64,000 nucleotides of DNA, from the NCBI GenBank assembly GCA_030834985.1, contig JAUQWV010000001.1, forward strand, positions 23,778 through 87,777, read 5' to 3'. Below, one piece after another: positions 1 through 64,000 of the stretch. Every line of letters begins with the position of its first letter. Positions within the stretch are counted from its first letter, which is position 1. The stretch is from Candidatus Dojkabacteria bacterium. GTDB lineage: Bacteria > Patescibacteriota > Dojkabacteria > J137. The position numbers were made by a program, and so were the translations under genes. Under the pieces are notes generated by a model. The model ran no database searches, was not told the DNA's origin, and saw nothing but the letters and a program-made list of their open reading frames with translations.

Positions 1-1
1 T

Positions 2-1768
2 GGTACCGTGATGACAGAAGCTGAAGAATTCTATAAAATTTACGGCTTAGAAACTGTATCGGTGCCTACAAATAGACCTGTTGTTAGAACTGACTATCCT
101 GATTTAATTTATAAAAATCAAAATGCTAAATTTAAGGCTGTAGTAGCAGAAGTAAAAGAAAGACATGCTAAAGGTCAGCCAGTTCTAATTGGTACAACAT
201 CTGTTGAAAAATCAGAAGTTATTTCAAGACTTTTAGATTTAGAGCAGATACCTCACGAAGTTTTGAATGCAAAATATCATGAACAAGAAGCTAAGATTAT
301 TGAAAAGGCCGGCCGCAAAGGCGCAGTAACCGTTGCAACAAATATGGCCGGCCGAGGAGCAGATATTGTTATCGGTGGTGGCTCTAGAGGTGATGCTGCT
401 TACGAAGAAATAAAAGCGCTGGGAGGTCTTCATGTAATAGGCACAGAAAGACATGAATCTAGAAGAATTGATAATCAGCTAAGAGGTAGAACGGGTAGGC
501 AAGGAGAACCTGGTTCATCTAGATTTTATGTTGCTTTAGATGACCAATTGATGAGGATCTTGGGTGGTGAAATGATGGGTAAGCTTATGAATTCAGTTGG
601 AATGCAGGAAGATATGCCAATTGAACTAGGCTTTATTACAAAACAAATTGAATCTGCACAAAAAAGAATTGAAGGAATGAACTTTGATGCAAGAAAACGT
701 ATTGTCGATTATGACGATGTTATGAATCAGCATAGAGAAATTTTCTACAGTCGAAGAAGAAATTTCTTGCAAAGTGCTGAAGAAGCTTCTGGTAAATTTG
801 TTATTGAAGGTAAGCTTGTTGATGTATCTTCTTTAACTAAAGAATCTCAAAAAAACTTCGAACCAAAAATAGAAGCAGCTCAACAGAAACTGATTTCAAT
901 AGTTAAGTCTTTGATTGATGCAGAAACAGATACATTCATTGCAAATGAATTAAGCAATAATAAAAAATGGAATAAAGAAAGTACATTAAATATTTCAAAG
1001 GATTTTACTGAAGTAGTTCCACTATCGGTTCTAGCTAAAAGTCTGAACATGCAAACTAGTAAAGTTAATAATTATATTGCTGAAGAACTTTTAAAGATAA
1101 AACCAGATAAAGCAGATAAATATTTAGTAGATTTAACAACTAAAGTTATTGAACAAAAAGAAAAAGAATTTGGTAAAGAATTTTTTTATGTATCAAAAGC
1201 AATCACTCTGCAAACAATGGATAATATTTGGGTGGATCATTTGGAATTAATGAAAGATATTAGAGATGGTATAGGATTGCGAGCTTATGCACAAAAAGAT
1301 CCTTTAGTTGAATATAAAAATGAGGCATTCGTTGTATTCGAGTTATTTATTCAAAAGATTAATAAAGATGTTGTAAAGCAGATTCTTTCAATTCAAAGAA
1401 TTACTCCAGAAATGGTTAATGCTCAGCCTCAATTTGATAATATCTCTACTAACGAGGACCAAGTTAAAGATGTTTCAACTGAAGATCGTGAATTTATATC
1501 GGGTGATGATATGGTTATAAAGGATGATAAAGTGCTTGCTTCATCTCTAGTTGGAAGGCTAGAAAGTGAAAGAAAGAAAGCTGCTCCAGGAGGCGGCTTG
1601 GGAATAGAGTTTGATACTAGAAAGATTAACGCAAAAGCATTTAGACAATTTAATAGAAACGATAAAGTTTCAGTTAAATATAAAAACGGCGAGGTAAAAA
1701 CTGATGTCAAATTTAAAAAAGTTGAAGATGATTTACTATCAGGCGCAGCAGTTATTGTTGAGAATTAA
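2..1768 (+). CDS. secA: Preprotein translocase ATPase SecA, C-terminal part (5' end lies outside the window)
   Basis: ORF open from the window edge. Translation has SecA helicase motif region (TNMAGRGADIV, GTERHESRRIDNQLRGRTGRQGEPG) and a long C-terminal scaffold/wing domain. Confidence 0.9.
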   Translation, partial: GTVMTEAEEFYKIYGLETVSVPTNRPVVRTDYPDLIYKNQNAKFKAVVAEVKERHAKGQPVLIGTTSVEKSEVISRLLDLEQIPHEVLNAKYHEQEAKIIEKAGRKGAVTVATNMAGRGADIVIGGGSRGDAAYEEIKALGGLHVIGTERHESRRIDNQLRGRTGRQGEPGSSRFYVALDDQLMRILGGEMMGKLMNSVGMQEDMPIELGFITKQIESAQKRIEGMNFDARKRIVDYDDVMNQHREIFYSRRRNFLQSAEEASGKFVIEGKLVDVSSLTKESQKNFEPKIEAAQQKLISIVKSLIDAETDTFIANELSNNKKWNKESTLNISKDFTEVVPLSVLAKSLNMQTSKVNNYIAEELLKIKPDKADKYLVDLTTKVIEQKEKEFGKEFFYVSKAITLQTMDNIWVDHLELMKDIRDGIGLRAYAQKDPLVEYKNEAFVVFELFIQKINKDVVKQILSIQRITPEMVNAQPQFDNISTNEDQVKDVSTEDREFISGDDMVIKDDKVLASSLVGRLESERKKAAPGGGLGIEFDTRKINAKAFRQFNRNDKVSVKYKNGEVKTDVKFKKVEDDLLSGAAVIVEN

Positions 1769-1774
1769 TCAGTT

Positions 1775-2971
1775 TTATAGCTGAAGGCTTCCTTCATCCC
1801 CAAGCCGCCAGTAAGCTATTCCTTTTATACCGTAATCTGCCGCGAGTTGTTTTCTTAGTTGTATAGATTCATTATTAGGCCATACAACAACTCGCGTTAC
1901 ACCACCATAATCATATTCGCCCATCATTTCACCCCAATTCTCAATAAATTTAGTAGTTACTTCATAATTATCAAAAAGCTTATCTATTCCGTTATGATAG
2001 TATGCTACCCCATTTTCAGATTCAGAAGGAGTAAAACTTAATCCGCTTTCTGAATAATAGGTTAGATCATATTCTATGGCTCTTTCGGGCCAATCGATTG
2101 CGTATGTATGAATTCCTAGAATTAATTTCTCCCTTGGGATTCCGCTTTTTATTGCATATCTAATTACGTCTTCCAGCCAATCGATTGGCCCAATAGCACC
2201 AATATGATCGCTTGAATGAATTGTGTATGAATAGCCTTGGATTATGAATTGATCAACGATCTCTCCCATCTTTTTATAATCAAGTGTTGCTTTAGATTGA
2301 CTGTAGGATATGTGATCACCCCATTTAGCCAGTGCACTGAACTGCAAGATTTTTTCATGTTCTGCTAATCTACTTTTTAAAGTCCGAAGCATTTCTAAAA
2401 ATAACTTTTGATCATTAATATAAAAGAGTTCAAAGTCCAGATCTATACCTGCATATCCATATGTAACTACATAGTCAATTGTTTCTTCAATGAACCGATC
2501 TATATTTTCTTGAGAATTTAATACACTAGATAGTTTGTCTTTATCAAAAGAAGTAATTGTAGGAATTAGATTAATATTATTATCTTGAGTATAGTAAATT
2601 AAATCGTCCCAGTTTGTATAAAGATTAGTTTTTAGTGTTCCATCTTCATTTAAATCAAACCAAAAAGGACTGACATTTTTAATAAATGTATTATTCTGCA
2701 GTGTTTCAAATCCGCTTACCATATCCCAATCTGGAATCCATCCGTAATATTCAAGTTGATCAATATTTTTAGGCTGTTTAGAAATAGACCTGATCTGCTC
2801 TACCTCTATATTTAATTCACTTTGATTTGAGGTGAAGATCTTAATTTCATTTACTTTTGTGACATCAATAGTGTCGGGATTTAAGTATTTTATGTAAGCA
2901 AAATACCCTGCTACAGCAATTACTACACTAAAGAATAAAAATAAGATGATCCGCATAATAGGTTTATTCAC
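1775..2971 (-). CDS. Glycoside hydrolase family 18-like (chitinase/YaaH-like) membrane-anchored protein
   Basis: 398 aa ORF with an N-terminal TM helix. GIDLDFE resembles the GH18 DxDxE catalytic motif. Confidence 0.55.
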   Translation of the reverse strand: MNKPIMRIILFLFFSVVIAVAGYFAYIKYLNPDTIDVTKVNEIKIFTSNQSELNIEVEQIRSISKQPKNIDQLEYYGWIPDWDMVSGFETLQNNTFIKNVSPFWFDLNEDGTLKTNLYTNWDDLIYYTQDNNINLIPTITSFDKDKLSSVLNSQENIDRFIEETIDYVVTYGYAGIDLDFELFYINDQKLFLEMLRTLKSRLAEHEKILQFSALAKWGDHISYSQSKATLDYKKMGEIVDQFIIQGYSYTIHSSDHIGAIGPIDWLEDVIRYAIKSGIPREKLILGIHTYAIDWPERAIEYDLTYYSESGLSFTPSESENGVAYYHNGIDKLFDNYEVTTKFIENWGEMMGEYDYGGVTRVVVWPNNESIQLRKQLAADYGIKGIAYWRLGDEGSLQL

Positions 2972-4079
2972 CTAATGTTAAAGGTTTGTCGACTTCTTCT
3001 GCTGTAATGGCAATGTTCTCACCTGTGATTTTAAATACATCTTTATCTAGTGATTTTAAGTTTTTGAAGGCAGAGTTATACGTACCAACTGCAGTACCCA
3101 TTTGTTTACCCAATTTAGAGAAGTTTTCTTCAAAAGTGTTAATATCCTTACCTAATTTCTCAACATTTTTTTGAATTTCCTGCGCCTGCTTTTCAATTTT
3201 TAACGCATTCAAACCTTGCAATACAGTTTGTAAATATGCCAAGAATGATGTTGGCGATACAATAATAACTTTCTTTTGTTTGAATGCATATTCTATTAAA
3301 TCATGAGTATTAGTTTTTATAACTCCAATCTTATTAACCAGTAAATCATAGTAGATACCTTCAGAAGGAATAAACATAAAAGCAAAGTCCATTGTATTTT
3401 CTGTTGGTCTAATATATTTAGAAGTTTCGTCAATTCTATTTTTTAAATCTTGTTTAAATATTTTTTGTAGTGCTTCTTTTTCTATTTCATCCTGGCATTC
3501 AACTATCTTATTGTAGTTTTCTAATGAAAATTTAGAATCAACAGGAATTATTTTATCTTTAACAAAAATTGCAGCGTCAACTAAATCTCCATCTTCAAAT
3601 TTATACTGCATTTCAAAAGTTCCAGGTGGCAGAACATTTTCTAAGACTGTTTCTAAAAAATACTCACCTAATATACCTCTCTGTTTAGGATTTTTTAAAA
3701 TATTCTCAAGACTTTGTAATTGTCCTGCAAAGTTTTGAATCTGTTTGTTTGTTTCTCCAACTTTTGTAAGTTCTTGAGTAATATTTTTAATATTTTGTGA
3801 ATATTCCTGAAAGTTCTTTTGTGAAATAGCAAACTGCTGAAGAATACTTTTGTTAGAAGTTCCTAGTTGTTCATTAAGTGCTCTATTCTGTTCAGAAAGT
3901 CTGTCGCTTAATTCTTTTTTTGTTTCATTCTGCAGCTGTAGTAAGTTATTAATCTGAGTTTGAAGTAATACGGCAGTTTTATCTTCATCTTTTGGCTTAT
4001 TTATTTTTACAATTAAAACAGCAACAGCTCCAATTAAGATAATTAGCAATACGATGGTTATAAGGCTTACAGGCTCCAT
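2964..4079 (-). CDS. rmuC: DNA recombination protein RmuC
   Basis: N-terminal TM, long coiled-coil (Q/N/E/K-rich), C-terminal RmuC-type region (FAFMFIPSEGIYYDLL). Confidence 0.75.
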   Translation of the reverse strand: MEPVSLITIVLLIILIGAVAVLIVKINKPKDEDKTAVLLQTQINNLLQLQNETKKELSDRLSEQNRALNEQLGTSNKSILQQFAISQKNFQEYSQNIKNITQELTKVGETNKQIQNFAGQLQSLENILKNPKQRGILGEYFLETVLENVLPPGTFEMQYKFEDGDLVDAAIFVKDKIIPVDSKFSLENYNKIVECQDEIEKEALQKIFKQDLKNRIDETSKYIRPTENTMDFAFMFIPSEGIYYDLLVNKIGVIKTNTHDLIEYAFKQKKVIIVSPTSFLAYLQTVLQGLNALKIEKQAQEIQKNVEKLGKDINTFEENFSKLGKQMGTAVGTYNSAFKNLKSLDKDVFKITGENIAITAEEVDKPLTLGE

Positions 4080-4184
4080 AAAGATTAGGTTAAGAATAAC
4101 TGTAGTTATTCTATCATAAGTGTACCAGGGAATTTAGTGATTGGAGGGCGGAATCCCGCTCCTCCAGATCGGAAATAAAGGATT

Positions 4185-4421
4185 TTATGCGTAAGTTGGC
4201 AGAGGGTTTTTTCGTTTATACTCCTCCAGCCTTCTTAATGCATCTTGTGGCGCGCTCGCTAAAGCGGTATTGAGCGCTTGCTCCGCGTCAAATCGCCGAT
4301 AGCCAGCAGCCTCGACTTCAAAACTTGAGCCGTGCCTGCTTTTTTCTACGGTTGTTTTGACAGCTGAATAGTACTCCTTATACGCCTCAATTAACGCTTC
4401 TGCGAGTTGGTCATTAGACAT
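4185..4421 (-). CDS. Hypothetical small protein (78 aa), GC-rich orphan gene
   Basis: ORF with SD (aaggaga) 8 nt upstream of the ATG on the minus strand. Local GC is much higher than its neighbours. Confidence 0.4.
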   Translation of the reverse strand: MSNDQLAEALIEAYKEYYSAVKTTVEKSRHGSSFEVEAAGYRRFDAEQALNTALASAPQDALRRLEEYKRKNPLPTYA

Positions 4422-4564
4422 GCTATTCTCCTTTTTTACCGAGCTTAAAATTTTATCATGTGTTACTCAAACCTGGCAACTAAAAGAGCTGTTGGTGATT
4501 GTAGAATTTAAACTTAGTATGAGCTGTGCTAAACTTTTCTTAATTTAACTTACTTACAAGATTT

Positions 4565-5572
4565 ATGGAACAACTCACACTTATTGCAGGGTTAGTTTTA
4601 TTAGCTATGGCTGTAACTTTCGCCTATGCGCCGTTTTTAATTAAACTTTTATATAAATTTCAAATTGTTGTTCGGCATCAGCTTATGGACAATAAAATGA
4701 ATGAAGAGTTTGTAAAAATCCAGGGACATAAAACAGGAACTCCAACACTTGGAGGTTTGATGATTGCTGTTTCAGTGTTTTTTCTAGTTATGTTTTGGGT
4801 TCCTGCATCTGACTTAAAGAATGTTTTTTTAATTTTCTGGACACTCTTTACATTGTATGGATTAATTGAAGGTTTAATTGTTTATGCAAGAAAGTTAAGT
4901 GATAAATTTAGAGCATTGGAATCTAGTTTTGAGTGGCGTTTGGGAAAACTTGCAATTTTGTATCTTCTAGGACTTTGGGCAGTCTATTCTATTGTTACTA
5001 TGCTAGCTATAAGTGAGATCACGCTTTTTGGCTTAACAATTTTAATTAATCCTTTAACAATAATTATTGGCTCATTCTTTTTTATTCTTGCGATGTATGC
5101 AATGGAAATCACTGATGGGGCAGATGGATTAGTCACAGGGCAATTTTTAATTGCATTCATATCTTATACCGTAATTAGTTTAGTTTCTGGCAACTTGAAT
5201 TTATTGCCATACCTGGCGTTTATGATAGGATCTTCTCTTGTGTATCTATATTTTAATATTAATCCTGCAAGAGTTTTTATGGGAGGAACGGGCACTTTCC
5301 CAATCGCATTTGCAATTTTATTCTTTTCTATTCTCACAAATACCGTAGATATATTATTAATAATGGGATTAATATTTTGGACAGAACTTGCAACTAGCGC
5401 TTTACAAATTTTATGGATTAAATTCCTTAAAAAGAGATTATTTAAAATTGCACCTTTTCATCATTATTTTGAGTCAATCGGCTGGCCGGAAACAAAGATG
5501 GTTCAAAGGTTTTGGTTATTTTCAGCAATTTTTGCAATACTCTCTTTATTTATATTTGGATTAACCAGATAG
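4565..5572 (+). CDS. mraY: MraY-family (phospho-MurNAc-pentapeptide transferase-like) polytopic membrane protein; canonical catalytic Asp residues not found
   Basis: Clear MraY blocks: KTGTPTLGG, EITDGADGL, ARVFMGG.G, KIAPFHHYFESIGWPE..RFW. No DD dipeptide anywhere in the protein. The GDVGS position reads GGTGT and HHH reads HHY. Confidence 0.8.
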   Translation: MEQLTLIAGLVLLAMAVTFAYAPFLIKLLYKFQIVVRHQLMDNKMNEEFVKIQGHKTGTPTLGGLMIAVSVFFLVMFWVPASDLKNVFLIFWTLFTLYGLIEGLIVYARKLSDKFRALESSFEWRLGKLAILYLLGLWAVYSIVTMLAISEITLFGLTILINPLTIIIGSFFFILAMYAMEITDGADGLVTGQFLIAFISYTVISLVSGNLNLLPYLAFMIGSSLVYLYFNINPARVFMGGTGTFPIAFAILFFSILTNTVDILLIMGLIFWTELATSALQILWIKFLKKRLFKIAPFHHYFESIGWPETKMVQRFWLFSAIFAILSLFIFGLTR

Positions 5573-5574
5573 AA

Positions 5575-6062
5575 ATGCGAAGAGGGCAGCTGCAATATGC
5601 GAGCTGCCCTCTGAAACCGGGATTCTCCATTCCCGGATTGAACCTGGGGGAAGACTCCCCACAGGCGGGCCAAATATTTGACCATCGCCAGATTTGCTCG
5701 TCCCGCAGCCGGGGCGCGACCGATGCTGTTCACTCTGAGAGTGTCCAGCGCAGTGTTGTCGCGCCAATCAGGGACGCTGCGCAAATCTTACAGCCGTTGC
5801 CGGCTGTGGCTTAGGTCTCCCCGCTTACGCTCCCTGGTGGGAGCCTGGGCGGGGCTATCTTTCTTCAGAAAACCCATCCTTTTTTCCTTTCGCGAAGGTT
5901 CGCCAATAAAGGTGACCGCTGGTAGTGCCCATCGTTCTACCCTTGAGACGAGATCTCAAGCGGCTGATTACGCCACCCACCTCGGCGGTTTGGCTCGGGC
6001 TTTCCGCAGAGCCGCCTGAAAGAGCTTGAAGTTTTTATTAGAAACTCACTCAGGCGGCTCTG
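5575..6062 (-). ncRNA. rnpB: GC-rich structured non-coding RNA, most consistent with RNase P RNA (rnpB); tmRNA not excluded
   Basis: ~60% GC block in a ~33% GC genome. Only Arg-rich overlapping ORFs on both strands, none with an SD. On the minus strand, in order: hairpin cagagccgcctga..tcaggcggctctg, directly followed by GGAAAGCCCGAGCC (cf. CR-I GGAAAGUCCGGGCUCC), then GCCAAACCGCCGAGGTGG, AAGGGTAGAACGATGG (cf. CR-II AGGGUGAAANGGUG), then GCTCCCACCAGGGAGCGTAAG (cf. ACUCCACCCGGAGCAAGG). A CR-V/P4 3' strand was not found by eye. Confidence 0.45.
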
Positions 6063-6208
6063 TTAGTTGTTTATTTATTAAAAAGCTATATTCATTATAT
6101 ACTTTTATGCCCGGATAAGTCAATACTTTTTGGCAACAAAACAATAAGCCGCTCTCCCCTCAAATCCTTTTACCTGATATAATTAGTGCGTTTTGTTAAT
6201 CGACGAAA

Positions 6209-8146
6209 ATGTCTACTAATCAGTTTATTCGAAATTTTTGCATAATTGCTCATATAGACCACGGCAAGTCTACCCTAGCTGACCGCCTTATTGAGACTAC
6301 GGGTGCGGTAGCAAGTCGTGAAATGAAAGATAGAATGCTTGATACTTTAGAATTAGAGCAAGAGCGTGGAATCACAATTAAACTCCAGACTGCTCGCTTA
6401 AAATATAATTATAAAGGCGACAAAGCAGAAAAAGGTGAATATACTCTTAATCTTATAGATACTCCAGGTCATGTTGATTTTAGTTATGAAGTTTCAAGAT
6501 CTGTTGCTGCTAGTGAAGGGTGCTTATTGTTAGTTGATGCAACGCAAGGCATTCAGGCGCAAACTTTAACAACTGTGTATAAAGCAATGGAATACGATCT
6601 AAAAATTATTCCAGTGATAAATAAAATTGATATGGATATTGCTGAAGTCGAACGAACAAAGCAAGAGATGATAGAAACTTTTGGCTTCAGTGAAGATGAA
6701 ATTATTTTGGCTTCAGGAAAATCTGGTATAGGTGTGAAAGAAATTTTAGATGCAGTTGTTGAAAGAATTCCTGCATATAAAAAAGAAGATACAAAAATTC
6801 TGTCAGACGAAGATGAGTTAGCTGTAATAGAAGGCAAGGAAATATCAAATACAAAAGCTGTAGTTTTTGATGCTTTTTTTCATGAATATAAAGGAGTAAC
6901 TGCCTTAATTAAAGTTATAAGCGGTGAAATAAAAAAAGGCGATAAAGTTTATTTTATAAGTACTCAAACAGATGTGTCACCAGTAGAAATTGGGTATCTA
7001 ATGCCTAAAATGACAGAAACTTCAGCTATTAAAGAAGGTGAAGTTGGATATATTGCTACGGGCTTAAAGGATATTCATAAAGTTCATTCGGGCGATACAA
7101 TTACTTTATTTAAACAAAACAATTCCCATACAAAAATTCAACCTTTAAAAGGTTACAGACAGCCAAAGCCAATGGTTTATGCTAGTTTGTATCCTGTTGA
7201 AGCTAGTGATTATGAATCTTTTAAAGAGGCATTAGAAAAATTATCATTAAACGATGCTGCTCTAACTTATCAAAAAGAATATTCTCAGGCACTTGGAACT
7301 GGATTTGTTTGCGGTTTTTTAGGCTTGCTACATCTTGAAATCACTCAAGATAGATTAGAACGTGAATATAATATAGATCTTATAAGCACAACTCCAACTG
7401 TAGAATTTAGAGTTTTATTATCAACTAAAGATTATTCCAAGGTTCCGAATATTAATGTTTCAAATATAGATCCCGAAACAAATATTGCAACAATTAGAAC
7501 TGCTGCCGAATTTCCTGAAGGAAGTCACTTAGAAGAAGTTTACGAGCCGTGGGTAAAGTTAGACATTATTACTCCCGAAGAATATATTGGATCAATAATG
7601 GAACTTTGCCAAAATCGAAGAGGCGTTTATAGGCACATGAACTTTTTGAATAAATCAGGAAGTAAAAATCATGCAATCATTGAATACGAAATACCAACAG
7701 TAGAAATTATTGTTAACTTTTTTGATAAATTAAAGTCACTAAGCCACGGTTATGCATCAATGGATTATTCTTTTTTAGAATATCGAAAGGGAGATATTGT
7801 AAAGGTTTCATTATTAGTAAATGGTGAGCCAGCAGAATCATTAAGCTTTTTAACTCATAGATCAAATTCTCAAAGGCGCGGGAGAGAGATGGTTGAAAAA
7901 TTGAAGGAGCTCATCCCGCGCCAGCAATTCAAAGTTCCAATTCAAGCTGCCATTGGTAGCCAGGTGATTGCCCGAGAAACGATTGATGCTTATAAAAAAG
8001 ATGTGCTTGCTAAGCTATATGGTGGTGATGTAACTAGAAAATTAAAATTGTTAGAAAAGCAGAAAAAAGGTAAAAAGAAAATGAAAGCTATTGGCAGTGT
8101 CGAGATTCCTAAAGAAGCTTTTTTAGCTGCGCTAAAAATTGACTAA
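6209..8146 (+). CDS. lepA: Elongation factor 4 (LepA) GTPase
   Basis: G-domain motifs (AHIDHGKST, DTPGH, NKID) and a LepA-specific C-terminal domain. Confidence 0.9.
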   Translation: MSTNQFIRNFCIIAHIDHGKSTLADRLIETTGAVASREMKDRMLDTLELEQERGITIKLQTARLKYNYKGDKAEKGEYTLNLIDTPGHVDFSYEVSRSVAASEGCLLLVDATQGIQAQTLTTVYKAMEYDLKIIPVINKIDMDIAEVERTKQEMIETFGFSEDEIILASGKSGIGVKEILDAVVERIPAYKKEDTKILSDEDELAVIEGKEISNTKAVVFDAFFHEYKGVTALIKVISGEIKKGDKVYFISTQTDVSPVEIGYLMPKMTETSAIKEGEVGYIATGLKDIHKVHSGDTITLFKQNNSHTKIQPLKGYRQPKPMVYASLYPVEASDYESFKEALEKLSLNDAALTYQKEYSQALGTGFVCGFLGLLHLEITQDRLEREYNIDLISTTPTVEFRVLLSTKDYSKVPNINVSNIDPETNIATIRTAAEFPEGSHLEEVYEPWVKLDIITPEEYIGSIMELCQNRRGVYRHMNFLNKSGSKNHAIIEYEIPTVEIIVNFFDKLKSLSHGYASMDYSFLEYRKGDIVKVSLLVNGEPAESLSFLTHRSNSQRRGREMVEKLKELIPRQQFKVPIQAAIGSQVIARETIDAYKKDVLAKLYGGDVTRKLKLLEKQKKGKKKMKAIGSVEIPKEAFLAALKID

Positions 8147-8163
8147 TTAATTATTATTAAGCT

Positions 8164-9273
8164 ATGACTCTTTTAGAAAATATCAGCGAACTAGAAAACA
8201 GAATAAAAGCTATTGTAAAAAAGAAAGATTTACAATCTTTACAGATTCAAAAAGATGAGTTGGAAGCTAAAAGTATGGCCCCTGATTTTTGGAATAATCC
8301 TGAGGAAGCTCAAAAGGTTATGCAAACCTTAGGCGGTTTAAAAACAGAGATTGAAGATATGCAGAATCTAGAAAAATCAATAGAAGATATTAAAGAACTC
8401 GCGGCTGATGAGTCAGTAACGTCAATTAGAGATCAATCGGAGGAGGTTGAAAATGAAGTTGCTCAAATGATAAGGTCTGGGCTTGAAGATTTAGAAGATA
8501 AAGTTGAAGAAGTCGAACTTACCACTTTTTTAAGTGGTAAGTTCGACACCAATAATGCAATTTTAAAAATTGTTGCGGGCCAAGGAGGTACAGAAGCTTG
8601 TGATTGGGCTAGTATGGTTCTAAGGATGTATACCAGATACGCAAATGCTAAAGGCTGGAAAGTAAGTATTATTGATAAAGTAGATGGTACTGAAGCTGGA
8701 ATTGCTAGTGCAGAGTTATTCATAGAAGGCAGATATGCTTATGGATATTTAAAACATGAGCATGGTACTCATAGATTAGTAAGAAACTCTCCTTTTAATG
8801 CACAAGGTCTAAGACAAACATCATTTGTTGGTGTAGAAGTACTCCCTGAAGTTAATGAAGACATAGACATAGAGGTAAAGGACGAGGATTTGGAATTTAG
8901 TGCAGTAAGAAGCGGAGGTGCTGGAGGACAAAATGTAAATAAAGTTGCATCTAAAGTCAGACTTGTTCATATACCTACAGGGATTGTTGTTGAATCTTCA
9001 AGTCAAAGAACTCAGCATGCAAATAGAGAATCTGCTATGCGTCTGTTAAAAGCAAGGCTTTACGAAATTGAAGAAAGTAAAAAGAAAGCTGAGATGGCTC
9101 AGACTAAAGGAGAATATAAAGTTGCAGGATGGGGAAATCAAATTAGGAATTACGTTTTACAACCATATAAACTGGTAAAGGATGTTAGAACAGATGTTGA
9201 AACTTCTAATGCAGATGCCGTACTAGACGGCGATCTGCAAATTTTTATTGATGCAGAAGTTAGAATGCTTTAA
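8164..9273 (+). CDS. prfB: Peptide chain release factor 2
   Basis: SPF tripeptide and GGQ motif (GGAGGQNVNK). Continuous ORF; no in-frame UGA frameshift site. Confidence 0.9.
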   Translation: MTLLENISELENRIKAIVKKKDLQSLQIQKDELEAKSMAPDFWNNPEEAQKVMQTLGGLKTEIEDMQNLEKSIEDIKELAADESVTSIRDQSEEVENEVAQMIRSGLEDLEDKVEEVELTTFLSGKFDTNNAILKIVAGQGGTEACDWASMVLRMYTRYANAKGWKVSIIDKVDGTEAGIASAELFIEGRYAYGYLKHEHGTHRLVRNSPFNAQGLRQTSFVGVEVLPEVNEDIDIEVKDEDLEFSAVRSGGAGGQNVNKVASKVRLVHIPTGIVVESSSQRTQHANRESAMRLLKARLYEIEESKKKAEMAQTKGEYKVAGWGNQIRNYVLQPYKLVKDVRTDVETSNADAVLDGDLQIFIDAEVRML

Positions 9274-9501
9274 TTATTCTTCTATATCGTCAACTTCGTC
9301 ATCTGTGTCAACCTCATCATCGTCTTCTTCCTCCTCATCTTTCATATTATCGTCATCATCTTCAAAATCTTCTTCTTGAATTGGTATCTCGGGAGCTGTA
9401 ACAGTTGCAGTATTTTCCTGGTCTGCATCTAATACTCCATCTGGAGTTAAACCTTCTTCTAACTCTGCGGCTGTTGGAACTGTGTTGCTATCGTCATTCA
9501 T
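9274..9501 (-). CDS. Small poly-acidic protein (75 aa; D/E-rich C-terminal half)
   Basis: ORF 9 nt downstream of the receiver gene on the same strand. The C-terminal 40 aa are almost entirely D/E. Confidence 0.4.
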   Translation of the reverse strand: MNDDSNTVPTAAELEEGLTPDGVLDADQENTATVTAPEIPIQEEDFEDDDDNMKDEEEEDDDEVDTDDEVDDIEE

Positions 9502-9510
9502 AGAACTACA

Positions 9511-9960
9511 TTAAAAAATATCTACCAATATAGATGTATTGGTTACTTTGGTATTGTATATTGCATTCTCAACTAATTCTACTAAATCATCAACGTCAGT
9601 ATCTGCTTTTGCAGCATAAGCATGTGCTCCAAGTCCCATAAGCTGTTTTATTACTAGGTCTCCGCCCATATTGCTGATGATTATAAACTTAGGCTTTTCT
9701 TCAACAATGTTTTTAAAGTGTTGTAGCGTTTCGAATCCATCCATAACAGGCATAAATACATCTAGTAAAACTAAATCATATTTATTCTTATTGCATTTAT
9801 CGATACATTCCTTACCATTTGAAGCATAATCAATTGAAAAATCGAATGACCTTAGTAGGATTTCTCCAAACAATTCTCTTGCTTCTACTTCGTCATCAAC
9901 GATTAGAATACGATTGCTTAGAGTGGCACTTTGGTCTGACAAGGAGGATGTATCTGCCAT
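9511..9960 (-). CDS. Stand-alone response-regulator receiver (CheY-like) domain protein
   Basis: ILIVDDE..., phospho-acceptor context LLDVFMP, conserved K. No output domain. Confidence 0.75.
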   Translation of the reverse strand: MADTSSLSDQSATLSNRILIVDDEVEARELFGEILLRSFDFSIDYASNGKECIDKCNKNKYDLVLLDVFMPVMDGFETLQHFKNIVEEKPKFIIISNMGGDLVIKQLMGLGAHAYAAKADTDVDDLVELVENAIYNTKVTNTSILVDIF

Positions 9961-10139
9961 AAGTGAAGCTTAATAAATTATCATTGGGATTATATTTTAA
10001 TATTTGCCGTACTGTCAAATAAGTTTGGAAAACCCCAATGTACAATGATTTCTTCGTTTTTATAATACCAGATTATTGTAATTATGCAACTGGTCTAAAA
10101 ATCCTATATATCATATAATTGGGAGTTTAATATAATCAT

Positions 10140-11624
10140 ATGACAGCAAGAACAAGAATAGCACCAAGCCCTACAGGCTTAGGTTTACACATTGGCCATA
10201 TTAGAACAATGTTGTACGATTACGCATTGGCAAAAAATACAAATGGACAGTTTATTGTACGAATTGAAGATACTGATCAAAACAGATATGTTGAAGGAGC
10301 AGTTGAAAACATACTTAAAACAATTAAGGATTACGGATTAAATTACGATGAAGGTCCTATTGTGGAAGGGCCTTACACACCTTATGTGCAATCACAAAGA
10401 TTAGAGATCTATAAAAAATATGCATTAGAATTAATTCAAAAAGGTTATGCATATTATTGTTTTCTAACACCAGAAGAAACAGAAGAATTGCAAAAACAAG
10501 CAAGACTTGAAAATAAAAAATTAAGATCGCCTTATCGAAACACTTCCTTAGAAGAAGCAAATACGCTTATTGAACAAGGTAAAGAACATGTAGTTAGACT
10601 TAAAGTTCCAGAAGATGGAGAGATTATTTTTGAAGATGCTATTTTAGGAAGACTTAAGTTTAACAGTAACGAAGTTGATGATCAGATCTTATTAAAAACA
10701 GATGGTTTCCCAACTTATCATCTAGCCGTAGTAATAGACGATTACCTAATGAAAATTACTCATGTTTTAAGAGGTAACGATTGGCTCTCTTCTACTCCAA
10801 AACATATTCTACTTTATAGATATTTGGGATGGGAGTTGCCTGTTTTTGCACATTTACCAAATCTAAAAGAAAAAAATGAAAATAGAAAGTTATCTAAAAG
10901 GTATGGTGCAGTTTTTGCAAGCCAGTTCTTAGAACAAGGTTATCTGCCAGAAGCGCTGCTCAACTTTTTAATGCTATTAGGCTGGTCCTCTCCTATTGAA
11001 AGAAAACATGGTGAATCAGAAAAAGAAATTTATTCTTTACAAGAATTTGTAGAATTGTTTTCTTTAGATCGTGTCCAAAAAACTGCGCTCGTTTCTTTTG
11101 ACCGCGATAAACTCTTATGGTTCAACAAAGAATATATTAAGGCAAAGTCTGCCGATGATTTAAAAGATATCTTTGTAAATTGGTTTAAAAATCATAATCA
11201 AGACAAAACTTTAGAAGAATTCATTCTGCAAGATAGTCAGCTTGAAGGCAAGATAGCGTTAATAAAAGAAAGGGCCGGGACGTTGGTAGATATATTATCT
11301 CAGTTAAACTTTTTCTATATTAAGCCAGAAGGTATAGATTGGAATATTAAACAACTTGGAGCTGTAAATGAACATATAGATGAAATGAGAAAAGATCTGT
11401 ACGATTTGCACTCCACATTTAATGCTGACACAAAAAGTTGGTCCCATGAGGAGTGGGAAAAAGGAATAAGATCAATAGGTGATAAATATAATGCAAAACA
11501 TGGCGATATCTTTATGGTTTTAAGAGTTGCAATTGTTGGTATGCCATTTTCTCCACCACTCTTTGAAAGCCTGCAGCTAATGAATAAAGAAGATATATTA
11601 AGTAGGCTATATCCAAATTTTTAA
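10140..11624 (+). CDS. gltX: Glutamyl-tRNA synthetase
   Basis: Class I HIGH (HIGH at N-terminus) and KMSKS-like (KLSKR) motifs. Typical GluRS length. Confidence 0.9.
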   Translation: MTARTRIAPSPTGLGLHIGHIRTMLYDYALAKNTNGQFIVRIEDTDQNRYVEGAVENILKTIKDYGLNYDEGPIVEGPYTPYVQSQRLEIYKKYALELIQKGYAYYCFLTPEETEELQKQARLENKKLRSPYRNTSLEEANTLIEQGKEHVVRLKVPEDGEIIFEDAILGRLKFNSNEVDDQILLKTDGFPTYHLAVVIDDYLMKITHVLRGNDWLSSTPKHILLYRYLGWELPVFAHLPNLKEKNENRKLSKRYGAVFASQFLEQGYLPEALLNFLMLLGWSSPIERKHGESEKEIYSLQEFVELFSLDRVQKTALVSFDRDKLLWFNKEYIKAKSADDLKDIFVNWFKNHNQDKTLEEFILQDSQLEGKIALIKERAGTLVDILSQLNFFYIKPEGIDWNIKQLGAVNEHIDEMRKDLYDLHSTFNADTKSWSHEEWEKGIRSIGDKYNAKHGDIFMVLRVAIVGMPFSPPLFESLQLMNKEDILSRLYPNF

Positions 11625-11647
11625 AATGGTGTAGAATAACTTGATAT

Positions 11648-12706
11648 ATGCAAGTTTCATCACGACGCTCTAAAAATTATCTGCTTGGCGCTACTGAAAT
11701 TCCGTCTAATATTAAACGGCAAGTTGTAAGTAGACTATTTTGGGGTAGAAGTAACTTTTATAAAAATATTACCCATACATCTATATTGATAATAACAATT
11801 GCAGTAACACTTAGTGGTATTGTTTATAGAGTATCAGATGTAAGTGCTGGCGGTACTGCGTTAAGTGGAGAATATATTGTTGGCTCTGCAGATTTACTAA
11901 CACAAGGCGGCTCAATTTCTACAGTTTTACGTACAGATAATACGAATTTGAGTGCGCTGCAAAATAGGCGCCACACAGTTGCCTTTGGCGAAACACTCGA
12001 GTCTATTGCAGCGCAATACAACGTTTCAATGGATACAATCCGTTGGGCTAATCCAAATTTAATTAGTCCATTTACAAACGATATTCAGGTAGGTTGGGAC
12101 TTAGCAATTCCTCAAATAAATGGTGTGCTTTATACTGTTAGATCAGGTCAAAGTCTTGATGATATTATTTCTCTTACAAGTGTCAATAACAACGAATCAA
12201 ATCTTTTTAACATTGTTGAATTAAACCAGCTATCAGCTCCGTATACTTTAACTCCTGGCACAAAATTATTTATCCCAGGTGGAAATTTATTCGGGGAAGG
12301 CTTTCAAGTTGAAGGAATACCAAGAGGAATATTCATTGATCCTTTATCAAGCCCGGATTGTGACGGTTATCAATATCAAAGGGGTTTTTCTTTTTATCAC
12401 GATGGATTCGATTTATCAAAATGGGATGGATGTACAATACAAGCAGTAGCAAATGGCACAGTTTATTATGCAGGGTGGGAGGTTCTTTCGGGCTTGGCTA
12501 TTAAGATAGATCATGGTGGCGGAATTCATACATACTACTACCATCTAAGTGATATTTACGTAAAACCTGGCGACAGAGTTCAACAAGGTCAGGCAATTGG
12601 CTATATGGGTACAACAGGAAATAGTACAGGAACCCACTTACACTTTGTGCTGAAAAAAGATTATATTGCGGTTGACCCAGAACCTTACGTTCCATATAGA
12701 AAATAG
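11648..12706 (+). CDS. LysM domain-containing M23 family metallopeptidase (peptidoglycan hydrolase)
   Basis: LysM block (FGETLESIAAQYNVSMDTIRWANPNL). M23 motifs (HxxxD region, HTYYYHL, GTTGNSTGTHLHF). Confidence 0.8.
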   Translation: MQVSSRRSKNYLLGATEIPSNIKRQVVSRLFWGRSNFYKNITHTSILIITIAVTLSGIVYRVSDVSAGGTALSGEYIVGSADLLTQGGSISTVLRTDNTNLSALQNRRHTVAFGETLESIAAQYNVSMDTIRWANPNLISPFTNDIQVGWDLAIPQINGVLYTVRSGQSLDDIISLTSVNNNESNLFNIVELNQLSAPYTLTPGTKLFIPGGNLFGEGFQVEGIPRGIFIDPLSSPDCDGYQYQRGFSFYHDGFDLSKWDGCTIQAVANGTVYYAGWEVLSGLAIKIDHGGGIHTYYYHLSDIYVKPGDRVQQGQAIGYMGTTGNSTGTHLHFVLKKDYIAVDPEPYVPYRK

Positions 12707-12731
12707 TTTTTTGAACAGGTACAATTAAGAT

Positions 12732-14030
12732 ATGCTTAGAACTAAACTCAAGTGGCCAATTTTTATAACAATCCTGCTTATAACTTATGCACTTTGGTTA
12801 TATGCAAAATTTTCTGTTGAACAAGGGCTTTATCCAGAAGAAGTTTTCTTATACTTAAGCCAACTTTTTGCGGTAACTGCAGTTATATTAATGTCTTTAA
12901 ATTTTATTTTATCTGCTAGATCATATTTTGTTGAAAGTCTGTTTGGAGGACTAGATAAAATGTATAGATTTCACAGACGTTTAGGGCAAATAGCGTTTGT
13001 ACTTGCGTGGTTTCACCCTGTACTACTACTTGTTACAAGATTTGTGGGTATTGAATCTCTAAGATTATATTTTATTCCAGGCTCAATTTTGTGGTACAAC
13101 TTTGGAATATCAGCACTTTATACACTTACCCTGATTATTATGTTTACTGTTATAAGAGTGCTACCCTATCATATTTGGAAACATACACACAGACTAATGA
13201 TTCTGGTTTTAATCCTTGTAGGTATGCATATGTTTAGTGCATTAACACCAGAGCCATTATTTAGATTGTGGATGTTTGGATGGCTTGTTGCTGGAATTTT
13301 TAGTTGGATATATGTTCAGTTCTTATACAAGAAAGTTGGTCCAGTTTTTTACTACAAAGTTGTAAGAACAAATAAAGTAGGTGAAATCACCGAGCTTTAT
13401 TTGGAGCCTCAAAATAAACCATTGTTATACAAACCTGGACAATTTGTCTTTATGTCTTTCATGAATAATAAAGATATTGGTGGAGAGTTCCATCCATTTT
13501 CTATCTCTTCAAATCCTCATGAATATAGCATAAGAATCTCTGCAAAGTCATTGGGAGATTACACTAACCAACTTACAAAAACAAATATTGGAGATTTGGT
13601 TAAATTAATTGGACCTTATGGTTACTTTACTTCAGAGCGCACAAAGGGTGCTTCTAAGCAAATCTGGATTGCTGGTGGTATTGGTGTAACGCCGTTTTTA
13701 AGCATGCTAGCTTCTGAAAAAGACGAACCTTCAAACGGCAAAATTCACTTCTTCTACTCCACAAAAACAGAAGAAGAAGCTGTTTATAAAGATGAAATAT
13801 TAAAAGGCTCAGAAGAGCTCTCTGATTTGCATATTAATTTTAATTACGATAATAAAGACGGCTACTTAAATGCAAAGAAAATTGCAGAGCAAGTCGGTGA
13901 CTTAACAAATGCAAAAATATTGATTTGCGGACCTAAGATTATGATGTACACCTTAAGAAAACAATTTAAAGAACTTGGATTGACAGACGCACAAATAATT
14001 TTTGAGGACTTTGCTTTAAAACCTGAGTAG
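12732..14030 (+). CDS. Ferric-reductase/NOX-like flavocytochrome (6-TM heme domain + FAD/NAD(P)-binding domain)
   Basis: Paired His motifs in TM helices (H-x13-H), HPFSISS FAD motif, GGIGVTPF NAD motif, C-terminal CGP motif. Confidence 0.8.
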   Translation: MLRTKLKWPIFITILLITYALWLYAKFSVEQGLYPEEVFLYLSQLFAVTAVILMSLNFILSARSYFVESLFGGLDKMYRFHRRLGQIAFVLAWFHPVLLLVTRFVGIESLRLYFIPGSILWYNFGISALYTLTLIIMFTVIRVLPYHIWKHTHRLMILVLILVGMHMFSALTPEPLFRLWMFGWLVAGIFSWIYVQFLYKKVGPVFYYKVVRTNKVGEITELYLEPQNKPLLYKPGQFVFMSFMNNKDIGGEFHPFSISSNPHEYSIRISAKSLGDYTNQLTKTNIGDLVKLIGPYGYFTSERTKGASKQIWIAGGIGVTPFLSMLASEKDEPSNGKIHFFYSTKTEEEAVYKDEILKGSEELSDLHINFNYDNKDGYLNAKKIAEQVGDLTNAKILICGPKIMMYTLRKQFKELGLTDAQIIFEDFALKPE

Positions 14031-14048
14031 CATATAATAGGATTAATT

Positions 14049-16559
14049 ATGGATCCATTGGTGTTTCTACTAATAATCGTCTTTTTGATAGCGTTCATGG
14101 TTGTCGCCAATATCGTGTTGCAAAGATATTACAACCTAAAAGTAAGAGTTAACGAAACGATTGTAGATAAAGTTGTATTAAAGATTGCAGTTCCTGTACG
14201 AAACGATAAAAAAGCTCTGGCGGCTGAACAAATGTTTCAATCTTTCCACGGAATTCTAAAAGGCGATAAAGCAAGTAAAGATCATTACTCTTTTGAAATT
14301 TTTGCTGCAAATCACGGTATATATTTTGTTGTTGTATGCTCTAATCGATATAGAACCTTTTTAGAAAATCAGATTTATGCACAATATCCAGAAGCTCAAA
14401 TCACTGTTGTACCAGATTATGCACAGCATCATCCAAGCGAGCTGACAACTGTCAGCGAGCTTAGTCTAGAAAGAGAGTTTTTTTTACCTATCAAAACTTT
14501 TACAAGTTTTGAAGTTGACCCTTTAGCATCAATTACAAGTGCTGTATCTAATTTAACCCCCGGTTTTGAGGTTTGGATTCAGCTTTTAGCCCGGCCAATA
14601 AGTAATGACTGGCAAGTTAAAGGTAAAGAATATGTAGATAAGATTAGAAACGAAAAAGATGCTGAAGGCAATAAAAAAGAGCCTGATTCTTCCGTTGTTG
14701 AAACTTTTGGGGATATCTCACGTAAGTCAGATAAGGTTGGTTTTCAGTTTAGAATTAGAATTATAGGAAAAGGACCAGATGAAAATACAGTTAAGCGACT
14801 TGTAGAAGATACTGAAGCCGCATTCAAACAATTCCAAACTACAAAATTAAATAGTATTGTTAAGCCAAAGTCCAAAAAGAAAGGATTTTTTGATAAATTG
14901 GGCGACAAAATAGAATTATTTTTTAGCGGAAAAAGGCTTGGTGATAAATTAACTGCGCTTCAAAAATATCAGTTTAGGTACCTAGACGAACGCGAAAAAA
15001 ATATTGCAAATATCGAAGAGCTTGCCTCGTTATATCATTTGCCAAACGAAACTGTAAAAACTCCGAATATTGCATGGGCTAAATCCAGAAAACTTGAATT
15101 CCCTTTAAATCTACCGGTTCTAAAGCAAGATCCCGCTGCAAATCAGGGAATCCGTGCTATGGCTCTTACAGATTATAGAAATATTCATCTACCTTTTGGC
15201 ATAAAAGCTGAAGATAGAAGACGTCATATGTATTTACTTGGTAAAACTGGTACAGGTAAATCTACTTTTTTAAAGAATATGATTGTAGGTGATATTCTAG
15301 ATGGAAACGGCTTAGCAGTTTTAGATCCGCACGGAGATCTAGTTGAAGAAATCTTAGATTTGATTCCAGAACACAGAATTAAAGATGTAATTTATTTAGA
15401 CCCTTCGGATGTTGAATTCCCGATAGGCCTTAATATGTTAGATATCAAGGAAGGTGAGACACTAGACTTATTAGCAGACGGTATTGTTAATGTATTTAAA
15501 AAGTTCTTTGGCGAAATGTCGTGGGGGCCAAGGCTTCAGCACTTACTATATAACTCTGTAGCTACATTGCTTCACTGTCAAAATGTTTCTTTACTTGCAG
15601 TTTTAAGAATACTAAATGATAAAAACTATAGGACGTTTCTTCTTAAGCAAGTTAAAGATCCATTCTTAATTAAATTCTGGGAGGAAGAATATGCTCAGTT
15701 AAGCATAAACCCAAGGCTATTAGCCGAAGCTGTGGCTCCAATTCAGAATAAAGTTGGTAGATTTTTAGGTTCTACAATGGTCAGAAACATGATTGGCCAA
15801 ATAAAATCTACCATTGATTTATCTGAAGTTATGAACAGCGGGAAAATCTTGTTAGTAAATCTATCTCAAGGAAAGATTGGTGAAGAAAGCTCATCATTAC
15901 TTGGAGCTATGATTGTCACAAGGCTCTATTCTAATGCAATGCAGCGTGCCAGAATGGCAAAGGAAGATAGACGTGATTTCTATTTATATGTGGATGAATT
16001 TCAAAACTTTGCAACGGAATCATTTATTAAAATTTTATCTGAAGCAAGAAAATACGGATTAAACCTAATAGTAACACACCAATATATAGATCAGATTGAT
16101 GAAAAAATTCAGGATGCTATCTTTGGAAATATCGGGACATTAATGAATTATGTTGTAAGTCAAAAAGACGGTGCAAGGCTTGAAAAGGAATATACTCCAT
16201 ATTTAGGTATGGAAGATCTTGTAAACTTAGATAAATATCGAATTGCAATGAAGATGACTGTTGATATGGCACAAACTCCTCCATTTACAGCTATTGCTAT
16301 GAAGCCTAGCTATCAATTTTACGGGTTAAAAGATGAAGTTAAAGAGTTCTGCCGAAGAACATATGCAAAGCCTAGGGATCAAGTTGAATTAAAGCTTAAT
16401 AAATGGGCAAGCCAAGTTTACGATAAAAATGGCAACCTAGTGCAAAAAACTGATGAGGTTGCTCCTACATCTAATAAAAAATTCAGCGGTAAAAAAACAT
16501 TTAAAGATAATAAAAACGCCTCTAACGCTTCTGCTTCACAAAGTATTCCGCAAGCTTAA
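14049..16559 (+). CDS. Membrane-anchored type IV coupling protein-like ATPase (VirD4/TraD/TraG family) with a ~380-aa N-terminal region of unknown function
   Basis: N-terminal TM. Walker A LLGKTGTGKST. Walker B in FYLYVDEFQNF, followed by the RKYG...THQ...Q block typical of T4CPs. Confidence 0.6.
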   Translation: MDPLVFLLIIVFLIAFMVVANIVLQRYYNLKVRVNETIVDKVVLKIAVPVRNDKKALAAEQMFQSFHGILKGDKASKDHYSFEIFAANHGIYFVVVCSNRYRTFLENQIYAQYPEAQITVVPDYAQHHPSELTTVSELSLEREFFLPIKTFTSFEVDPLASITSAVSNLTPGFEVWIQLLARPISNDWQVKGKEYVDKIRNEKDAEGNKKEPDSSVVETFGDISRKSDKVGFQFRIRIIGKGPDENTVKRLVEDTEAAFKQFQTTKLNSIVKPKSKKKGFFDKLGDKIELFFSGKRLGDKLTALQKYQFRYLDEREKNIANIEELASLYHLPNETVKTPNIAWAKSRKLEFPLNLPVLKQDPAANQGIRAMALTDYRNIHLPFGIKAEDRRRHMYLLGKTGTGKSTFLKNMIVGDILDGNGLAVLDPHGDLVEEILDLIPEHRIKDVIYLDPSDVEFPIGLNMLDIKEGETLDLLADGIVNVFKKFFGEMSWGPRLQHLLYNSVATLLHCQNVSLLAVLRILNDKNYRTFLLKQVKDPFLIKFWEEEYAQLSINPRLLAEAVAPIQNKVGRFLGSTMVRNMIGQIKSTIDLSEVMNSGKILLVNLSQGKIGEESSSLLGAMIVTRLYSNAMQRARMAKEDRRDFYLYVDEFQNFATESFIKILSEARKYGLNLIVTHQYIDQIDEKIQDAIFGNIGTLMNYVVSQKDGARLEKEYTPYLGMEDLVNLDKYRIAMKMTVDMAQTPPFTAIAMKPSYQFYGLKDEVKEFCRRTYAKPRDQVELKLNKWASQVYDKNGNLVQKTDEVAPTSNKKFSGKKTFKDNKNASNASASQSIPQA

Positions 16560-16633
16560 AGCTAGCATATACGTTATAATTAAACGCTCGTAAAAATATC
16601 CATGCTATAGGCTGGAAATAAGGAGATCATGTA

Positions 16634-16852
16634 ATGCCAGACAAACCGCAAGAAACAGTTGGCGGCACTTTTTTGGTGCCACCTACCCCACCTGCACACA
16701 TCCCGTCTGAGTTCGAGGTCCTCCCCCCATTCCGTCTGAACAGAGAGAAAGGGGAGGCAAAGAAGCCGTCAGAACCAAGCGGATACTGCGGGTACGGATA
16801 CGACGACATTACAGCCGAACAGCGCGAAGCCCACGAGGATTATGGGGGCTGA
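16634..16852 (+). CDS. Hypothetical Pro-rich acidic small protein (72 aa)
   Basis: SD aaggagatc 7 nt upstream. Terminator hairpin 16869-16892. Confidence 0.5.
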   Translation: MPDKPQETVGGTFLVPPTPPAHIPSEFEVLPPFRLNREKGEAKKPSEPSGYCGYGYDDITAEQREAHEDYGG

Positions 16853-16868
16853 GCGCTAAAACACCTTA

Positions 16869-16900
16869 AGGGCGGGCTAAATCGCCCGCCCTCAAAAACA
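16869..16900 (+). terminator. Rho-independent terminator-like hairpin (agggcgggc/gcccgccct)
   Basis: 9-bp GC stem and 6-nt loop, followed by caaaaacatttcttc. Confidence 0.5.
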
Positions 16901-16912
16901 TTTCTTCTAATA

Positions 16913-16940
16913 TTCACTAATTTACTATCGCTGATATAAT
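16913..16940 (+). promoter_or_regulatory. Sigma70-like promoter (TTCACT-16-TATAAT) for the 16987 gene
   Basis: Hexamers at 16913-16918 and 16935-16940. 5'-UTR hairpin ggttc..gaacc follows. Confidence 0.4.
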
Positions 16941-16986
16941 ACTGTATCCTGGTTCAATTTAGAACCGGAATAAAAAGGGGATGTAA

Positions 16987-17193
16987 ATGTCTCTAAGACG
17001 GGGTGACATAGAAAGTCAGAAGGCTCGTGAACTTGCAGAGGGATATCGCGAAGAGATCTCCACTGACGTACCGAATATAATCATCTTAAGGAGGCGTAAG
17101 CTTCTGAATGATGACGGTAATGGGAGTGAGATGAACATAAGCACTCAGCTTGACGACTTTGTATGTGAATGTACCGACTGCTTTGACGACTAG
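16987..17193 (+). CDS. Hypothetical acidic small protein (68 aa; C-terminal CECTDC)
   Basis: SD aaaagggga. Followed by terminator 17212-17250. Confidence 0.5.
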   Translation: MSLRRGDIESQKARELAEGYREEISTDVPNIIILRRRKLLNDDGNGSEMNISTQLDDFVCECTDCFDD

Positions 17194-17211
17194 CAAACCC
17201 TAACCACATAA

Positions 17212-17250
17212 GTCTGAGAATCTAAAGATTCTCAGACATACTTATTTTGT
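17212..17250 (+). terminator. Rho-independent terminator (gtctgagaatc/gattctcagac + T-tract)
   Basis: Perfect inverted repeat followed by atacttattttgt. Confidence 0.6.
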
Positions 17251-17262
17251 CACCCAAAATCG

Positions 17263-17290
17263 TTGACTTTGTATATATTTGTAATATAAT
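17263..17290 (+). promoter_or_regulatory. Sigma70-like promoter TTGACT-16-TATAAT
   Basis: Consensus -35 at 17263-17268 and consensus -10 at 17285-17290, upstream of the 17343 gene. Confidence 0.55.
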
Positions 17291-17342
17291 AGTATTTAAC
17301 CCTAATTGAATAGGGAATCGTTCTATAGCAAGGAGTTGAAAA

Positions 17343-17579
17343 ATGTTGGGTCATCAAGAATCTAGGTCAAAGTTTCGCCACCCAGCGCGTCTCCCCAACT
17401 ATCAGAAGCCGCAAATACTTAGAGAAGGAGTAGCGGCTTATGAGGAGGAGAAGGAAGACGCTACGGCCCACGCGGGTAGCTGGGAGTACTGGCCTAACGA
17501 CCCGAGTTTGATTCAGCAGTTTGATGACGAGGCTGTGGCGGATGAACCGCCCGGCCAAAATGGCGTTGACTGGATTTAA
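17343..17579 (+). CDS. Hypothetical acidic small protein (78 aa)
   Basis: SD caaggagtt. Terminator 17604-17640. Confidence 0.5.
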   Translation: MLGHQESRSKFRHPARLPNYQKPQILREGVAAYEEEKEDATAHAGSWEYWPNDPSLIQQFDDEAVADEPPGQNGVDWI

Positions 17580-17603
17580 TCCAGCGCGCTATATACTCCT
17601 ACT

Positions 17604-17640
17604 GTCCTGAGCAGCATGCTGCTCAGGACAATCCTTTATC
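17604..17640 (+). terminator. Rho-independent terminator (gtcctgagcagc/gctgctcaggac)
   Basis: 12-bp stem followed by aatcctttat. Confidence 0.55.
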
Positions 17641-17676
17641 CTATAGTAATTTTTTCTAAATTTTCTTCTAAAATCC

Positions 17677-17704
17677 TTGCATCATAATAGTTTTATGATA
17701 TTAT
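17677..17704 (+). promoter_or_regulatory. Sigma70-like promoter TTGCAT-16-TATTAT with TG extended -10
   Basis: Located upstream of the 11-codon ORF. Confidence 0.45.
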
Positions 17705-17737
17705 CGAAACATCCTTAAAAGAAAGGAGGTGCGCAGC

Positions 17738-17773
17738 ATGAAGAACAAGAAGTTTAATAATTGCTGCAAGTAG
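17738..17773 (+). CDS. 11-codon mini-ORF (MKNKKFNNCCK) with a strong SD
   Basis: aaaggaggt is 8 nt upstream of the ATG. Followed by a ~70-nt untranslated stretch, then hairpin 17843-17875 whose loop contains aaggagg. Confidence 0.35.
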   Translation: MKNKKFNNCCK

Positions 17774-17842
17774 ACGACCCTGCCGGCCGGATACCGATCG
17801 AAGTGACGTAGTTAGTCCTTCCCACCCCTTATTCTTTTGGAA

Positions 17843-17900
17843 GCTAGACCCCCTCCAAGGAGGCTGGGGTCTAGCCTCAGCTTATTCCCCTTTTACTAAA
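17843..17900 (+). terminator. Terminator-like hairpin (gctagacccc...ggggtctagc) + T-rich tail
   Basis: 10-bp stem, SD-like loop, followed by ctcagcttattcccctttt. Confidence 0.5.
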
Positions 17901-17958
17901 TTAAAGAAACTATTGTATACTTTTTTACCATCGTTTTAGAGCCAGGAGGGCCTTTTAG

Positions 17959-18168
17959 ATGGCGGATGAAAGTTGTCCAAATTGTAAACGGCCGTTAACA
18001 AACGGCAGATATATGGTACGGTGCTCGCGTTGCGGAAAGGCTGCCTGTTATAAGGTAGACTTTCTAGGAGGCGCTAAGCCTAGTGAGTGCTGTGCTCATA
18101 ATTTATGGCAGAACGAAGCCTGCCTAAAAGAAGGTGAACGGCATAAATTCAAGCCGTCCAGCGAGTAG
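17959..18168 (+). CDS. Small Cys-rich zinc-ribbon-like protein (69 aa)
   Basis: CPNC...CSRC pairs plus additional Cys. SD ccaggaggg. Terminator 18173-18205. Confidence 0.5.
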   Translation: MADESCPNCKRPLTNGRYMVRCSRCGKAACYKVDFLGGAKPSECCAHNLWQNEACLKEGERHKFKPSSE

Positions 18169-18172
18169 TAAA

Positions 18173-18205
18173 GCGCCCTGCTTTTGCAGGGCGCAAAACC
18201 TTTCA
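18173..18205 (+). terminator. Rho-independent terminator (gcgccctgc/gcagggcgc)
   Basis: 9-bp stem and tttt loop, followed by aaaaccttt. Confidence 0.55.
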
Positions 18206-18260
18206 TTTAGTATTTCTAAGCATAGAATTAAAGTGATATAATTCATAGCTCATATCGTAT

Positions 18261-18331
18261 TCGGGGTTCGTCTAGTGGTAGGACAACAGTTTCTGGAACT
18301 GTTTACTGGGGTTCGAATCCCTGACCCCGAG
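18261..18331 (+). tRNA. tRNA-Gln (anticodon CUG)
   Basis: Cloverleaf built by hand: 7-bp acceptor with U1-A72 and G73 discriminator (bacterial Gln identity). D-stem GTCT/GGAC. Anticodon stem ACAGT/ACTGT with loop TTCTGGA. T-loop TTCGAAT. No encoded CCA. Confidence 0.8.
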
Positions 18332-18334
18332 TTT

Positions 18335-19162
18335 TTATGCAATCCCGTAAGTAACTGCAATTACTATTAAAATCACCAAAACATATTCTGTTAATACACC
18401 TCTACTAAAGGTTTTCATTACCAGATGGTGAATTATTGCGGAAGTTAGATAGAAAATAAAGAATAATCCTAAGCTTATCTGTAAACTATTCACTACTCTA
18501 TCTATATGATACAAAAAGAATATAATCCCAATAAATACACTTGCAATTGATCCGTAAACTAAAGAATATAAATGAACTTTATCGTAGCGCCATAGCATTA
18601 AAACAATAAGACTAAAAGTTACAGCAATCATTGAAGCAGCGTATAAGACTAAATTATTCGTAAAATTATTTGCTGCATTTGAAAATACATCTGCCAGACA
18701 AAAGAAAATTAAAAATTTTATTAAATCATATACATAATGAGTTTTATCTTGAGCTCTTAATTTATGATCAAAAAAAGCACGTATATTTACAAAAAGAACA
18801 AAGAATGTAATAAAGACGGCTATTAATAAAAATACTAAAGATGAACTTCTTAGGTTATAAAATCCAAATCCTACAATAGAAAAATATAAGCCAATAGGTA
18901 GTATCAATTTATGAAAGAGATGAGAAAGCTCGTTAATTTCATCATCAAAATCTAGGTTAATTTCTACTTTAGAGCTTTTAGTTCTCCAGTGAGAAAATAT
19001 TTCAACAACGTAAATAAAAAGTACTAACAAGGAGAATAATATAAATCTATTTATACTTTGATTCTGGTGTAATTCCTGTAGGGCTATATATATGCCTAAA
19101 GTAACCGATAGTGAGTAAAAGAATGTTCTGAAATACTTTTTTGTCAATTTAGACAAGAACAT
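18335..19162 (-). CDS. Hypothetical polytopic membrane protein
   Basis: 275 aa with multiple hydrophobic helices. No recognisable motif. Confidence 0.5.
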   Translation of the reverse strand: MFLSKLTKKYFRTFFYSLSVTLGIYIALQELHQNQSINRFILFSLLVLFIYVVEIFSHWRTKSSKVEINLDFDDEINELSHLFHKLILPIGLYFSIVGFGFYNLRSSSLVFLLIAVFITFFVLFVNIRAFFDHKLRAQDKTHYVYDLIKFLIFFCLADVFSNAANNFTNNLVLYAASMIAVTFSLIVLMLWRYDKVHLYSLVYGSIASVFIGIIFFLYHIDRVVNSLQISLGLFFIFYLTSAIIHHLVMKTFSRGVLTEYVLVILIVIAVTYGIA

Positions 19163-19204
19163 TAAAGTTGGACTATCAAAAACCCAGTAAAATAATATAT
19201 ACTA

Positions 19205-20347
19205 ATGATAAGATACTCTGGCTTTGAATGCTATATGAAAGGTAAAAAAAGAAGGCGGATACCTAAAACAAGCTTTATAGATAATCCAAAATATGGATTT
19301 ATTAAAAGGCTAATGCTTTTTGGTTTAGCTATTTCGGTATTAGGGTTTAACACCTTAATTAAGATTGATGTTAAAGCCAGTAATTCAACGGATTCTATTA
19401 CCATTGAAAACCTGCTTAGGGCTCATAACGAATATAGAGCCGAAATGGGAATGGGACAATTAAGATTAAATACGCTGCTTAACATTTCGGCTCAAAAGAA
19501 AGGCGAAGTTATGCTCAGCTCAAATTGTTGGTCGCACTACTGCCCCCCTAATAAGTCCCCATGGAAATTCTTTGATGAAGCGAAGTATGATTATGTGTTT
19601 GCGGGAGAAAACCTTGCAGAAGGCTACTACAATATCGGTGATGTAATGCAGGCTTGGATTAATAGCAAAACCCACCGCGATAACATAGTTAAACCTGAAT
19701 TTGTTGAAGTGGGTTTTGCTATTCTATACGGCAATTATCTAAATAACTCAAATAATATGCTGGTTGTAGTTCATTTTGGGTCCCGTCCAGATGGCAGTGT
19801 ATTATCCGATTTTAATCCTGCTATAACTATAACGTCTCCTCAGAATAATGCTACAGTAGCAGCGCCTGAAGTTGATATAACAGGTTTAGTAAATGGATTT
19901 GATCAGGTTCAAGTGTTTAATAATAATACATTAAGCGGGCAAGCTCAGATTAGCGGAGGAATCTTTACCTATAGACTAGATAAACTTAACGAAGGACAAA
20001 ACCGAATCTATGCAGATGGCATAAACTCATCGGGCTTTTCGCTTACTTCTAATACAGTAAATGTTACATATACTCCGAATGTAGAAATGGTAAGCGAAAC
20101 AACAGAGTTTTTAAATACAGAAGAGGGCTTTACGATATCATTACAGAATCGAAATTTAATTAATCTTGGATTTATAATATTTTTAGCACTGATTTTTATA
20201 ATAGATATAATTTTAGTTTCTAGAACATCAGCAATATCTACGAAGAAATCTTTCTCTCACTACCATTTGGGACTTATTATATTAGTAGCATTAATTATTG
20301 CGATAGGCGGATTTGCAGGACAAATTCAAAATGGTATATCCGTATAA
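19205..20347 (+). CDS. CAP (SCP/PR-1-like) domain-containing secreted/anchored protein
   Basis: CAP motifs (HNEYR..., GENLA, HY..V.W) followed by Ig-like repeats and C-terminal TM segments. Confidence 0.65.
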   Translation: MIRYSGFECYMKGKKRRRIPKTSFIDNPKYGFIKRLMLFGLAISVLGFNTLIKIDVKASNSTDSITIENLLRAHNEYRAEMGMGQLRLNTLLNISAQKKGEVMLSSNCWSHYCPPNKSPWKFFDEAKYDYVFAGENLAEGYYNIGDVMQAWINSKTHRDNIVKPEFVEVGFAILYGNYLNNSNNMLVVVHFGSRPDGSVLSDFNPAITITSPQNNATVAAPEVDITGLVNGFDQVQVFNNNTLSGQAQISGGIFTYRLDKLNEGQNRIYADGINSSGFSLTSNTVNVTYTPNVEMVSETTEFLNTEEGFTISLQNRNLINLGFIIFLALIFIIDIILVSRTSAISTKKSFSHYHLGLIILVALIIAIGGFAGQIQNGISV

Positions 20348-20401
20348 TTAAATTGTGCGATATAATCAATTAAAATACCTTTATATTTTTCTATATTTGT
20401 T

Positions 20402-21892
20402 ATGAGTAAAATCAAATTAGTCTTACCAGTTGGTAATAAAGCAGTTACTTTTTCAAACCCTTTTACTAAAGAATTTATTACATTTAAAAATCTGCTTGTA
20501 ATAACTAATTTGCTTTCTATAGGAGTATTCTCACTTTTTATATTCCTGTTACCTACAATGGCAGGAATTTTAAGCTATACGGAGCTTGATACAGTAGTTT
20601 TAAGATTTTTGATATTTTTTGTGTTTGCTTTACTTGCAATATTTTTAGTAAGAGTTGTTTTCGCAGGAGGAAAAATAATTATCGATCCGAAAGGTTTTTT
20701 AATGGTATTGCTTTTTAATCTTGTACTTACTGCTTCAAGCGTTTTGGTTGTAACAACAAGAGTTTCTAATACATTCGGAACAGTAGGCTTTAGGTATTTA
20801 GCTGGAATAACTTTAATATCTTTAATTGGTGTATTCTATTTTACAAGTCTACATACTATGGTTAATACTGCAGTAAGAAGATTTGTTGATTTATTTATAT
20901 TTGGAACTGAAATATTTGTATTAGTACAACTGTTAAGTGAAAGAACATCTACACAAACTGGTGTTATTATGGCAAGTTTACCAGTTCTGGCTTTAGCAAT
21001 TTTACTATCTGCTTATAGATTATTAAGTGAAAGTAAAATCGATGCTGTTAAGGCGATTATTCTGGCTGTGTTTACAGGTCTTTCTATTTTAATAATTCCT
21101 TTAAATATACAAAGTTACTCTACTTTATTTCTGTTCACTTTAGCTCTTTTAATTTCTTATCTGCTTGTAGCATTACTTTATGTATCTAGGGTCAAGTTAA
21201 CATTTAAATCCAGAGTTAAAACGGCTTTAAATAACTTTAAACTAAAGATGTTATCAAAATCTGATGTACAGGTTTTAGCTGTATTGGTAGTGCCGGTAGT
21301 TTTGATACTAGCCTTAGCATTCTTTTATTTAAATTTAAGTAATAAAAATATTTTTAATCCTATTGTGCAGCAATATTCTACTGCATTACAAAATTTAAAT
21401 GGTGGTGCTGAATTAAATACAAATAACTTAAGAACTTTGGTTTTAGGTAAAGGAAGTGATAACTATTCATCTAATGCACCATTCTTGGTGAATGTTCTAA
21501 TTGTACAGGGCTTATTGGGAGTTTTAATCTACGCTGTACTTTGGACTTACTTTATTAACAAGGCTAAAGGAGCACTTTTATATAATCTGAAAAACAGAAG
21601 AGATTTTAAGCTTACAGCTGTTATCTTGTTCTATTTAATTTTAATGCCTTTAGTTCTTATTTATTCATACCCTAGCCTAATAGCAATTATTGTAATGTGG
21701 GCTGCATTTGCTTTAGTAGGCAATCTTAAATATAAAGAAGATCAAAAGGATCTGTTTTTAACAGAGCCTCAAGCTCTACCTCAAACTAAAAATAAAGCAT
21801 TGTTATTTAGTGTATTAAGAGTTGTATCAGTAGTTTTAATTACTACTGCTGCAGTTTACTTGGTACACTTTTTGTGGACGGTAATAAAGTAG
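20402..21892 (+). CDS. Hypothetical polytopic membrane protein (O-antigen ligase/polymerase-like topology)
   Basis: 496 aa with at least 10 predicted TM helices. Confidence 0.45.
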   Translation: MSKIKLVLPVGNKAVTFSNPFTKEFITFKNLLVITNLLSIGVFSLFIFLLPTMAGILSYTELDTVVLRFLIFFVFALLAIFLVRVVFAGGKIIIDPKGFLMVLLFNLVLTASSVLVVTTRVSNTFGTVGFRYLAGITLISLIGVFYFTSLHTMVNTAVRRFVDLFIFGTEIFVLVQLLSERTSTQTGVIMASLPVLALAILLSAYRLLSESKIDAVKAIILAVFTGLSILIIPLNIQSYSTLFLFTLALLISYLLVALLYVSRVKLTFKSRVKTALNNFKLKMLSKSDVQVLAVLVVPVVLILALAFFYLNLSNKNIFNPIVQQYSTALQNLNGGAELNTNNLRTLVLGKGSDNYSSNAPFLVNVLIVQGLLGVLIYAVLWTYFINKAKGALLYNLKNRRDFKLTAVILFYLILMPLVLIYSYPSLIAIIVMWAAFALVGNLKYKEDQKDLFLTEPQALPQTKNKALLFSVLRVVSVVLITTAAVYLVHFLWTVIK

Positions 21893-21893
21893 T

Positions 21894-23189
21894 TTATCTT
21901 GAATGTTTTGTTTCTTGATTACTACTTTTACTTATATTTAAAAGTAAACCAACACCCATTAAAGTTACTAAAGTGTTGCTTCCTCCGTATGTGAAGAAAG
22001 GCAGGGGCATTCCGCCAAATGGAATTATAGCTAGATTGGCAGCGATATTAAGGAATGCCTGAATAGAGATCCATCCAGTAATGCCAAGCGCAATGAGAGC
22101 TAAATATTTATTCTTAGCATTTCGAGCAATTTGAAGTCCTAGCGACATAAAATAAAAGTAGCCGAATATTAAAATTAGTGAGCCTAAGAGGCCGAATTCT
22201 TCACCAAAGACGGCAAAAATTGAGTCAGTGTAAGCTGCTTCCTGCAGAAAAAATAATTTTTGCCGTGATTCACCATATCCTACTCCAAAAAGGCCTCCTG
22301 ATCCTATTGCAATTAGTCCATTCCAGATTTGGAAACTACTACCCTGTTTATTTTCTGGTTCTCCATTAACCAATATTTCTACAAATGACTGTACTCTTTC
22401 TCTACGATAAGGCTCTATAATTGAAGCTCCAACTCCAACTATTAAAGCTAAAATCAGCATTAATAGTACAAAACGGGATTCTTTTTTTGTTGTGCTTGCT
22501 GCAAATGATATTGCAAAGAATGTTAATACAATTACTACTATTGTATCTAAGTCTCTTTCTAGCAGAATTAATAAACTTGTAACTACAACTACTATAAGAG
22601 GCAAGAACTTATAGCAGAATTTTAAGATCGGATGCAAATATTCATTATTTTTATATCCCTTAATCCACTTTTCGATTTTATTTTTAGCGTTATCGCTAAT
22701 TGTAAGCCAAAAACTGGTAAATAAAATAATAGCAAGCTTTGCAAGCTCTGCCGGCTGAATATCAAAAACTCCGGGAATTCTAATCCATCTTGTAGCTCCA
22801 TTAAGTGTTACTACTCCGGGCATTTCAATATTAAATACTGCTTGAGGGATTAAATATAATAGTAATACTGAACTTATAATTAAAAGCCATTTAGTTACGA
22901 ATCGTAAGCTTCTATACGATAGCTTGTAAAATATATAAGCTAAAACTAACCCAATGACTATTAAAAGCAATTGTCTTTTAACAAAATAAAAGGTGTCCTC
23001 GTATCTTACAAATGCTAAAACTGCGCTTGCGCTGAATATCATTAAAATACCTGCTACTAAAAATGCAAGTACTAGAATAATGAGCTGTATATTTGGGCGG
23101 TCTGCTTCTTTCTTTTTAATTTGTGCAGACCGCCTTGTAGTAACTATTCTTTTTTTATTTTTTTTAGATCTACCGAACATAGCTAACAA
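21894..23189 (-). CDS. ftsW: SEDS family peptidoglycan glycosyltransferase (FtsW/RodA)
   Basis: Polytopic, with a conserved C-terminal block. Basic N-terminal extension. Confidence 0.8.
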   Translation of the reverse strand: MLAMFGRSKKNKKRIVTTRRSAQIKKKEADRPNIQLIILVLAFLVAGILMIFSASAVLAFVRYEDTFYFVKRQLLLIVIGLVLAYIFYKLSYRSLRFVTKWLLIISSVLLLYLIPQAVFNIEMPGVVTLNGATRWIRIPGVFDIQPAELAKLAIILFTSFWLTISDNAKNKIEKWIKGYKNNEYLHPILKFCYKFLPLIVVVVTSLLILLERDLDTIVVIVLTFFAISFAASTTKKESRFVLLMLILALIVGVGASIIEPYRRERVQSFVEILVNGEPENKQGSSFQIWNGLIAIGSGGLFGVGYGESRQKLFFLQEAAYTDSIFAVFGEEFGLLGSLILIFGYFYFMSLGLQIARNAKNKYLALIALGITGWISIQAFLNIAANLAIIPFGGMPLPFFTYGGSNTLVTLMGVGLLLNISKSSNQETKHSR

Positions 23190-23529
23190 AATTATACTCT
23201 TTAATCATGATATACTTTAAAAAATACTTTTCAATCCAAAAACTATGTTCGGAACGGTGTTTAACTCCATTTTAAGGTGTGTGGCAATCCCAATCGTTTC
23301 TTTTCTTTTATTACAAAAAATATTTGAGCCCAAAGAAGCACTTTTAATTGTTGCAATCGCTCTGACATTGACTAATATTCTATCTATAATCTGGCAGTTG
23401 ATAAAAGCAATTCCCAACCTAGTACTTTTAAGAGCAGGCAGCTTAATTAAAATATTTATTAGGATTTTTTTTGAAGTTGCTAGTATAATTGGCTTCTGGG
23501 CTTACTATCTAATGAATTACAATTAAAAT

Positions 23530-24567
23530 ATGAAGACTTTTTATGTTACAGATTTAACTAACGGACTTAGTTTATCTGGTGAAGCTTTTGCAATTGCAGA
23601 AGTTATGCGTATGGCCGATAAATACGAAAGACCTTATCTAAAGCTTGTTCTAGCAGATAAAACAGGTAAAGTTGATGCCAAAATCTGGAATGATGCTTTA
23701 GCTAAATCAGATCAAAAAATTTTTAAAGAAGGATCAGTAATCCTTATTGACGGTTCAGTTGAAGACTACAGAGGCAAAATCCAAGTTACTGTTACCTCTG
23801 CTAAAAGAGCAGATGAATCAAAATTAGATGATTTTATTGAAAAGAGCCAGTTTGATGCTACTGAGATGATGTCAGAATTAATGTCATATGTAGAAAAAAT
23901 TGAGCATAAAGCCTTAAGGTCAATTGTGCAGGAGATGTTTAAAGACGAAGCATTCAAGACAAGCTATAAATTCTGGCCTGCTGCAAAGTCAGTACATCAT
24001 GATTTTAGATCAGGTTTGCTGCAACATGTTTTAGAGATGCTAAATATCGCTTATTCGATGAAAAAATTCTATCCAATGGCTAATTATGATATCTTAACTG
24101 CCGGAATTATTCTGCATGATATGGGTAAGTTTGAGGAATTCTCAATTAATGGTATTAGTACAGAGTATTCTAAAAAAGGTATTCTAGTTGGACATATACC
24201 GCTAGGTGCGTTGACTTTTGATAAATATGCAAAAGGTAAATTATCGGAAGATTTATATTATCATATGCTGCATATGATATTAGCTCATCATGGTGAACAG
24301 CAATACGGCAGCCCAATTGTTCCAGCAACAATAGAAGCTGTAATGTTAAGTTATATTGATAGACTTTCTGATAAAGCAAGGTGTGCTGTTCAAGCTGTAG
24401 AAGATATTTCACCTGGTGAAGAATTTGGCAAATATAATCCTTGGATGGAAAATGCTAGATTCTGGAAAGGTGGTAATTATGATGATATCTCAGAAGAATT
24501 AGAAGAAACTCTGGATAAACAAAATGAAGAAGGTGATCAATTAATTTTTAGTTCTGAAAATGAATAG
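23530..24567 (+). CDS. yhaM: 3'-5' exoribonuclease YhaM-like (OB-fold + HD domain)
   Basis: N-terminal OB fold. HD motifs (H..H.LE, ILHDMGK). Confidence 0.75.
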   Translation: MKTFYVTDLTNGLSLSGEAFAIAEVMRMADKYERPYLKLVLADKTGKVDAKIWNDALAKSDQKIFKEGSVILIDGSVEDYRGKIQVTVTSAKRADESKLDDFIEKSQFDATEMMSELMSYVEKIEHKALRSIVQEMFKDEAFKTSYKFWPAAKSVHHDFRSGLLQHVLEMLNIAYSMKKFYPMANYDILTAGIILHDMGKFEEFSINGISTEYSKKGILVGHIPLGALTFDKYAKGKLSEDLYYHMLHMILAHHGEQQYGSPIVPATIEAVMLSYIDRLSDKARCAVQAVEDISPGEEFGKYNPWMENARFWKGGNYDDISEELEETLDKQNEEGDQLIFSSENE

Positions 24568-25204
24568 AAGACTTCCTGACGATAAATTTAAAGGTATAAA
24601 ACATAGACCAGATGTTAAAACTTATAGGCTTTTTTTGGGAATATTCCCTCCAGAAAGCTATATAACTACATTTAGAAATGTAATCCGCGAATACGATAAA
24701 GAAAAACGTAATATAAAAGTAATACCGATGGATCAAATTCATCTAACATTAAGATTTATAGGTGCTAGAGTTAGTGAGAATAGCAAAAATCTTATTGAAG
24801 AAGCTTTAAACAAATACGAGGGAAGATTCCCTAAGCCAGAGATTCAGCTAAAAGATATTCAGTTCGGCTTTCCGCATCAATATGATCCTAGAGTAATAAT
24901 GAACACTGTGGAGCCTAATGATGATCTTGATAACTTGTCTGATTTGGTTCACTCAATAATTCGTGATCTAAGATTATTAGATACAATAAGGTGGAAAGAA
25001 AAAGCAAGTAACCGATTCCACATTTCGCTTGCTAAGTTAAAGGAATCTGCTACTAGAAGTACCGGCAAAAATGTTGCTGAAATTACAAAGAAAATTAATT
25101 TTGAAGCTCCAGAGAGCTTTACACCAGAATATATTGACCTTGTCGAAAGTCAAATGACTAAACAAGGAATTGTCTACAAACGTTTAGCCAGGATTAAACT
25201 GTAA
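24560..25204 (+). CDS. 2H phosphoesterase superfamily protein (LigT/ThpR-like RNA 2',3'-cyclic phosphodiesterase)
   Basis: Two H-x-T/S motifs (HLTLRF, HISLAK). 8-nt overlap with yhaM. Confidence 0.65.
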   Translation: MNRRLPDDKFKGIKHRPDVKTYRLFLGIFPPESYITTFRNVIREYDKEKRNIKVIPMDQIHLTLRFIGARVSENSKNLIEEALNKYEGRFPKPEIQLKDIQFGFPHQYDPRVIMNTVEPNDDLDNLSDLVHSIIRDLRLLDTIRWKEKASNRFHISLAKLKESATRSTGKNVAEITKKINFEAPESFTPEYIDLVESQMTKQGIVYKRLARIKL

Positions 25205-25507
25205 TTATTCTTTGCTTACTATCTTGCTTGTTCTAATATAGCCGTTTTTAGTTCGCCCATCTGTAGCATTTTGAAGTACTTTTGCCTGCGGTAAAGAAGG
25301 TTTTATTTCGTCAGGCTGTAATACATTTCCTGCAAAGTTATTTAGATGATGTTCAAATTCGATATCTGAAGCATCACACTCTTTAATCTGCGAAATATAG
25401 TCTAAGATATTATTGAATTCAGAGGCGAACTTGGCAAGCTCTGCATCTGTAAACTTTAGTTTTGCCAAGTTCGCTATGTGTTTTATCTCTTCTATTGTTA
25501 CTGCCAT
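25205..25507 (-). CDS. gatC: Asp/Glu-tRNA amidotransferase subunit C
   Basis: 100 aa with GatC signature (IANLAKL.F.D.EL). Confidence 0.8.
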   Translation of the reverse strand: MAVTIEEIKHIANLAKLKFTDAELAKFASEFNNILDYISQIKECDASDIEFEHHLNNFAGNVLQPDEIKPSLPQAKVLQNATDGRTKNGYIRTSKIVSKE

Positions 25508-25508
25508 A

Positions 25509-26891
25509 TTAGCTAAGTGTAACTGTTTCTTTCAAATCTGGAATTATGCAGTTATTTATTCCCATATTTTCCAGATGTAATTTTAAAGCTTCTGCTCTAT
25601 CAGGCTCTGCATGCACTAAGTATATATTTTTTAAGTTTGGACTTAAAAATCTTTGAAGCCATTTTACATAATCATTTGTATCTCCGTGGGCAGAAAAACC
25701 CTCTAAATGATGAATTCTGGCATTAACTCTGACTTTTTTAGTACCGATGATAACCTCACTAGCTCCTTCAACTAATTCTCGGCCTAAAGTTCCCTTTGCT
25801 TGAAACCCAACAAAGATTACTGAATTCTTTTGATTTTCTAAGCCGGTAGCTAAGTGATCCATAATTCTTCCACCATCAGCCATCCCGCTACCGGCTAAGA
25901 TTACTTGTCCGGATTTTTTAGTTAGTTGCAGCGATTGTTTATATTTTTTTACGTATATAAGATTAGGAAAATCAAATGGTGATTCTTCTGAATGCTGTAA
26001 AGCTTGAGAATAAATGTTTGTAACTCTTTGAGCTAAGGGACTGTCTAGCCAAACAGGCAAATCATCTGATAATGCTCCCCCTATTTTAGCCTTTTTTATA
26101 TCATTCAAAACTTCCTGTGCTCTTTGTACAGCAAAGCATGGAATAAAAGCATTCCCGCCTTTATCTGTTGTTTCTTTAATTAAAGTAATTAACTTGTTTG
26201 CAGATTCAATCCTATCGATATGAATTTCACCTCCATATAAAGATTCCATTATTACATATTCAGGTTCTAGTTTTAAATTTTGGTCAAATGTTGGAATAAT
26301 TGCACTTTGAACTCTTCCAATATCGCCGGAAAATATGATTGTCTTTTCTTTTCCCTCATCTTGAACTTTAATAATAAGGCTAGCTGCACCAAGAATATGA
26401 CCAGCTTGAATATATGTAACTTTGATACCAGGAACCGGTTCAAATTCGTCATCATAACTTATAGCTGAAAACTGAGCGATTGTTTGCATTGCATCTTTTG
26501 TATTGTAAACAATCGCCCGAATACCAGTATATTTTCCATAAGATTCTCCACGCTGGAAAGCATTTTCCTGTAGTTTTGCTGAATCTAACAATAGTTCGGT
26601 AGAAATCTGAATAGTATTATTGGTAGCATAAATCTTTCCTTGATACCCTGCTTTCACAAGCTTAGGCATCATACCTGAATGATCAATATGTGCATGAGTA
26701 AGTAACGCAAAATTAATATCAGCAGGATTATATTCAATAGGTTCCAAGTTGTAATGCTCTACATCTTCTCCTTGGAACATTCCGCAGTCTACAACAAAAT
26801 TTCCTACATCTGTTTTTACTAAATAATGGGAACCTGTAACAGTCTTCGCCGCACCAAAAAATTCGATTGAAATCATAAGCTTTTTAAACAA
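25509..26891 (-). CDS. MBL-fold beta-CASP family ribonuclease
   Basis: HxHxDH (LLTHAHIDHSG), beta-CASP region, C-terminal RNA-specificity domain. Confidence 0.75.
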   Translation of the reverse strand: MFKKLMISIEFFGAAKTVTGSHYLVKTDVGNFVVDCGMFQGEDVEHYNLEPIEYNPADINFALLTHAHIDHSGMMPKLVKAGYQGKIYATNNTIQISTELLLDSAKLQENAFQRGESYGKYTGIRAIVYNTKDAMQTIAQFSAISYDDEFEPVPGIKVTYIQAGHILGAASLIIKVQDEGKEKTIIFSGDIGRVQSAIIPTFDQNLKLEPEYVIMESLYGGEIHIDRIESANKLITLIKETTDKGGNAFIPCFAVQRAQEVLNDIKKAKIGGALSDDLPVWLDSPLAQRVTNIYSQALQHSEESPFDFPNLIYVKKYKQSLQLTKKSGQVILAGSGMADGGRIMDHLATGLENQKNSVIFVGFQAKGTLGRELVEGASEVIIGTKKVRVNARIHHLEGFSAHGDTNDYVKWLQRFLSPNLKNIYLVHAEPDRAEALKLHLENMGINNCIIPDLKETVTLS

Positions 26892-26962
26892 ATATCATTC
26901 ATAATGATAGCAAAAAAAATAAATCTGAACTATGGTAAAATCCGATGTAACAATGATTTTCT

Positions 26963-27301
26963 ATGCTAAGAAAACAACAAAGATTAAAATCAGGTGAGAT
27001 ACCTCATTTAGCAAGAAGGGGCCGAAGAGTATATTCCGAGGACTTTGAACTAAGAATGTGGTGGGATAATAAATTTAAAGAGCCTGCATTTGCGGTTTCG
27101 GTATCTACTACTGTTGATAAAAGAGCTGTTGTTCGAAACCGCATAAGACGAAAATTTAAATCTGCAATAAAGGATTTAATAGAAAAAGGTGCTAAATTCA
27201 GGAATGGAAAATACTTAGTAATTGTAAGAAGCGCCAAAATAGTTGATGTTCCTATTGAAGATTTATCAAAGCTTTTGTACAAAGCTGTAGCAACTAACTA
27301 G
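26963..27301 (+). CDS. rnpA: RNase P protein component
   Basis: 112 aa, basic, RNRIRR(K) motif. Confidence 0.8.
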   Translation: MLRKQQRLKSGEIPHLARRGRRVYSEDFELRMWWDNKFKEPAFAVSVSTTVDKRAVVRNRIRRKFKSAIKDLIEKGAKFRNGKYLVIVRSAKIVDVPIEDLSKLLYKAVATN

Positions 27302-27311
27302 AATAATATTG

Positions 27312-28328
27312 TTAGTTTACATTTGGCTTATAAGCCAAATTTCCCCCTAATAAAGTTCTAATATCTGTAATCTTATGTTTTGCCATTGCCCAGCGGTCTA
27401 GTCCTAGTCCAAAAGCAAAGCCCTGCCATTTTTCGGGGTCAATTCCGGCCATTTTTAACATATTCGGGTGTCTAATTCCGGCTCCTCCCATTTCTATCCA
27501 GCCTCTATTTTTACAAACTGCACACCCTGCTCCATGGCAATTAAAGCACTGCATGTCAGGACCAACACCTGGCTCGACTTCGGGATAATATTTATTCCTA
27601 AATCTGATAACTACATCATCTCCTAGGTAAGATTTGAATAAATACTCAATTGTTGCGAGCAAATCTGCCATACTTACTTTTTCTTGTATGCAAACTAACT
27701 GATATTGATGGAATACAAAGTGATTTGTTCTAGTTACTTTTTCATTTCTATAAGTTCTACCCGGCATAACAACTTTAAAGGGAGGCTCATACTGTTCTAA
27801 AATGTGTGTTTCAATTGAGGTTGTTTGAGTTCTTAAAAGAATATTTGGTTCTTCAATATAAATTGTGTCTTGTAAATCCATTGCAGGATGATCAATTGGC
27901 AGATTTGCTCGCTCAAAATTGTATTCAGCAGTTTCAATTTCAGGACCGTCCATTACGCTGTATCCAATACGCATAAGGATCTTATTCATATCGTTAATAG
28001 TTTGCGTAAGTGGGTGAATATGGCCAATTTTTGGTTTGTCGTTTAGTAAAACACCTTGTACAGCTTCTAAGTATACTCCAAGATTTTGGTCTTGCAATGC
28101 TGCCTTTGCATTCTCAATTAAAATATCAACTTCATTTTTTAACTCATTTAATCTTAAGCCAAAATCTTTCCGCTCTTCTGGAGCAACTGATCCGATCTCT
28201 TTAAATTCGTTAGTGATAATCCCGTCTTTTCCTAGATATTTTCTCCAAACTTCTGTGAGTTCACTTTCAGTTTTTAGATCTTTAATTTCGTTTAAAACCT
28301 GGCTTTTTAATTCTGTGTGATTGATCAT
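27312..28328 (-). CDS. pheS: Phenylalanyl-tRNA synthetase alpha subunit
   Basis: Class II motifs 1-3. FRNE-like and GLGLDRWAM blocks. Contains a Cys4 cluster CFNCHGAGCAVC. Confidence 0.9.
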   Translation of the reverse strand: MINHTELKSQVLNEIKDLKTESELTEVWRKYLGKDGIITNEFKEIGSVAPEERKDFGLRLNELKNEVDILIENAKAALQDQNLGVYLEAVQGVLLNDKPKIGHIHPLTQTINDMNKILMRIGYSVMDGPEIETAEYNFERANLPIDHPAMDLQDTIYIEEPNILLRTQTTSIETHILEQYEPPFKVVMPGRTYRNEKVTRTNHFVFHQYQLVCIQEKVSMADLLATIEYLFKSYLGDDVVIRFRNKYYPEVEPGVGPDMQCFNCHGAGCAVCKNRGWIEMGGAGIRHPNMLKMAGIDPEKWQGFAFGLGLDRWAMAKHKITDIRTLLGGNLAYKPNVN

Positions 28329-28380
28329 AATTTAAAAATATCACAAAGTTCTATAAATTGTTACAGCTAGAGCTTTGTTT

Positions 28381-29913
28381 TTATTCAGTATATTTTAAAA
28401 CATCTTTATAGATTTCTTTGGTAAGGTTATCCATATCATATTTAAGTTGTGGGAATGGAACACCTTCCTTTGCTGTTACACCTTCAAAAAACCAGAATAC
28501 TCTTTCACTCATGCCCCATCCGCAAGTTGGCGGCATACCGTATTCAAGCATTTCTACAAAGTCAATATCAAGCATTTGAGCTTCATCATCGCCACTTTGT
28601 CTTAGTTCTTCTTGCTCAACAAATCTTTCTAACTGGTCAATAGGATCATTTAACTCACTATAAGCATTTACTAATTCACTTCCTGCAATAATTGCATGGA
28701 ACCTTTGAGTGACATTTGGATTTTTTTCATCCAGTTTTGCTAATGGACTCATAAATTTAGGCTCGTTTATTAAGAAAGCCGGGCCGGCAATATTGCCTCT
28801 GATTAATTTCCATAATGAATCTACGGCTCTATTTTTGTTTATGTCTGCAAGATCTTTTTCCGATTTGCCGTTATCTTTTAAAACTTGAATCATCTTTTCT
28901 AGACTGTCGTTGTAAATATCTACATCAAATTTCTTTTTAATGATTTGTGCATAATCGATTCTTTCCCAATCTTGGCTTAAGTCGATTTCAAAACCACGTA
29001 TGTTGAATTTTAGTGTTCCATAAACTTCTTGCATTACATATCGGAACATATCTTCAGTTAATTTCATTCCATCGTTATAGTCAGCATATGCCCAATACCA
29101 TTCCATAGCTACGTGTTCTGGGAGGTGTTCGTCGCTAAAGCCTTCATTTCTGAATCTTGGGCCAATGTCGAACACCTTACTGAAGCCAGCTCCAATAAGT
29201 CGTTTTAATGGTAGTTCATGCGAGATTCTTAGGTAAAAATCTTGGTCAAGTGCATCATAATGAGTTACGAATGGTTTAGCATCTGCACCGCCTGTTGTGT
29301 GTTCTAGAACAGGAATATTTACTTCTACAAAGTCATTTTTTAAATAGAAATCTCGTACAGCATTCCAGAATTTAGATCTTCGAACAAATCTCTCACGCAC
29401 TTCTGGATGAACATTCATATCTACATATCTTCGTCTATACCTGTCTTCTTTATCTTCAAGATTTGCAGGCATAGGTCTAAGAGCTTTAGTTAAAAGTTTT
29501 ATAGTATAAGATAAAATAGAAACTTCTCCTCGCTGTGTTTTAGTAATTTCACCTGTTACTTCAATAAAGTCAGATGTATCTAAAAGCGATAAGTTATCGT
29601 AACCGAAATATCCGTGTGCCAAATCCTCTTTTAAAGTATCTGCTTTGATATAAACTTGGATTTTGCCGGACATATCTTCAATATCCATAAACATTAGTCT
29701 TCCATGTTCACGAATAGTTCTAATTCTGCCAGTTAAGCTGATTGTTTTACCATTTAAAGAATCAAAATCTGTAGTAACCTGCCCATTAGGCATATCTTTT
29801 TTTGATACTGCAGGATAAGGATTAATACCCAACTTCTTTAGCTTCTCAAGTTTTTCAATTCTTAAATTACGCTGACCAACTAGGTCAGAAGACTCTATAA
29901 CTTGGGTATTCAT
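28381..29913 (-). CDS. lysS: Lysyl-tRNA synthetase (class II)
   Basis: N-terminal OB anticodon domain. Class II motifs (FRNEG, GGAD/ELVNAYSE). Confidence 0.9.
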   Translation of the reverse strand: MNTQVIESSDLVGQRNLRIEKLEKLKKLGINPYPAVSKKDMPNGQVTTDFDSLNGKTISLTGRIRTIREHGRLMFMDIEDMSGKIQVYIKADTLKEDLAHGYFGYDNLSLLDTSDFIEVTGEITKTQRGEVSILSYTIKLLTKALRPMPANLEDKEDRYRRRYVDMNVHPEVRERFVRRSKFWNAVRDFYLKNDFVEVNIPVLEHTTGGADAKPFVTHYDALDQDFYLRISHELPLKRLIGAGFSKVFDIGPRFRNEGFSDEHLPEHVAMEWYWAYADYNDGMKLTEDMFRYVMQEVYGTLKFNIRGFEIDLSQDWERIDYAQIIKKKFDVDIYNDSLEKMIQVLKDNGKSEKDLADINKNRAVDSLWKLIRGNIAGPAFLINEPKFMSPLAKLDEKNPNVTQRFHAIIAGSELVNAYSELNDPIDQLERFVEQEELRQSGDDEAQMLDIDFVEMLEYGMPPTCGWGMSERVFWFFEGVTAKEGVPFPQLKYDMDNLTKEIYKDVLKYTE

Positions 29914-29982
29914 ACAAACAGGTTAATAATAAAATCAATGAATTATACTACATAATTAATGTGTAAGTGCGCTTGTTAGCGA

Positions 29983-31086
29983 CTAAGGTGCTCGATTTCT
30001 ATTAGGAATTAAAAGGAGGACAACTATTGCAAATAGTACCGCTGCTAAAAGTATTGCTACAATCAATGGGTTTATTCCGTATAGAACTTCAGAAACTTCT
30101 TCTTCTGCTAGTTCAGCGTTATCTATGCATACGTTACCAATACAGCTGTTGTCACTTATACAGTTAATATTCAAAGATGGTGCGCAATATGCGGAAGCTC
30201 CTGCATCGCAGCTAGCTGAGTCCGATACGCAAACTCTATTTTGGCAAGAAAGTCCGCTTAAACAATCACTATTAGTTATACAGGAGCTTCCGCATACACT
30301 TCTAGTTGCTTTCTGATCTTGGCCATCAGTAAACTGTGAAGCCAAAATAAAAGATTGATAAGTATTAGCTACTACAACTGCTCCAATATTATTTACTGCA
30401 CAATAGCTTGATTTATCTTTACTGGAAGAAATTATTGACGATACTATTCCGACCAATCGATTAGTACCTTTCTCAAATACAGGGCTCCCGCTATCTCCAT
30501 AGCAGATACCTCCATCTAGGCCTTTCATATACGCAACATTACCTATAATGTCTTCAATACATACTTGAATACTCTTTCTTAATTTTGTAGTGTAGTCCCC
30601 TGGAATTGTATTTTCATTTTGTCCGTAACCTACAATTTCGTAATTGCAAGATTTTCGAGCTTCGGCTGTGACTGCATATTGTTCTAAATTTACATTGGAA
30701 CTAAGGTTTAATACAGCAATATCGTTTTCCGGTTTGCCAGCCCAACCGGTATTCACTACATAATTTCCAACCTTAATATTGTCATTCCGGTTGGGCTTAA
30801 ACTCATTCACTCCAATATATATTTCGGCATCTTTTGGTAAACAATGAGCAGCTGTTACTGCTGTACTTTCGTTTAAGAATGTAACTCCGCAAGTAGTGAC
30901 TTTCCCATTTTGATAAGCAATTGAGTATCCTGCAAATGGATATCCTGATTCTAATTTTCCTCCAAATAAAGCTGATGAACTGTCGGGAGCTAAGTCTTTA
31001 CCAATGTATAAGGCTCCAAGCAAAGTAACAAGTATAACTGCCACAACTGCAAGAATTCTTATGATTTGCGATTTTCTTTTAATCAT
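29983..31086 (-). CDS. Trypsin-like (S1) serine protease with Cys-rich stalk and C-terminal TM anchor
   Basis: TAAHC and GDSGSP motifs. N-terminal signal/anchor. Repeated SDxC region followed by a C-terminal hydrophobic helix. Confidence 0.75.
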   Translation of the reverse strand: MIKRKSQIIRILAVVAVILVTLLGALYIGKDLAPDSSSALFGGKLESGYPFAGYSIAYQNGKVTTCGVTFLNESTAVTAAHCLPKDAEIYIGVNEFKPNRNDNIKVGNYVVNTGWAGKPENDIAVLNLSSNVNLEQYAVTAEARKSCNYEIVGYGQNENTIPGDYTTKLRKSIQVCIEDIIGNVAYMKGLDGGICYGDSGSPVFEKGTNRLVGIVSSIISSSKDKSSYCAVNNIGAVVVANTYQSFILASQFTDGQDQKATRSVCGSSCITNSDCLSGLSCQNRVCVSDSASCDAGASAYCAPSLNINCISDNSCIGNVCIDNAELAEEEVSEVLYGINPLIVAILLAAVLFAIVVLLLIPNRNRAP

Positions 31087-31129
31087 TTAAAATAGGATAT
31101 ATCAATTTATATTATACCTGTTTTAAACT

Positions 31130-31798
31130 TTGGACAATCCCGAATATTTTAAAACTGATCAGATGCTTATTGCAGACTTTTCTGACACGCATATATCTGA
31201 ATTGTATGCAAAAGGATATGTTTTGACAAGGCTAGAAAAAGGAATATTTAATCAAACACGATCTTTACGGATTGATTTATCAAAATTCGAATTAAATTCA
31301 GAGAATAAAAGGATCTTAAAGAAGAATGAAGACTTGATTATTAAATATCATATTCTACCTTACAAAAACTATACTTGGGAAATTCATAAACTGGGAAAAG
31401 AATTTTATTCTGTTAAATTTGGTGACGGCACAATGAGCGCAGCAAAAATTAAAGAAATGTTCACAGATACAAATAAATCTAACCTTAATGGTGCATTTAA
31501 GTATTTGTTAGATAATGCAATTGCAGGCTATGCTTTAGTGTACGCAAATGAAGATATCTTGCATTATGCGTATCCATTCTATGACTTAAATTTACCAAAA
31601 GATTTGAATGTAGGAATGGGAATGATGCTTAAAGCCATTTTATGGGCTAAAGAAAATAATAGAAAATACATTTATCTAGGATCAGTTACAGATCAGAAAG
31701 CAAAATATAAACTGCAGTTTGAAGGTCTTGAATGGTTTAATACAAATGATGAAAGATGGCTTAATGACTTAGATCAGCTTAAAGCATTATTGAAGTAA
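31130..31798 (+). CDS. Arginyl/leucyl-tRNA-protein transferase-like (ATE/Bpt family) protein
   Basis: C-terminal YLGS...KM.YK..F...E block resembles the ATE_C signature. Weak. Confidence 0.35.
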   Translation: MDNPEYFKTDQMLIADFSDTHISELYAKGYVLTRLEKGIFNQTRSLRIDLSKFELNSENKRILKKNEDLIIKYHILPYKNYTWEIHKLGKEFYSVKFGDGTMSAAKIKEMFTDTNKSNLNGAFKYLLDNAIAGYALVYANEDILHYAYPFYDLNLPKDLNVGMGMMLKAILWAKENNRKYIYLGSVTDQKAKYKLQFEGLEWFNTNDERWLNDLDQLKALLK

Positions 31799-31906
31799 GA
31801 TTTTTTAAAGATTTGTATTTCAATACAATTCTCCTTTTACGTTAATATTGTACAATTCCTCAATCCTATGCAATTCTGCTAGGAACAATGGCAATGGAGG
31901 CTGGCA

Positions 31907-32188
31907 ATGGCGCCAAAACCTGAGTCAAAGTCTAACGAAGACAAAAGTAGAATTGAAGTCTTTGACGGACCAAAGGACAATCACAGTACTCATTCTGTGA
32001 TTCATACCGCTGCCGATGGTTGGGCAACTCACGATTACGAACGAATCGGTTACGATTCGGGAGGAAACCCAATTGAGGTTGTCGATACAGCTGACTATCA
32101 AGGCAACGTGATCGCCGGCAGCGAACAATACAACTCTGGCTGGGATGATACAAGCTTTAATGAGGCTGCAACTAGCATTGAGCCGTAG
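31907..32188 (+). CDS. Hypothetical small acidic protein (93 aa), GC-rich orphan gene
   Basis: SD ggaggct. Compositional island. Hairpin 32200-32226 shared with the convergent gene. Confidence 0.45.
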   Translation: MAPKPESKSNEDKSRIEVFDGPKDNHSTHSVIHTAADGWATHDYERIGYDSGGNPIEVVDTADYQGNVIAGSEQYNSGWDDTSFNEAATSIEP

Positions 32189-32199
32189 TCCATATTAGA

Positions 32200-32226
32200 C
32201 TAGGGCAGCTTACATAGCTGCCCTAG
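32200..32226. terminator. Bidirectional terminator hairpin (ctagggcagct/agctgccctag)
   Basis: 11-bp perfect stem between convergent genes. Confidence 0.45.
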
Positions 32227-32584
32227 TAACTCTATTAATTATTTCTATTAGTCTTGCTTTTGCTTCAGTTGAATTTAAATCCTCATACATATAGGATTTA
32301 AAAAACTCCCCATCAATTATCTCAAGCTCATTCATTTTAAATGTTTGTGCCGTTCTGTACCCATAAATTCTATATCGCTTCAATTTTTTATCTTTTCTCT
32401 GAAATGTTAATGTATATTCCCCAACTATCGTAGGTACTTGTGGTATTTCTGTATTTTCAATATCCCCCGCAATTTGTATTTTAATATTCTGTTCAGTTTT
32501 ATTTATGTTCTGTTGAAAAGAGCGTAAGATACTGACAGCTTTAAAAGCAAGCTCACTAATGCTTAACATATCTAAGTGTTCCAT
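32210..32584 (-). CDS. Hypothetical protein (124 aa)
   Basis: ORF only. Confidence 0.4.
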   Translation of the reverse strand: MEHLDMLSISELAFKAVSILRSFQQNINKTEQNIKIQIAGDIENTEIPQVPTIVGEYTLTFQRKDKKLKRYRIYGYRTAQTFKMNELEIIDGEFFKSYMYEDLNSTEAKARLIEIINRVTRAAM

Positions 32585-32591
32585 AAGAACA

Positions 32592-33146
32592 TTATAGCTT
32601 AGCAGGTAAAACTATATTAACGATTTCGGTAAAAGTTCTGTTTAGGGTTTCTAATTCTTCAGTTGTAAATCTTCCAAGTACATAATCAGAGCCGCTTATG
32701 TTAGCTCTTAGGACTGAGTCACGATTATCAATTCCGATTCGTAATCTCCAAAATTCAGCAGTTGATAAATGATTTTCAATAGATAAAATTCCATTGTGGA
32801 CTTTGGGGCCTTTATTAAATTGAAGCTTATATTGACCAAGCTCAATATCTAGATCATCATGAATAACTAGAATTTGTTGCGGCGAAAGTTTATAAAAAGA
32901 TTTCATCAAATGAACGCTTTCGCCGCTGTTATTCATAAAGGTTAAAGGCTTAATTACAAAAATTCTATCTTCGCCTACTCCTATTTGGGCAACTTCAGCT
33001 CTAACCTTTTTTTCTTCAGAAAAATTTAAATTCAATGAATCTAAAAACATAAAGCCAACGTTATGTCTGGTCTTGGCATATTCTAGTCCGGGATTTCCTA
33101 GGCCAACAATAAGTTTGATTTGTGACAATTCAAATTCTGGCTGCAT
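32592..33146 (-). CDS. pth: Peptidyl-tRNA hydrolase (likely start at the internal Met; the longest ORF extends to 33203 and would overlap folD)
   Basis: LIVGLGNPG..Y..TRHNVGF signature. Confidence 0.85.
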   Translation of the reverse strand: MQPEFELSQIKLIVGLGNPGLEYAKTRHNVGFMFLDSLNLNFSEEKKVRAEVAQIGVGEDRIFVIKPLTFMNNSGESVHLMKSFYKLSPQQILVIHDDLDIELGQYKLQFNKGPKVHNGILSIENHLSTAEFWRLRIGIDNRDSVLRANISGSDYVLGRFTTEELETLNRTFTEIVNIVLPAKL

Positions 33147-33157
33147 AGCAGTACTTT

Positions 33158-34000
33158 TTACTTTTGAAGTTTTGATAAGTTTACTAAGTTTCTGTATAAA
33201 CATGCTACTGTTATAGGCCCAATGCCGCCAGGCACTGGTGTATAGGTAATATCTTTATTGTTATCTTTTCTATCTTTAAAATCTCCAACTACCTTATCAT
33301 CTTTTTTAATACTTGTTACATCAACTACAAGTGAACCGTCTTGTACACTGTCAAAGTCAAAAAGCTCACCTTTTCCAGTTGCAGTTACAATAATATCCGC
33401 AGTAGAAAAAAGATCTTCCAGGTTTTTTGTAAACTCGTTTGCAATGGTTACTGTTGCATTAAGCGTTGCAAAGACTGTAGCTAATGGCTTACCTATTAAA
33501 TCTGAATTGTTAACAATCAATACATTGCTTCCATTAAAATCGTTCTTGTAATATTCCTTTACAACTTCTAAACATGCATCAACAGTTGCAGGTAAAATCC
33601 CATTTAGAATATCTTGAGAATATAACCCAAAGTTAATAGCTGAAAGTCCGTCGGTATCTTTGATTGGGTTTATAGAGTTTAGGATTCTATGCTTGTATGG
33701 AGCTAAATGTTCAAATAATGGTAGCTGTACAAGGATTCCGTTTACTGAATCGTCTTTATTCAGCTCATCAATTTTTGATAAAACTTCCTCGATTTTTACA
33801 TCCTCTTTAAAATTGATGAGCTGAACCTGAATTCCAAGCTCCATCCCTTTTTGCATTTTAAGTGCTATATATTTTTTTGATGCAGCATCATTCCCGGCAT
33901 CTATAATTGCAAGTTTGATCGGCTTATCTGATGCTATAATCTGCTCTTTTATATAAGCGTAGATATTTTCTGTAATCTTTTTAGAATCTACTAATTGCAT
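33158..34000 (-). CDS. folD: Bifunctional methylene-THF dehydrogenase/cyclohydrolase
   Basis: Conserved FolD blocks (PVPGGIGP.T.A.L). Confidence 0.85.
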   Translation of the reverse strand: MQLVDSKKITENIYAYIKEQIIASDKPIKLAIIDAGNDAASKKYIALKMQKGMELGIQVQLINFKEDVKIEEVLSKIDELNKDDSVNGILVQLPLFEHLAPYKHRILNSINPIKDTDGLSAINFGLYSQDILNGILPATVDACLEVVKEYYKNDFNGSNVLIVNNSDLIGKPLATVFATLNATVTIANEFTKNLEDLFSTADIIVTATGKGELFDFDSVQDGSLVVDVTSIKKDDKVVGDFKDRKDNNKDITYTPVPGGIGPITVACLYRNLVNLSKLQK

Positions 34001-34016
34001 AAAAAGATTTTAGCAT

Positions 34017-35189
34017 TTATTTCTGCAGTACAGCTGTAATTTCGATCTCTTGTCCTTGTCTTAGAACTTTTAAAGTAACTTCATCCCCTACTTTAAACCC
34101 TTGAATTACAACATTGAGTGGTCTGGATTGTGTAAGTTTAATGCCTTCAACTTCTAAGATTATATCGTTTTCTCTTAAGCCTGCTCTATCAGCAGAGCTG
34201 CCTGGCATTACTGCTAAATCATCTGCAGTTTCTCCACGGACAATTAATGCTCCTTGATCAACACTTAATTCATTAGCTTCTTTAAGTTCTTGTGTGATCA
34301 TTCTAAATCTTACTCCAAGCTTTGGTCTTACAATCTCACCTTCTGCACTAAGCCTTGACAATAAATCAACCACAATGTCAGAGGGAATAGCAAATCCTAT
34401 TCCCTGTGCGTTACTTGCTACAGCAACGTTTACTCCAATGACATTACCATCTAAATCAAGCAATGGACCTCCTGAATTCCCAGAATTAATACTTGCATCT
34501 GTCTGAATGACATCAAAAAGTTGCTCAGCGTTTTGACCAAGAGCATCTGTGGCAACAATATTTCTACCAATTCCAGAAACTATTCCGGAGCTTACTGTAT
34601 TACTAAATTCTCCTAATGCATTACCGATAGCAACAACTGTCTGCCCTACCTGTAAGTCTTTAGATGAACCAAATGCTAATGGAGCTAACCCAGTTGCTTC
34701 TATTTTTATGAAAGCAATATCCAGTAAAGTATCGCGTGCCAAGACTTTTGCAGTGTATTTAGTATCATCTTTAAATATTACAGTGTATTCTGCACTATCA
34801 TCCTCTACCACATGTCTATTAGTAATAATCATTCCATCTTCACTTATTACAAATCCTGTTCCTGCTGCAACTTCCCGTTTTTCGGTTGTTGCTGAATCGG
34901 AGTCGTTTCTTGGAATTCCAAAATATTCTAAAAATGGATCATAGTTCTCAAGAACAGGGACATCCTTAGAAACAACAATACTTACAACCGAGCTAGAGGC
35001 TTTGTTAACAACGTCGATTACCGCCTCTTGCTGATTTGTCACACGAATATCCTGGTTGATTATAGAACCTGTAAGTTCGCTAAGCGGTGAATTACCAAGT
35101 CTGCCGCCTACATATCCGCCTAGAACACCGGCAAAACAAGCAAAAAGGATAGTTGAACAACTTAAAAGTACAAGTGCAAATCTGCGCAT
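34017..35189 (-). CDS. htrA: HtrA/DegP-family serine protease with PDZ domain
   Basis: Trypsin fold motifs (GNSGGPL) and C-terminal PDZ. Confidence 0.85.
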   Translation of the reverse strand: MRRFALVLLSCSTILFACFAGVLGGYVGGRLGNSPLSELTGSIINQDIRVTNQQEAVIDVVNKASSSVVSIVVSKDVPVLENYDPFLEYFGIPRNDSDSATTEKREVAAGTGFVISEDGMIITNRHVVEDDSAEYTVIFKDDTKYTAKVLARDTLLDIAFIKIEATGLAPLAFGSSKDLQVGQTVVAIGNALGEFSNTVSSGIVSGIGRNIVATDALGQNAEQLFDVIQTDASINSGNSGGPLLDLDGNVIGVNVAVASNAQGIGFAIPSDIVVDLLSRLSAEGEIVRPKLGVRFRMITQELKEANELSVDQGALIVRGETADDLAVMPGSSADRAGLRENDIILEVEGIKLTQSRPLNVVIQGFKVGDEVTLKVLRQGQEIEITAVLQK

Positions 35190-35279
35190 AGGTTAAAACT
35201 AAAATTTATTACGTATATTTATTCTAGGTATATTTTATGAATTTTTTATGAAGAGTTGTACTAGTTATCTACCCAACAG

Positions 35280-35999
35280 CTAGTCTCTTCGGCTTCCCGT
35301 AATTCTTAATACGCTTAAGAATAGGTTGATAAAGTCAAGATAAAGCATTAATGCACCTGATACTGCGTATCTTGTGTGACCTTGACCTGAAAGCTCGGCT
35401 TGATGTGCTAAATTTTTTAATTGTGCTGAGTCAGCTGCAATTAAAACACTAAATACAATCACAATTACATAATTTGCTAAAGCATTTAATGTATTGGATA
35501 ATGGTGAGTTTAATAATAAGAGCACTACATTAACAATACTTACTAAAATGATTCCGACTAGTGCAAATAAGGCAACTGCACGCCATCGAGATAAGTCTCT
35601 TTTGGTAATTAATCCGTAAGCTGCAAGGATTAAAAACATTATTGCAGATATTCCAAAAGCTAAGAAAATAGAATTTAAACTGTAATTTAGTGCAATAATC
35701 CCAACTGTAACTCCTGTAAAGGCAGAGTAAATCAAGAATAGTGCTAAAGCTACAAATCCATTAAGCTTTTGCCATAAAAAAGATAATACCAATACTAAAA
35801 CCAGCTGAATTATTATTGCTGGCAGCGATAAAATAGTAATTAGGTATAAGAGCTCAGATGACCTTGATGTAACTAAGTCAATAATAAATGCAATTACTGC
35901 TGTAATTACAATTCCTAAAGTCATCCATCCGTAAACTTGTGCAGCAAATGCACCTTGTGTACTAACAGTTGTTTGTTGATTGTAGTAGGTGTTGTTCAT
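35280..35999 (-). CDS. Bax inhibitor-1/YccA family membrane protein
   Basis: 239 aa, 7-TM pattern, typical BI-1 N-terminal and C-terminal sequence. Confidence 0.7.
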   Translation of the reverse strand: MNNTYYNQQTTVSTQGAFAAQVYGWMTLGIVITAVIAFIIDLVTSRSSELLYLITILSLPAIIIQLVLVLVLSFLWQKLNGFVALALFLIYSAFTGVTVGIIALNYSLNSIFLAFGISAIMFLILAAYGLITKRDLSRWRAVALFALVGIILVSIVNVVLLLLNSPLSNTLNALANYVIVIVFSVLIAADSAQLKNLAHQAELSGQGHTRYAVSGALMLYLDFINLFLSVLRITGSRRD

Positions 36000-36041
36000 A
36001 ATTAATATTATACACTAATATTTATTTACAAAAGAAATTGG

Positions 36042-37121
36042 CTATTCATCTTTAGGCTCATCTCTTAAAGGATGATAATCTTTATGAGTTTTTTCCGCAT
36101 ATTTATCTGAAGCATGGACGTAACGGGATGTAGTTTGTAAACTTGAGTGGCCTAAAAGCCTTTGAATTGCTACCGGATTTGCCCCTTCTTCTGCTATATA
36201 TGTGGCAAATCCGTGTCTTAAACTGTGTGCACTTGTTGGCACGATAATACCAAGTCTTGTACGATATTCTTTAATTTTCATTTGAATGTAGTTTTGCGAT
36301 AATCTTATTTTGTATGGACTTCGCGTTGCAAATCGAGTGCCTTTGGTTGGAATAAATACTGCAGGGTAATCATCGTTTCTTTCCTTTAGATATTCTTCAA
36401 TAAATTCAATAGCTCTGGGGGTTAGGTAAACAAAGCGCTGTTTTTTTCCTTTTCCTAGAATATAGATTCTATCGTCTACTATTTTACCGTCTTTAAACTT
36501 AATCTGTTCACGATTTAAATTCACAACCTCTGAAATCCTCATCCCTGTTGAGAAAATTAGTTCTAAGATTGCCCGATTCCTAAGCTTTACTATAGGATCT
36601 TCTTCAAAATGGGTAGGGCATTCAATTAAGTCGACTAATTCATTAAACTCAGCAACTTGTTTCTCTTTCTTCTCAGCTTTAATCATTTTGATTGCACTTG
36701 GAGGAATCGGGCATGGTTTATCGAAATCTACAAGGAAAGTTAGATAGGATCTAAGAGACGAAAGCATTCTATTTACACTATTATCAGACAATTGCCCTTT
36801 ATACATAGCCTTTTTTACTTCTGAAATATCATTTTGAGAAGCTTCAATATCTTCTTGAGTTAAATCAGTATTCTCTTTGTATTTATGTAAAATTGGAATA
36901 TAGTTTTGTTCCCGTAAAAATCCTTTATATTCACTAATAGTTAATTTATCAATCTTTTCAAAAGGCGTTTCAATATAGAATAGAAAAGCACTAAAGATAT
37001 CAAGGTCTCTTTTATAGTTATCAAGAGTTTCCTTTGAGTAGTTGTTATTTTTTAAATTCAATAAATACTCTCTCAAATAATCTAACTGATACGGATTTAT
37101 TTTTGGAGAAACTTTGGTCAT
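36042..37121 (-). CDS. xerC: Tyrosine site-specific recombinase (XerC/XerD-like)
   Basis: C-terminal catalytic box (HSLRH...LLGHSSLQTTSRYVH). N-terminal SAM-like domain. Confidence 0.75.
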   Translation of the reverse strand: MTKVSPKINPYQLDYLREYLLNLKNNNYSKETLDNYKRDLDIFSAFLFYIETPFEKIDKLTISEYKGFLREQNYIPILHKYKENTDLTQEDIEASQNDISEVKKAMYKGQLSDNSVNRMLSSLRSYLTFLVDFDKPCPIPPSAIKMIKAEKKEKQVAEFNELVDLIECPTHFEEDPIVKLRNRAILELIFSTGMRISEVVNLNREQIKFKDGKIVDDRIYILGKGKKQRFVYLTPRAIEFIEEYLKERNDDYPAVFIPTKGTRFATRSPYKIRLSQNYIQMKIKEYRTRLGIIVPTSAHSLRHGFATYIAEEGANPVAIQRLLGHSSLQTTSRYVHASDKYAEKTHKDYHPLRDEPKDE

Positions 37122-37176
37122 ACTAATATATTACTTTGCAATACAGATAATGTAAATCTGTGGTAAATTTAGATAA

Positions 37177-38751
37177 ATGATTCTTTTGTCGAAACTTCAA
37201 AAAGTAAAAATGCCACTGCAGGTAATTAATGTTATCTACTACTCTATCATTATACTCCTTCTTTTAAGATTACTAGGTTACTTTATAGATCCAGATTTAT
37301 GGTGGCATATTAGACTGGGCCAAAATATTTTAGAAAACAACTGGATAAATAATCTAACGTTTACCTGCACTGACTATGTTTGGGTTAATCATGCTTGGCT
37401 TTCTGACGTTTTAATTAGTCAGTTACACAAATTAGGTGGCTTTCAAGGAATGTCGATATTTTTTAGCGCTGTTTTTGGAGTAGGGATTCTTTTTAACTTT
37501 ATGGCGATAAAAGAGGTTTTAAAAGGTTTAAATACAAAGCTAAGTAGAACACTTGTACTGTTGTATTTAACATTATTTATACATATTCTAACCTCTTTTA
37601 TCGCGGTAAGACCTCAAGCATTTAGCTTCCTATTTATAAATGTACTTTTATTTGTGCTAATTAAAATTTCAGCTGCAAATAAAGTTAAATACTTTCATTT
37701 GCTTTACTTGGCACCGCTTTTTTTGTTATGGGTAAATTTACATGGCGGTTTCCCAGTAGGAATTGGCTTAATTGGAATATTTTTGATTTATCATGGCTTA
37801 AAGTTGGCTCAGGCTACAATATTCAATACAGGAAAGCTCGAAGTGGTCAAAAACTTGAAACATGCTTTCTTTTTTGCGGCAGCTGTAGTTGTATTCATTT
37901 TAGTTAGTTTAATTAATCCATTTGGTGTAAAGCTGTGGGAAGAAATCTTTACTTTGGTTCTTGGCAGTAGTAATGCTAACTTTATATCAGAGTGGAAGGC
38001 AATAAATATAAAAGATTATTTTCTGCTTTTTTACTTTGTTTTATGGACTGCAGCACTTATTTTACAAATTTTACGCCGAAACTATAATCTACTGCGATTA
38101 CTACTGCTTTTGATCTTTGGCTTTCTATCTTTTTATTCTGTCAGATACATTTTGCCCGCTTCAGGTATTGTTGGTATGGTTTTTATTATTGAACTAACGC
38201 TATTTATAAATAATTTAAAGTACTTGTTTACGGATAAGGAATCTAAAAGGGCTTTAGCAGCCCTTAAAGTGCTATTTTGGATAGTTTTTGCAGCTTTTGG
38301 ATTGCTATGGACGGCTACTTCATTAAAATTCTGGGATGGGTTGCGTGATATTAATAACAAAGAAGGTAATGCTGGTCTAGTAATGTATCCTGTTAAAGCG
38401 GTAGAATTCATAAAGGCTCATCCAGAAACATTTTCTGACCTAAATTTTTATAATACATATGTTTGGGGTGGTTATTTAACGTACACTCTACCCGACTACA
38501 GTTGGTTTATTAATGGCATAATGCCAGAATGGCACTGTAATGGAAAGGTTAAAGGCACTGTAATGCTTGACTATGTAGAGCTAGAATCTTTAAATCCAGC
38601 CTGGGCAAATGTACTTGATAGATACAATATTCAGGCAATTCTGGTTCAAAATACATCTTCCCTGGCAAATGTTCTAAAGCAAAATGATAAGTGGGAGCTG
38701 CTCTATCAGGATGAATTAGCTGTTTTATACTTCAAAATTAGCGACCTGTAA
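37177..38751 (+). CDS. Hypothetical large polytopic membrane protein (glycosyltransferase-like topology)
   Basis: 524 aa, more than 10 TM helices. Confidence 0.45.
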   Translation: MILLSKLQKVKMPLQVINVIYYSIIILLLLRLLGYFIDPDLWWHIRLGQNILENNWINNLTFTCTDYVWVNHAWLSDVLISQLHKLGGFQGMSIFFSAVFGVGILFNFMAIKEVLKGLNTKLSRTLVLLYLTLFIHILTSFIAVRPQAFSFLFINVLLFVLIKISAANKVKYFHLLYLAPLFLLWVNLHGGFPVGIGLIGIFLIYHGLKLAQATIFNTGKLEVVKNLKHAFFFAAAVVVFILVSLINPFGVKLWEEIFTLVLGSSNANFISEWKAINIKDYFLLFYFVLWTAALILQILRRNYNLLRLLLLLIFGFLSFYSVRYILPASGIVGMVFIIELTLFINNLKYLFTDKESKRALAALKVLFWIVFAAFGLLWTATSLKFWDGLRDINNKEGNAGLVMYPVKAVEFIKAHPETFSDLNFYNTYVWGGYLTYTLPDYSWFINGIMPEWHCNGKVKGTVMLDYVELESLNPAWANVLDRYNIQAILVQNTSSLANVLKQNDKWELLYQDELAVLYFKISDL

Positions 38752-38765
38752 GTTAAAATTAGAGC

Positions 38766-40121
38766 ATGTTAAACCCAGTACTACAAAAGATATTAGACGC
38801 TGAAACTAGCCGGCAGCAGAATACTTTGGACCTAATTGCATCAGAAAACTTTACTTCTGCTGCCGTTAGAGAAGCCGTAGGTTCAGTATTTATGCATAAA
38901 TATTCTGAAGGCTATCCTGGAGCTAGATATTACGAGGGAAATGAAAATATAGATGAGCTGGAGAACCTTTGTATTGAGATGGTTACTAAAGTCTTTAACT
39001 TACCTAGTAATTGGAGTGCAAATGTACAGCCGTTAGCAGGCTCAAATGCAAACTTGGCAGTATATAACGCAATTTTAAATCCTGGCGATAAAATTTTGAG
39101 TATGTATCTGCCAGATGGTGGTCATTTAAGCCACGGCTGGAGCTATACTCCTACAAAAGATCGTAGTGACAAAGATATTCAAGATTTAGCTTCTGATAAG
39201 CCATATTATGGAGGAAGCACTAAAATTAGCATCGTTTCTAAGATTTTTAATGTAGTACAGTACAAAGTTGCAAAAGATACCTCAATTCTTGATTATAGTG
39301 CTATTGAGCAGCTAGCTATGCAGGAAAAGCCTAAGCTGATAATTACTGGTGGTACTGCGTACCCAAGAGAAATTGACTACAAAAAAATGCGTGAAATTGC
39401 AGATAAAGTTGGAGCCTATTACTTAGCAGATATTGCTCACGAGGCAGGTCTAATCGCAGTAGGTGTTTTAAATAGTCCAATCGGTATTGCAGATGTTGTT
39501 ACTTTTACTACTCATAAGACCTTACGAGGTCCAAAAGGAGCTGTTATAGCTGCAAAGGAAGAGATTATTAAGCTTATTAACAAGTCGATAATGCCTGGTC
39601 TGCAAGGTGGCCCTCACAATGGTACGATTGCTGGTATTACTCAGGCACTTTTTGAAGCGGATACTCCTGAATTTAAAGAATATGCAGCTCAAGTTGTTGA
39701 AAATGCAAAGACATTAGCCGGCAAACTTTCCGAATTAGGTTATAGTTTAGTTAGCGGCGGTACCGATAAACATTTAATCTTAATTGACCTAACCGCTAAG
39801 AATTTAGGCGGAAAGTTTGCCTCTTACGCTCTAAATAGTGCTGGAATTGTTACAAATAAAAGTACAATACCATATGAGTCTCAATCACCGGTTAATCCTT
39901 CAGGAATTAGGTTAGGAACCCCTTTAATAACAACTCGAGGCTTAAAAGAAGCTGAAATGATTAAGCTTGCTAATTTAATAGATAGTGTAATAAAAGAAGC
40001 AGCAACTTTGCCTCTAGACGATTTTGAGTTTTTTAAGCAGCAGATTGATTCAAGTCAGGCAATAAAAGAGGTTAAAGAAAAGGTACAGCAGCTCTGCTCT
40101 CAATTTCCATTTAAAGTCTAA
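38766..40121 (+). CDS. glyA: Serine hydroxymethyltransferase
   Basis: PLP-Lys context (TTHKTLRGPKGA). SHMT blocks throughout. Confidence 0.9.
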   Translation: MLNPVLQKILDAETSRQQNTLDLIASENFTSAAVREAVGSVFMHKYSEGYPGARYYEGNENIDELENLCIEMVTKVFNLPSNWSANVQPLAGSNANLAVYNAILNPGDKILSMYLPDGGHLSHGWSYTPTKDRSDKDIQDLASDKPYYGGSTKISIVSKIFNVVQYKVAKDTSILDYSAIEQLAMQEKPKLIITGGTAYPREIDYKKMREIADKVGAYYLADIAHEAGLIAVGVLNSPIGIADVVTFTTHKTLRGPKGAVIAAKEEIIKLINKSIMPGLQGGPHNGTIAGITQALFEADTPEFKEYAAQVVENAKTLAGKLSELGYSLVSGGTDKHLILIDLTAKNLGGKFASYALNSAGIVTNKSTIPYESQSPVNPSGIRLGTPLITTRGLKEAEMIKLANLIDSVIKEAATLPLDDFEFFKQQIDSSQAIKEVKEKVQQLCSQFPFKV

Positions 40122-40145
40122 TTATCACGTGATATTATTAATCGT

Positions 40146-40847
40146 ATGAAGTTGACATCCTTATCTATAATATTACCTTGCTATAACGAAGGACAGAACG
40201 TTGAAACTGTAGTCAGGGCTTCTGATATGGTAGCTAAAGAGGTAGCAAATGATTACGAGATAATAGTTGTAGACGATGGTAGTAAAGATAAGACAGCAGA
40301 AATTGCAAGCAATTTAAAAAAAGAAATTCCTCAGTTGGTAGTAATTTCTCAAGCCAATCAAGGCTATGGAGGTGCGATTAAAACCGGTTTTGAGGCTACA
40401 AAAAAGGACTGGATATTCTTTACAGATGCAGATTTACAATTTGATTTAAACGAACTAAAAGATTTTACTGCACATACAAGCGAATTTGATTTTATTTTTG
40501 GTTATCGGGCTAAAAGAGCTGATAAATTTCACCGAGTTTTAATCGCTAAAATGCTAAAAGTCTGGAACCGTATATTTTTAGGCTTCCCATTGTATGTAAA
40601 GGATATTGATTGCGCCTTTAAGTTAATGAAAAGGCAAGAATTTATTAAAACTTTCCCTATTCTATCTACTGGTGCGATGGTAAATACCGAATTTATCTTA
40701 AAACTCCATAAAATGGGTTATAAATTTAAGCAGCTCCCAGTTAACCATTATCCTAGACTTCACGGAAAGTCCACAGGATCAAGTCTTGGCGTTATTGCTA
40801 CTGCTATCAAAGAAACATTTAAACTTAGAGCTTTACTTCGTAAATAA
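40146..40847 (+). CDS. GT2 family glycosyltransferase (polyprenol-phosphate sugar transferase-like)
   Basis: LSIILPCYNE..., DDGS.D, DADLQ motifs. Confidence 0.8.
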   Translation: MKLTSLSIILPCYNEGQNVETVVRASDMVAKEVANDYEIIVVDDGSKDKTAEIASNLKKEIPQLVVISQANQGYGGAIKTGFEATKKDWIFFTDADLQFDLNELKDFTAHTSEFDFIFGYRAKRADKFHRVLIAKMLKVWNRIFLGFPLYVKDIDCAFKLMKRQEFIKTFPILSTGAMVNTEFILKLHKMGYKFKQLPVNHYPRLHGKSTGSSLGVIATAIKETFKLRALLRK

Positions 40848-40967
40848 CCTCTCTTTCTTATATAGTTGCTAAATATAGATTATCGGCTTAACAATTATTG
40901 GCTGGGCCAAATCCTAGCTAAAAATGCTATATCTGTGATACAATGATACTTATCTAATCAATATTAT

Positions 40968-41594
40968 ATGAATAACTTAATAAGTTGGTTTTCAAAACTT
41001 AATATATATTTAGGAGTATTTTTAATTCTGAGCGCTCCTGCATACCTATTTTTATCAGCAGAGCTAAAACCTGTACTAGTTACATCTAATTCTTTACCTG
41101 CAACTCCTACAGAAAGAGAAAATGAAATACTAACTAACAACTTAGCCATTAAAGGCGTGCTTTCTGGTTCTAGAAACACAATGAAAGCTGTAAAAGTTGC
41201 AGATGATGCTCATATTAGAATTAATTCTATAGGGTTAGATGCAAAGATTTACGAAGGAGCTGATTTTAAAACCTTAGAACAGGGAATTTGGAGAATGCCG
41301 ATGCATGCTACACCAGACGACCAAGTTAGTGGTCAACCTGTTGTTTTAGCAGGTCACAGATGGGGTGAAGATAATTTTACATACGAATATAGAAGTAAAA
41401 ACCTATTTTTGAATATCCCTACTCTAAATAAGGGTGACATTATTGAAATTACCTGGAATGGTCAGTTTTATAAATACAAAGTCGAATACTTAAGTAAAGA
41501 TATTTATGTGGATAGATTATCTGACCTGATTCTAATAACCTGTGTAGACTATGTTTCTACAACTAGATATTTTGTTTTTGCTGAAAGAGTTTAA
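40968..41594 (+). CDS. Sortase family transpeptidase
   Basis: N-terminal TM, LAGHR His, ILITC active-site Cys, downstream Arg. Confidence 0.75.
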   Translation: MNNLISWFSKLNIYLGVFLILSAPAYLFLSAELKPVLVTSNSLPATPTERENEILTNNLAIKGVLSGSRNTMKAVKVADDAHIRINSIGLDAKIYEGADFKTLEQGIWRMPMHATPDDQVSGQPVVLAGHRWGEDNFTYEYRSKNLFLNIPTLNKGDIIEITWNGQFYKYKVEYLSKDIYVDRLSDLILITCVDYVSTTRYFVFAERV

Positions 41595-41651
41595 TTGACT
41601 TTTGTATATATTCAGTATATAATTTAATTATAAATTTTAATTACTAGAATT

Positions 41652-41945
41652 ATGAAAAGATTGCTAAGTACATTATTTGTTGTAATAGCAGCTTTTTCTA
41701 GCCTAAGTCCTATAGTGGTAAAGGCTGATGCAGGTGCACAAACGTGTGTACCAGGAACAGGTATAAATGGAATTCCATGTACTCCTTGTTATCCAGGTCC
41801 ATACAATATCTGCGCTCCTAGTACTGGAATCATTTTTAATGATTCTGAAATAAACGAAGGTGCAGTGTTTTTATCTGCAGCAGCGGTTTTAGTAGGAGCA
41901 GCTTTTATTATTAACGGAAAAAACTTAAAGAAAAAAGCTGAATAA
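41652..41945 (+). CDS. Small secreted Cys-rich protein with C-terminal hydrophobic anchor + basic tail (possible non-canonical sortase substrate)
   Basis: Signal peptide, 6 Cys, C-terminal AVFLSAAAVLVGAAFII + KNLKKK. No LPXTG. Confidence 0.5.
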   Translation: MKRLLSTLFVVIAAFSSLSPIVVKADAGAQTCVPGTGINGIPCTPCYPGPYNICAPSTGIIFNDSEINEGAVFLSAAAVLVGAAFIINGKNLKKKAE

Positions 41946-41960
41946 TAACAATCCTGAAGG

Positions 41961-42016
41961 CTGGGCTGCCACCATATATTTATATATTGAGCAGCCCAGA
42001 AATCAGGATTTTTTAA
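41961..42016 (+). terminator. Rho-independent terminator (ctgggctgc...gcagcccag + T-tract)
   Basis: Stem-loop followed by aaatcaggatttttt. Confidence 0.55.
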
Positions 42017-42315
42017 TACTGATTGAGTGGGATCACCCATTAATGAGTATTAAAAATACTCGCTCTTTAACAACTGTTTAAACAGTTGTGAAAAATCTTA
42101 AACATTAACTGTATGGCCTAAAAGCTTGCAGGTTTAAGGTATTTCTCGCAACTATTGCTTAAATATTTATATAAGCACTCAATGCGGGCAAATTGTTAAT
42201 TATAAAAATAGTTAGCAGCTTGTCCGTCATTGAGTGCTTCCCTCGCGAGGGCATTCAAAACGGCGTATCGAAAGTTTCGCAAGTTTATTCAAGCCCTGAG
42301 AGGGCGGAGGTCAAA

Positions 42316-43740
42316 ATGCAGAAACGCAAGATGTTCTTGATCTTGGCAATAGCCTTGATCGTGGCTCTGGCGCTGCCCCTTGGGGTCAGCGCGCAGGGGA
42401 ATGAAATCGTGGCATACACCTATGCCGGGCAGACTTACACATTCGTCAGCGGTCACCCAGTTTTTCAGCCAGGTGATACAACGACAACCGGTAAGCTGCT
42501 GAGTTCCTCATACCCATTCAGCGTGCAATCATACGCTAACCGTACGGCAATGGAGAACGGAAACGTTCTCGGTCGTGCAGATGCTGAATATGTAGCTACA
42601 CTGCTCGGTGATGAGTACACGCTAAGTGTGCAAGGCACCACAGCAGCTATGTGGTTGGAGGTCATCGTAGGAAGTATCGAATCAGATGGCTTCTGGTACG
42701 ATGGCACTCTGACCTCACTGCATAACGGGCACTTAGTCGTCCCAGCCGGTGACACGCAGGTCACGCCGCAGGTAATGTCTTCAAATGCTGTCTTCGTGGT
42801 GGTCAACTATCTCGATGCAGCGGCAGTGGAGGCATCCACCCCGGCGGGTAGCCTTCCGGCAAATTGTACAACCCTTGTGGGTCAGCAATGCACTGTCGAA
42901 GTGCGCGGTACGGATGCGTCTATGATGCTGGAAATACTCCCTGCTTCAACGGCTAGTGGCAGCGTCACCGCAACGGTAATCCCAGCAGTGGTAGCTACTA
43001 CAACGCCGAATCCTTTGCTTGGAGAGGTAACACCTATCCCAGCACAGAGTGCTACTGGACTGACCCCGTCTGCTGTGGTCTTCCCTTCTGCTTCGAACAC
43101 GTGGGTGTGGGGTCCCATTCAAGGACAAAATCCGATGATCCGGGATTGGCAGATAACCTTGTCACAGTTGGGGGTAACTCCGGCTTTGTGGCAAACGCCA
43201 CCCAACGTGGATAATCCGTTGGTTGACAATAGTCTGTTCCCGACCACTGCTCAGTCACCTGCGCCATGGGGCATCGAATGGCCCGGTACCGACCTGACGT
43301 TGTTTTGTCAGCAAGATACGCGGTGCGACGAAGTAATTTCGGCGCAACACATACGGTACTATACTGGCAACCTTGAACCAAACGGTATGGGGTCTGTCAA
43401 GCCGTGCCATCAGCAGGGTGGGATCGGATGCATGTTGATCCAGGTCAACTCGAACGGTGAGACTGATTCGGTTTTCACTGATCAGGGTTTCATTCGGGGT
43501 TATACGTTCCAAGGGCGTTACTGGGATGGCAATCATCTGGGTAATGGTCTATGGGGGTTAATCTCGTTTGGGACTGCAAACATGACCAATCAGTTGACCA
43601 ACATCAACCAGCCGGGTCTGACCAATGCCGGTGGCAACTGCTCTACGGCGGCGGGCTGCATTGGAACATATATTCAATTGCAGTTCCTGTCGGGAGGTTT
43701 CGAAGAGGGCTATGGCGAGTTTTTGTATATCAAGCCATAG
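42316..43740 (+). CDS. Secreted hypothetical protein (signal peptide; Thr/Val/Ala-rich), high-GC gene
   Basis: SD ggaggt 7 nt upstream of the ATG at 42316; the longer ORF from 42193 is unlikely. Signal peptide MQKRKMFLILAIALIVALALPLGVSA. Confidence 0.6.
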   Translation: MQKRKMFLILAIALIVALALPLGVSAQGNEIVAYTYAGQTYTFVSGHPVFQPGDTTTTGKLLSSSYPFSVQSYANRTAMENGNVLGRADAEYVATLLGDEYTLSVQGTTAAMWLEVIVGSIESDGFWYDGTLTSLHNGHLVVPAGDTQVTPQVMSSNAVFVVVNYLDAAAVEASTPAGSLPANCTTLVGQQCTVEVRGTDASMMLEILPASTASGSVTATVIPAVVATTTPNPLLGEVTPIPAQSATGLTPSAVVFPSASNTWVWGPIQGQNPMIRDWQITLSQLGVTPALWQTPPNVDNPLVDNSLFPTTAQSPAPWGIEWPGTDLTLFCQQDTRCDEVISAQHIRYYTGNLEPNGMGSVKPCHQQGGIGCMLIQVNSNGETDSVFTDQGFIRGYTFQGRYWDGNHLGNGLWGLISFGTANMTNQLTNINQPGLTNAGGNCSTAAGCIGTYIQLQFLSGGFEEGYGEFLYIKP

Positions 43741-43827
43741 TTAAGCAATAGGCGAGAGAAGTTTCCGGACGACCTTGTGTCGTCCGGACTCGCTTTAAGT
43801 AGATTTTAATTATCAAGTCTATTTAAA

Positions 43828-44130
43828 ATGAGTTTATTTAATAAATTTTTAGATATGGCAAATATCAAAGTAAATCTAAGTGATACAGCATTAAAAATGA
43901 TTGCTGTATTGGCAGTTTGTATAACAATTTTAGTATCATCTGCTCTGTTTGTTTTTAGTAGAAACGAAGACAGACGATCTGAGATTATTATAGATTGTTT
44001 TAACGTTGCTACTTATAGTGCAACTAATGAAGATAGTAAATCACAAGTAAAAGAGCCAATCCTTCGATTCTTTAAGAGCTGTATGGAGTTTAATGGTTAT
44101 GGAAGCGATTATTCTTTTTTAACTGAATAA
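43828..44130 (+). CDS. Hypothetical small membrane protein (100 aa)
   Basis: AT-rich ORF inside the island with one TM helix. Weak. Confidence 0.3.
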   Translation: MSLFNKFLDMANIKVNLSDTALKMIAVLAVCITILVSSALFVFSRNEDRRSEIIIDCFNVATYSATNEDSKSQVKEPILRFFKSCMEFNGYGSDYSFLTE

Positions 44131-44419
44131 GGTTTGATTTTGAACAAATTAAGCGCCTCGAAAGAGGCGCTTTTTTGATGCTTTTTCATCCTAAAATATG
44201 GTAAAAATCGCTAAAAATCTTGCCTGTTAAGACTTTGTGTCATCCGTAAGCTTGACGATTTGATATATCTGATATATACTGTATATGTAAGATTTCTTTA
44301 TAGAATCTACGTTCTTTAATAATACAGCAGATAACCTAGATCACGAATTTTAGGACATTTATACAATATTATTGTCTTGGAATTCGTGATTTAGGTAAGA
44401 ACTTATCTAGGAGAATAAA

Positions 44420-45397
44420 ATGCGCAAGTCACGTAAGTGGCTGTTGATCCTCCCTGTTCTCGTTTTGGCTATTGTTGTGATCGCAGTTCTGCTTCCTAAA
44501 GCTCCTGTTCTGGAAACAGTTCGGTGGGCTAGTCTGAACGACTGGGCCCCTGATGGCGCTATCAGTCGTGTAGGAGATCGCTGGTATTTTTCCAGCGGTA
44601 CCTACGGTAGAGTTTACGATCCAGACTTTGGCAGCGGGTGGAACCAAGACGTTATTGGTCCATCCAATGTACCTGAGGCGTTTGACCAAAACTACGCGGC
44701 ACCGGGTTCTGTTCTTCAGATAAATGGAAAGTGGTTTATGTTCTACCATGGTGAGAGCCATGAATGCGCAGGACATTTCCCCTTCCATGCCGGCATTGGG
44801 CTGGCAACCTCTGAAGATGGGTATTTCTGGACGCGTCAAGGTCAGATTCTTTCTACTTGGGAAGAACGTCCGACGTGTCAGGAAAACCGCGCAAGCGGTG
44901 TGGGGTATCCTAGTGCAGTCCAGCACGACGGATATATTTATCTTTACTTTGTATCTTGGACATCGGCGGAAGCCGATGCCACTCATGTGGCAAGATGCGA
45001 AGCCGAGCATATTCTCGAATCTGATTGCTGGAAGAAATATTTCCAAGGCGATTGGATGGAACCTGGCTTGGGCGGTCACAGCACTCCGGTGCTGAGTCGT
45101 TCAAGTGAAGCAGAGCTGTATTTAGCAGCTCCACAAGTTCAAATCTCTGAAGGTACTTTCTTAGGAGTGTTCGAGACCAATCTTGGGTTTGTGACCGCCA
45201 CGTCACAAGACGGTATTGTATGGTCACAACCTAAAACAATCTTTGAGTTCCCAAAACCTCATATCGAGGCGACAGGACAAGATTGGTACAGCTATCCTAC
45301 CCTGATCCGTGAAGACGGTCAGTGGTGGCTGTATATGGCTCGGCAGGACAGCAGCCTTGTGCATCACATGCACAGAATTGCTGTAACACTCCCATAA
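44420..45397 (+). CDS. Secreted hypothetical protein, possible beta-propeller glycoside-hydrolase-like fold; high-GC gene
   Basis: SD aggaga. Signal/anchor. W/Y/G-rich repeats. No firm family assignment. Confidence 0.5.
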   Translation: MRKSRKWLLILPVLVLAIVVIAVLLPKAPVLETVRWASLNDWAPDGAISRVGDRWYFSSGTYGRVYDPDFGSGWNQDVIGPSNVPEAFDQNYAAPGSVLQINGKWFMFYHGESHECAGHFPFHAGIGLATSEDGYFWTRQGQILSTWEERPTCQENRASGVGYPSAVQHDGYIYLYFVSWTSAEADATHVARCEAEHILESDCWKKYFQGDWMEPGLGGHSTPVLSRSSEAELYLAAPQVQISEGTFLGVFETNLGFVTATSQDGIVWSQPKTIFEFPKPHIEATGQDWYSYPTLIREDGQWWLYMARQDSSLVHHMHRIAVTLP

Positions 45398-45674
45398 ATC
45401 TGCTGCTTAAGCGGCGGGGCGGTGAAAACCGACCCGCCGCAAAGCTTTAATATTTTCAAACAAGGAAGCCTAATCTTTGTTTGAGCACATTAAGGCTAAG
45501 GAGGCCTATCGTGATCAAAGCACTGAAGGGCTGTTTTTGGATGGTTCTTATGACAGTCATGGCAGTTCTTATTGCTGGAATCGGAATCATTTCCGTTCTG
45601 GCGCAATCATAAATTTAAGGTGCGGGCGTTCCGCCCGCACCTTAAAGAAGCTACAATATACCAGAAAGCAGATA

Positions 45675-48600
45675 ATGAAATTCAAAAAAGTTTTAAATAA
45701 AATTAAAGATACTATTTTAGATTACAAATTTTTAATAATTCTTGTAATCATTTGGCTTTTAATCTGCTACACCAACTACACTCCAAACACGTTTATAACA
45801 GGATGGGATAATCTGCATCCAGAGTTTGATTACTCAATGAATCTAAAGCGGTTATTAACTAGTTCTTGGGCTGAATATCAAGGCTTAGGTGCTCCAGGAG
45901 CTCACTCTCATGCATCTGAAATTCCAAGAATGTTGATTATTGGAATATTGAATCTAGTATTTGAACAGCAGGCTGTGAGATATGCGTTTGTATTTGGAAC
46001 AATCATAATTGGAGTATTAGGAGTGTATTTTCTTGTTAGAAATATAATACTTAAGTATAAGAAAAAGTCCTTAAGAGATTTTTCTGCTTTTGTTGCTGCT
46101 TTATTCTATATGCTGAATATAGGGACTGTTCAGCATTATATTGCAACATTTGAAATGTTCAACATTCAATATGCGCTACTACCCTGGTTAATATATACAG
46201 CACTTAGATTCTTAGACACTAAAAGGCATAAATACCTTTTGATGTTTGGAATTATTACTTTTTTTGCCGCTCCAATGGCTTATGCAGTAATGCTTTGGCT
46301 TGCTTATTTTGCAGCACTTGCTGTATTTTTGCTTATTAATGTTATTCAAAAACGGGATATCTCGACTTTAAAATCCAGCTTTTTTCTTTTAGCATCTACT
46401 TTATTAATAAACCTATTCTGGCTTGTTCCTAACTTGTATTTTGTATTTAACCACAGTAATTATGTTCCTACTGCTAAAACAAACTTAATATTTTCGGAAG
46501 AAGCTTTTTTAACTAATCAAAAATATGGAAATTTAATCGATATCTTTTTAAATAAGGGCTTTCTGTTTGATTGGCAAATTAGGAATACAAACTATACTTT
46601 TGAACCGATAATGGGAGCTTGGGATACTCATTTAGATAATCCTTTGATTTTGGCGATTGCATTATTATGCCTAGCTTTAATAATAGCCGGAATACTTTAT
46701 GCAATCGCCAAACGCAACCGCTATTTAATTAGTATTATTGGAATCTTAATATTTTCAGTTGTTGTATTAATAGGTATAAATCCTCCGTTTACAGATCTTT
46801 GGGAATCTGTGGTTTCAAAAATTCCTGCACTACAGGAAGCAATCCGATTTCCATTTACTAAATTTTCGATCTTATTCATCTTTGCTCAGACTCTTTTGTT
46901 GTCGGGCGGCGTTTATGCGGTTTCTCAAATAATCACAAAGAAAATAAGATTTAATTATGGAGGTTTATTAGTTTTAATTGCAGTATTATTTGTTGCTTTT
47001 GTTTATTCTTTACCAACATTTCAAGGAAACTTTATTAACAAGTCTTTAAGAATAAATATTCCGCAGGATTATTTTGAATTATTTGATTACTTTAAAGATC
47101 AAGATAAAGCTACAAGAATTGCAAACTTTCCTGTAAGCAGTCTATTTGGCTGGTTTTATACAGACTGGGGTTATCAAGGTTCCGGTTTTTTGTGGTATGG
47201 AATTGAACAGCCGATTTTAGATAGAGATTTTGACCGCTGGTACACAACATTAGAAAATTACTATGATGAAATCAGCTCTGCAGTTTATACAAATAATGCT
47301 GAAAGTTTGAAAGAAGTATTGGCAAAATATGCAATTGATTGGATTGTAATTGATGAGCATGTAATGTCGTCTAGTGAAGAATCTAATATTGTATTTAACG
47401 AAAATCTTGCATCTTCAGAAATGGCGTATAAAGAAACAAAAGCTCTATTAGATCAAATTCCAGAAATTCAGCAAGCAGCAAGATTCGGGAAAATATATGT
47501 TTATAAAGTTACACTCGATTACGATCAAGAATTTGTTGAAACACTGGAAGAAGATTCTTCAGGTAAACCAATTGAAAGTAAAAGCATATTTTTAGAAGAT
47601 AACTTTGGTCGAAAAACAAATGAATCATTTTTTAGAAAGTTAAATAACGATTACTTAGTTTACAACAATACTATTTATACTCTTGATAATGAGCCTTTGA
47701 ACCTGCATATTCCTCAAATATTTGATTTGGAAACAAATATTCCTGCCACAATTAGTGCTAGAGTTAACGGTAATAATCTTGATGTAAAAATCAGTTATCA
47801 GGTACCTCGTATAGATATTAACAACAGAACATATGTAGATTACGGTAGATCAAGAATACTAAGTTTTAAATTAAATAACGTTACTGATACATACTATTTA
47901 AAAGTTGATGAACAATATATTTTAATAAATGATCCTGCAACTATCTGGCAAAGCTATGGTGTTGCCGATATTGATCTAACAAAAGATTTAAGCTTGAAGC
48001 TATATAATGCGCAAAATCCAGTTGATTTAACATCACGTTTAAATTTAGAAGACGCTCAAATTAATAATTGTGTTGGAGGAACTATTTCAAATCGATCAGG
48101 TGTTAGATTTAATAACGAGGTTTTAACTTTAAGTAGTGTGGGTGAAAACTTATGTGTTGATTTTACATTCACAACTTTGAACGCACTTGAATCTTTGTAC
48201 GAACTAAAACTGGATTATAGAAGTGATGAAGGTGTCAAAGCAGACGCATGTATAAAATTCTCTGAAGGTTGTGTTAATTCTAAGAATTTTACTAGTGATT
48301 TTATTCCAGGACTTTGGTATGAATCCTCAACATATGCATGGGACTTAAGTACAAATCGAATGGGTGTGTCTTTGATCTTGAATAACTCTGTGCCTGAAAA
48401 TCAATCTGCAATAAGCTATAGAAACATATACCTATATAGATATGCACTTGAAGATTCAAAGAGCTTAAGCATTAACGAAATTAAAAATGATATTAGAATT
48501 CAAAATACTGAACTTATTGTATTGCCAAAAAGTAATCGAATTGATGTTCAATTTACAATTCCTTGGGCAAAAAAATATGAGTTTGATTACGATATGCTAC

Positions 48601-49523
48601 AAAAAATAATTTCAGCAACTCCAAAGGATTGTAAACCTTATGTAGACAGCATAGAGATGAAAAAAGATATTGATAGAACTTCTAAAGAGATCAGATTTTC
48701 ATCAATAGATGGATTTAACTGCGAAAATATGAACCTGTACAATATTAACTTAGAGAATGGTTTTTTAATTACTGTAGAAGGCAGAAATGATACTGGTGCA
48801 GGATTAGTTTTAAATGTAAGCGATTTCTTTTATAAAAAAGTTTATTACGTAAATAGACTACCTGTGGATGGTGAATTTACAGAAGTATTAACATTACCAA
48901 ACTTAGTTAATAATCCGTCAAATGGAATAAATATCTTTGTAAATAATCAGTCGGTGGGACCAGGGCAAACTATTAATGCTCTAAAAGAGATTTCTGTTAG
49001 TCCAATAATATATAATTGGCTCTCCTCTATTAAGGTTGAAAGTGCAGATAAATTCAGTGTTATAAATAATATTAAAAATGTAAACAAGCTTAGCACTACA
49101 AGCTATAAAGTGGAGTTAAATCCTGTTTTGAAAGATGCTTTATTACAGTTTAATCAAAGTTTTGAAATTAATTGGTTAGCCTATAATCAAGAAGGTGAAT
49201 TATTACAGCGATATGGAACTGTAAATGCTAATACCGAAAAATCAGAATGGAATAATTATTGGCTGATTCCTGCTGGCACAACAACTATTTACATAGAATA
49301 TAGGACTCAAACTTATCAATACTTGGCATACTTGGTAGTAGCTTTAACTTTGTTAGCGCTAGCGGGAACAGCTTGGTATCAAAGTAGACGTGCTAAAAAT
49401 GTTCGAAAAGAAGTAGATAAAATTCTTAGAAAAATGGGTAAAAGCCAGAAATTACTGATTGAACGTAGAATTGAGCCTAGAATTGATAGATACAAGAAAT
49501 TTAATAAAAAAGATCTAAGTTAG
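45675..49523 (+). CDS. Giant (about 1280 aa) membrane protein: N-terminal ~14-TM domain + large extracytoplasmic domain + C-terminal TM
   Basis: The ORF track starts at 45477 in GC-rich leftover sequence. The likely start is ATG 45675 (MKFKKVLNK...). Confidence 0.55.
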   Translation: MKFKKVLNKIKDTILDYKFLIILVIIWLLICYTNYTPNTFITGWDNLHPEFDYSMNLKRLLTSSWAEYQGLGAPGAHSHASEIPRMLIIGILNLVFEQQAVRYAFVFGTIIIGVLGVYFLVRNIILKYKKKSLRDFSAFVAALFYMLNIGTVQHYIATFEMFNIQYALLPWLIYTALRFLDTKRHKYLLMFGIITFFAAPMAYAVMLWLAYFAALAVFLLINVIQKRDISTLKSSFFLLASTLLINLFWLVPNLYFVFNHSNYVPTAKTNLIFSEEAFLTNQKYGNLIDIFLNKGFLFDWQIRNTNYTFEPIMGAWDTHLDNPLILAIALLCLALIIAGILYAIAKRNRYLISIIGILIFSVVVLIGINPPFTDLWESVVSKIPALQEAIRFPFTKFSILFIFAQTLLLSGGVYAVSQIITKKIRFNYGGLLVLIAVLFVAFVYSLPTFQGNFINKSLRINIPQDYFELFDYFKDQDKATRIANFPVSSLFGWFYTDWGYQGSGFLWYGIEQPILDRDFDRWYTTLENYYDEISSAVYTNNAESLKEVLAKYAIDWIVIDEHVMSSSEESNIVFNENLASSEMAYKETKALLDQIPEIQQAARFGKIYVYKVTLDYDQEFVETLEEDSSGKPIESKSIFLEDNFGRKTNESFFRKLNNDYLVYNNTIYTLDNEPLNLHIPQIFDLETNIPATISARVNGNNLDVKISYQVPRIDINNRTYVDYGRSRILSFKLNNVTDTYYLKVDEQYILINDPATIWQSYGVADIDLTKDLSLKLYNAQNPVDLTSRLNLEDAQINNCVGGTISNRSGVRFNNEVLTLSSVGENLCVDFTFTTLNALESLYELKLDYRSDEGVKADACIKFSEGCVNSKNFTSDFIPGLWYESSTYAWDLSTNRMGVSLILNNSVPENQSAISYRNIYLYRYALEDSKSLSINEIKNDIRIQNTELIVLPKSNRIDVQFTIPWAKKYEFDYDMLQKIISATPKDCKPYVDSIEMKKDIDRTSKEIRFSSIDGFNCENMNLYNINLENGFLITVEGRNDTGAGLVLNVSDFFYKKVYYVNRLPVDGEFTEVLTLPNLVNNPSNGINIFVNNQSVGPGQTINALKEISVSPIIYNWLSSIKVESADKFSVINNIKNVNKLSTTSYKVELNPVLKDALLQFNQSFEINWLAYNQEGELLQRYGTVNANTEKSEWNNYWLIPAGTTTIYIEYRTQTYQYLAYLVVALTLLALAGTAWYQSRRAKNVRKEVDKILRKMGKSQKLLIERRIEPRIDRYKKFNKKDLS

Positions 49524-49630
49524 CGCTGAATTATTCAGGTTCTTATCTGCGCTCAGAGGCATTAAAGTTTATAGACTTGAGACTTTCCTTTTGATATAAT
49601 TCAGCGCTATTCAACATAGCAAGGCCATTC

Positions 49631-49707
49631 AGGCCCCATCGTCTAGCGGTCTAGGACATTGCCTTTTCAAGGCAGTAACCGGGGTTCGAGTCCCCGTGGG
49701 GTCACCA
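49631..49707 (+). tRNA. tRNA-Glu (anticodon UUC), CCA encoded
   Basis: Hand-folded. Acceptor GGCCCCA/TGGGGTC. D-arm TCGTCTAGCGGTCTAGGAC (Glu-type). Anticodon loop TTTTCAA. T-arm GGGG TTCGAGT CCCC. ACCA 3' end. Confidence 0.85.
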
Positions 49708-51166
49708 TTATAGAATTTTCACCACCTAATTCTTCATTAAGCAATGCAGGTAATGGTCTTGTATCAGTTGTAAATTCACCATCTTTAAATATTAAACCGC
49801 TAGGAAATAGCCATTTTTGCAACTTATTTTGTATCTCAACTTCTGTATTTTCCCATGCACCACTTAAATTTGTTAAGAAATTAATGCTGTAATCCATCAA
49901 TTCCTGCTCATCTGCTTCAGGTTGATTATATTTTAATAATTCCATTCTAATCCCTGCAATTTCGCTTTCTAATTGGCTTATTTTTGTTCTTGCAACCTCA
50001 TCACTGATTACTCCTTCAATATTTTTGTCAATAACTGAATTTTGTTTATGTTTCAATTCATTTAATTGGTTCTCTAAAATTAGCCTTTCCTTTTTTATTT
50101 CTGCTGTTTCCTGCTCCCAGTTTAATTTGATTGCTGTTTTAATCACATTTGCAATGTTCTCATCTAACCTAATAGTTTCAAGGTAATCTTTAAATCTGGA
50201 TTCAACATAGTCCTTTTTGATATTTACACCCTTACAGTTAGTGCATCTATAATGTCCATATTTCTTTTTAGCCCAATTGCCTGTCATGGTTTTTCTGCAA
50301 TTTCCACATTTCACAATACCTCTTAATGGAAAATCTGGATTCACTTTTTTATAAATCGGGAGCTTTTTAGATTTACCATTTAATACAAATTGTACTTGGT
50401 CAAATACTTCTGGTTCTACAATTGCTTCAAAATTGCCCTTTTGATAAATGCTCATTTTAGGAATGTTAATGTATCCTTTATAAATGGGATTCTTTAACAT
50501 CTTGTAAAAGTGGGATTTAGTTAATGCTTTCCCGTCATTTCTAACTACTCCGATTTGTTTAGCTTTTTGCCTTACTTCTTCTAAACTTCTGTGACCTTCT
50601 AGCACCAAGTTAAAAACTTCCTTTATTTTAGGTGCTAATAATTGATTTGGGACTATATTTGATGTTCCTCTTCCTCCAACCCTATCAAATCCATAAGGCT
50701 CTTTAAAAGTGTATCTACCGTCTTTTAAAGCTTCAATCATTCCATTTCTACTTCTTTCACCCCTTACCTCATTATCAAATTGAGCGATTCCAGCCAACAT
50801 TGTCTCAACAAGTCTGCCTACAGGATTATCTTCAATAGCTTCTGTTATAGATATTACTTTTACTCCACACTGATAAAAATAAGCTTTTAAAGTTGCATAA
50901 TCTACAGATGCTCTTGATAGCCTATCTATTTTATAAATTAGCAATGAATCAATCTCGCCTTGATGGTCTTTGCAGTATTTCATCATTTCCTGCAATTTTG
51001 TTCTACTTATTGTTTTTGCACTTTCTCCTTCTTCAATAAATACTTCTACAATCTCAAGTCCTTCTTTTTGTGCATAAAGCCTGCAAAGCCTCTCCTGTGT
51101 TTTTAAGCTATTACCATCATCAGCCTGTTCTTGTGTTGATACTCTACAATATATTATTCCTTTCAT
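49667..51166 (-). CDS. Large serine recombinase (phage-type serine integrase)
   Basis: N-terminal resolvase catalytic domain (YCRVSTQEQ, Ser nucleophile). Recombinase domain, zinc ribbon (CGNC...C.NC) and coiled-coil. Last 41 nt overlap tRNA-Glu. Confidence 0.85.
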   Translation of the reverse strand: MKGIIYCRVSTQEQADDGNSLKTQERLCRLYAQKEGLEIVEVFIEEGESAKTISRTKLQEMMKYCKDHQGEIDSLLIYKIDRLSRASVDYATLKAYFYQCGVKVISITEAIEDNPVGRLVETMLAGIAQFDNEVRGERSRNGMIEALKDGRYTFKEPYGFDRVGGRGTSNIVPNQLLAPKIKEVFNLVLEGHRSLEEVRQKAKQIGVVRNDGKALTKSHFYKMLKNPIYKGYINIPKMSIYQKGNFEAIVEPEVFDQVQFVLNGKSKKLPIYKKVNPDFPLRGIVKCGNCRKTMTGNWAKKKYGHYRCTNCKGVNIKKDYVESRFKDYLETIRLDENIANVIKTAIKLNWEQETAEIKKERLILENQLNELKHKQNSVIDKNIEGVISDEVARTKISQLESEIAGIRMELLKYNQPEADEQELMDYSINFLTNLSGAWENTEVEIQNKLQKWLFPSGLIFKDGEFTTDTRPLPALLNEELGGENSIMVTPRGLEPRLLP

Positions 51167-51318
51167 TTGTTTTTCTTGTATAACAAATAGGCTTCCATCA
51201 CTATTCTGGCAAACATATCTATTTCATCCACCAGCTTTTCAATTAGAAATTTATCTTCAATTCCTAACGCTCTTATCTCTTTTTCTAAGAGTTTTCTTTT
51301 TTTGTCTTCCTGACTCAT
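51163..51318 (-). CDS. Small ORF (51 aa) overlapping the integrase start (TGA/ATG overlap); possible directionality factor/regulator
   Basis: Found manually; it is below the ORF-track cutoff. MSQEDKKRKLLEKEIRALG.... Confidence 0.35.
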   Translation of the reverse strand: MSQEDKKRKLLEKEIRALGIEDKFLIEKLVDEIDMFARIVMEAYLLYKKNK

Positions 51319-51411
51319 AGCTAAAACAATAAATTGCTTTAGCCTGAGTGCCTCTCAGCGCATCTGCTTGTAATTAAATAATCTATATTCCTGCCGTTTC
51401 TAGCTCAGAAT

Positions 51412-52233
51412 TTAGATTTTATAAACATCTTCCAATTTATAACTAACAATTTTGCCGTCTCTCTTTGTTATTTTTATATTAGTAAAATCTTTCTCTTTCA
51501 TTGATTCTATTAGCTCAATTTCAGTCATACCTTCAGTATTCTTTTCAAGTTCTCCATAAACATTAAATGTATTTTTATCTTTCTTCTTTATTGTGACTAA
51601 TGAGTAATTCTTATTCCTTAAAATATCTAATATTTCATTTTCTTTGTCAGATACTTTAGAACTTTGGGAGAAGTTAGCCATCAGTTCTACTAGATTATTA
51701 TGGCTTGGGAATTTAGAGTCTTCACCTTTTGTGAGTTTCCACACTTTCCTTACTATTTCATTAAAATTTATTAATGTATAGGAATGGTAATTTGAATCAA
51801 CAACAGTTTGATAACCAGTATCAACAAACCAAGATCTACCATCTGCAGTGAGAATAAGGGAGATTTTCACAGTACCCAAAACTAGAAGTAAAACATGGTC
51901 AACATCAGAAAACTTGGCGGTTCCTTTATTATGTTTATAAAAATCATCCCTAAGTTCTTGAAGTAAATCATTTTCAATTCCGTATTTTCTAAATTCAAGA
52001 ATTGTATATAGATACACCAGGTCTTTAAAACTAAATTTACGCCAACCTCTTTCATTTTCTCTCTCATCTTGAAGCATCGCACTTGCTCCTAGCGAGTTTA
52101 TTTGTCTATAGCTTAATGTTGAGTCTTTGACAGTATACTTTTTCTCACTTAATTTCTTATTTAGTTGTAATTTCACATCATCATTGCTATTGATGTAATA
52201 CCCAACCATTAATGATTCCGATATTAAAATCAT
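51412..52233 (-). CDS. MerR-type HTH protein with ~170-aa C-terminal domain of unknown function
   Basis: N-terminal YTVKDSTLSYRQINSLG...ENERGWRKFSFKDLVYLYTILEFRKYG matches the MerR HTH/wing pattern. Confidence 0.5.
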   Translation of the reverse strand: MILISESLMVGYYINSNDDVKLQLNKKLSEKKYTVKDSTLSYRQINSLGASAMLQDERENERGWRKFSFKDLVYLYTILEFRKYGIENDLLQELRDDFYKHNKGTAKFSDVDHVLLLVLGTVKISLILTADGRSWFVDTGYQTVVDSNYHSYTLINFNEIVRKVWKLTKGEDSKFPSHNNLVELMANFSQSSKVSDKENEILDILRNKNYSLVTIKKKDKNTFNVYGELEKNTEGMTEIELIESMKEKDFTNIKITKRDGKIVSYKLEDVYKI

Positions 52234-52304
52234 AAAACTATACTTACATGTATAATTTTATTTTATAAGGATTAAATTGAACTGTCAAGTATAATTTGAG
52301 GGAA

Positions 52305-53291
52305 TTAAAGTTTGCTTAAATCTTCTTTAATTTTTTTTGCAATATGTTTAGCAAATTCAACAGGTACAGCATTCCCGATCATCTTATATCCATCTGCAAT
52401 ATTGGTATATTTAAAGACAAAATCATCTGGAAATGTTTGGATTCTTGCGCATTCTCTAACTGAAAGTCTCCTATACAAGTCTTCTTTCCCAGGTACAAAA
52501 ATTCTTTTATTTTGCTCTACAAAAAGCATTTTAGGAGCTTGGGGATGTATTGGAGCATGTCTTCCACCAGCCTGGATAGTAAATGATGGTTCATCCCAAC
52601 TCCTAACCCTATTTCTTGACATGTACATTGTTGAGAATCCACCTGTCATGTATTCATGATTTGTAATACTTAATTCTTCTCCATTTGTCTTGTTGAAACT
52701 CAATGCAGGTTTGGGAGCTGGCAAGTCGCCAATTGCATCTTTTAAATTAAGTTTTTTATCCAATGGTTTTGGAAATTCAAATTTAAATCCGACTTTCTTC
52801 TTATGGAATCCTACAATAATTACTCTTTGTCTATCTTCAGGGACTCCATAATCATTAGCATTTAAAAGATCAAAACTAATATGATAGCCAGCATCTTCAA
52901 ACTCTTTAATTATTGCTGTAAAGGCTTCTTTATGCCTAATTGATAATATTCCAGATACATTTTCTGCAAGAAAGAATAGAGGTTGTTTATCTTTTAAAAC
53001 TCTGATGTATTCATAAAATAATTGACCTCTTTTATCATTTATTCCTCTTCCTGCACCTGCTTCACTCCAGCTTTGACAAGGTGGTCCTCCTACAATTCCT
53101 TCTGCTTCAGGAATATCTTCATTTGGTACATCAACAATGCTTCTCTTATCTAATTTTGTTTCTGGAAAATTTGCTTCAAATGTACTCCAGATAGTTTTAT
53201 CATATTCATTTGCCCATACAATATTAAATCCTGCTTTTTTAAAACCAAGATCAAGACCACCAGCACCTGTAAAAAGTGATACAACTTTCAT
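52305..53291 (-). CDS. DNA (cytosine-5)-methyltransferase
   Basis: Motif I FTGAGG, motif IV PPCQ, motif VI ENV. Confidence 0.9.
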   Translation of the reverse strand: MKVVSLFTGAGGLDLGFKKAGFNIVWANEYDKTIWSTFEANFPETKLDKRSIVDVPNEDIPEAEGIVGGPPCQSWSEAGAGRGINDKRGQLFYEYIRVLKDKQPLFFLAENVSGILSIRHKEAFTAIIKEFEDAGYHISFDLLNANDYGVPEDRQRVIIVGFHKKKVGFKFEFPKPLDKKLNLKDAIGDLPAPKPALSFNKTNGEELSITNHEYMTGGFSTMYMSRNRVRSWDEPSFTIQAGGRHAPIHPQAPKMLFVEQNKRIFVPGKEDLYRRLSVRECARIQTFPDDFVFKYTNIADGYKMIGNAVPVEFAKHIAKKIKEDLSKL

Positions 53292-53292
53292 G

Positions 53293-54135
53293 TTAGATTC
53301 TAAAACTTAAAACTTTTGCATCAAGAAGATTAGCGGGATTATTTGGAGATTTAATTTTTACATCTTTGATCTCCAATTTATTCTCAATATTCTTTCTATC
53401 ACTTTCTGGGAATGATTCATATTTTGTCTTAAGCATTATTGCATTAACAACTAAATCATTATCTACTTGAGAAGGAATTACATAGTTAAATACTCGGTGC
53501 GGATTTTCAATTCCCCACATTCCTCTAACTCTTAAGTAAGTTATACCCAACGGGTCAACTCTGTTGACTCTTGCTAATTCATTAGTTTCTCCAAATTCTA
53601 CATCTTTTAATTCATTTAATCCTTGAGAAATTTTATTGCTAATTCGCTCATAGACTTCTTTATTTGCAGCATAACAATCTCCATAAACAAACCAAAGTTT
53701 TTTCAACTTTGAATCTTTAATCACTCCAACAACATACAATAAATCTTTTTCGGTCCAGTTTTCAGCAGTTCTGCACGCATTTGTTATCATTGGGCTGTCT
53801 GCATACAATTTATCTTTAGGATATGAGCTGTTCAATGCTATACCAGAGTTTACCCCTTCAATTTTTTTAACTTCAATTGCATCTCCACCTCTTATCATTA
53901 CATCTGGTGGATTATTTTGATTGCCAATGTATGAAAAATATTGACTGTGGGTTAATATTTTGTTTTCAATATTTGAATCAGATTCTCCAACAGTATTGCA
54001 AAATAAATCTCTAACATAATATTCTAAAGCCTCACCAACATTATTAATTCTATTGCTTGAATTGTAAGTTGCAAGTATATCTGTGATAGGATTTTGAACT
54101 AAGTTTGATAAAGCAACTAAAAGGTTGGTTTCCAT
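53293..54135 (-). CDS. Putative Type II restriction endonuclease (PD-(D/E)XK) cognate to the adjacent MTase
   Basis: PDVMI...GDAIEVKK matches PD-x(n)-(D/E)-x-K. 1-nt spacing to the MTase gene on the same strand. Confidence 0.55.
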   Translation of the reverse strand: METNLLVALSNLVQNPITDILATYNSSNRINNVGEALEYYVRDLFCNTVGESDSNIENKILTHSQYFSYIGNQNNPPDVMIRGGDAIEVKKIEGVNSGIALNSSYPKDKLYADSPMITNACRTAENWTEKDLLYVVGVIKDSKLKKLWFVYGDCYAANKEVYERISNKISQGLNELKDVEFGETNELARVNRVDPLGITYLRVRGMWGIENPHRVFNYVIPSQVDNDLVVNAIMLKTKYESFPESDRKNIENKLEIKDVKIKSPNNPANLLDAKVLSFRI

Positions 54136-54195
54136 ATATTTATATATTAAATGGGTTAAATCTCTAAATAATATACTACGGGTATGCCACTTTTC

Positions 54196-54606
54196 TCAAA
54201 CCTTATTTTCACTTAAGGCTCTAAACTCTTCCTGGCTATATTTTGGTTCAACAATTTCTATAATGTATTTTGATATAGGTTCTTTTTGATTCTCATCTTC
54301 CTTGTTGAACTGTGCCTTACTCACATGTCTGTCAACCCAATCTAATAGGAATTTATCACTTTTTAAACCTTTTGAAACATACTTAATTGCCATAACATCT
54401 CTGATTGTATATTTAGCTTTTGATTTTTCTGCCTCTTTTTCTATTCTCTCAAATTCTTCTAATGATAATTCTTGATATTCCATTACTTTATCCATAAACG
54501 CCTGTGCAGATTTTTTTCTTTTCCACCCTTCCGACTTAGCCTCACCACTTGGTTGGTTATTAGAATTAAATTGTGTATTTTCCCCGTTTTTAACGCCGTT
54601 TTTCAT
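54196..54606 (-). CDS. Hypothetical protein (136 aa), downstream partner of a coupled gene pair
   Basis: ATGA start/stop overlap with the upstream gene. Basic N-terminus (GWKRKKSAQA). No recognisable family. Confidence 0.45.
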   Translation of the reverse strand: MKNGVKNGENTQFNSNNQPSGEAKSEGWKRKKSAQAFMDKVMEYQELSLEEFERIEKEAEKSKAKYTIRDVMAIKYVSKGLKSDKFLLDWVDRHVSKAQFNKEDENQKEPISKYIIEIVEPKYSQEEFRALSENKV

Positions 54607-55238
54607 TTACTTTTAATAAATTTAATTGCTTCTTTTATTTTTTCATCAGTGTACTCATTATTTTCTAAATCTGTGATAATCTGTTTTCTAATTTCCATTG
54701 TCCAATACCAAAGTACATCACAATTCACCCATAAAACATCTTTACTATCAAAACTAAAAGGGTTTTGCTTTTCTGTTATTATTTTATTCTGTAATTCAAT
54801 ATAAGTGCTTGCCTCATCTGGAACTATCTTGGCTTTAGGAAATGCTACATGAATCAATCTATGTCTTATTCTCTTCCAAAATTCTAAAATTTGTTTATCG
54901 CTATAATTCCAATTATTCACTTTAGCTCTTAAAAGTTTTTGTATTGCATCAGTTTCATTTATGTCACCCTGACTATTCATGCACACTTTATCTGCGAGTA
55001 TCACATAAGTCTTAGCAATTAAACCTAAAACAGTTACAGATATTAGTGCGATTGCAAGATTACCACCACCTAAACTATTCTCCTCCATAAATTTTTTACC
55101 ATCGGTTCTTAAAAACTGAAAAGTTCTTACATCTCCTGTATAAATTGTAAACTCATCTTTTAAAGGTTTTTCACCTTTCATTATTTCTATTAAAATTTCT
55201 CTATCTGACATATTTGAAAAAAACTTAATTATTATCAA
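54603..55238 (-). CDS. Hypothetical protein (211 aa) with a possible HEPN-like R-x4-6-H motif (RIRHRLIH)
   Basis: ORF with one hydrophobic segment. R-x4-6-H motif noted. First gene of the coupled pair. Confidence 0.45.
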   Translation of the reverse strand: MIIIKFFSNMSDREILIEIMKGEKPLKDEFTIYTGDVRTFQFLRTDGKKFMEENSLGGGNLAIALISVTVLGLIAKTYVILADKVCMNSQGDINETDAIQKLLRAKVNNWNYSDKQILEFWKRIRHRLIHVAFPKAKIVPDEASTYIELQNKIITEKQNPFSFDSKDVLWVNCDVLWYWTMEIRKQIITDLENNEYTDEKIKEAIKFIKSK

Positions 55239-55433
55239 TTATAATACTTGTGTACCTCTTTAGTTGTATTACTAGTAGGTATTAAGATTGATAAATGTAG
55301 ATTGAAGATTAAAAGCTTTTATTAAAGAACCTAATTCTGTTAAGCTTTCAATGGCTGAGTTGTAAAATGGTTTCTTTAGGGTCAAATTTTTCCTCTAATT
55401 TACATAACGATATTCAAGTGCTACTATTAAGTT

Positions 55434-55784
55434 ATGGATATCACTCTTAAGCGCGCATACGAAGCTACAGCGCTCACTGATGGTTATCGGGTATTGGTTG
55501 ATCGTTTATGGCCACGAGGTATTTCTAAAAAGGATATTAATATCGATGAGTGGTGTAAAGATGTTGCACCAAGTATGAAGCTTCGTAAATGGTTTGCTCA
55601 TGATCCTGCTAAATTTGCAGAATTCACTAAGCGCTATCTTACGGAATTAAAATCTTCAGATGCTGCACAGCAATTAATAAAACGTGCTAAAGCTAAAGAT
55701 AAGCATTTAACGCTTGTTTTTGCAGCAAGAGATCCGAATGTAAACCATGTAGTTGTGCTTAAGCAATATTTAGAATCTCTCTAA
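55434..55784 (+). CDS. DUF488 (YeaO-like) family protein
   Basis: Near-identical block to E. coli YeaO (DGYRVLVDRLWPRGI.K.D...EW.K...PS..LRKWF). Confidence 0.75.
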   Translation: MDITLKRAYEATALTDGYRVLVDRLWPRGISKKDINIDEWCKDVAPSMKLRKWFAHDPAKFAEFTKRYLTELKSSDAAQQLIKRAKAKDKHLTLVFAARDPNVNHVVVLKQYLESL

Positions 55785-55815
55785 TCTTCACTGATTCTAG
55801 GTTTATAATACGTGT

Positions 55816-56676
55816 GTGAATGAAATCGAACTACACAACTATAATTTAGAAAAAACTCTTTTAGGCGGTCAAAGCTTCAATTGGGATTTAATTGATGGAA
55901 CGTTTTACGGCTTTTTTGTAGATAAAGTTGTAAAACTCAAGCAAGAAGAAAACAAACTATACTGGCAGACTTATCCTGAAAAAGATAATTTTGACTTTAT
56001 AAAGCAATATCTAAGACTTGGCGTTGATTACAACAAGATACTTACTCAAATCAACAAGGATGAATGGGTAGATGCTTCTATAAAAAAATATCCAAACTTA
56101 AGAATTCTAAAACAAGATTTTGATCAGACTTTAATTTCGTATATTATATCGGCCAACAATAATATCAATTCAATAAGAAGGATTGTGCGGAATCTTTCAC
56201 GAAGTTTAGGTAAGCAAGTTACTGTTGATAATCTCACTTTTAATTTATTCCCAAGTGTTGAAAGTATTGCACAAGCTCCACTAGAAACCTTGTTGGAAAC
56301 AAAAGCTGGTTACAGAGCAAGATATCTTAAAGATTCCGCACAAAAGTTATTTGTAGAAGGTCAAAAACTATCAAATAATGAAGATGAGATTATTAAATGG
56401 TTATTAGAATTTCCAGGTATTGGTGAAAAAGTTGCAGATGCAATTCTTCAATATTCGTTAGGATTTGATAATGTAACACCTTTAGATGTTTGGGTACAAA
56501 GGATACTGATAGATTTATATTTAGTAGATTCAAAAGCTAACTACAAAAAGATGAGAGCATGGCTTCAAAGTTATTTTAATGGCTATGCTGGCTGGGCTGG
56601 TCAGTTTTTGTACGAATACTATAGAAATGAGTATAAGTTTATTAAATCGAAATCACTTGTTGGCAGTGATAATTAA
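55816..56676 (+). CDS. ogg: 8-oxoguanine DNA glycosylase (OGG-type, HhH-GPD)
   Basis: N-terminal GQSFNW. HhH motif EFPGIGEKVADAIL, followed by the catalytic Asp region PLDVW. Confidence 0.7.
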   Translation: MNEIELHNYNLEKTLLGGQSFNWDLIDGTFYGFFVDKVVKLKQEENKLYWQTYPEKDNFDFIKQYLRLGVDYNKILTQINKDEWVDASIKKYPNLRILKQDFDQTLISYIISANNNINSIRRIVRNLSRSLGKQVTVDNLTFNLFPSVESIAQAPLETLLETKAGYRARYLKDSAQKLFVEGQKLSNNEDEIIKWLLEFPGIGEKVADAILQYSLGFDNVTPLDVWVQRILIDLYLVDSKANYKKMRAWLQSYFNGYAGWAGQFLYEYYRNEYKFIKSKSLVGSDN

Positions 56677-58151
56677 TTAAAATTACTTAACCAGTAGCTT
56701 GCTAAAATACTTAAATCAGAAATATTCACTACTCCATCATTATTTGTATCTGCAACAGAATTATTTTGCCCCCAATAAGTAGCTAAGATACTAAGGTCAG
56801 AAAGATTTATAATGCTGTCATTATTAAAGTCGCCTTTATTTTTGTGTGATACAGGCGGCACTCCGCAAGATCTTGTTAAATTAGGAGTGCCGCCTGTACA
56901 GCCATAAGGATTTGAAGTCAACACAGTTCGCGATTCTATTCCTCCTAAACAACTACCCCACTCCGAGTATGTAAAACTTTGGCAGGTTGTATTTACTTCA
57001 CCAGGATCTGAAGAATATTGAACAAAATTTATAGATTCGTAAGGATTCAGTAAATATGTCCACCAATTATTTTCGATTAATAACGGTTCGTTACTTCCAT
57101 TATGCAAAATTGTTTGACCGCTATTAGCTGGAATAAATCCAAACCAATATTCCTGCCACCCCGGATCATCACAACCCCATACTGCGCATCCTACATTAGT
57201 TGTTGCACCGTTAAAATTTGGAAAATTTGCCCAATCTGGGCAAATCGAAACCGCTGGTGTGGGATTCCCATAATCGTAATCAAATCTAAAGTTTTTAGGA
57301 AAGTGACCATTTCCACATCCTAAAGGCTGACCATCAAACCCCATAAATCTTCTCCAATAATTATTTGATTCTGAAGCAATAATATTAGAAAAGAGATACA
57401 CAATATTAGATTCTATTCTGTGAGAAAAATTATGAAGAAGATTTTCAGGCCTATCATATGTTGGCCCCATCACCGGATAAAGTTTTTCGCAGTTTAAATT
57501 AATTTCATTTCCTCCATTAATAAAATAAGCGTTAATGGGGCCAACAAAAAGACTTTCCCATTTACCAATAAATGGTGGAGTCAGCATCCATATCTCATCT
57601 ACATCATACATACTTGCTACATCACAAATATTGTAATCATCAAAAAATTTTGTATAACTAAACTGCCATTTTCTTTCATCACAGTATGCTGCTTGTTCAG
57701 GAGTAGCTCCGCCTGCACATGGAGCGTAAGTATCCATATTAAAGACAGGTTGACCATTAGGTAGTAAAGGAAATGTATCGATATTTAAATGATGAACAAT
57801 CTCATATTGAATTTTCCCATCTGATAATCTTTCAAACGCTTCTACTGCTCTATCAAATGTAGCTTCTTCAATTTGCTCGTGATTACCAAAAAATTTCTCA
57901 ACTAAAGTTTCTTCATCTTCCTCAGGATTAACTCCGATTGTTAAAACCTTTAAATTAAAAACATCTGTACTTGTGCCTAATATATTGGAATTATCTTGAG
58001 TAGTTATAGATGAACGCTGAGTTGTTGTAGATAATGAATATAAATTTACGAGTATTGTAATACCCAATAATGCTAAGGTGATAGAAATCAAGCTATATAC
58101 TCTACTCATATATGTACATTTTAATCTATAACGCGCTAAGATATAATACAA
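56673..58151 (-). CDS. Secreted protein with C-terminal type-I dockerin-like tandem repeats
   Basis: GDFNNDSIINLSDLSILATYW and DTNNDGVVNISDLSILASYW match the Dx[DN]xDGx[IV]Nx2Dx3L dockerin EF-hand pattern. Signal anchor near the N-terminus. Confidence 0.6.
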   Translation of the reverse strand: MYYILARYRLKCTYMSRVYSLISITLALLGITILVNLYSLSTTTQRSSITTQDNSNILGTSTDVFNLKVLTIGVNPEEDEETLVEKFFGNHEQIEEATFDRAVEAFERLSDGKIQYEIVHHLNIDTFPLLPNGQPVFNMDTYAPCAGGATPEQAAYCDERKWQFSYTKFFDDYNICDVASMYDVDEIWMLTPPFIGKWESLFVGPINAYFINGGNEINLNCEKLYPVMGPTYDRPENLLHNFSHRIESNIVYLFSNIIASESNNYWRRFMGFDGQPLGCGNGHFPKNFRFDYDYGNPTPAVSICPDWANFPNFNGATTNVGCAVWGCDDPGWQEYWFGFIPANSGQTILHNGSNEPLLIENNWWTYLLNPYESINFVQYSSDPGEVNTTCQSFTYSEWGSCLGGIESRTVLTSNPYGCTGGTPNLTRSCGVPPVSHKNKGDFNNDSIINLSDLSILATYWGQNNSVADTNNDGVVNISDLSILASYWLSNFN

Positions 58152-58179
58152 ATATATTCTGTAGAGTAAATAAATTCCA

Positions 58180-58704
58180 ATGATAGAAACACATCCTTTT
58201 CAAAGTTTTATACCAAAAGATATTAAATATTTGCTGTTGGGTAGTTTTGCTTCAAAACAACTTATTAGAGATAAAGGTTATGATTGGTTTTATGGCACCA
58301 AAAGAAATCAACTTTGGCCAATTATAAGTAAGGTTTATGAATTATCCTTAGAAAGTAAAGAAGATAGAAAGAAATTGTTTACAAGTTTAGGGATAGGAAT
58401 AGCAGATATTATTTATCAATGTGAAAGATCAAATGATAATAGTTCTGATAATAATTTAATAAATATTGTTTACAATCCTCAACTAAACGATATTGTTAGC
58501 ACTAATCATCTTAATACAATCTTTTTTACAAGTAGGTTTGTAGAAAACCTATACAAGAAAGCGTTTAAGAATTTAGTTACAGAGTTTCCTGAGGTAAATC
58601 TTGTAACTTTGCCATCTCCTTCACCTAGATATGCACTATTGACTATGGAACAAAAAGTTCAAAGGTATAAAGAGCTTTTGCCGAGTGGTTTGATATATTC
58701 TTAA
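58180..58704 (+). CDS. Uracil-DNA glycosylase superfamily protein (Mug/TDG-like)
   Basis: LLLGSF..., N/Q..LWP, and LPSPSPRYA resemble Mug motifs (GINPG / LPNPSGLS). Confidence 0.5.
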   Translation: MIETHPFQSFIPKDIKYLLLGSFASKQLIRDKGYDWFYGTKRNQLWPIISKVYELSLESKEDRKKLFTSLGIGIADIIYQCERSNDNSSDNNLINIVYNPQLNDIVSTNHLNTIFFTSRFVENLYKKAFKNLVTEFPEVNLVTLPSPSPRYALLTMEQKVQRYKELLPSGLIYS

Positions 58705-58752
58705 TTCTCTGCGACAATAAATAATAATTCATTATTTTTTAACGAAAAATGT

Positions 58753-59088
58753 ATGGCATACGATGAAGCATTAGCAGGACGAGTAAGATCAATACTAAGC
58801 TCTAGAAACGGAGTTGGTGAAAGATCTCTTTTTGGCGGATTAACTTTTAGCATTAATGGAAACATGGTAGCTAGCGTGAATAGCCGTGGTCTTACTTTGA
58901 GTGTTGGAAAAGAAAATTATGAAAAAGCTTTAGGAATGTCAGGTGTTAAGAAGGTGATGATGGGTGAAAAACCAATGCCTAATGTTGTAATGGCTGAAGA
59001 TCCATCTAATATTAGTAATGAAGATTTAAATATATGGGTAAATATGGCAGCAGATGCTGCGGCAGCAAAACCACCGAAGGTAAAATAA
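58753..59088 (+). CDS. TfoX/Sxy N-terminal domain protein
   Basis: ERSLFGGLTFSINGNMVASV matches the TfoX_N core. Confidence 0.5.
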   Translation: MAYDEALAGRVRSILSSRNGVGERSLFGGLTFSINGNMVASVNSRGLTLSVGKENYEKALGMSGVKKVMMGEKPMPNVVMAEDPSNISNEDLNIWVNMAADAAAAKPPKVK

Positions 59089-59186
59089 ATTGAGTTTATA
59101 GAATAGAGTTTTAAGCCGCCCCGAAGCTTCGGGGCGGCTTAATTGTTCCTCTGATGTTATTATGTAACTAGTTATCATTTTTTCTT

Positions 59187-60134
59187 ATGAGTAACATTCC
59201 AATTACACTTGTTACTGGTTTTTTAGGATCAGGTAAAACAACTTTGTTAAATCACATAATTAAAACAAATACTAAAGTAAAAATTGGTGTGATTTTGAAT
59301 GAATTTGGTGATATTGCATTGGAAAGCAACTTTCTTAAAACAAATGATGAAGAGATTATAGAAATTCCAAATGGCTGCATGTGTTGTGTTGCAAAAAAAG
59401 ATTTTGTAGGAGCTTTAGATAAAATAATGAACTACCAGCCTGATACTGAATATGTTTTAATAGAAGCTTCAGGCTTATCTGATCCATTACAGGTTTTACT
59501 TACTTTTTATTCTCCAATCTTGCGGGAAAAGTTTAGATTAGATTCTATATTATGTGTTGTAGATGCTGTTAATTACGACTACACAATGGATAATTACGAT
59601 ATTGCAACTGAACAAATTGCAACAAGCGATATTATTTTGATTTCTAAAATTGCTGGTTTAGATACTAAAGAATTAGATAGGATTAAATCTGCAATTTTAG
59701 GTATAAATTCTAAAGCTAAAATTTTAGAAATTACAGATGATCTTCCTCTTGACTTAATAATGGATACTTCTGAATTTGATTATGATAAGTATCAGGACGA
59801 AGCCGATGAGGGCAAAGAACACGATCATGAGCACGAACCGGTTCAAGAGATCTTTTTCAAAACAACAAAGCCGGTTGATTATAAAAAATTAGTTGAGTTC
59901 TATAAAAACCTAGATAAAGGTGTTGTAAGGTCGAAAGGCTTTGCTAACTTAGTAAATGGTCCGGCTAATGATCAGAAGTATTTAATGCAATATGTAGGTT
60001 CTAGAACTGAATTAACTTTTGAACCTTGGAAAGAAAATGAGCCTAAAATGACAGCTCTGCTCTTCTTAGGCAAAGGTTTTAACAGACAAGAAATCCTTAA
60101 TGGGCTTAGTAATTGCTTGGCTAAGGCCCTATAG
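59187..60134 (+). CDS. CobW/COG0523 family metal-chaperone GTPase
   Basis: GFLGSGKTTLL P-loop, GCMCC motif, C-terminal CobW_C domain. Confidence 0.85.
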   Translation: MSNIPITLVTGFLGSGKTTLLNHIIKTNTKVKIGVILNEFGDIALESNFLKTNDEEIIEIPNGCMCCVAKKDFVGALDKIMNYQPDTEYVLIEASGLSDPLQVLLTFYSPILREKFRLDSILCVVDAVNYDYTMDNYDIATEQIATSDIILISKIAGLDTKELDRIKSAILGINSKAKILEITDDLPLDLIMDTSEFDYDKYQDEADEGKEHDHEHEPVQEIFFKTTKPVDYKKLVEFYKNLDKGVVRSKGFANLVNGPANDQKYLMQYVGSRTELTFEPWKENEPKMTALLFLGKGFNRQEILNGLSNCLAKAL

Positions 60135-60181
60135 TATGATAAAATATACACATCGTCCAATGGGTATTTAGGGAGAAAACA

Positions 60182-60487
60182 ATGTTTCCACTCATTGCTA
60201 TAAAAGGAAGGTGGGAAGATGGTGCGACTGGCAATGCGAAAAGGGCTATTGCCATAGAAAGCAATAGCATGATGCTGCCGGTTGAAACTCTCTCGCCGAT
60301 AGCGCTTTACTTTGTAATGAAAGGCGAGGTTGAAGGGTTTAAACCTTCTCAGCAGCATAAAGTAGCTGCGGCACAAAGGTTTTTGGCGCACTATCCAGAA
60401 CCGATACATTTAGGGAACGCGCTTTGGGAAGCTGAGGCGCGTAGTTTAGCTCAAGGAATTCTCGAAAACACCTTGAGCGACACCTAA
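60182..60487 (+). CDS. Hypothetical protein (101 aa), moderately GC-rich orphan gene
   Basis: SD agggaga. Perfect palindromic terminator 60506-60537. Confidence 0.45.
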   Translation: MFPLIAIKGRWEDGATGNAKRAIAIESNSMMLPVETLSPIALYFVMKGEVEGFKPSQQHKVAAAQRFLAHYPEPIHLGNALWEAEARSLAQGILENTLSDT

Positions 60488-60505
60488 AGATTTCCCACTC
60501 CTGTC

Positions 60506-60537
60506 GTCCCGACTTTAAAGTCGGGACAAAACTTTTT
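60506..60537 (+). terminator. Rho-independent terminator (gtcccgacttt/aaagtcgggac + aaaacttttt)
   Basis: 11-bp palindromic stem followed by a T-tract. Confidence 0.6.
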
Positions 60538-60586
60538 CAAAGACTAGGTTTTTAAGTATAATTTCTAGAATTATTAAAAAACTTAG

Positions 60587-63265
60587 ATGGTCGAAAATAG
60601 TCTTGTCTTGCCTCATTCAAAAAAGCTTAGTCAGATTTATACAGAGCTTCAAACTTCAGAAAAAGGACTTTCAAATTTAGATGCCAATGCCCGATTAACA
60701 CATATCGGTTTAAATGAAATAAAGGATCATACTGAAAAGAGTATATTAGGGATCTTATTAGCGCAATTTAAAAGTATCCTGATTGTAATTTTGTTTGCTG
60801 CTGCAATAATTTCGTATTTAACTGATCACTTTACAGATACAGTTGTGATCTTAGCTGTAATGGTAATAAATGCAATAATTGGTTTTATACAAGAATATCG
60901 TGCTGAAAACTCTATAAAAGCTTTAAAAAACCTTGTTGTTCAATCTGCATTAGTAATTAGAGATGGCGAAGTTATACAAATAAATGCAAAAAACTTAGTT
61001 CCCGGTGATGTCATCTTAATTGAAGAGGGAAATAAAATTCCTGCTGATGCCAGGCTCATTGAAGTCGATAACTTTAGAACATTAGAATCTTCACTAACAG
61101 GAGAATCAGTAAGTGTTGATAAAAATACACAAGTTCTAGCTACACAGATTTCTGTTGGAGATAGAAAAAATATGACGTGGATGGGTACCCTTTGTGTTGC
61201 AGGTAAAGCAAAAGCAGTGGTGGTAAATACAGGAGAATTTACCTTAATTGGACAAATCGCATCTGATATCAAAACGATTGAAAAAGGTGATTCTCATTTT
61301 AAGAAAATTACAGATGTTTTAGCTAAACAGATGGGTATAACAGCTGTAGTAGGTTCAATATTAATCTTCTTTGTCGGTTTTTTTATTCACAATAATGAAT
61401 TCCAGGAGATATTTTTATTCTCAGTTGCTTCTTTAGTTTCTGCTATTCCGGAAGGCTTACCTGCTGTACTTACAATTGTACTTGCTATTGGAGCTAATCG
61501 AATGGCAAAGAAAAAAGCAATAGTTCGAGATTTAAAAGCAACTGAAACTTTAGGAATAGTCGATGTAATTGCAACTGATAAAACAGGCACACTGACGCAA
61601 AACATTATGAGTATTGAAAAAGTAGTCTTGCCGAATGGAAAGGAGATCTCTATAACAGGCAAAGGGTGGAACCCTGAAGGTGATTTTACTGTGAATGAAC
61701 AGCAATACAGTGTTCAAGAGGATAAAGAGCTTTTAAAACTTTTAAAAATTGCATATTTATCGAATAGCTCTCAAATAAAATTAAATAGAAAGGGCGCAGA
61801 TATTATTGGAGATCCAACAGAAGCAGCTTTAAAAGTAATGGCGCTTAAGGCAAATGTTGAAAATATAATTACAGAAAAGGTAATTCACGATTCCGCTTTT
61901 AGCACAGACACTAAATATAGAACAACTTTAGTCAACATTCACGATTCTGCTCAAGAGTTATATGTAGTTGGTGCACCAGAAATATTATTAAAAAATTCAT
62001 CTTATATTCTAAAGAATGGAGAAGCAGAGAAATTAGATGAAGCAAAAATTAAAGAAATTGAAAATCAAATTAAGTCTTTGAGTAAACAAGCTTACAGAGT
62101 TATTGGTTTAGCTTTTAAAGAGTCATCGACAGAGCAAGTAGATAATTTAGTATTTGCAGGTTTAACAGCAATGAAAGACCCTGCAAGACCTGAAGTTATA
62201 GAAGCAGTTGCCGATGCAAAAAAGGCGGGTATTAGGGTAATTATGCTAACAGGCGATCATAAAGATACTGCATTGGCAATTGCTAAAGAGGTAGGAATAG
62301 CTGAAGAAAATGAAATTGCTTTTACAGAAGCTGAGCTAAATGATTTAAGTAAACGTGAATTTGCTAAAGTAGTAAATCAAGTAAATGTTTTCTCTAGACT
62401 GACACCAAATATGAAGCTGCGTATTGCAAAGTTGCTGCAGGAGCAGGGGCATATTGTAGCTATGACAGGAGATGGTGTTAATGATGCCCCTGCTCTAAAA
62501 CAAGCAGATGTTGGAATTTCTATGGGAATAATTGGCACAGATACAGCTCGTGAATCTAGTGAAATAATTTTAGCTGACGATAATTTTGCAACAATAGTTA
62601 GAGCTGTTGAAGAAGGCCGGATTGTATTTAATAATGTGCGGCGTTCCAGCACTTTTTTAATTACAACAAATGTTGCAGAGCAAATAACAATTTTAGTAAC
62701 TATGCTCTTAGGGTTTCCGTTACCGCTTTTGCCGGGACAAATTCTTTGGCTAAATCTTGTTACCGATGGACTTGGTGATTTTGCTCTAGCTATGGAAAAA
62801 AATCACAGAACTGCGCTAAATCAAAAACCAAGAAAGAAAAACGAAGGCATTCTTACAAAGAAAACAATAATATTTGTGATTGCTATGTCTGTTTTTATGA
62901 TAATTTTAACGCTTGGCTTTTTTGTTGCATATTTAGATCAAGGTATAAATACTGCAAGGACTGTTGCATTTTTAGCACTCTCATTTACGCAAGGATTTAA
63001 TGTATTTAACTTAAGATCGTTTACAAAATCTTTATTTACAATAGGAATATTTAGTAATAGATTAGCAATAATTGATTTAGTGATCTCAATACTGCTTACA
63101 ATATTGGCTGTTTATACTCCATTCTTTCAAAACTTGTTGAGTTTTGAATATGTAGATCCATCTGTATTTGTATTAATATTTCTACTCTCTTCACTTATAT
63201 TCTGGGTTGGAGAATTATATAAATTTATACAAAGAAGATTAGCTCCGAATTATCAGCTAAGCTAA
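60587..63265 (+). CDS. Cation-transporting P-type ATPase (P2-type, Ca2+/Mg2+-like)
   Basis: DKTGTLT phosphorylation motif, TGDGVNDAPAL hinge, 10-TM architecture. Confidence 0.9.
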   Translation: MVENSLVLPHSKKLSQIYTELQTSEKGLSNLDANARLTHIGLNEIKDHTEKSILGILLAQFKSILIVILFAAAIISYLTDHFTDTVVILAVMVINAIIGFIQEYRAENSIKALKNLVVQSALVIRDGEVIQINAKNLVPGDVILIEEGNKIPADARLIEVDNFRTLESSLTGESVSVDKNTQVLATQISVGDRKNMTWMGTLCVAGKAKAVVVNTGEFTLIGQIASDIKTIEKGDSHFKKITDVLAKQMGITAVVGSILIFFVGFFIHNNEFQEIFLFSVASLVSAIPEGLPAVLTIVLAIGANRMAKKKAIVRDLKATETLGIVDVIATDKTGTLTQNIMSIEKVVLPNGKEISITGKGWNPEGDFTVNEQQYSVQEDKELLKLLKIAYLSNSSQIKLNRKGADIIGDPTEAALKVMALKANVENIITEKVIHDSAFSTDTKYRTTLVNIHDSAQELYVVGAPEILLKNSSYILKNGEAEKLDEAKIKEIENQIKSLSKQAYRVIGLAFKESSTEQVDNLVFAGLTAMKDPARPEVIEAVADAKKAGIRVIMLTGDHKDTALAIAKEVGIAEENEIAFTEAELNDLSKREFAKVVNQVNVFSRLTPNMKLRIAKLLQEQGHIVAMTGDGVNDAPALKQADVGISMGIIGTDTARESSEIILADDNFATIVRAVEEGRIVFNNVRRSSTFLITTNVAEQITILVTMLLGFPLPLLPGQILWLNLVTDGLGDFALAMEKNHRTALNQKPRKKNEGILTKKTIIFVIAMSVFMIILTLGFFVAYLDQGINTARTVAFLALSFTQGFNVFNLRSFTKSLFTIGIFSNRLAIIDLVISILLTILAVYTPFFQNLLSFEYVDPSVFVLIFLLSSLIFWVGELYKFIQRRLAPNYQLS

Positions 63266-64000
63266 TTAAGTTATGTGTAAGAAGAAGGTTTGACTCCAGA
63301 GCCAATCCATAGAGCCGTTTTGATTTCGAATATTATGGTCGTTTGTATATAAATTCCACATATATGTGAACCAATATCCGCCCATAACAGCTTGGTTGCC
63401 GTTTACTGTCTTAAACCATACTTTCTTTACTCTTAAAGAAGGATCTCTTTCAAATGTTAGTGTAACAACTTTACCTCCAAGCTGATTTTTCATACCTTGT
63501 ACATAGCCGCTAAAGCCTCCAAATCGCCACGAGTTATTAGCAACATAGTCCATCATATTGTTTATATCATCCATAGTATAAGTGTTGCTTTTAAATCCCC
63601 AATTTCTGTTGTATTGTCCAGGCATTGGAGTTGCCCAAGGAGTATCGTTTACCGCCCTTAAATACCCATAAGCAGTACCACTTCCATTGTAGCTTTGGAA
63701 CATTGTATCGTTATCGGCAGTACCAAAACCTTGATTGTTATCGGCAGAATATAGTGCTTCAATAATTTGTCCGCCATACATAAGAATTTGACCTTTAGTT
63801 TCATCAGCAGCCCATCTGGAATTTTGTGAGCCGTTATATACCTGAGACCTTGCATCGTTATACATAAAACCTGCATGATATACGCCATAGGTTCTAAATG
63901 CGATTGCTTGAGCTTTAATGGCTTCTTCCGGCCAGCAATCCCATAAGAAGTTAGGGTTATCAATTACATACTTACTGGGATTACTGGCCACTTGCTGCGC
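63266..64000 (-). CDS. SpoIID/LytB-domain protein, C-terminal part (gene continues beyond the window end)
   Basis: AQAIAFRTY matches the SpoIID signature. The ORF is open to the window edge. Confidence 0.6.
   Translation of the reverse strand, partial: AQQVASNPSKYVIDNPNFLWDCWPEEAIKAQAIAFRTYGVYHAGFMYNDARSQVYNGSQNSRWAADETKGQILMYGGQIIEALYSADNNQGFGTADNDTMFQSYNGSGTAYGYLRAVNDTPWATPMPGQYNRNWGFKSNTYTMDDINNMMDYVANNSWRFGGFSGYVQGMKNQLGGKVVTLTFERDPSLRVKKVWFKTVNGNQAVMGGYWFTYMWNLYTNDHNIRNQNGSMDWLWSQTFFLHIT

What the first reader, a model, noticed from the sequence alone, without database searches (positions are those of the whole stretch)
4565..5572. MraY homolog lacking the canonical catalytic aspartates
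Alignment by eye to E. coli MraY is unambiguous in four blocks (KRGTPTMGG, NLTDGLDGL, AQVFMGDVGS, MAPIHHHYELKGWPE). The protein contains no DD dipeptide at all; the DDxxK Mg-binding site aligns to YARKLSDK. The third catalytic Asp in GDVGS is Gly (GGTGT), and the HHH motif is HHY. A PNPT-superfamily protein missing all three Asp residues considered essential would be either a pseudo-enzyme or regulator, or an enzyme with a re-wired active site. The same genome segment encodes FtsW and several PG hydrolases, so a functional translocase I is expected.
Basis: seen in the sequence. Interest (0 to 1): 0.6.

Follow-up and report, generated by a model that had tools for sequence, protein, structure and literature searches.

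The report
MraY with relocated metal-binding carboxylate
This gene is most likely the organism's real cell-wall enzyme MraY, but in it and nearly all its Dojkabacteria relatives the "essential" magnesium-binding aspartate is a glycine and a nearby asparagine has become glutamate, which looks like a natural re-wiring of an antibiotic-target active site.

Summary
The ORF at 4565-5572 (+, 335 aa) is real and clearly MraY-like: PF00953, best PDB matches are MraY, and an AF2 model (pLDDT 93) has TM 0.74-0.80 to MraY structures. There is no DD dipeptide, FMGD is FMGG (Gly241), and HHH is HHY. One alignment is wrong: the DD motif aligns to Glu102-Gly103, not to YARKLSDK.

The Asn of NxTDG (A. aeolicus N190) is Glu181. 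In 463 aligned MraY sequences, an acidic residue at this position never co-occurs with Asp at the D265 position. Asn190 never co-occurs with Gly, Ala or Ser there. The swap marks a monophyletic clade of about 150 Dojkabacteria-type sequences. It recurs in three unrelated CPR lineages.

In most clade members the gene sits in the dcw cluster (ftsW-murG-murB-murA-mraZ-rsmH-ftsI-mraY). No second MraY-like gene was found nearby. In the window's subclade the gene has moved next to rmuC and lepA.

In human DPAGT1 the equivalent Asn and Asp together bind the catalytic Mg2+. My reading is a functional translocase I whose Mg2+ carboxylate moved from TM8 to TM5, not a pseudo-enzyme. This is untested biochemically.

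The parts
4565..5572 (+). mraY-type phospho-MurNAc-pentapeptide translocase gene (335 aa), Dojkabacteria 'E/G' variant
   Evidence: ORF. PF00953. TIGR00445 at 137 bits. PDB MraY hits. AF2 model with pLDDT 93 and pTM 0.91. Foldseek TM 0.74-0.80 to MraY structures.
4730..4747 (+). K56-T-G-T59-P60-T61, the 'KxGTPTxGG' loop (A. aeolicus K70...T75), retained
   Evidence: Alignments. T59, P60, G63 and G64 are invariant in the family.
4868..4873 (+). Glu102-Gly103, at the position of the DD motif (E. coli D115-D116, A. aeolicus D117-D118)
   Evidence: In the clade the first position is always Asp or Glu (93 D, 55 E). The second is free to vary: G 74, V 29, E 22, D 21.
5105..5107 (+). Glu181, at the position of A. 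aeolicus N190 / DPAGT1 N185 (the Asn of N-x-T-D-G). This is the proposed new Mg2+ carboxylate.
   Evidence: In the clade it is E 140 and D 10; in canonical sequences it is N 271 of 271.
5114..5125 (+). D184-G185-A186-D187 (A. aeolicus D193-G194-L195-D196), uridine and ribose binding loop, retained
   Evidence: Invariant D184, G185 and D187.
5255..5296 (+). N231-I-N-P-A-R-V-F238-M-G240-G241-T-G-T. N255 and F262 equivalents are kept. Gly241 replaces the Mg2+-binding Asp (A. aeolicus D265, E. coli D267).
   Evidence: In the clade the residue is G 127, A 11, S 7, E 1, N 1 and never D.
5453..5482 (+). P297-F-H299-H300-Y301-F-E303-S-I-G306, the MraY-specific loop E 'PxHHHxExxG' motif with the third His replaced by Tyr
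   Evidence: H299 and H300 are invariant. Tyr at the third position also occurs in canonical MraYs.
21894..23189 (-). FtsW/RodA/SpoVE (SEDS) lipid II polymerase gene. It shows the organism uses lipid II.
   Evidence: PF01098 at 266 bits. tblastn with Dojkabacteria FtsW gives 2.7e-44.
11648..12706 (+). LysM + peptidase M23 (peptidoglycan-binding endopeptidase)
40968..41594 (+). Sortase (anchors proteins to the peptidoglycan precursor)
63266..63991 (-). SpoIID-domain protein (peptidoglycan lytic enzyme family)
1775..4079 (-). GH18 glycosidase and RmuC genes, the conserved upstream neighbours of the relocated mraY in this subclade
   Evidence: The same order GH18-RmuC-mraY...LepA is found in L001, L007 and L011.
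6209..8146 (+). lepA, the conserved downstream neighbour

Best explanation
The ORF is the lineage's genuine MraY (translocase I). It transfers phospho-MurNAc-pentapeptide from UDP-MurNAc-pentapeptide to undecaprenyl phosphate to make lipid I. It does this with a re-wired metal site.

In canonical PNPT enzymes one Asn on TM5 (A. aeolicus N190 / DPAGT1 N185) and one Asp at the start of TM8 (D265 / D252) together hold the Mg2+ that clamps the UDP pyrophosphate. In this clade the Asp is Gly241 and the Asn is Glu181. The single carboxylate ligand has therefore been transposed from TM8 to TM5, and charge and location of the site are preserved.

- The first Asp of the DD pair, the proposed base or Lys partner, is kept as Glu102.
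- The second Asp of the pair caps TM8 and positions the TM8 Asp in DPAGT1. Here it has lost that job and drifts (Gly103).
- The uridine pocket, the K/GTPT loop and loop E (HH) are unchanged, so the nucleotide substrate is probably unchanged.

Shown: the residue pattern, its clade-wide conservation, its recurrence, the dcw-cluster position of clade members, and the MraY fold. Inferred: that Glu181 binds Mg2+ and that the enzyme makes lipid I.
For: 1. Three alignment methods place E102/G103, E181 and G241 on D117/D118, N190 and D265.

2. Covariation in 463 aligned sequences: (N,D) 272; (E,G) 122; (E,A) 8; (E,S) 7; (D,G) 5; (D,A) 3; (D,T) 1; (D,N) 1; (E,E) 1. There is no (acid,D) and no (N,G/A/S).

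3. The acid-190 / non-Asp-265 state arose independently at least three more times. P0196/P0214/P0227 (D,G) have (N,D) nearest neighbours at 50-51% identity. P0413 (D,T) and P0412 (D,N) likewise. The P0214/P0227 genes lie in mraY-murD-ftsW order.

4. The Dojkabacteria variant clade is monophyletic in an NJ tree. Its sister is a small canonical (N,D,DD) WS6 clade.

5. In 24 GTDB species loci the variant directly follows ftsI in the dcw cluster. L021 reads ftsW-murG-murB-murA-mraZ-rsmH-(ftsL-size ORF)-ftsI-mraY, and complete genome CP129470.1 (L016) reads mraZ-rsmH-x-ftsI-mraY.

6. No second MraY-like sequence occurs in 86 loci (each up to +/-10 kb around the gene) or in the 64-kb window. No large contig carries both types (contig lengths).

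7. Substrate-binding residues are invariant across 60 sequences down to 32% identity: T59, P60, G63, G64, D184, G185, D187, N231, P234, A235, R236, H299, H300, G306, W307.

8. The window encodes lipid II and peptidoglycan users: FtsW, sortase, LysM-M23 and SpoIID.

9. Literature:
- D265 is the Mg2+ ligand of MraY. N190 and G264 line one pocket, and one inhibitor amine touches both N190 and D265 (PMC6606608).
- In DPAGT1 the Mg2+ is coordinated by Asn185, Asp252 and the pyrophosphate. D115/D116 mutants keep at least 10% activity. D116 N-caps TM8 and stabilises D252. D252A keeps 7% and D252N is 5-fold more active. N185D alone drops to 0.7% (PMC6218659).
- DPAGT1 N185/D252 correspond to MraY-CB N172/D231 (PMC9494639).

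10. The plausible intermediates (N,N) and (D,N) exist in nature.
Against: - There is no biochemical or genetic test. Lipid I synthesis by any E/G-type MraY is unproven.
- I could not obtain model coordinates, so the Glu181 to Gly241 distance was not measured. Proximity rests on published structures of homologues.
- In DPAGT1, Asn185 was proposed to have a second role, guiding the lipid phosphate. A carboxylate might do this poorly (N185D = 0.7%).
- Most of the covariation signal is one ancestral event inherited by many sequences. Only about 4 independent lineages support it.
- The whole genome of the window organism was not visible, so a distant second PNPT cannot be excluded.
- In the window's subclade the gene has left the dcw cluster, and no murG or mur ligase lies in the 64 kb.
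- TIGR00445 is below cut-off (137 vs 192). Canonical Dojkabacteria (154) and a Saccharimonadales MraY (183) are also below.
Confidence: 0.6

Rival explanations
1. It is a functional lipid I synthase, but Glu181 is not the replacement Mg2+ ligand. The metal is held by other residues (Glu102, Asp184, pyrophosphate and waters), or the enzyme has shifted metal preference, pH optimum or nucleotide-sugar or peptide specificity. On this reading the N-to-E change serves another purpose, for example reshaping the uridine-adjacent pocket.
For: - The dcw context and conserved uridine and HH motifs argue for activity but do not say how Mg2+ is bound.
- Natural (N,N) and (A,N) MraYs with no carboxylate at either position exist. 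DPAGT1 D252N is hyperactive. So a carboxylate at this site is not strictly required.
- T75-equivalent, also in the uridine-adjacent pocket, is variable in the clade: T 81, N 36, R 11, S 7, D 6.
Against: The strict exclusion between an acid at 190 and Asp at 265, repeated in about 4 independent lineages, is most simply explained by the two side chains sharing one job at one site. In DPAGT1 these two residues are exactly the two protein ligands of Mg2+.
Confidence: 0.22
2. It is a paralogue with a diverged or non-peptidoglycan role. A canonical mraY elsewhere in the same genome does the real work.
For: - In the window's subclade the gene lies outside any dcw cluster, between rmuC and lepA.
- In L004 it follows a Wzy_C/O-antigen-ligase-like gene.
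- The whole genome could not be scanned.
- A canonical MraY type does exist within Dojkabacteria (P0106/L003).
Against: - Deeper members of the same monophyletic clade occupy the ftsI-mraY slot of the dcw cluster.
- The canonical WS6 type occurs in genomes whose ftsI is not followed by an mraY (L003).
- No contig length is shared between the two protein lists.
- No second MraY-like ORF or fragment occurs in 86 loci or the window.
- The genome-contig scan returned one locus per assembly, although its pattern [RK]IAP[ILF]HH[HY]F also matches canonical MraYs.
Confidence: 0.08
3. It is a catalytically dead pseudo-enzyme or regulator retained for a structural or scaffolding role, for example in a divisome complex.
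For: - The literature calls D117, D118 and D265 critical for MraY activity, and none is Asp here.
- The TIGR00445 score is below cut-off.
Against: - A dead enzyme would not keep every uridine, ribose and loop E contact invariant over 30-35% identity divergence.
- It would not show a compensatory gain of a carboxylate at the neighbouring ligand position.
- These genomes keep murA, murB, murG, ftsW and ftsI next to it, and no other translocase was seen.
- DPAGT1 tolerates changes at all three Asp equivalents.
Confidence: 0.05

Closest known systems
Bacterial MraY (translocase I; PF00953, TIGR00445; structures 4J72 A. aeolicus, 5JNQ C. bolteae, 8G01/8TLU E. coli)
   Same: - Ten-helix PNPT fold, with Foldseek TM 0.74-0.80.
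- K/GTPTxGG loop, TDGxDG uridine loop, N255 and F262 equivalents, and the PxHH.xExxG loop E motif.
- dcw-cluster position in most clade members.
   Different: - DDD motif D117/D118/D265 is E102/G103/G241.
- N190 is E181.
- S268 is Thr or Ala.
- The TIGR00445 score is below the equivalog cut-off.
- The gene has relocated out of the dcw cluster in the window's subclade.
Human DPAGT1/GPT (PNPT superfamily; 5O5E, 6BW5, 6FM9)
   Same: Same superfamily fold (TM about 0.7; profile hit 2.7e-05). It is the only member I read about where the substrate-Mg2+ complex defines the ligands: Asn185 + Asp252 + pyrophosphate. These are the two positions swapped here.
   Different: DPAGT1 transfers GlcNAc-1-P to dolichyl-P. 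It has the canonical Asn/Asp pair, and it lacks the MraY loop E HHH motif.
Canonical Dojkabacteria/WS6 MraY (P0106, P0121 of WS6 GW2011_GWF2_39_15; locus L003)
   Same: Sister clade in the NJ tree. Same phylum-level group. Also scores below the TIGR00445 cut-off, at 154 bits.
   Different: - Keeps N, D and DD ('NINDGLDGL', 'FMGDxGS', 'DDS').
- Shorter, at 302-320 aa.
- Sits after murG rather than after ftsI.
Kaiserbacteria-type MraY (L066, L068, L080, L082, L085, L086)
   Same: Another CPR lineage in which the same two positions are remodelled. The gene is in mraY-ftsW-murG order.
   Different: It goes in the opposite direction. N190 is Gly ('YASGVIDG') and G264-D265 is S/T-E or S-D. The carboxylate stays on TM8 and is often lengthened to Glu.
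Archaeal pseudomurein MraY-like (NF053644)
   Same: PNPT fold and shared C-terminal half.
   Different: It scores only 79 bits against a 450-bit cut-off, so the window protein is not a member.

Membership tests
PNPT superfamily / Glycos_transf_4 (PF00953) | Pfam domain above the gathering score | tested here: met
   57.6 bits vs 27, residues 128-258.
MraY (TIGR00445 equivalog) | Whole-protein score above the NCBIfam cut-off (192.05 bits) | tested here: not met
   The window protein scores 137 bits. Other clade members score 109-111. Canonical WS6 P0106 (154) and Saccharimonadales P0146 (183) also fail. The independent D/G variant P0196 passes at 202. The cut-off is therefore a poor discriminator in CPR.
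MraY | MraY three-dimensional fold (10 TM helices, TM9 break, loop E helix) | tested here: met
   AF2 model with pLDDT 93 and pTM 0.91. The top 24 Foldseek PDB hits are all MraY, with TM 0.65-0.80. DPAGT1 ranks lower.
MraY | DDD motif: three Asp (A. aeolicus D117, D118, D265) described as critical for activity | tested here: not met
   The equivalents are Glu102, Gly103 and Gly241. Literature definition in PMC6606608.
MraY | Asn of N-x-T-D-G (A. aeolicus N190 / B. subtilis N171), catalytically important | tested here: not met
   It is Glu181. In the clade it is E 140 and D 10.
MraY | Uridine/ribose pocket: K70, D193, G194, L195, D196, N255, F262 (A. aeolicus numbering) | tested here: met
   The equivalents are K56, D184, G185, A186, D187, N231 and F238. 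D184, G185, D187 and N231 are invariant in the family.
MraY | MraY-specific loop E motif PxHHHxExxG | tested here: met
   The motif reads P297-F-H-H-Y-F-E-S-I-G306. The first two His (B. subtilis H289/H290 equivalents) are invariant. The third is Tyr, as in some canonical MraYs.
MraY | Gene located in the dcw (division and cell wall) cluster | tested here: inconclusive
   Not in the window, where the order is GH18-rmuC-mraY-lepA. It is in the dcw cluster in 24 loci of the same clade, directly after ftsI.
MraY | Only translocase I of the genome (orthologue rather than paralogue) | tested here: inconclusive
   There is no second copy in the 64-kb window or in 86 loci (each up to +/-10 kb around the gene). 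No contig lengths are shared between the variant and canonical lists. Whole genomes were not scannable with these tools.
MraY | Mg2+-dependent transfer of phospho-MurNAc-pentapeptide to C55-P (lipid I synthesis) | not testable with these tools
   This requires an enzyme assay or complementation.
Archaeal pseudomurein MraY family (NF053644) | Score above the 450-bit cut-off | tested here: not met
   79 bits.
WecA (TIGR02380) | Score above the 326-bit cut-off | tested here: not met
   31 bits.

The most novel reading that the evidence does not exclude
The carboxylate transposition is adaptive. It removes the Asp265 and Asn190 side chains, which are contact points for tunicamycin, mureidomycin, and muraymycin/caprazamycin-type nucleoside antibiotics (hot spots HS5 and HS1). 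Dojkabacteria and three other CPR lineages would thereby have evolved an MraY that is intrinsically insensitive to these natural inhibitors while remaining catalytically competent. If true, it would be a natural blueprint for target-based resistance. It would also show that the 'invariant' Mg2+ Asp of PNPT enzymes is replaceable.
Probability: 0.15. Interest if true: 0.75.

Novelty: new variant of a known kind. Interest (0 to 1): 0.52.

Why it matters
MraY is an essential antibiotic target. Its DDD motif, and D265 in particular, is treated as invariant and as the Mg2+ ligand. The catalytic mechanism and the metal coordination in the substrate complex are still argued mainly by analogy with DPAGT1.

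This finding offers a natural experiment. A deep clade, plus at least three independent small lineages, have dcw-cluster MraYs that lack this Asp but have gained a carboxylate at the partner Asn position. It predicts strong sign epistasis between positions 190 and 265. It predicts that N190E/D265G double mutants of model MraYs are active while the single mutants are not. It suggests an evolutionary path through the observed (N,N) and (D,N) states.

The change also touches two inhibitor hot spots, so it bears on inhibitor design and on possible resistance routes.

In practice, these proteins fall below the TIGR00445 cut-off and are deposited as 'hypothetical protein'. Pathway reconstructions of Dojkabacteria can therefore wrongly report MraY as missing.

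Tried and rejected

2. I tried to test for a second copy by matching contig lengths. The canonical WS6 MraY search showed none on the large variant-bearing contigs. The control search with MurG was saturated by more than 120 closer Dojkabacteria MurGs, all above 400 bits. It therefore did not show MurG on those contigs either. The control is uninformative, and the presence of murG in the window's own subclade remains unverified.

'One locus per assembly' is only weak evidence against a second copy.

4. K133 (E. coli): HMMER aligns it to Arg125, while MAFFT aligns it to Lys128. Both are nearly invariant in the family. I make no claim about loss of this Lys.

5. No atomic coordinates of the AF2 model are exposed, so the Glu181-Gly241 distance could not be measured.

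6. Literature searches for 'Dojkabacteria' + 'MraY' (0 papers), MraY + CPR terms and 'DDD motif' + 'not conserved' found no prior description. The library excludes most subscription journals.

7. dN/dS was not attempted, because the closest relatives are 72-77% identical at the protein level and synonymous sites would be saturated.

8. The GC-rich intergenic element downstream of the gene was checked against Rfam and found no family.
Full report
**1. The object**

Window 4565-5572 (+) is an intact 335-aa ORF with an ATG start. The genome is about 34% GC.
- It matches PF00953 at 57.6 bits against a gathering score of 27.
- It matches TIGR00445 mraY at 137 bits, below the 192-bit equivalog cut-off. 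Archaeal MraY-like and WecA models score far lower.
- By sequence its only strong PDB relatives are MraY chains: 5JNQ 3.7e-28, E. coli 8TLU/8G01 about 1.6e-25, A. aeolicus 4J72 4.5e-20.
- An AlphaFold2 model built on a 60-sequence family alignment has mean pLDDT 93 and pTM 0.91.
- Its top 24 Foldseek hits in the PDB are all MraY (TM 0.65-0.80). DPAGT1 follows.

**2. Checking the residues**

I used HMMER pairwise alignments to PDB MraYs, a family profile against the same chains, and MAFFT alignments with E. coli MraY. My E. coli sequence and numbering agree with the PDB-derived alignment and with the literature equivalences. All three methods give the same equivalences.

| Window residue | A. 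aeolicus equivalent |
|---|---|
| K56 | K70 |
| T61 | T75 |
| E102-G103 | D117-D118 |
| E181 | N190 |
| D184 / G185 / D187 | D193 / G194 / D196 |
| N231 | N255 |
| F238 | F262 |
| G240-G241 | G264-D265 |
| H299-H300-Y301 | H324-H326 |

- The proposed alignment of DDxxK to YARKLSDK is wrong. DD corresponds to Glu102-Gly103.
- HHY also occurs in otherwise canonical MraYs, e.g. L055, so it is not remarkable.

**3. Is it a one-off?**

No. A search of 5.8 billion proteins returned about 90 close to moderately distant homologues with the same pattern. A profile search of 1.84 billion cluster representatives and a scan of GTDB species genomes added more.

I aligned 463 sequences and tabulated the residue pairs at (N190, D265).

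| Pair (190, 265) | Count |
|---|---|
| (N,D) | 272 |
| (E,G) | 122 |
| (E,A) | 8 |
| (E,S) | 7 |
| (D,G) | 5 |
| (D,A) | 3 |
| (D,T) | 1 |
| (D,N) | 1 |
| (E,E) | 1 |

There are a few other combinations such as (N,N), (A,D) and (G,E). There is not one (acid,D) and not one (N,G/A/S).

Within the about 150 variant sequences:
- The D117 position is always acidic (D 93, E 55).
- The D118 position is free (G 74, V 29, E 22, D 21).
- D193, G194 and D196 are invariant. N255, H324 and H325 each show a single substitution (N255-equivalent 148 N + 1 E; H325-equivalent 145 H + 1 Y) apart from alignment gaps.

Sixty family members down to 32% identity share invariant T59, P60, G63, G64, D184, G185, D187, N231, P234, A235, R236, H299, H300, G306 and W307. 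That is the signature of an enzyme under purifying selection on its nucleotide-binding site.

**4. Orthologue or paralogue?**

An NJ tree (no bootstrap) shows the variant sequences as one clade. Its sister is a small canonical (N,D,DD) group of WS6/Dojkabacteria proteins (P0106, P0121 and relatives).

I used the dcw proteins of the canonical locus L003 as probes. The variant gene directly follows ftsI in 24 GTDB species loci: L015-L035, L038, L039, L041 and L042.

Pfam annotation confirms two cases.
- L021 reads ftsW-murG-murB-murA-mraZ-rsmH-(104-aa ORF)-ftsI-variant mraY.
- The complete Dojkabacteria genome CP129470.1 (L016) reads mraZ-rsmH-x-ftsI-variant mraY.

In the canonical lineage (L003) mraY follows murG instead, and nothing MraY-like follows ftsI.

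No locus of 86, and no other place in the 64-kb window, holds a second MraY-like ORF or fragment. No other window ORF of at least 120 aa hits PF00953. No large contig length is shared between the variant list and the canonical WS6 list.

The window's own subclade (L001, L007, L011 and others) has moved the gene to a conserved GH18-rmuC-mraY-...-lepA neighbourhood. The window still encodes an FtsW/RodA SEDS polymerase, a sortase, a LysM-M23 peptidase and a SpoIID protein. Lipid II is therefore evidently used.

What I could not do is scan a whole variant-bearing genome.

**5. Independent recurrences**

Three further lineages carry an acid at 190 together with a non-Asp at 265. Their nearest relatives are canonical.
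- P0196/P0214/P0227: 'NAVDITDG' + 'FFMGGTGA'. Best (N,D) neighbours are at 50-51% identity.
- P0413: (D,T). Neighbours are Peregrinibacteria/Peribacteria-type (N,D) at 46-47%.
- P0412: (D,N). Neighbours are (N,D) at 48%.

P0214 and P0227 lie in mraY-(amidohydrolase)-murD(-ftsW) order. P0196 even passes the TIGR00445 cut-off at 202 bits.

Kaiserbacteria-type MraYs show the reverse remodelling: N190 to Gly, with Ser/Thr-Glu or Ser-Asp at 264-265. The two positions therefore behave as a coupled pair in several CPR lineages.

**6. Mechanistic reading**

Published structures give the link.
- In MraY, D117/D118/D265 are the 'DDD motif' and D265 is the Mg2+-coordinating residue. N190 and G264 line the same 'uridine-adjacent' pocket. 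The amine of 3'-hydroxymureidomycin A contacts both N190 and D265 (PMC6606608).
- B. subtilis N171, D231, D98 and D99 are catalytically important. D98 is the proposed base for C55-P (PMC5039524).
- In the DPAGT1-UDP-GlcNAc-Mg2+ complex the metal is bound by Asn185, Asp252, the alpha and beta phosphates and two waters.
- DPAGT1 Asp115 pairs with Lys125. Asp116 N-caps TMH8 and stabilises Asp252.
- D115 and D116 mutants retain at least 10% activity. D252A retains 7%. D252N is 5-fold more active. N185D alone is nearly dead at 0.7% (PMC6218659).
- DPAGT1 N185/D252/K125 correspond to MraY-CB N172/D231/K111 (PMC9494639).

Put together, the variant has moved the one protein carboxylate of the Mg2+ site from TM8 (D265 to G241) to TM5 (N190 to E181). 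Three observations then fit.
- Two carboxylates are never seen together. This matches N185D being deleterious in a D252 background.
- Asn never pairs with Gly, Ala or Ser.
- The D118 position, whose job is to position D265, becomes free to vary once D265 is gone.

The first Asp, the base or Lys partner, stays acidic. A stepwise path (N,D) to (N,N) to (D,N) to (D/E, G/A/S) is plausible, because every intermediate is observed in nature.

All of this section is inference from homologues. Nothing here shows that Glu181 binds Mg2+ or that the enzyme makes lipid I.

**7. Comparison with known families, and novelty**

The protein works like MraY and is, by fold, motifs, phylogeny and the gene context of its clade, an MraY orthologue. 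It fails two of the features usually listed as defining: the DDD motif and Asn190. It also fails the NCBIfam equivalog threshold. That threshold also rejects canonical Dojkabacteria and a Saccharimonadales MraY, and NCBI records name some of these proteins 'hypothetical protein'.

I found no paper describing this variant in the searchable library. The library is incomplete. I class the finding as a new variant of a known kind. It should be a moderate surprise for PNPT enzymologists, and it is directly testable.

**8. Verdict**

The pseudo-enzyme reading is unlikely and the re-wired-active-site reading is favoured. My confidence is about 0.85 that this is the functional translocase I of the lineage. 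It is about 0.6 for the specific carboxylate-transposition mechanism.

Noticed in passing
window 5573-6075 (between mraY stop and lepA start): A roughly 500-nt GC-rich island in a 34% GC genome with no credible ORF. It folds far better than dinucleotide shuffles on either strand (z = -8.0 on +, -8.6 on -). No Rfam family reaches threshold; the best is sX14 at 27.9 bits against GA 80. It is a candidate unclassified structured RNA or a small GC-rich insert.
   Followed up: partly
window 4151-4401, 16601-18201, 42201-43801, 44401-45501; L007 11901-12301 and 15001-15901; L011 11551-11901 and 14601-15601: There are further GC-rich islands (over 48% GC). Some are intergenic, such as 16.6-18.2 kb upstream of tRNA-Gln. 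Some cover ORFs without a Pfam match above its gathering score (515 aa and 325 aa at 42.2-45.4 kb). The closest relatives have islands at similar intergenic positions (mraY-lepA, lepA-prfA), but no sequence similarity was detected between any of the islands compared. Their nature is unknown.
   Followed up: partly
L066, L068, L080, L082, L085, L086 (Kaiserbacteria-labelled genomes): A different re-wiring of the same MraY site. The N190 equivalent is Gly ('YASGVIDGIDGL'), and G264-D265 is Ser/Thr-Glu or Ser-Asp ('RFYMSETGT', 'RFWMTETGT'). The first D of DD is Asn in the S/T-E members (L066, L068, L082). The genes lie in mraY-ftsW-murG order.
   Followed up: partly
P0109, P0110, P0113, P0118, P0403, P0421, P0447, P0449, P0458, L077 and others: These are natural MraY homologues with Asn at the Mg2+-Asp position ('FMGNVGS'), often with 'ED' instead of 'DD'. 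They parallel the hyperactive DPAGT1 D252N mutant reported in PMC6218659.
   Followed up: no
L017-L035, L038, L039, L041, L042 (Dojkabacteria dcw-cluster MraYs): This subclade is even more diverged than the window protein. The K70 equivalent is Thr ('TNGTPNMGG'), DD is 'DV', and FMG is 'FWNGGPGA'. The gene still sits directly after ftsI.
   Followed up: no
window 49632-55238: Probable integrated mobile island. tRNA-Glu (49632-49707) abuts a large serine recombinase (49667-51166, -). An NgoPII-type restriction enzyme (53293-54135) and a C5 cytosine methylase (52305-53291) follow.
   Followed up: no
window 14049-16559 and L016 12022-14442: A VirD4/TraG-like coupling ATPase (TrwB_AAD_bind, DUF87) occurs in the window. 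A homologous-domain protein lies about 1 kb downstream of the variant mraY (one 336-aa ORF between them) in the complete Dojkabacteria genome CP129470.1.
   Followed up: no
window 45477-49523 (+), 37177-38751 (+), 20402-21892 (+): Large ORFs (1348, 524 and 496 aa) with no Pfam match at E <= 0.001.
   Followed up: no
L004 8516-9949: In one branch of the variant clade (P0066) the mraY variant lies immediately downstream of a Wzy_C (O-antigen ligase/polymerase-like) membrane protein gene, near dnaA, rnpA and yidC.
   Followed up: no

What the first reader, a model, noticed from the sequence alone, without database searches (positions are those of the whole stretch)
5575..6062. GC-rich structured RNA locus, probably RNase P RNA on the minus strand, tightly wedged between mraY and lepA
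This 480-nt block is ~60% GC. It has reciprocal Arg-rich junk ORFs on both strands and no SD. It is dense with hairpins. Read on the minus strand it shows, in the correct order, a P3-like hairpin directly abutting GGAAAGCCCGAGCC (cf. the universal CR-I GGAAAGUCCGGGCUCC). It then shows GCCAAACCGCCGAGGTGG, AAGGGTAGAACGATGG and GCTCCCACCAGGGAGCGTAAG, which resemble E. coli M1 RNA segments GCAAACCGCCGAUGG, AGGGUGAAAGGGUG and ACUCCACCCGGAGCAAGG. I could not find a convincing CR-V (ACAGAANCCGGCUUA) partner for P4. The RNA may therefore be a divergent or CPR-type RNase P RNA, or a different large structured RNA such as tmRNA or an unknown class. The rnpA protein gene is present at 26963-27301, so an rnpB is expected somewhere in the genome.
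Basis: partly seen in the sequence, partly recalled or inferred. Interest (0 to 1): 0.5.

Follow-up and report, generated by a model that had tools for sequence, protein, structure and literature searches.

The report
Unclassified structured RNA gene, not RNase P
The GC-rich block between mraY and lepA is a real, separately transcribed, highly folded non-coding RNA gene on the minus strand; it is not RNase P RNA but belongs to an uncatalogued, fast-changing RNA family of one small group of Dojkabacteria, which in sister lineages sits next to a toxin-like HEPN ribonuclease gene.

Summary
A block of about 515 nt at 56-60% GC sits in a 35% GC genome, folds far better than shuffles (z = -8), and has no credible ORF.

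It has its own near-consensus minus-strand sigma-70 promoter (6123-6094). It ends in a perfect hairpin (5612-5581) with a conserved tail.

The RNase P reading fails:
- No Rfam hit in the window or in seven homologous loci.
- The CR-I look-alike (12/15) is unique to this lineage.
- CR-V is at chance level, and no P1/P2/P4 can be formed.
- The homologous module is present or absent between strains about 95% identical, so it is not essential.

The window keeps only the 5' hairpin and the GC-rich module. It has no AU hairpin, no 3' segment and no HEPN gene. Function is inferred: probably an accessory protein-binding RNA, possibly an orphan of that module.

The parts
6118..6123 (-). -35 hexamer TTGACT of the RNA's promoter
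   Evidence: Promoter scan gives 11 of 12 matches with an 18-nt spacer. The same element is present in 7 lineages.
6094..6099 (-). -10 hexamer TATAAT
6084..6093 (-). Conserved start-site box GAATATAGCT; transcription start inferred at about 6087
   Evidence: TATAAT-(2-6 nt)-TA[T/A]AG[C/T]T is conserved in all 7 lineages examined. A narrower form of the box (TATAAT-2-4 nt-TATAG[C/T]T) is unique in the 128 kb of both strands of the window. blastn window vs L093 gives E = 1.7e-8 over this segment. The start site itself is inferred, not measured.
5573..6087 (-). Inferred full RNA, about 515 nt
   Evidence: Bounded by the promoter and the terminal hairpin plus tail. GC 0.56; minus-sense MFE -240 kcal/mol against -233 for the plus sense.
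6007..6062 (-). 5' long hairpin (14 + 6 base pairs, includes two G.U pairs)
   Evidence: I1. Every homolog has a long hairpin at the same distance from the start box, with a different sequence. Compensatory changes between L093 and L097 were read.
5992..6005 (-). GGAAAGCCCGAGCC, the look-alike of RNase P CR-I
   Evidence: 12/15 to GAGGAAAGUCCGGGC, p about 0.007, but absent in the six homologs tested. In the MFE it forms a 10-bp local helix with GGGUUUUCUG.
5982..5990 (-). Family motif AACCGCCGA
   Evidence: Unique in the whole window. Found in 62 of 20000 shuffles of the block. Shared with L101, and GAACCG with L095.
5902..5914 (-). Family motif CACCUUUAUUGGC (the 'UUAUUGG box')
   Evidence: A regex built from the relatives alone hits twice in 128 kb, once here. 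Found in 47 of 20000 shuffles. Present in L101, L095, L099, L091 and L093.
5886..5898 (-). Small hairpin CCUU-CGCGA-AAGG following the box
   Evidence: Equivalent hairpins in the relatives have CCUU/AAGG, CUUUC/GAAAG or CUUU/AAAG stems.
5819..5854 (-).
   Evidence: Hairpins in the same position in L091, L093, L097 and L101 have unrelated sequences.
5680..5817 (-). Multi-helix domain closed by GACC..GGUC and GCC..GGC; starts with the CCUAAG motif (5815-5810)
   Evidence: MFE and centroid agree. ACAACACUGCGCU is shared with L101 (13-mer, one mismatch; read).
5643..5665 (-). Hairpin CCUGUGGGGAG-UCUU-CCCCCAGG
5617..5636 (-). Hairpin CCGGGA-AUGGAGAA-UCCCGG; contains the best but chance-level CR-V match
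   Evidence: 10/15, p about 0.72.
5581..5612 (-). Terminal hairpin with an 11-bp perfect stem; terminator-like
   Evidence: I5. Positional equivalents precede the tail in L101, L095, L091 and L093. The U-tract is interrupted, so the consensus terminator scan does not flag it.
5573..5581 (-). Conserved tail UUCGCAUUU, abutting the mraY stop codon (5570-5572)
   Evidence: Unique in the window; found in 16 of 20000 shuffles. In L101 the same TTCGCA is the -35 of a 10/12 promoter for the HEPN gene. The window has neither the -10 nor the gene.

Best explanation
The block is an independent non-coding RNA gene on the minus strand, running from a sigma-70 promoter at 6123-6094 and a start near 6087 to a terminal hairpin at 5612-5581, about 515 nt in all. 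It belongs to an uncatalogued, modular, rapidly diverging RNA family found only at the mraY-lepA locus of one Dojkabacteria subclade.

In sister lineages the transcript is 0.7-1.1 kb. It consists of a 5' hairpin, a variable GC-rich module, one or two sequence-conserved AU-rich hairpins, and a conserved AT-rich 3' segment. In six of the seven, a clade-specific 169-aa HEPN-fold gene with an invariant R-N-xxx-H motif follows the terminator. This is the layout of RNA-neutralised HEPN toxins such as AbiF/RCd22.

The window's copy keeps only the promoter, the 5' hairpin, the GC-rich module and the terminator. It lacks the AU hairpins, the 3' segment, the small upstream ORF and the HEPN gene.

Shown: the transcription signals, the strong folding, the absence of coding potential, homology of the locus, and accessory status of the module.

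Inferred: it acts in trans as a stable, protein-binding accessory RNA, originally part of (or a cassette within) the HEPN-linked module and now free-standing. It is not an essential housekeeping RNA.
For: Transcription signals:
- Promoter 11/12 on the minus strand. The promoter and start box are conserved in 7 lineages.
- Terminal hairpin with the UUCGCAUUU tail is shared with L101 and L095.
- Minus-sense folding is more stable than plus-sense in 5 of 5 lineages.

Folding and coding: z = -8.2. No protein signal.

Homology of the locus: synteny and strand are conserved in L091, L093, L095, L097, L099+L104, L101 and L227. Motifs defined from the relatives are unique in the window and colinear with L101.

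RNA-level structure in the relatives: 79 pairs, of which 16 have changes on both sides, against 6.9 +/- 1.9 in shuffles and 2-3 in slid controls. The G.U pairs in the AU hairpins are invariant.

Accessory status: L227 equals L097 minus one AU hairpin and the GC-rich module, at 95-96% identity.

Precedent for an RNA plus HEPN toxin: PMC12373285.
Against: Interior similarity between the window RNA and its homologs is weak:
- nhmmer finds nothing.
- The colinear 7-mer chain is only marginal (L101, 6 of 300 shuffles; L093, 15 of 300; the other four not significant).
- The shared motifs were noticed by eye before being tested.

There is no covariation evidence for the window's own helices. The only close sequences are 100% identical, and the SNP-free zone also covers mraY.

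The window has none of the HEPN-linked parts. L227 shows the GC-rich module is not needed where the HEPN gene is kept. So the link between this particular RNA and the HEPN protein is indirect.

No expression data are available. The terminal hairpin lacks a clean U-tract.
Confidence: 0.6

Rival explanations
1. It is a highly divergent or reduced RNase P RNA (rnpB), the partner of the rnpA gene at 26963-27301.
For: - rnpA is present.
- A hairpin is followed by a 12/15 CR-I match with p about 0.007.
- CPR RNase P RNAs can score below Rfam noise cut-offs and can lack helices, including in a Dojkabacteria genome (PMC8172020).
- Size and GC richness fit.
Against: - No RNase P model is listed at E <= 10 on 900 nt. 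In a comparable search, long models were listed down to about 10-12 bits.
- No hit in any homolog.
- CR-V is at chance level, and CR-I and CR-V are absent in all six homologs tested.
- A P4 helix would have 7 pairs with a mismatch and would compete with stronger local helices.
- No P1 or P2 complement exists around the 5' hairpin.
- The interior is unalignable between species whose LepA is 85-89% identical.
- The homologous module is deleted in L227.
- The locus is absent next to lepA in L001, L002 and L098.
Confidence: 0.04
2. It is a non-functional relic: what remains of the longer HEPN-associated RNA locus after deletions, still carrying a promoter but no longer under selection.
For: - The window lacks the AU hairpins, the 3' segment, the small ORF and the HEPN gene that accompany the family elsewhere.
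- The tail TTCGCA looks like an orphaned -35 of the lost HEPN promoter.
- The module is dispensable in L227.
Against: - In a 35% GC genome, an unselected 500-nt stretch would not be expected to stay at 56-60% GC with z = -8 folding, a perfect 11-bp terminal stem, a 20-bp 5' hairpin and an 11/12 promoter.
- GC-rich, tetraloop-capped versions are also kept in L099 and L101.
- The timing of any loss is unknown.
Confidence: 0.2
3. It is a cis-acting element read on the plus strand: a long structured 3' UTR or terminator of mraY, or an insulator ahead of lepA.
For: - The plus strand also folds well (z = -7.4).
- The 5581-5612 hairpin lies 9 nt after the mraY stop codon.
- The 6007-6062 hairpin is followed by a T-rich stretch on the plus strand.
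Against: - The conserved promoter, start box and tail are all minus-strand features.
- Minus-sense folding is more stable in 5 of 5 lineages.
- The G.U pairs in the relatives' hairpins would be C.A mismatches on the plus strand.
- In most relatives a minus-strand gene separates mraY from the RNA.
Confidence: 0.05
4. It is a small protein-coding gene or a horizontally acquired GC-rich gene fragment.
For: ORFs of up to 113 aa lie on both strands.
Against: - No Pfam hit.
- No gene is called in 10 contigs.
- No true homolog in 1.84 billion proteins.
- No ORF is conserved in the homologs.
- No match in the phage or plasmid collections.
Confidence: 0.01

Closest known systems
AbiF/RCd22-type RNA-neutralised HEPN toxin (type III-like toxin-antitoxin; abiF motif RF03085; PMC12373285)
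   Same: In the sister lineages the layout matches: a housekeeping-sigma promoter, a non-coding RNA carrying one or two conserved hairpin motifs, and a terminator, followed on the same strand by a HEPN-fold gene with an R-N-xxx-H motif.
   Different: - The RNA is 0.7-1.1 kb rather than about 130 nt.
- The hairpins are AU-rich, unrelated to the abiF motif (no RF03085 hit), and lie 340-440 nt apart.
- The protein is 169 aa with no Abi_2 domain, and appears to have its own promoter.
- Above all, the window has no hairpin motif and no HEPN gene.
Bacterial RNase P RNA (RF00010/RF00011)
   Same: Similar size and GC richness. A 5' hairpin is followed by a 12/15 match to CR-I. rnpA is in the window.
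   Different: - No covariance-model hit.
- No CR-V, and no P1, P2 or P4.
- The CR-I match is not conserved in the homologs.
- The module is dispensable and lineage-restricted.
ToxIN-type type III toxin-antitoxin systems
   Same: The operon logic of the relatives is the same: RNA, then terminator, then endoribonuclease gene.
   Different: ToxI is a tandem array of 34-36-nt repeats, and ToxN is not a HEPN protein. Here there is no tandem array.
Large lineage-restricted structured RNAs of unknown function (OLE, GOLLD, ROOL, raiA)
   Same: Large and highly structured, with variable and conserved modules. Not tied to an obvious cis-regulated gene.
   Different: No hit to any of their Rfam models. 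Far narrower distribution and much faster sequence turnover.

Membership tests
Bacterial RNase P RNA (RF00010/RF00011; also archaeal, nuclear and type T models) | Covariance-model match | tested here: not met
   No RNase P family is listed at the gathering score or at E <= 1 over the window, nor at E <= 10 over 5400-6300. None in homologs L091, L093, L095, L097, L099 or L101. Caveat: scores below roughly 10 bits are not shown, and Lui et al. needed a 5-bit threshold for some CPR genomes.
Bacterial RNase P RNA | CR-I (GAGGAAAGUCCGGGC) following P3 | tested here: inconclusive
   The window has a 12/15 match right after a hairpin (p about 0.007). All six homologous RNAs are at chance level (5-6 mismatches, p 0.5-0.99).
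Bacterial RNase P RNA | CR-V (ACAGAANCCGGCUUA) pairing with CR-I to form P4 | tested here: not met
   The best match is 10/15, p about 0.72. The candidate pairing AAG(C)CCGAG/CCCGGUUU has a mismatch, and both strands sit in stronger local helices.
Bacterial RNase P RNA | P1/P2 helices joining the 5' and 3' ends around P3 | tested here: not met
   Read. The AU-rich 5' leader has no complement between the last internal hairpin and the terminal hairpin.
Bacterial RNase P RNA | Essential gene with a conserved core among close relatives | tested here: not met
   The interior is not alignable between species with 85-89% identical LepA. The module is absent in L227, which is 95-96% identical to L097.
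Bacterial RNase P RNA | Pre-tRNA 5' cleavage, stimulated by RnpA | not testable with these tools
   Needs an in vitro assay.
tmRNA | tRNA-like domain plus tag reading frame | tested here: not met
   ARAGORN finds none in the window or in six related loci. No Rfam hit.
RNA antitoxin of a type III-like or AbiF-like system | RNA gene directly upstream of, and on the same strand as, an endoribonuclease toxin gene | tested here: not met
   The window has no HEPN gene within 64 kb (tblastn); mraY follows, in convergent orientation. The feature is met in L091, L095, L097, L099, L101 and L227.
RNA antitoxin of a type III-like or AbiF-like system | Conserved repeated RNA motif that would bind the toxin | tested here: not met
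   The AU hairpin CUUAAG.AAA...UUARG is absent from the whole window. The relatives carry one or two copies.
RNA antitoxin of a type III-like or AbiF-like system | abiF motif (RF03085) or ToxI-type repeats | tested here: not met
   No such Rfam hit in the window or the relatives. No tandem repeats in the block.
RNA antitoxin of a type III-like or AbiF-like system | The RNA neutralises the toxin | not testable with these tools
   Needs co-expression and toxicity assays.
OLE, GOLLD, ROOL, raiA, HEARO and other large Rfam RNAs | Covariance-model match | tested here: not met

The most novel reading that the evidence does not exclude
The family is a new kind of RNA partner for a new minimal HEPN ribonuclease in CPR bacteria: a long transcript in which conserved AU hairpins (protein recognition or processing sites) bracket large, fast-evolving, GC-rich structured cassettes. 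The cassettes are gained and lost by recombination between the hairpins, giving a repeat-cassette-repeat organisation reminiscent of the RNA toxin-antitoxin ancestors proposed for Cas13. The window's RNA would then be such a cassette expressed on its own, retained because it has an activity independent of the HEPN protein, for example as a decoy or sensor for an invader's protein.
Probability: 0.2. Interest if true: 0.8.

Novelty: new variant of a known kind. Interest (0 to 1): 0.5.

Why it matters
CPR bacteria have tiny genomes with little spare DNA. A strongly promoted, GC-rich 0.5-1.1 kb non-coding transcript kept in several lineages is therefore unlikely to be idle.

If the HEPN link is real, this would be an RNA-controlled HEPN system with an RNA roughly ten times larger than in AbiF/RCd22, in a phylum where defence and toxin-antitoxin biology is almost unexplored.

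There is also a practical lesson for annotation. A GC-rich structured island plus rnpA in the same window does not make an rnpB. The CR-I look-alike here is a false lead that only comparison with homologs exposes.

Tried and rejected
**No signal from known RNA families.** Rfam was run at three stringencies on the window and on the relatives, and found nothing relevant. ARAGORN found no tmRNA, including permuted forms.

**No wider match.** blastn against phages and plasmids found nothing.

**Searches for homologs that gave little:**
- LepA-based loci from GTDB genomes: the nearest species (76-77% LepA identity) lack both the synteny and the RNA.
- Strain-level contigs are 100% identical over the block.
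- SNP density as a test of constraint was uninformative. The invariant zone 4482-6667 also covers all of mraY and the start of lepA, and the contigs had been selected for identical MraY.
- nhmmer with single sequences and profiles did not link the window RNA to the relatives.
- MAFFT plus RNAalifold on the 5' hairpins of all lineages failed, because the hairpins share structure but not sequence.
- The metagenome scan with the promoter pattern was too permissive: 120 mostly random hits and one known lineage, L160.

**Mistakes and false leads:**
- My first AU-hairpin pattern was mis-specified and was corrected.
- The L098 'AU hairpin' match lies inside coding sequence and is a chance hit.

**Alternatives considered and dropped:**
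- A tRNA gene split by a group I intron: there is no T-arm or acceptor halves and no intron model hit.
- A group II intron domain 5, 6S RNA or SRP RNA: the shapes do not fit and there are no hits.
- A small conserved ORF in the relatives' 3' segment: the frame is broken in L097.
- The ORF-free, GC-elevated stretch at 16.5-18.3 kb as a rival rnpB site: it holds plausible small proteins and has no RNase P signal.

**HEPN protein.** It has no sequence-level relative in the PDB. It gives only sub-threshold DUF3644 hits in Pfam and nothing in PADLOC or NCBIfam.

Full report

Yes. The window averages 34.7% GC. The stretch 5548-6080 is the most GC-rich island in it, at 0.585-0.605 in 200-nt windows. 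Both strands fold far better than dinucleotide shuffles: minus -240.4 kcal/mol (z = -8.2), plus -233.6 (z = -7.4).

The ORFs inside it (41-113 aa, both strands) show no sign of coding. They have no Pfam domain. Gene callers leave the 636-nt gap empty in ten independent contigs. The longest ORF has no genuine relative among 1.84 billion representative proteins; its three 'hits' are a 29%-identical 34-residue match multiplied by tandem repeats.

The neighbours are an MraY-type transferase and LepA, and rnpA is confirmed.

**2. Strand and boundaries**

A near-consensus sigma-70 promoter lies on the minus strand: TTGACT, 18 nt, TATAAT, 11 of 12 matches, at 6123-6094. It is followed by a box, GAATATAGCT.

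The RNA would start near 6087 and open with a 56-nt hairpin (6062-6007). It ends in a hairpin with a perfect 11-bp stem (5612-5581), followed by UUCGCAUUU, which abuts the mraY stop codon.

The U-tract is interrupted, so this is not a textbook intrinsic terminator; the consensus scan does not flag it. The start and end points are inferred from sequence, not measured.

**3. Related loci**

The organism is a Dojkabacteria (CPR). Its nearest GTDB species have 76-77% identical LepA and lack both the synteny and the RNA.

MraY, LepA and HEPN-gene homologs from the large protein collection led to seven other lineages that do keep the mraY...lepA arrangement with a long uncalled gap:
- L091/L160
- L093
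- L095
- L097
- L099+L104, two contigs that overlap at a palindrome where the assembly broke
- L101
- L227

All share the minus-sense promoter and start box. blastn between the window and L093 gives E = 1.7e-8 over this segment.

Their transcripts are 0.7-1.1 kb (measured for five lineages) and modular. They consist of:
- a long 5' hairpin;
- a variable, often GC-rich segment rich in GNRA- and UUCG-capped hairpins (L099 and L101 especially);
- one or two copies of a sequence-conserved AU-rich hairpin, CUUAAGUAAAU..GUUUAUUUAAG, extended by outer stems whose sequence differs between copies;
- a conserved AT-rich 3' segment;
- a terminator.

In the three mutually alignable relatives, the consensus structure of the middle segment plus both AU hairpins has 79 pairs. 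Sixteen have changes on both sides, against 6.9 +/- 1.9 in column shuffles and 2-3 when partners are slid. Both AU hairpins keep an invariant G.U pair that would be a C.A mismatch on the other strand. This rests on only three sequences, and the structure was derived from the same alignment, so it is supportive rather than conclusive.

Minus-sense folding is more stable than plus-sense in five of five lineages.

**4. Is the window's RNA really a member?**

The interior is too diverged for nhmmer. Colinear 7-mer chaining is only marginal: L101, 6 of 300 shuffles; L093, 15 of 300; the others not significant.

Homology therefore rests on four things:
- the same flanking genes, strand and promoter/start box;
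- the terminal hairpin plus UUCGCAUUU tail, shared with L101 and L095;
- a 5' hairpin at the same distance from the start box;
- short motifs defined from the relatives.

Of those motifs, AACCGCCGA, UUCGCAUUU and the start box are each unique in the 128 kb of both strands of the window. The 'UUAUUGG box' hits twice in 128 kb, once inside the block. All four block occurrences fall on the minus strand in the same order as in L101. Per-motif chance in the shuffled block is 0.0008-0.003 for the three motifs that were shuffle-tested; the start box was not.

I noticed these motifs by eye before testing them, so the joint probability is optimistic. I consider membership well supported but not proven for the interior.

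**5. The RNase P hypothesis**

- **Covariance models.** No RNase P model of any type appears at the gathering score, at E <= 1 over the window, or at E <= 10 over 900 nt. None appears in any homolog. In a comparable local search, long models were listed down to about 10-12 bits. This matters because Lui et al. (PMC8172020) found that 10 of 35 complete CPR genomes needed thresholds as low as 5 bits, and that a Dojkabacteria RNase P RNA lacks most of P15. A CM negative alone is therefore not decisive.
- **Core elements.** The window's CR-I look-alike is genuinely unusual (12/15, p about 0.007). Its best CR-V match is at chance (10/15, p about 0.72). None of the six homologous RNAs tested has a CR-I or CR-V match better than chance (p 0.3-0.99). 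Elements that are nearly invariant across bacteria would thus not be conserved within this RNA's own family.
- **P4.** The would-be P4 has seven pairs with a mismatch. Both of its strands are engaged in stronger local helices: CGGAAAGCCC/GGGUUUUCUG and CCGGGA/UCCCGG.
- **P1 and P2.** Neither can be drawn.
The 'CR-II-like' AAACCGCCGA is a family motif; in L101 its CGCC closes a GAAA hairpin. The 'P15-like' string is a hairpin nested in a longer hairpin.
- **Dispensability.** L227 is 95-96% identical to L097 on both sides of a clean 347-nt difference that removes one AU hairpin and the whole GC-rich middle module. The two alignments overlap on the hairpin, which is the signature of recombination between the repeats. 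A module that comes and goes between such close strains is not an essential ribozyme.

I put RNase P at about 4%.

**6. What accompanies the family**

In six of the seven other lineages, a 169-aa minus-strand gene follows the terminator. The evidence on this gene:
- It is more conserved than MraY in the same genomes: 78-82% identity, against 72-77% for MraY relative to the window.
- It is restricted to eight clusters among 5.8 billion proteins.
- It gives only sub-threshold DUF3644 hits by sequence.
- A confident model (pLDDT 83.5, pTM 0.83) matches HepT HEPN toxins as its top nine Foldseek hits.
- R110 and H115 are invariant, in the motif KYRNIFVHRD.

No MNT-type antitoxin gene is nearby.

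In L101 the three strongest promoter-like sites are all minus-strand. They serve a small hydrophobic ORF (12/12), the RNA (11/12) and the HEPN gene (TTCGCA-17-TATAAT, 10/12). The last overlaps the conserved terminator tail.

The layout of promoter, RNA with one or two conserved hairpins, terminator and HEPN RNxxxH gene parallels the experimentally characterised AbiF/RCd22 system. There, the RNA neutralises the HEPN toxin by direct binding (PMC12373285).

**7. What this means for the window**

The window's copy has the promoter, the 5' hairpin, a GC-rich module and the terminal hairpin with its tail. That module carries the UUAUUGG box, the small hairpin, H3, the CCUAAG motif and a multi-helix domain.

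It lacks the AU hairpins, the 3' segment, the small ORF, and any HEPN gene in 64 kb.

L227 is the mirror image: it keeps everything HEPN-linked and lacks the GC-rich module. So the two parts are separable, and the window keeps the part whose role is least clear.

Either the ancestor had the full module and this lineage lost pieces (the orphaned TTCGCA tail hints at this), or a simple RNA gene came first and the sister clade added the HEPN-linked parts. The LepA identities (85-89% to all relatives) do not polarise this.

Maintenance of 56-60% GC, near-perfect stems and a strong promoter in a 35% GC genome argues for continued selection. I could not test this directly.

**8. Verdict**

This is a real, minus-strand, separately promoted structured ncRNA gene from an uncatalogued, modular, accessory family. 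It is not RNase P, tmRNA or any other Rfam family.

The most likely mode of action is as a stable, trans-acting, protein-binding RNA related to a HEPN-associated RNA module. That is inferred from context in relatives, not shown. In this genome it is free-standing and possibly vestigial.

I give about 0.85 to its identity as such an RNA gene and about 0.3 to the HEPN-linked function of this particular copy.

Noticed in passing
[not shown]
   Followed up: yes
L097 vs L227; L099/L104: The AU-rich hairpin repeats behave as recombination points. L227 equals L097 minus one repeat and the 347-nt segment between them. One assembly (L099/L104) breaks exactly inside the palindrome.
   Followed up: partly
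L101 3385-3531(-), L093 10229-10414(-), L097 7674-7829(-), L227 4045-4200(+): A 48-61-aa ORF with a hydrophobic N-terminus and a basic C-terminus lies just upstream of the RNA in the relatives. In L101 it has its own 12/12 promoter and is followed by a hairpin (read from the sequence). It is absent from the window. It resembles small membrane toxins, but this was not tested.
   Followed up: no
window 4183-4424 (78-aa ORF on the minus strand, 4185-4421): This GC-elevated small ORF (about 50% GC, no family hit) is hypervariable among otherwise near-identical strains: 72 variable sites in the 485 nt from 4080 to 4564. ORFs of 73-92 aa occupy the same position in the relatives.
   Followed up: partly
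window 4482-6667: A 2.2-kb stretch has no variable site in ten strain contigs, while the flanks differ by up to 3%. It covers mraY, the RNA and the start of lepA. It looks like a recent sweep or recombination block, though the contigs were selected for identical MraY.
   Followed up: partly
window 16560-18260: A GC-elevated stretch has no ORF of 100 aa or more. It holds four plus-strand ORFs of 68-78 aa, one with CxxC pairs, downstream of an 836-aa ORF and upstream of tRNA-Gln. There is no Rfam hit.
   Followed up: partly
window 42193-43740 and 44420-45397: Two ORFs (515 and 325 aa) lie in regions of about 50-54% GC, in a 35% GC genome. They may have been acquired horizontally.
   Followed up: no
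window 59082-59184(+): A weak, sub-threshold match to the gammaproteobacterial rimP leader (31 bits against a gathering score of 47).
   Followed up: no

Follow-up and report, generated by a model that had tools for sequence, protein, structure and literature searches.

A membrane-anchored ATPase of the VirB4/VirD4 branch, fused to DUF8128, in Dojkabacteria and other Patescibacteria

Introduction

What is the role of a coupling-protein-like ATPase whose gene lies in a housekeeping neighbourhood, with no T4SS gene detected around it? This question is raised by a stretch of 64 kb from a Candidatus Dojkabacteria (Patescibacteria/CPR) genome, which was analysed over its full length and is referred to here as the window. 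A preliminary description had presented the gene as an orphan coupling ATPase with a large novel N-terminal domain, which would either recruit substrates, possibly the adjacent small proteins, for a secretion system encoded elsewhere, or represent what is left of a conjugative element. Patescibacteria account for a large share of bacterial diversity and are host-dependent, and their T4SS is the first on which the carrying bacterium has been shown to depend for its survival. It is already known, according to a survey of these bacteria, that T4CP-like homologues are near-universal among them and mostly lie far from virB4 (Quinonero-Coronel et al. 2025, PMC12102498). The combination of DUF8128 with a T4CP-type ATPase bears on how VirB4 and VirD4 diverged, while a predicted VirB4-like N-terminal fold, sometimes carried by a separate polypeptide, offers a concrete and testable idea of how unlinked ATPases could dock on a T4SS.

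Domain organization and class of the ATPase

The protein belongs to the VirB4/VirD4 branch of FtsK-HerA superfamily ATPases and is anchored in the membrane by a single TM helix. It has the following features:

14049..16559, + strand: coding sequence of 836 aa with an ATG start (ORF list), comprising DUF8128 and a VirD4/TrwB-type ATPase (Patescibacteria T4CP-like family)
14055..14120, + strand: single N-terminal TM helix, residues ~3-24, the sole segment above 1.6 in a Kyte-Doolittle scan (AF2 helix 3-30)
14151..15128, + strand: DUF8128 (PF26449), residues ~35-360, with a predicted alpha/beta fold resembling the VirB4 N-terminal domain
15198..16232, + strand: nucleotide-binding domain of VirD4/VirB4 class, residues 384-728
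15240..15263, + strand: Walker A GKTGTGKS, residues 398-405; G398, K399, G401, G403 and K404 invariant
15462..15836, + strand: all-alpha insertion of 8 predicted helices, residues 472-596, between Walker A and Walker B, at the position of the T4CP all-alpha domain (AF2 secondary structure)
15978..15998, + strand: Walker B strand FYLYVDE (within YLYVDEFQNF); D649 and E650 invariant
16047..16082, + strand: RKYGLNLIVTHQ block, residues 667-678 (RKYG 667-670, THQ 676-678), aligning with TrwB RKAGLRVVAGLQ (PDB alignment); R667, K668 and Q678 invariant
16455..16556, + strand: disordered K/S/N-rich C-terminal tail, residues 803-836 (pLDDT <50)

The reading frame, the single TM helix and the Walker A, Walker B (in YVDEFQNF) and RKYG/THQ motifs of the preliminary description are thus real. 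The ATPase motifs are not due to chance: the residues marked as invariant are so in 66 homologues of 47-87% identity. The nucleotide-binding domain is shown, as judged from its sequence, to be of T4CP type, with an all-alpha insertion, and to be catalytically intact. The TM helix is followed by basic residues, so that the remainder of the protein is probably cytoplasmic; homologues, stand-alone DUF8128 proteins included, also have N-terminal hydrophobic segments. The length of the tail varies among homologues, which range from 750 to 1,100 aa.

Residues 384-728 are assigned by Pfam to TrwB_AAD_bind (PF10412; 39.4 bits versus a cutoff of 20.5, covering profile positions 10-332 of 387 and running through the AAD region) and to TraG-D_C (PF12696; 25.4 bits versus a cutoff of 22). 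In contrast, FtsK_SpoIIIE matches the P-loop only and, at 18 bits, falls short of its cutoff of 24, and HerA is structurally more distant, in agreement with the earlier placement of the C-terminal half in the VirD4/TrwB class rather than with HerA or FtsK. The NCBIfam TraD models remain far under their cutoffs (SXT_TraD 46.4 versus 366, conj_TOL_TraD 31.4 versus 647 and TraD_Ftype 13.1 versus 521 bits). TrwB is the sole PDB sequence match of the protein, and Foldseek gives TM scores of 0.62-0.65 to TrwB for the AF2 model, in which the ATPase domain is structurally equidistant from VirB4 and TrwB, a result that is new here.

It could be argued that the protein is a divergent VirB4, i.e. an ATPase that assembles or energises a T4SS rather than a coupling protein. 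Its size and two-domain architecture are VirB4-like, TrwK/VirB4 are the top full-length Foldseek matches (the TrwK alignment spans ~900 columns) and the N-terminal TM helix might imitate a fused VirB3. This is nevertheless improbable, given that the profiles favour T4CP: CagE_TrbE_VirB (PF03135) found no match to the protein in the Pfam scan, the VirB4_plasma HMM scores 19 bits versus a cutoff of 590, and the hhalign probability is 94.5% for TrwB versus 0.7% for TrwK as a single sequence, with 39-57% over the Walker regions only for the family profile against a shallow VirB4 profile (40 sequences, at least 55% identity). In addition, Patescibacteria VirB4 is reported to form a separate monophyletic clade encoded beside VirB3/6/8/TrsD genes (PMC12102498), and the gene of the window lies outside such a cluster.

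The N-terminal domain DUF8128

The N-terminal ~360 aa, formerly regarded as novel, correspond to Pfam PF26449 (DUF8128), as indicated by precomputed annotation on an identical protein (P0001), on the called gene and on every homologue. DUF8128 exists in the newer Pfam release only, and with the older release residues 31-372 remained without a match at any E up to 10; a literature search on the name 'DUF8128' found no papers. The domain is predicted to adopt the fold of the VirB4 N-terminal domain, and homology between the two is proposed from structure prediction: an HMM built from 42 diverse DUF8128 sequences had no match among all PDB sequences at E up to 10, and hhalign comparisons of the DUF8128 profile with TrwK alone and with the same shallow VirB4 profile yielded no N-terminal-domain alignment, with spurious or Walker A matches only.

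Among related loci, DUF8128 and the ATPase are fused in 77 genes versus 8 adjacent split pairs, in which a DUF8128 ORF is followed by an ATPase ORF, from independent MAGs. This occurrence of the two modules either fused or as adjoining separate genes is new here, and it is counted as a sign that they work together. Many stand-alone DUF8128 proteins of ~420 aa, with a TM helix of their own, are also found.

Spread across Patescibacteria

Far from being an orphan in evolutionary terms, the gene belongs to a very large family. Homologues collinear with the protein over the full length exceed 7,700 and come from different CPR classes; the family occupies at least 594 genome loci in Dojka-, Sacchari-, Nomura-, Buchanan-, Peregrini-, Peri- and Magasanikbacteria, and its N-terminal domain by itself forms 1,864 clusters at 50% identity. 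The identical protein is present on 25 contigs. It is a core, vertically inherited Patescibacteria gene, ordinary for its lineage. Coupling-protein-like ATPases of this family amount to roughly two copies per genome in Patescibacteria. According to the survey mentioned above, 2,918 of 3,035 Patescibacteria genomes (96%) have VirD4-type homologues and 2,417 (80%) have VirB4, in a dataset that admits genomes more than 50% complete; only 148 of 5,713 VirD4-type homologues are near virB4, relaxases are nearly absent, and the Dojkabacteria genomes in the accessible rows of its Table S1 are VirB4-positive (PMC12102498).

The neighbourhood of the gene in the window

The ATPase gene is preceded by a string of genes in the same direction, with gaps of 23, 25 and 18 nt from gltX to the ATPase gene, and is followed by small ORFs and a tRNA gene:

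10140-11624, + strand: gltX (Pfam)
11648-12706, + strand: LysM-M23 peptidase (Pfam)
12732-14030, + strand: ferric-reductase-like flavocytochrome, with Ferric_reduct, FAD_binding_8 and NAD_binding_1 (Pfam)
18260-18332: tRNA-Gln

A promoter-like site lies at 10039-10066 and no convincing + strand terminator was found within the string, and gltX, the peptidase, the flavocytochrome and the ATPase gene probably share one transcript. The same upstream string is found in an 87%-identical relative (L085). These flanks agree with those noted earlier, as does the lack of VirB-type genes or a relaxase nearby: no VirB-type, relaxase or other T4SS family was detected by Pfam in the whole 64 kb (ORFs of at least 110 aa, a few large ones being without any match), nor any T4SS gene within ±10 kb of 80 related loci. 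The gene gives no indication of a mobile element or a local secretion cassette in the window.

The suggestion that the gene is a decaying remnant of an integrated conjugative element, to which the missing T4SS and relaxase genes, the tRNA gene and a compositionally odd segment downstream might seem to point, is effectively refuted. The ORF is intact, its catalytic residues are invariant across homologues, its GC content (0.34-0.36) is that of the rest of the genome, neither an integrase nor direct repeats flank it (the window does contain recombinases, at distances above 19 kb), and the same gene sits in chromosomal contexts, here a co-directional housekeeping string, in nearly all Patescibacteria. 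As for the small ORFs between the ATPase gene and tRNA-Gln, two of the four recur in the 87%-identical relative, and as companions of the gene they are confined to the same species and that relative, being absent from all other contexts examined. The idea that the ATPase delivers these small proteins is not borne out, and there is no evidence that it serves them. When structured RNA was sought in the GC-rich segment at 16.5-18.3 kb, Rfam reported tRNA-Gln only.

A function in defence against phages or mobile elements, akin to that of MADS mad8 or DptH/DndH, might be suspected from PADLOC matches to mad8 (8.5e-16) and DndH (1.9e-4). However, it is the ATPase domain alone that matches, reflecting the common VirB4/VirD4-type fold; Pfam detected no defence genes among the adjoining neighbours; and the family, being near-universal, syntenic within lineages and native in composition, does not show the patchy, island-borne distribution of defence genes, all of which makes a defence ATPase very improbable.

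The Saccharibacteria counterpart

Clustering of ORFs from 80 loci revealed strong synteny in Saccharibacteria, with dprA, topA and a Sigma70_r4+HARE-HTH gene upstream and ftsQ-like, ftsW, mraY, ftsI, ftsL and rsmH genes downstream, none of this neighbourhood being common to the Dojkabacteria loci. Since the synteny is not carried between the two lineages, no functional partner can be deduced from it. In Southlakia epibionticum, SEML1_0293 matches the Saccharibacteria loci of the family in Pfam architecture and in its topA and Sigma70_r4+HARE-HTH neighbours, and we infer from synteny and domain layout, rather than direct sequence comparison, that it is the Saccharibacteria ortholog. It has been reported that SEML1_0293 is non-essential in Tn-seq, that the T4SS cluster, a paralogue and the canonical FtsK (SEML1_0096) are essential, and that the T4SS of this organism (Se) was deemed to be without a recognisable coupling protein (Wang et al. 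2023, PMC10633639).

These data bear on two further explanations. The first is an FtsK-like chromosomal or septal DNA pump, which would suit a membrane-anchored ATPase of the FtsK-HerA superfamily encoded a few genes from the division genes in Saccharibacteria and, in the window, within 10 kb of ftsW and mraY. Given the sub-threshold FtsK_SpoIIIE match, the missing gamma domain and an ortholog that is dispensable beside an essential canonical FtsK, it is extremely improbable. The second, possible if doubtful, is an exapted, T4SS-independent translocase, in which the motor has been kept and acts either by itself or together with a different envelope machine (competence/ComEC, type IV pili or another channel), moving DNA or protein as lineage-specific housekeeping in episymbiotic Patescibacteria. 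The family exceeds VirB4 in occurrence and is almost never virB4-linked, although genome incompleteness can account for part of that gap, and exaptation is a possibility that the survey authors leave standing (PMC12102498). The gene is also non-essential where the T4SS is essential, and it sits between dprA-topA and division/cell-wall genes in Saccharibacteria and within a housekeeping string in the window; on the other hand, dprA-topA adjacency is a common bacterial synteny, the neighbourhood is not kept between classes, no alternative partner emerged from the 80 clustered loci, and T4SS-type machines are the only ones known to contain a VirB4-type N-terminal domain.

Proposed role

The most likely reading, although a tentative one with slightly less than even confidence, is that of an accessory translocation ATPase docking on a trans-encoded T4SS. 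In R388, VirB4 makes contact with VirB3 and VirB8 through its N-terminal domain. By analogy with TrwB and VirB4, the protein would form a ring on the inner side of the membrane, with the DUF8128 module as a putative docking element, and ATP hydrolysis by the C-terminal ring would push the substrate (DNA or unfolded protein) towards the T4SS. The target may be the chromosomally encoded MPF-FATA-like T4SS elsewhere in the genome, as carried by Patescibacteria, Dojkabacteria included. The ATPase would then act as an accessory, condition-specific feeder outside the essential core of the T4SS, a role suggested by SEML1_0293 being non-essential while the T4SS cluster is essential.

Several observations speak against this reading: i) there is no genetic linkage to T4SS genes in the window or the 80 related loci; ii) T4CP-like genes are commoner than VirB4 (96% versus 80% of genomes); iii) the ortholog can be dispensed with in an organism that needs its T4SS; iv) the Se T4SS is considered by Wang et al. 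to be without a recognisable coupling protein; v) the canonical T4CP has a pair of TM helices and lacks a VirB4-like N-terminal domain; vi) DUF8128-VirB4 homology comes from structure prediction only, with no sequence signal in profile-profile or HMM searches. The situation is close to one that the preliminary description had itself set against its proposal, namely a complete T4SS locus elsewhere, with a T4CP of its own and without co-variation: Patescibacteria do have T4SS loci elsewhere, and the T4CP-like genes show no linkage to them and are not confined to the genomes having them. The defence, FtsK and mobile-element-remnant readings were rejected on the evidence given with each.

A broader and rather unlikely proposal is that the DUF8128-T4CP family represents a third, ancient VirB4/VirD4 lineage, which would have kept a VirB4-type N-terminal docking domain and gained T4CP-type sequence features. 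It would be a living intermediate between the T4SS signature ATPases and maybe a phylum-wide translocase independent of the canonical T4SS, e.g. for DNA or protein traffic at the episymbiont-host interface.

Comparison with known systems

With TrwB/VirD4/TraD, the protein has in common the aligned Walker A, Walker B and RK.G...Q block, a nucleotide-binding domain matching T4CP profiles, the all-alpha insertion and a membrane anchor. It differs in having one TM helix instead of two directly before the nucleotide-binding domain, a ~330-aa domain of predicted VirB4-like fold between anchor and ATPase, and no relaxase/Dtr module or Mpf (VirB) cluster encoded with it. VirB4/TrwK (R388) resembles it in overall size and in the succession of an N-terminal domain, of VirB4 fold by prediction, and a C-terminal ATPase, but VirB4 sequence profiles do not recognise the protein, there is no sequence-level similarity in the N-terminal domain, the TM helix is its own, and no VirB3/VirB6/VirB8-type genes are adjacent. 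TrsD and TrsE, the split VirB4 of pGO1-type Gram-positive T4SS, can be likened by description to the 8 split pairs, as separate neighbouring genes for the N-terminal and ATPase parts; Patescibacteria TrsD homologues, however, adjoin virB4, whereas DUF8128 ORFs adjoin T4CP-type ATPase ORFs.

Other members of the superfamily are further removed. Compared with HerA, no HAS-barrel was seen, nor the HerA-type helical insert or a NurA or defence partner; compared with FtsK/SpoIIIE, the FtsK motor profile, the 4TM N-terminus and the alpha and gamma domains are lacking; and compared with the DptH/DndH C-domain and MADS mad8, there is no mad or dpt/dnd cluster and the family is distributed like a core gene. 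EccE, a membrane component of type VII secretion, gave a much weaker match without sequence similarity and is a lead only.

The closest agreement is with the Patescibacteria T4CP homologues (PMC12102498) and SEML1_0293 (PMC10633639), in which PF10412, PF12696 and PF01935 start near residue 400 after an N-terminus of ~360-400 aa, as here; the available portions of these publications hold no description of that N-terminal domain. The Dojkabacteria copy differs from SEML1_0293, its ortholog by synteny and architecture, in its gene neighbourhood. Like the other Patescibacteria T4CP homologues, it is chromosomal, far from virB4 and without a relaxase, and it belongs with them to the PF26449 + PF10412 architecture family of Patescibacteria.

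The protein and its setting

The open reading frame at 14049-16559 (+) is genuine, and its 836-aa product carries a single hydrophobic segment (residues ~3-24), no second one being found along the protein, as well as a disordered basic tail. The motifs named in the preliminary description were located as follows.

Motifs of the window ATPase
Walker A, GKTGTGKS: residues 398-405
Walker B, within YLYVDEFQNF: D649 and E650
RKYG: residues 667-670
THQ: residues 676-678

Across 66 aligned homologues (47-87% identity) none of these motif residues varies, which excludes a chance match and indicates that they are under selection. The window (GC ~0.34) is rich in housekeeping genes, including secA, lepA, prfB, gltX, pheS, ftsW, glyA and others, and when the ORFs of at least 110 aa from all 64 kb were scanned with Pfam, neither a VirB-type gene nor a relaxase nor any further T4SS component turned up, extending what had been noted for the nearer surroundings. 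The flanks are also as first described, with a Ferric_reduct/FAD/NAD flavocytochrome gene 18 nt upstream and small ORFs and a tRNA-Gln downstream. The ATPase gene closes a tightly spaced string of gltX, a LysM-M23 peptidase gene, the flavocytochrome gene and itself, and this string is shared with an 87%-identical relative but not with a 68%-identical one, and thus reveals neither a conserved operon partner nor a sign of a mobile element. The GC content of the gene is native, and the earlier suggestion that it is a remnant of a conjugative element is unlikely.

The C-terminal ATPase domain

Residues 384-728 match the Pfam family TrwB_AAD_bind (39.4 bits, cutoff 20.5), and the protein also passes for TraG-D_C (25.4, cutoff 22) and for the generic DUF87 P-loop module (30.4, cutoff 23.2), whereas FtsK_SpoIIIE remains under its cutoff and covers the P-loop only. 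The NCBIfam models for TraD, CedD, HerA and VirB4 all score far under their cutoffs. The sole solved structure retrieved by sequence was TrwB, a VirD4-type coupling protein (T4CP), with which the family profile aligned at 94.5% probability in hhalign, as against 0.7% for the single sequence of TrwK (the VirB4 of R388) and 39% for a VirB4 profile.

Structural comparison of the window ATPase domain (score)
DptH C-domain: 27.5
VirB4 C-terminal domain (4ag5): 27.2
TrwB: 26.8
DotL: 23.4
HerA: 23.2
FtsK: 17.4
TcpA: 17.1

Taken together, the Pfam, hhalign and structural scores bear out the original assignment as T4CP-like rather than HerA or FtsK, while the modelled domain is structurally equally near VirB4 and VirD4. 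The T4CP-type motor is intact and contains an all-alpha insertion. That the protein is a true VirB4, an FtsK-like pump or a defence ATPase is in each case unlikely.

The N-terminal domain

The N-terminal domain, initially regarded as novel, is in fact catalogued: PF26449 (DUF8128) is precomputed in Pfam on P0001, the identical protein found on 25 contigs, and on every homologue, and direct Pfam scans of this half were empty because they used an older release without that model. Modelled alone by AlphaFold, residues 31-372 give a very confident structure (pLDDT 91.8, pTM 0.87). Its structural match spans 243 residues, more than the size of the fused Hcp1 tag, and the match list contains no further P-loop ATPase, from which we infer that DUF8128 matches the VirB4 N-terminal domain; EccE is the next structural neighbour. 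In agreement with this, a full-length Foldseek search placed TrwK chains on top (~900 columns), ahead of TrwB (~460 columns). An HMM search of PDB sequences detected no sequence signal between DUF8128 and VirB4, nor did hhalign comparisons with TrwK and with a shallow VirB4 profile, so that the probable homology rests on predicted structure and on the same position before the same class of ATPase.

Distribution and gene organization

The nearest homologues carry the name Candidatus Dojkabacteria (WS6), which is a class of CPR/Patescibacteria. A word-indexed search returned more than 7,700 matches, the N-terminal domain alone forms 1,864 clusters at 50% identity, and scanning a single genome for each species revealed at least 594 loci with relatives, collinear over their full length at 34-68% identity, across Dojka-, Sacchari-, Nomura-, Buchanan-, Peregrini-, Peri- and Magasanikbacteria. 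The family is thus very large, and in evolutionary terms the gene is no orphan. Members also occur on short contigs labelled non-CPR (L059, Bulleidia sp.; L072, Chlamydiae bacterium), which are probably mis-binned Patescibacteria contigs and not real occurrences outside the phylum.

ORF clustering and domain HMMs applied to 80 loci identified 77 fused DUF8128-ATPase genes and eight independent cases of a DUF8128 ORF with a separate ATPase ORF directly after it.

Loci with split or paired genes
L060, L063, L065, L068, L077, L080, L081, L082: ~420-490-aa TM + DUF8128 ORF (424-488), then a 535-732-aa ATPase ORF
L010, L011, L012, L014, L078: paired divergent paralogues, at most a few genes apart, ~35% mutual identity

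As judged from gene organization, this pattern of fusion and fission shows that the two modules cooperate and function jointly. The paired paralogues fit the published average of roughly two T4CP homologues for each genome, as well as a pair of proteins of DUF8128-ATPase-like architecture in the tables of Wang et al. (2023, PMC10633639) on Southlakia epibionticum. SEML1_0293 (921 aa; PF10412, PF12696 and PF01935, starting near residue 402) is non-essential at every time point and SEML1_0142 (1,019 aa, TraM-recognition domain) is essential; SEML1_0096 is a canonical essential FtsK, and the essential T4SS cluster is described by these authors as having no recognisable coupling protein (PMC10633639).

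SEML1_0293 adjoins SEML1_0294 (Sigma70_r4 + HARE-HTH) and topA (SEML1_0296), a synteny shared with Saccharibacteria relatives of the window protein. In Saccharibacteria loci, dprA, topA and the Sigma70_r4 + HARE-HTH gene are conserved upstream, and ftsQ-like, ftsW, mraY, ftsI, ftsL and rsmH downstream; this neighbourhood was not found in Dojkabacteria loci. Where both paralogues occur, the copy beside the sigma-like gene is nearer to the window protein (~600 vs ~420 bits), and thus the window gene would belong to the dispensable SEML1_0293-like subfamily, an ortholog having already been assayed by Tn-seq (PMC10633639). The Sigma70_r4 + HARE-HTH protein (~350 aa) lies directly 5' of the ATPase gene in 48 of the 80 loci (Saccharibacteria, L015-L079); annotated 'RpoS' and essential as SEML1_0294, it is a transcription factor specific to Patescibacteria.

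Adjoining segments

Downstream of the ATPase gene, 16560-18259 has a GC content of 0.446 (window ~0.34) and four small plus-strand ORFs (72, 68, 78 and 69 aa). No promoter-like site was found before the first (16634), such sites lie just 5' of those starting at 16987, 17343 and 17959, and a strong hairpin follows each of the first three (16864-16897, 17212-17237, 17603-17630). Rfam detected only the tRNA in this segment. The proposal that the ATPase delivers these small proteins found no support, as no link between them emerged. The same slot in L085, the 87%-identical relative, holds two counterparts, an acidic protein ending GVDWI and a CxxC...CxxC zinc-ribbon mini-protein, and its tRNA-Gln is inverted.

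GC-raised segments 3' of the ATPase gene (Dojkabacteria genomes L085, L086 and L004, ATPase at least 68% identical to the window protein: 0.05-0.10 above their locus, sequences unrelated)
Window: 16560-18259
L085: 6604-7578
L086: 10512-11777
L004: 2825-4407

The L086 and L004 segments encode a weakly related protein of 177-194 aa with a hydrophobic, apparently signal-peptide-like N-terminus. The 1.2 kb downstream in L005 (58% identical; +0.05 GC) is not comparable, lying almost wholly in a 372-aa minus-strand ORF, and the rise is missing elsewhere in the family (mean difference -0.017). The segment may be a variable insertion hotspot.

Two further regions of the window were observed.

Features at 40968-54135
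40968-41594: sortase gene
42193-43740, 44420-45397, 45477-49523 (1,348 aa): ORFs just 3' of it, no significant Pfam family
49667-51166 (-): large serine recombinase gene, its end overlapped by a tRNA-Glu
then an unannotated ORF
52305-53291: C5 cytosine methylase
53293-54135: NgoPII-type restriction endonuclease

GC reaches 0.43-0.49 at 42-46 kb (window 42000-49523; genome 0.33). The ORFs at 42193-49523 may be acquired surface proteins, and 49632-54135 resembles a small restriction-modification island that has integrated.

Possible role and relation to known systems

The features established for the protein are a membrane anchor, a cytoplasmic domain like the VirB4 N-terminal domain and the T4CP-type motor. 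The N-terminal domain of the R388 VirB4 is in contact with VirB3 and VirB8, and EccE is one of the membrane components of the ESX complex, to which the FtsK-like EccC also belongs; both support, by analogy, a docking role for DUF8128. We tentatively favour an accessory ATPase that would form a ring at the inner membrane face, dock via DUF8128 and push DNA or unfolded protein towards a trans-encoded Patescibacteria T4SS of which it is not a core part. The main rival, a T4SS-independent role, is somewhat less probable; in its favour, the family is more widely spread than VirB4, it is not linked to T4SS genes and its ortholog is dispensable.

A survey of 3,035 Patescibacteria genomes (Quinonero-Coronel et al. 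2025, PMC12102498) reports 5,713 VirD4-type T4CP homologues in 2,918 genomes, only 148 of the homologues being near virB4, and VirB4 in 2,417 genomes, where it forms one monophyletic clade related to MPF-FATA and is encoded next to VirB3/6/8/TrsD genes. In the same survey, relaxases are nearly absent, the Dojkabacteria genomes visible in Table S1 are VirB4-positive, and the authors allow for exaptation of t4cp. No paper found by literature search mentions DUF8128, and as far as searched its VirB4-like fold and fused or split organization are not discussed in searchable papers. The family would gain in interest if it stood as an intermediate in the evolution of VirB4 and VirD4, or if it were a core translocase that works independently of the T4SS. 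The split DUF8128 and ATPase layout is analogous to the TrsD/TrsE split VirB4. The window gene is an ordinary member of this catalogued family, which as a whole is an unusual variant when set beside canonical coupling proteins.
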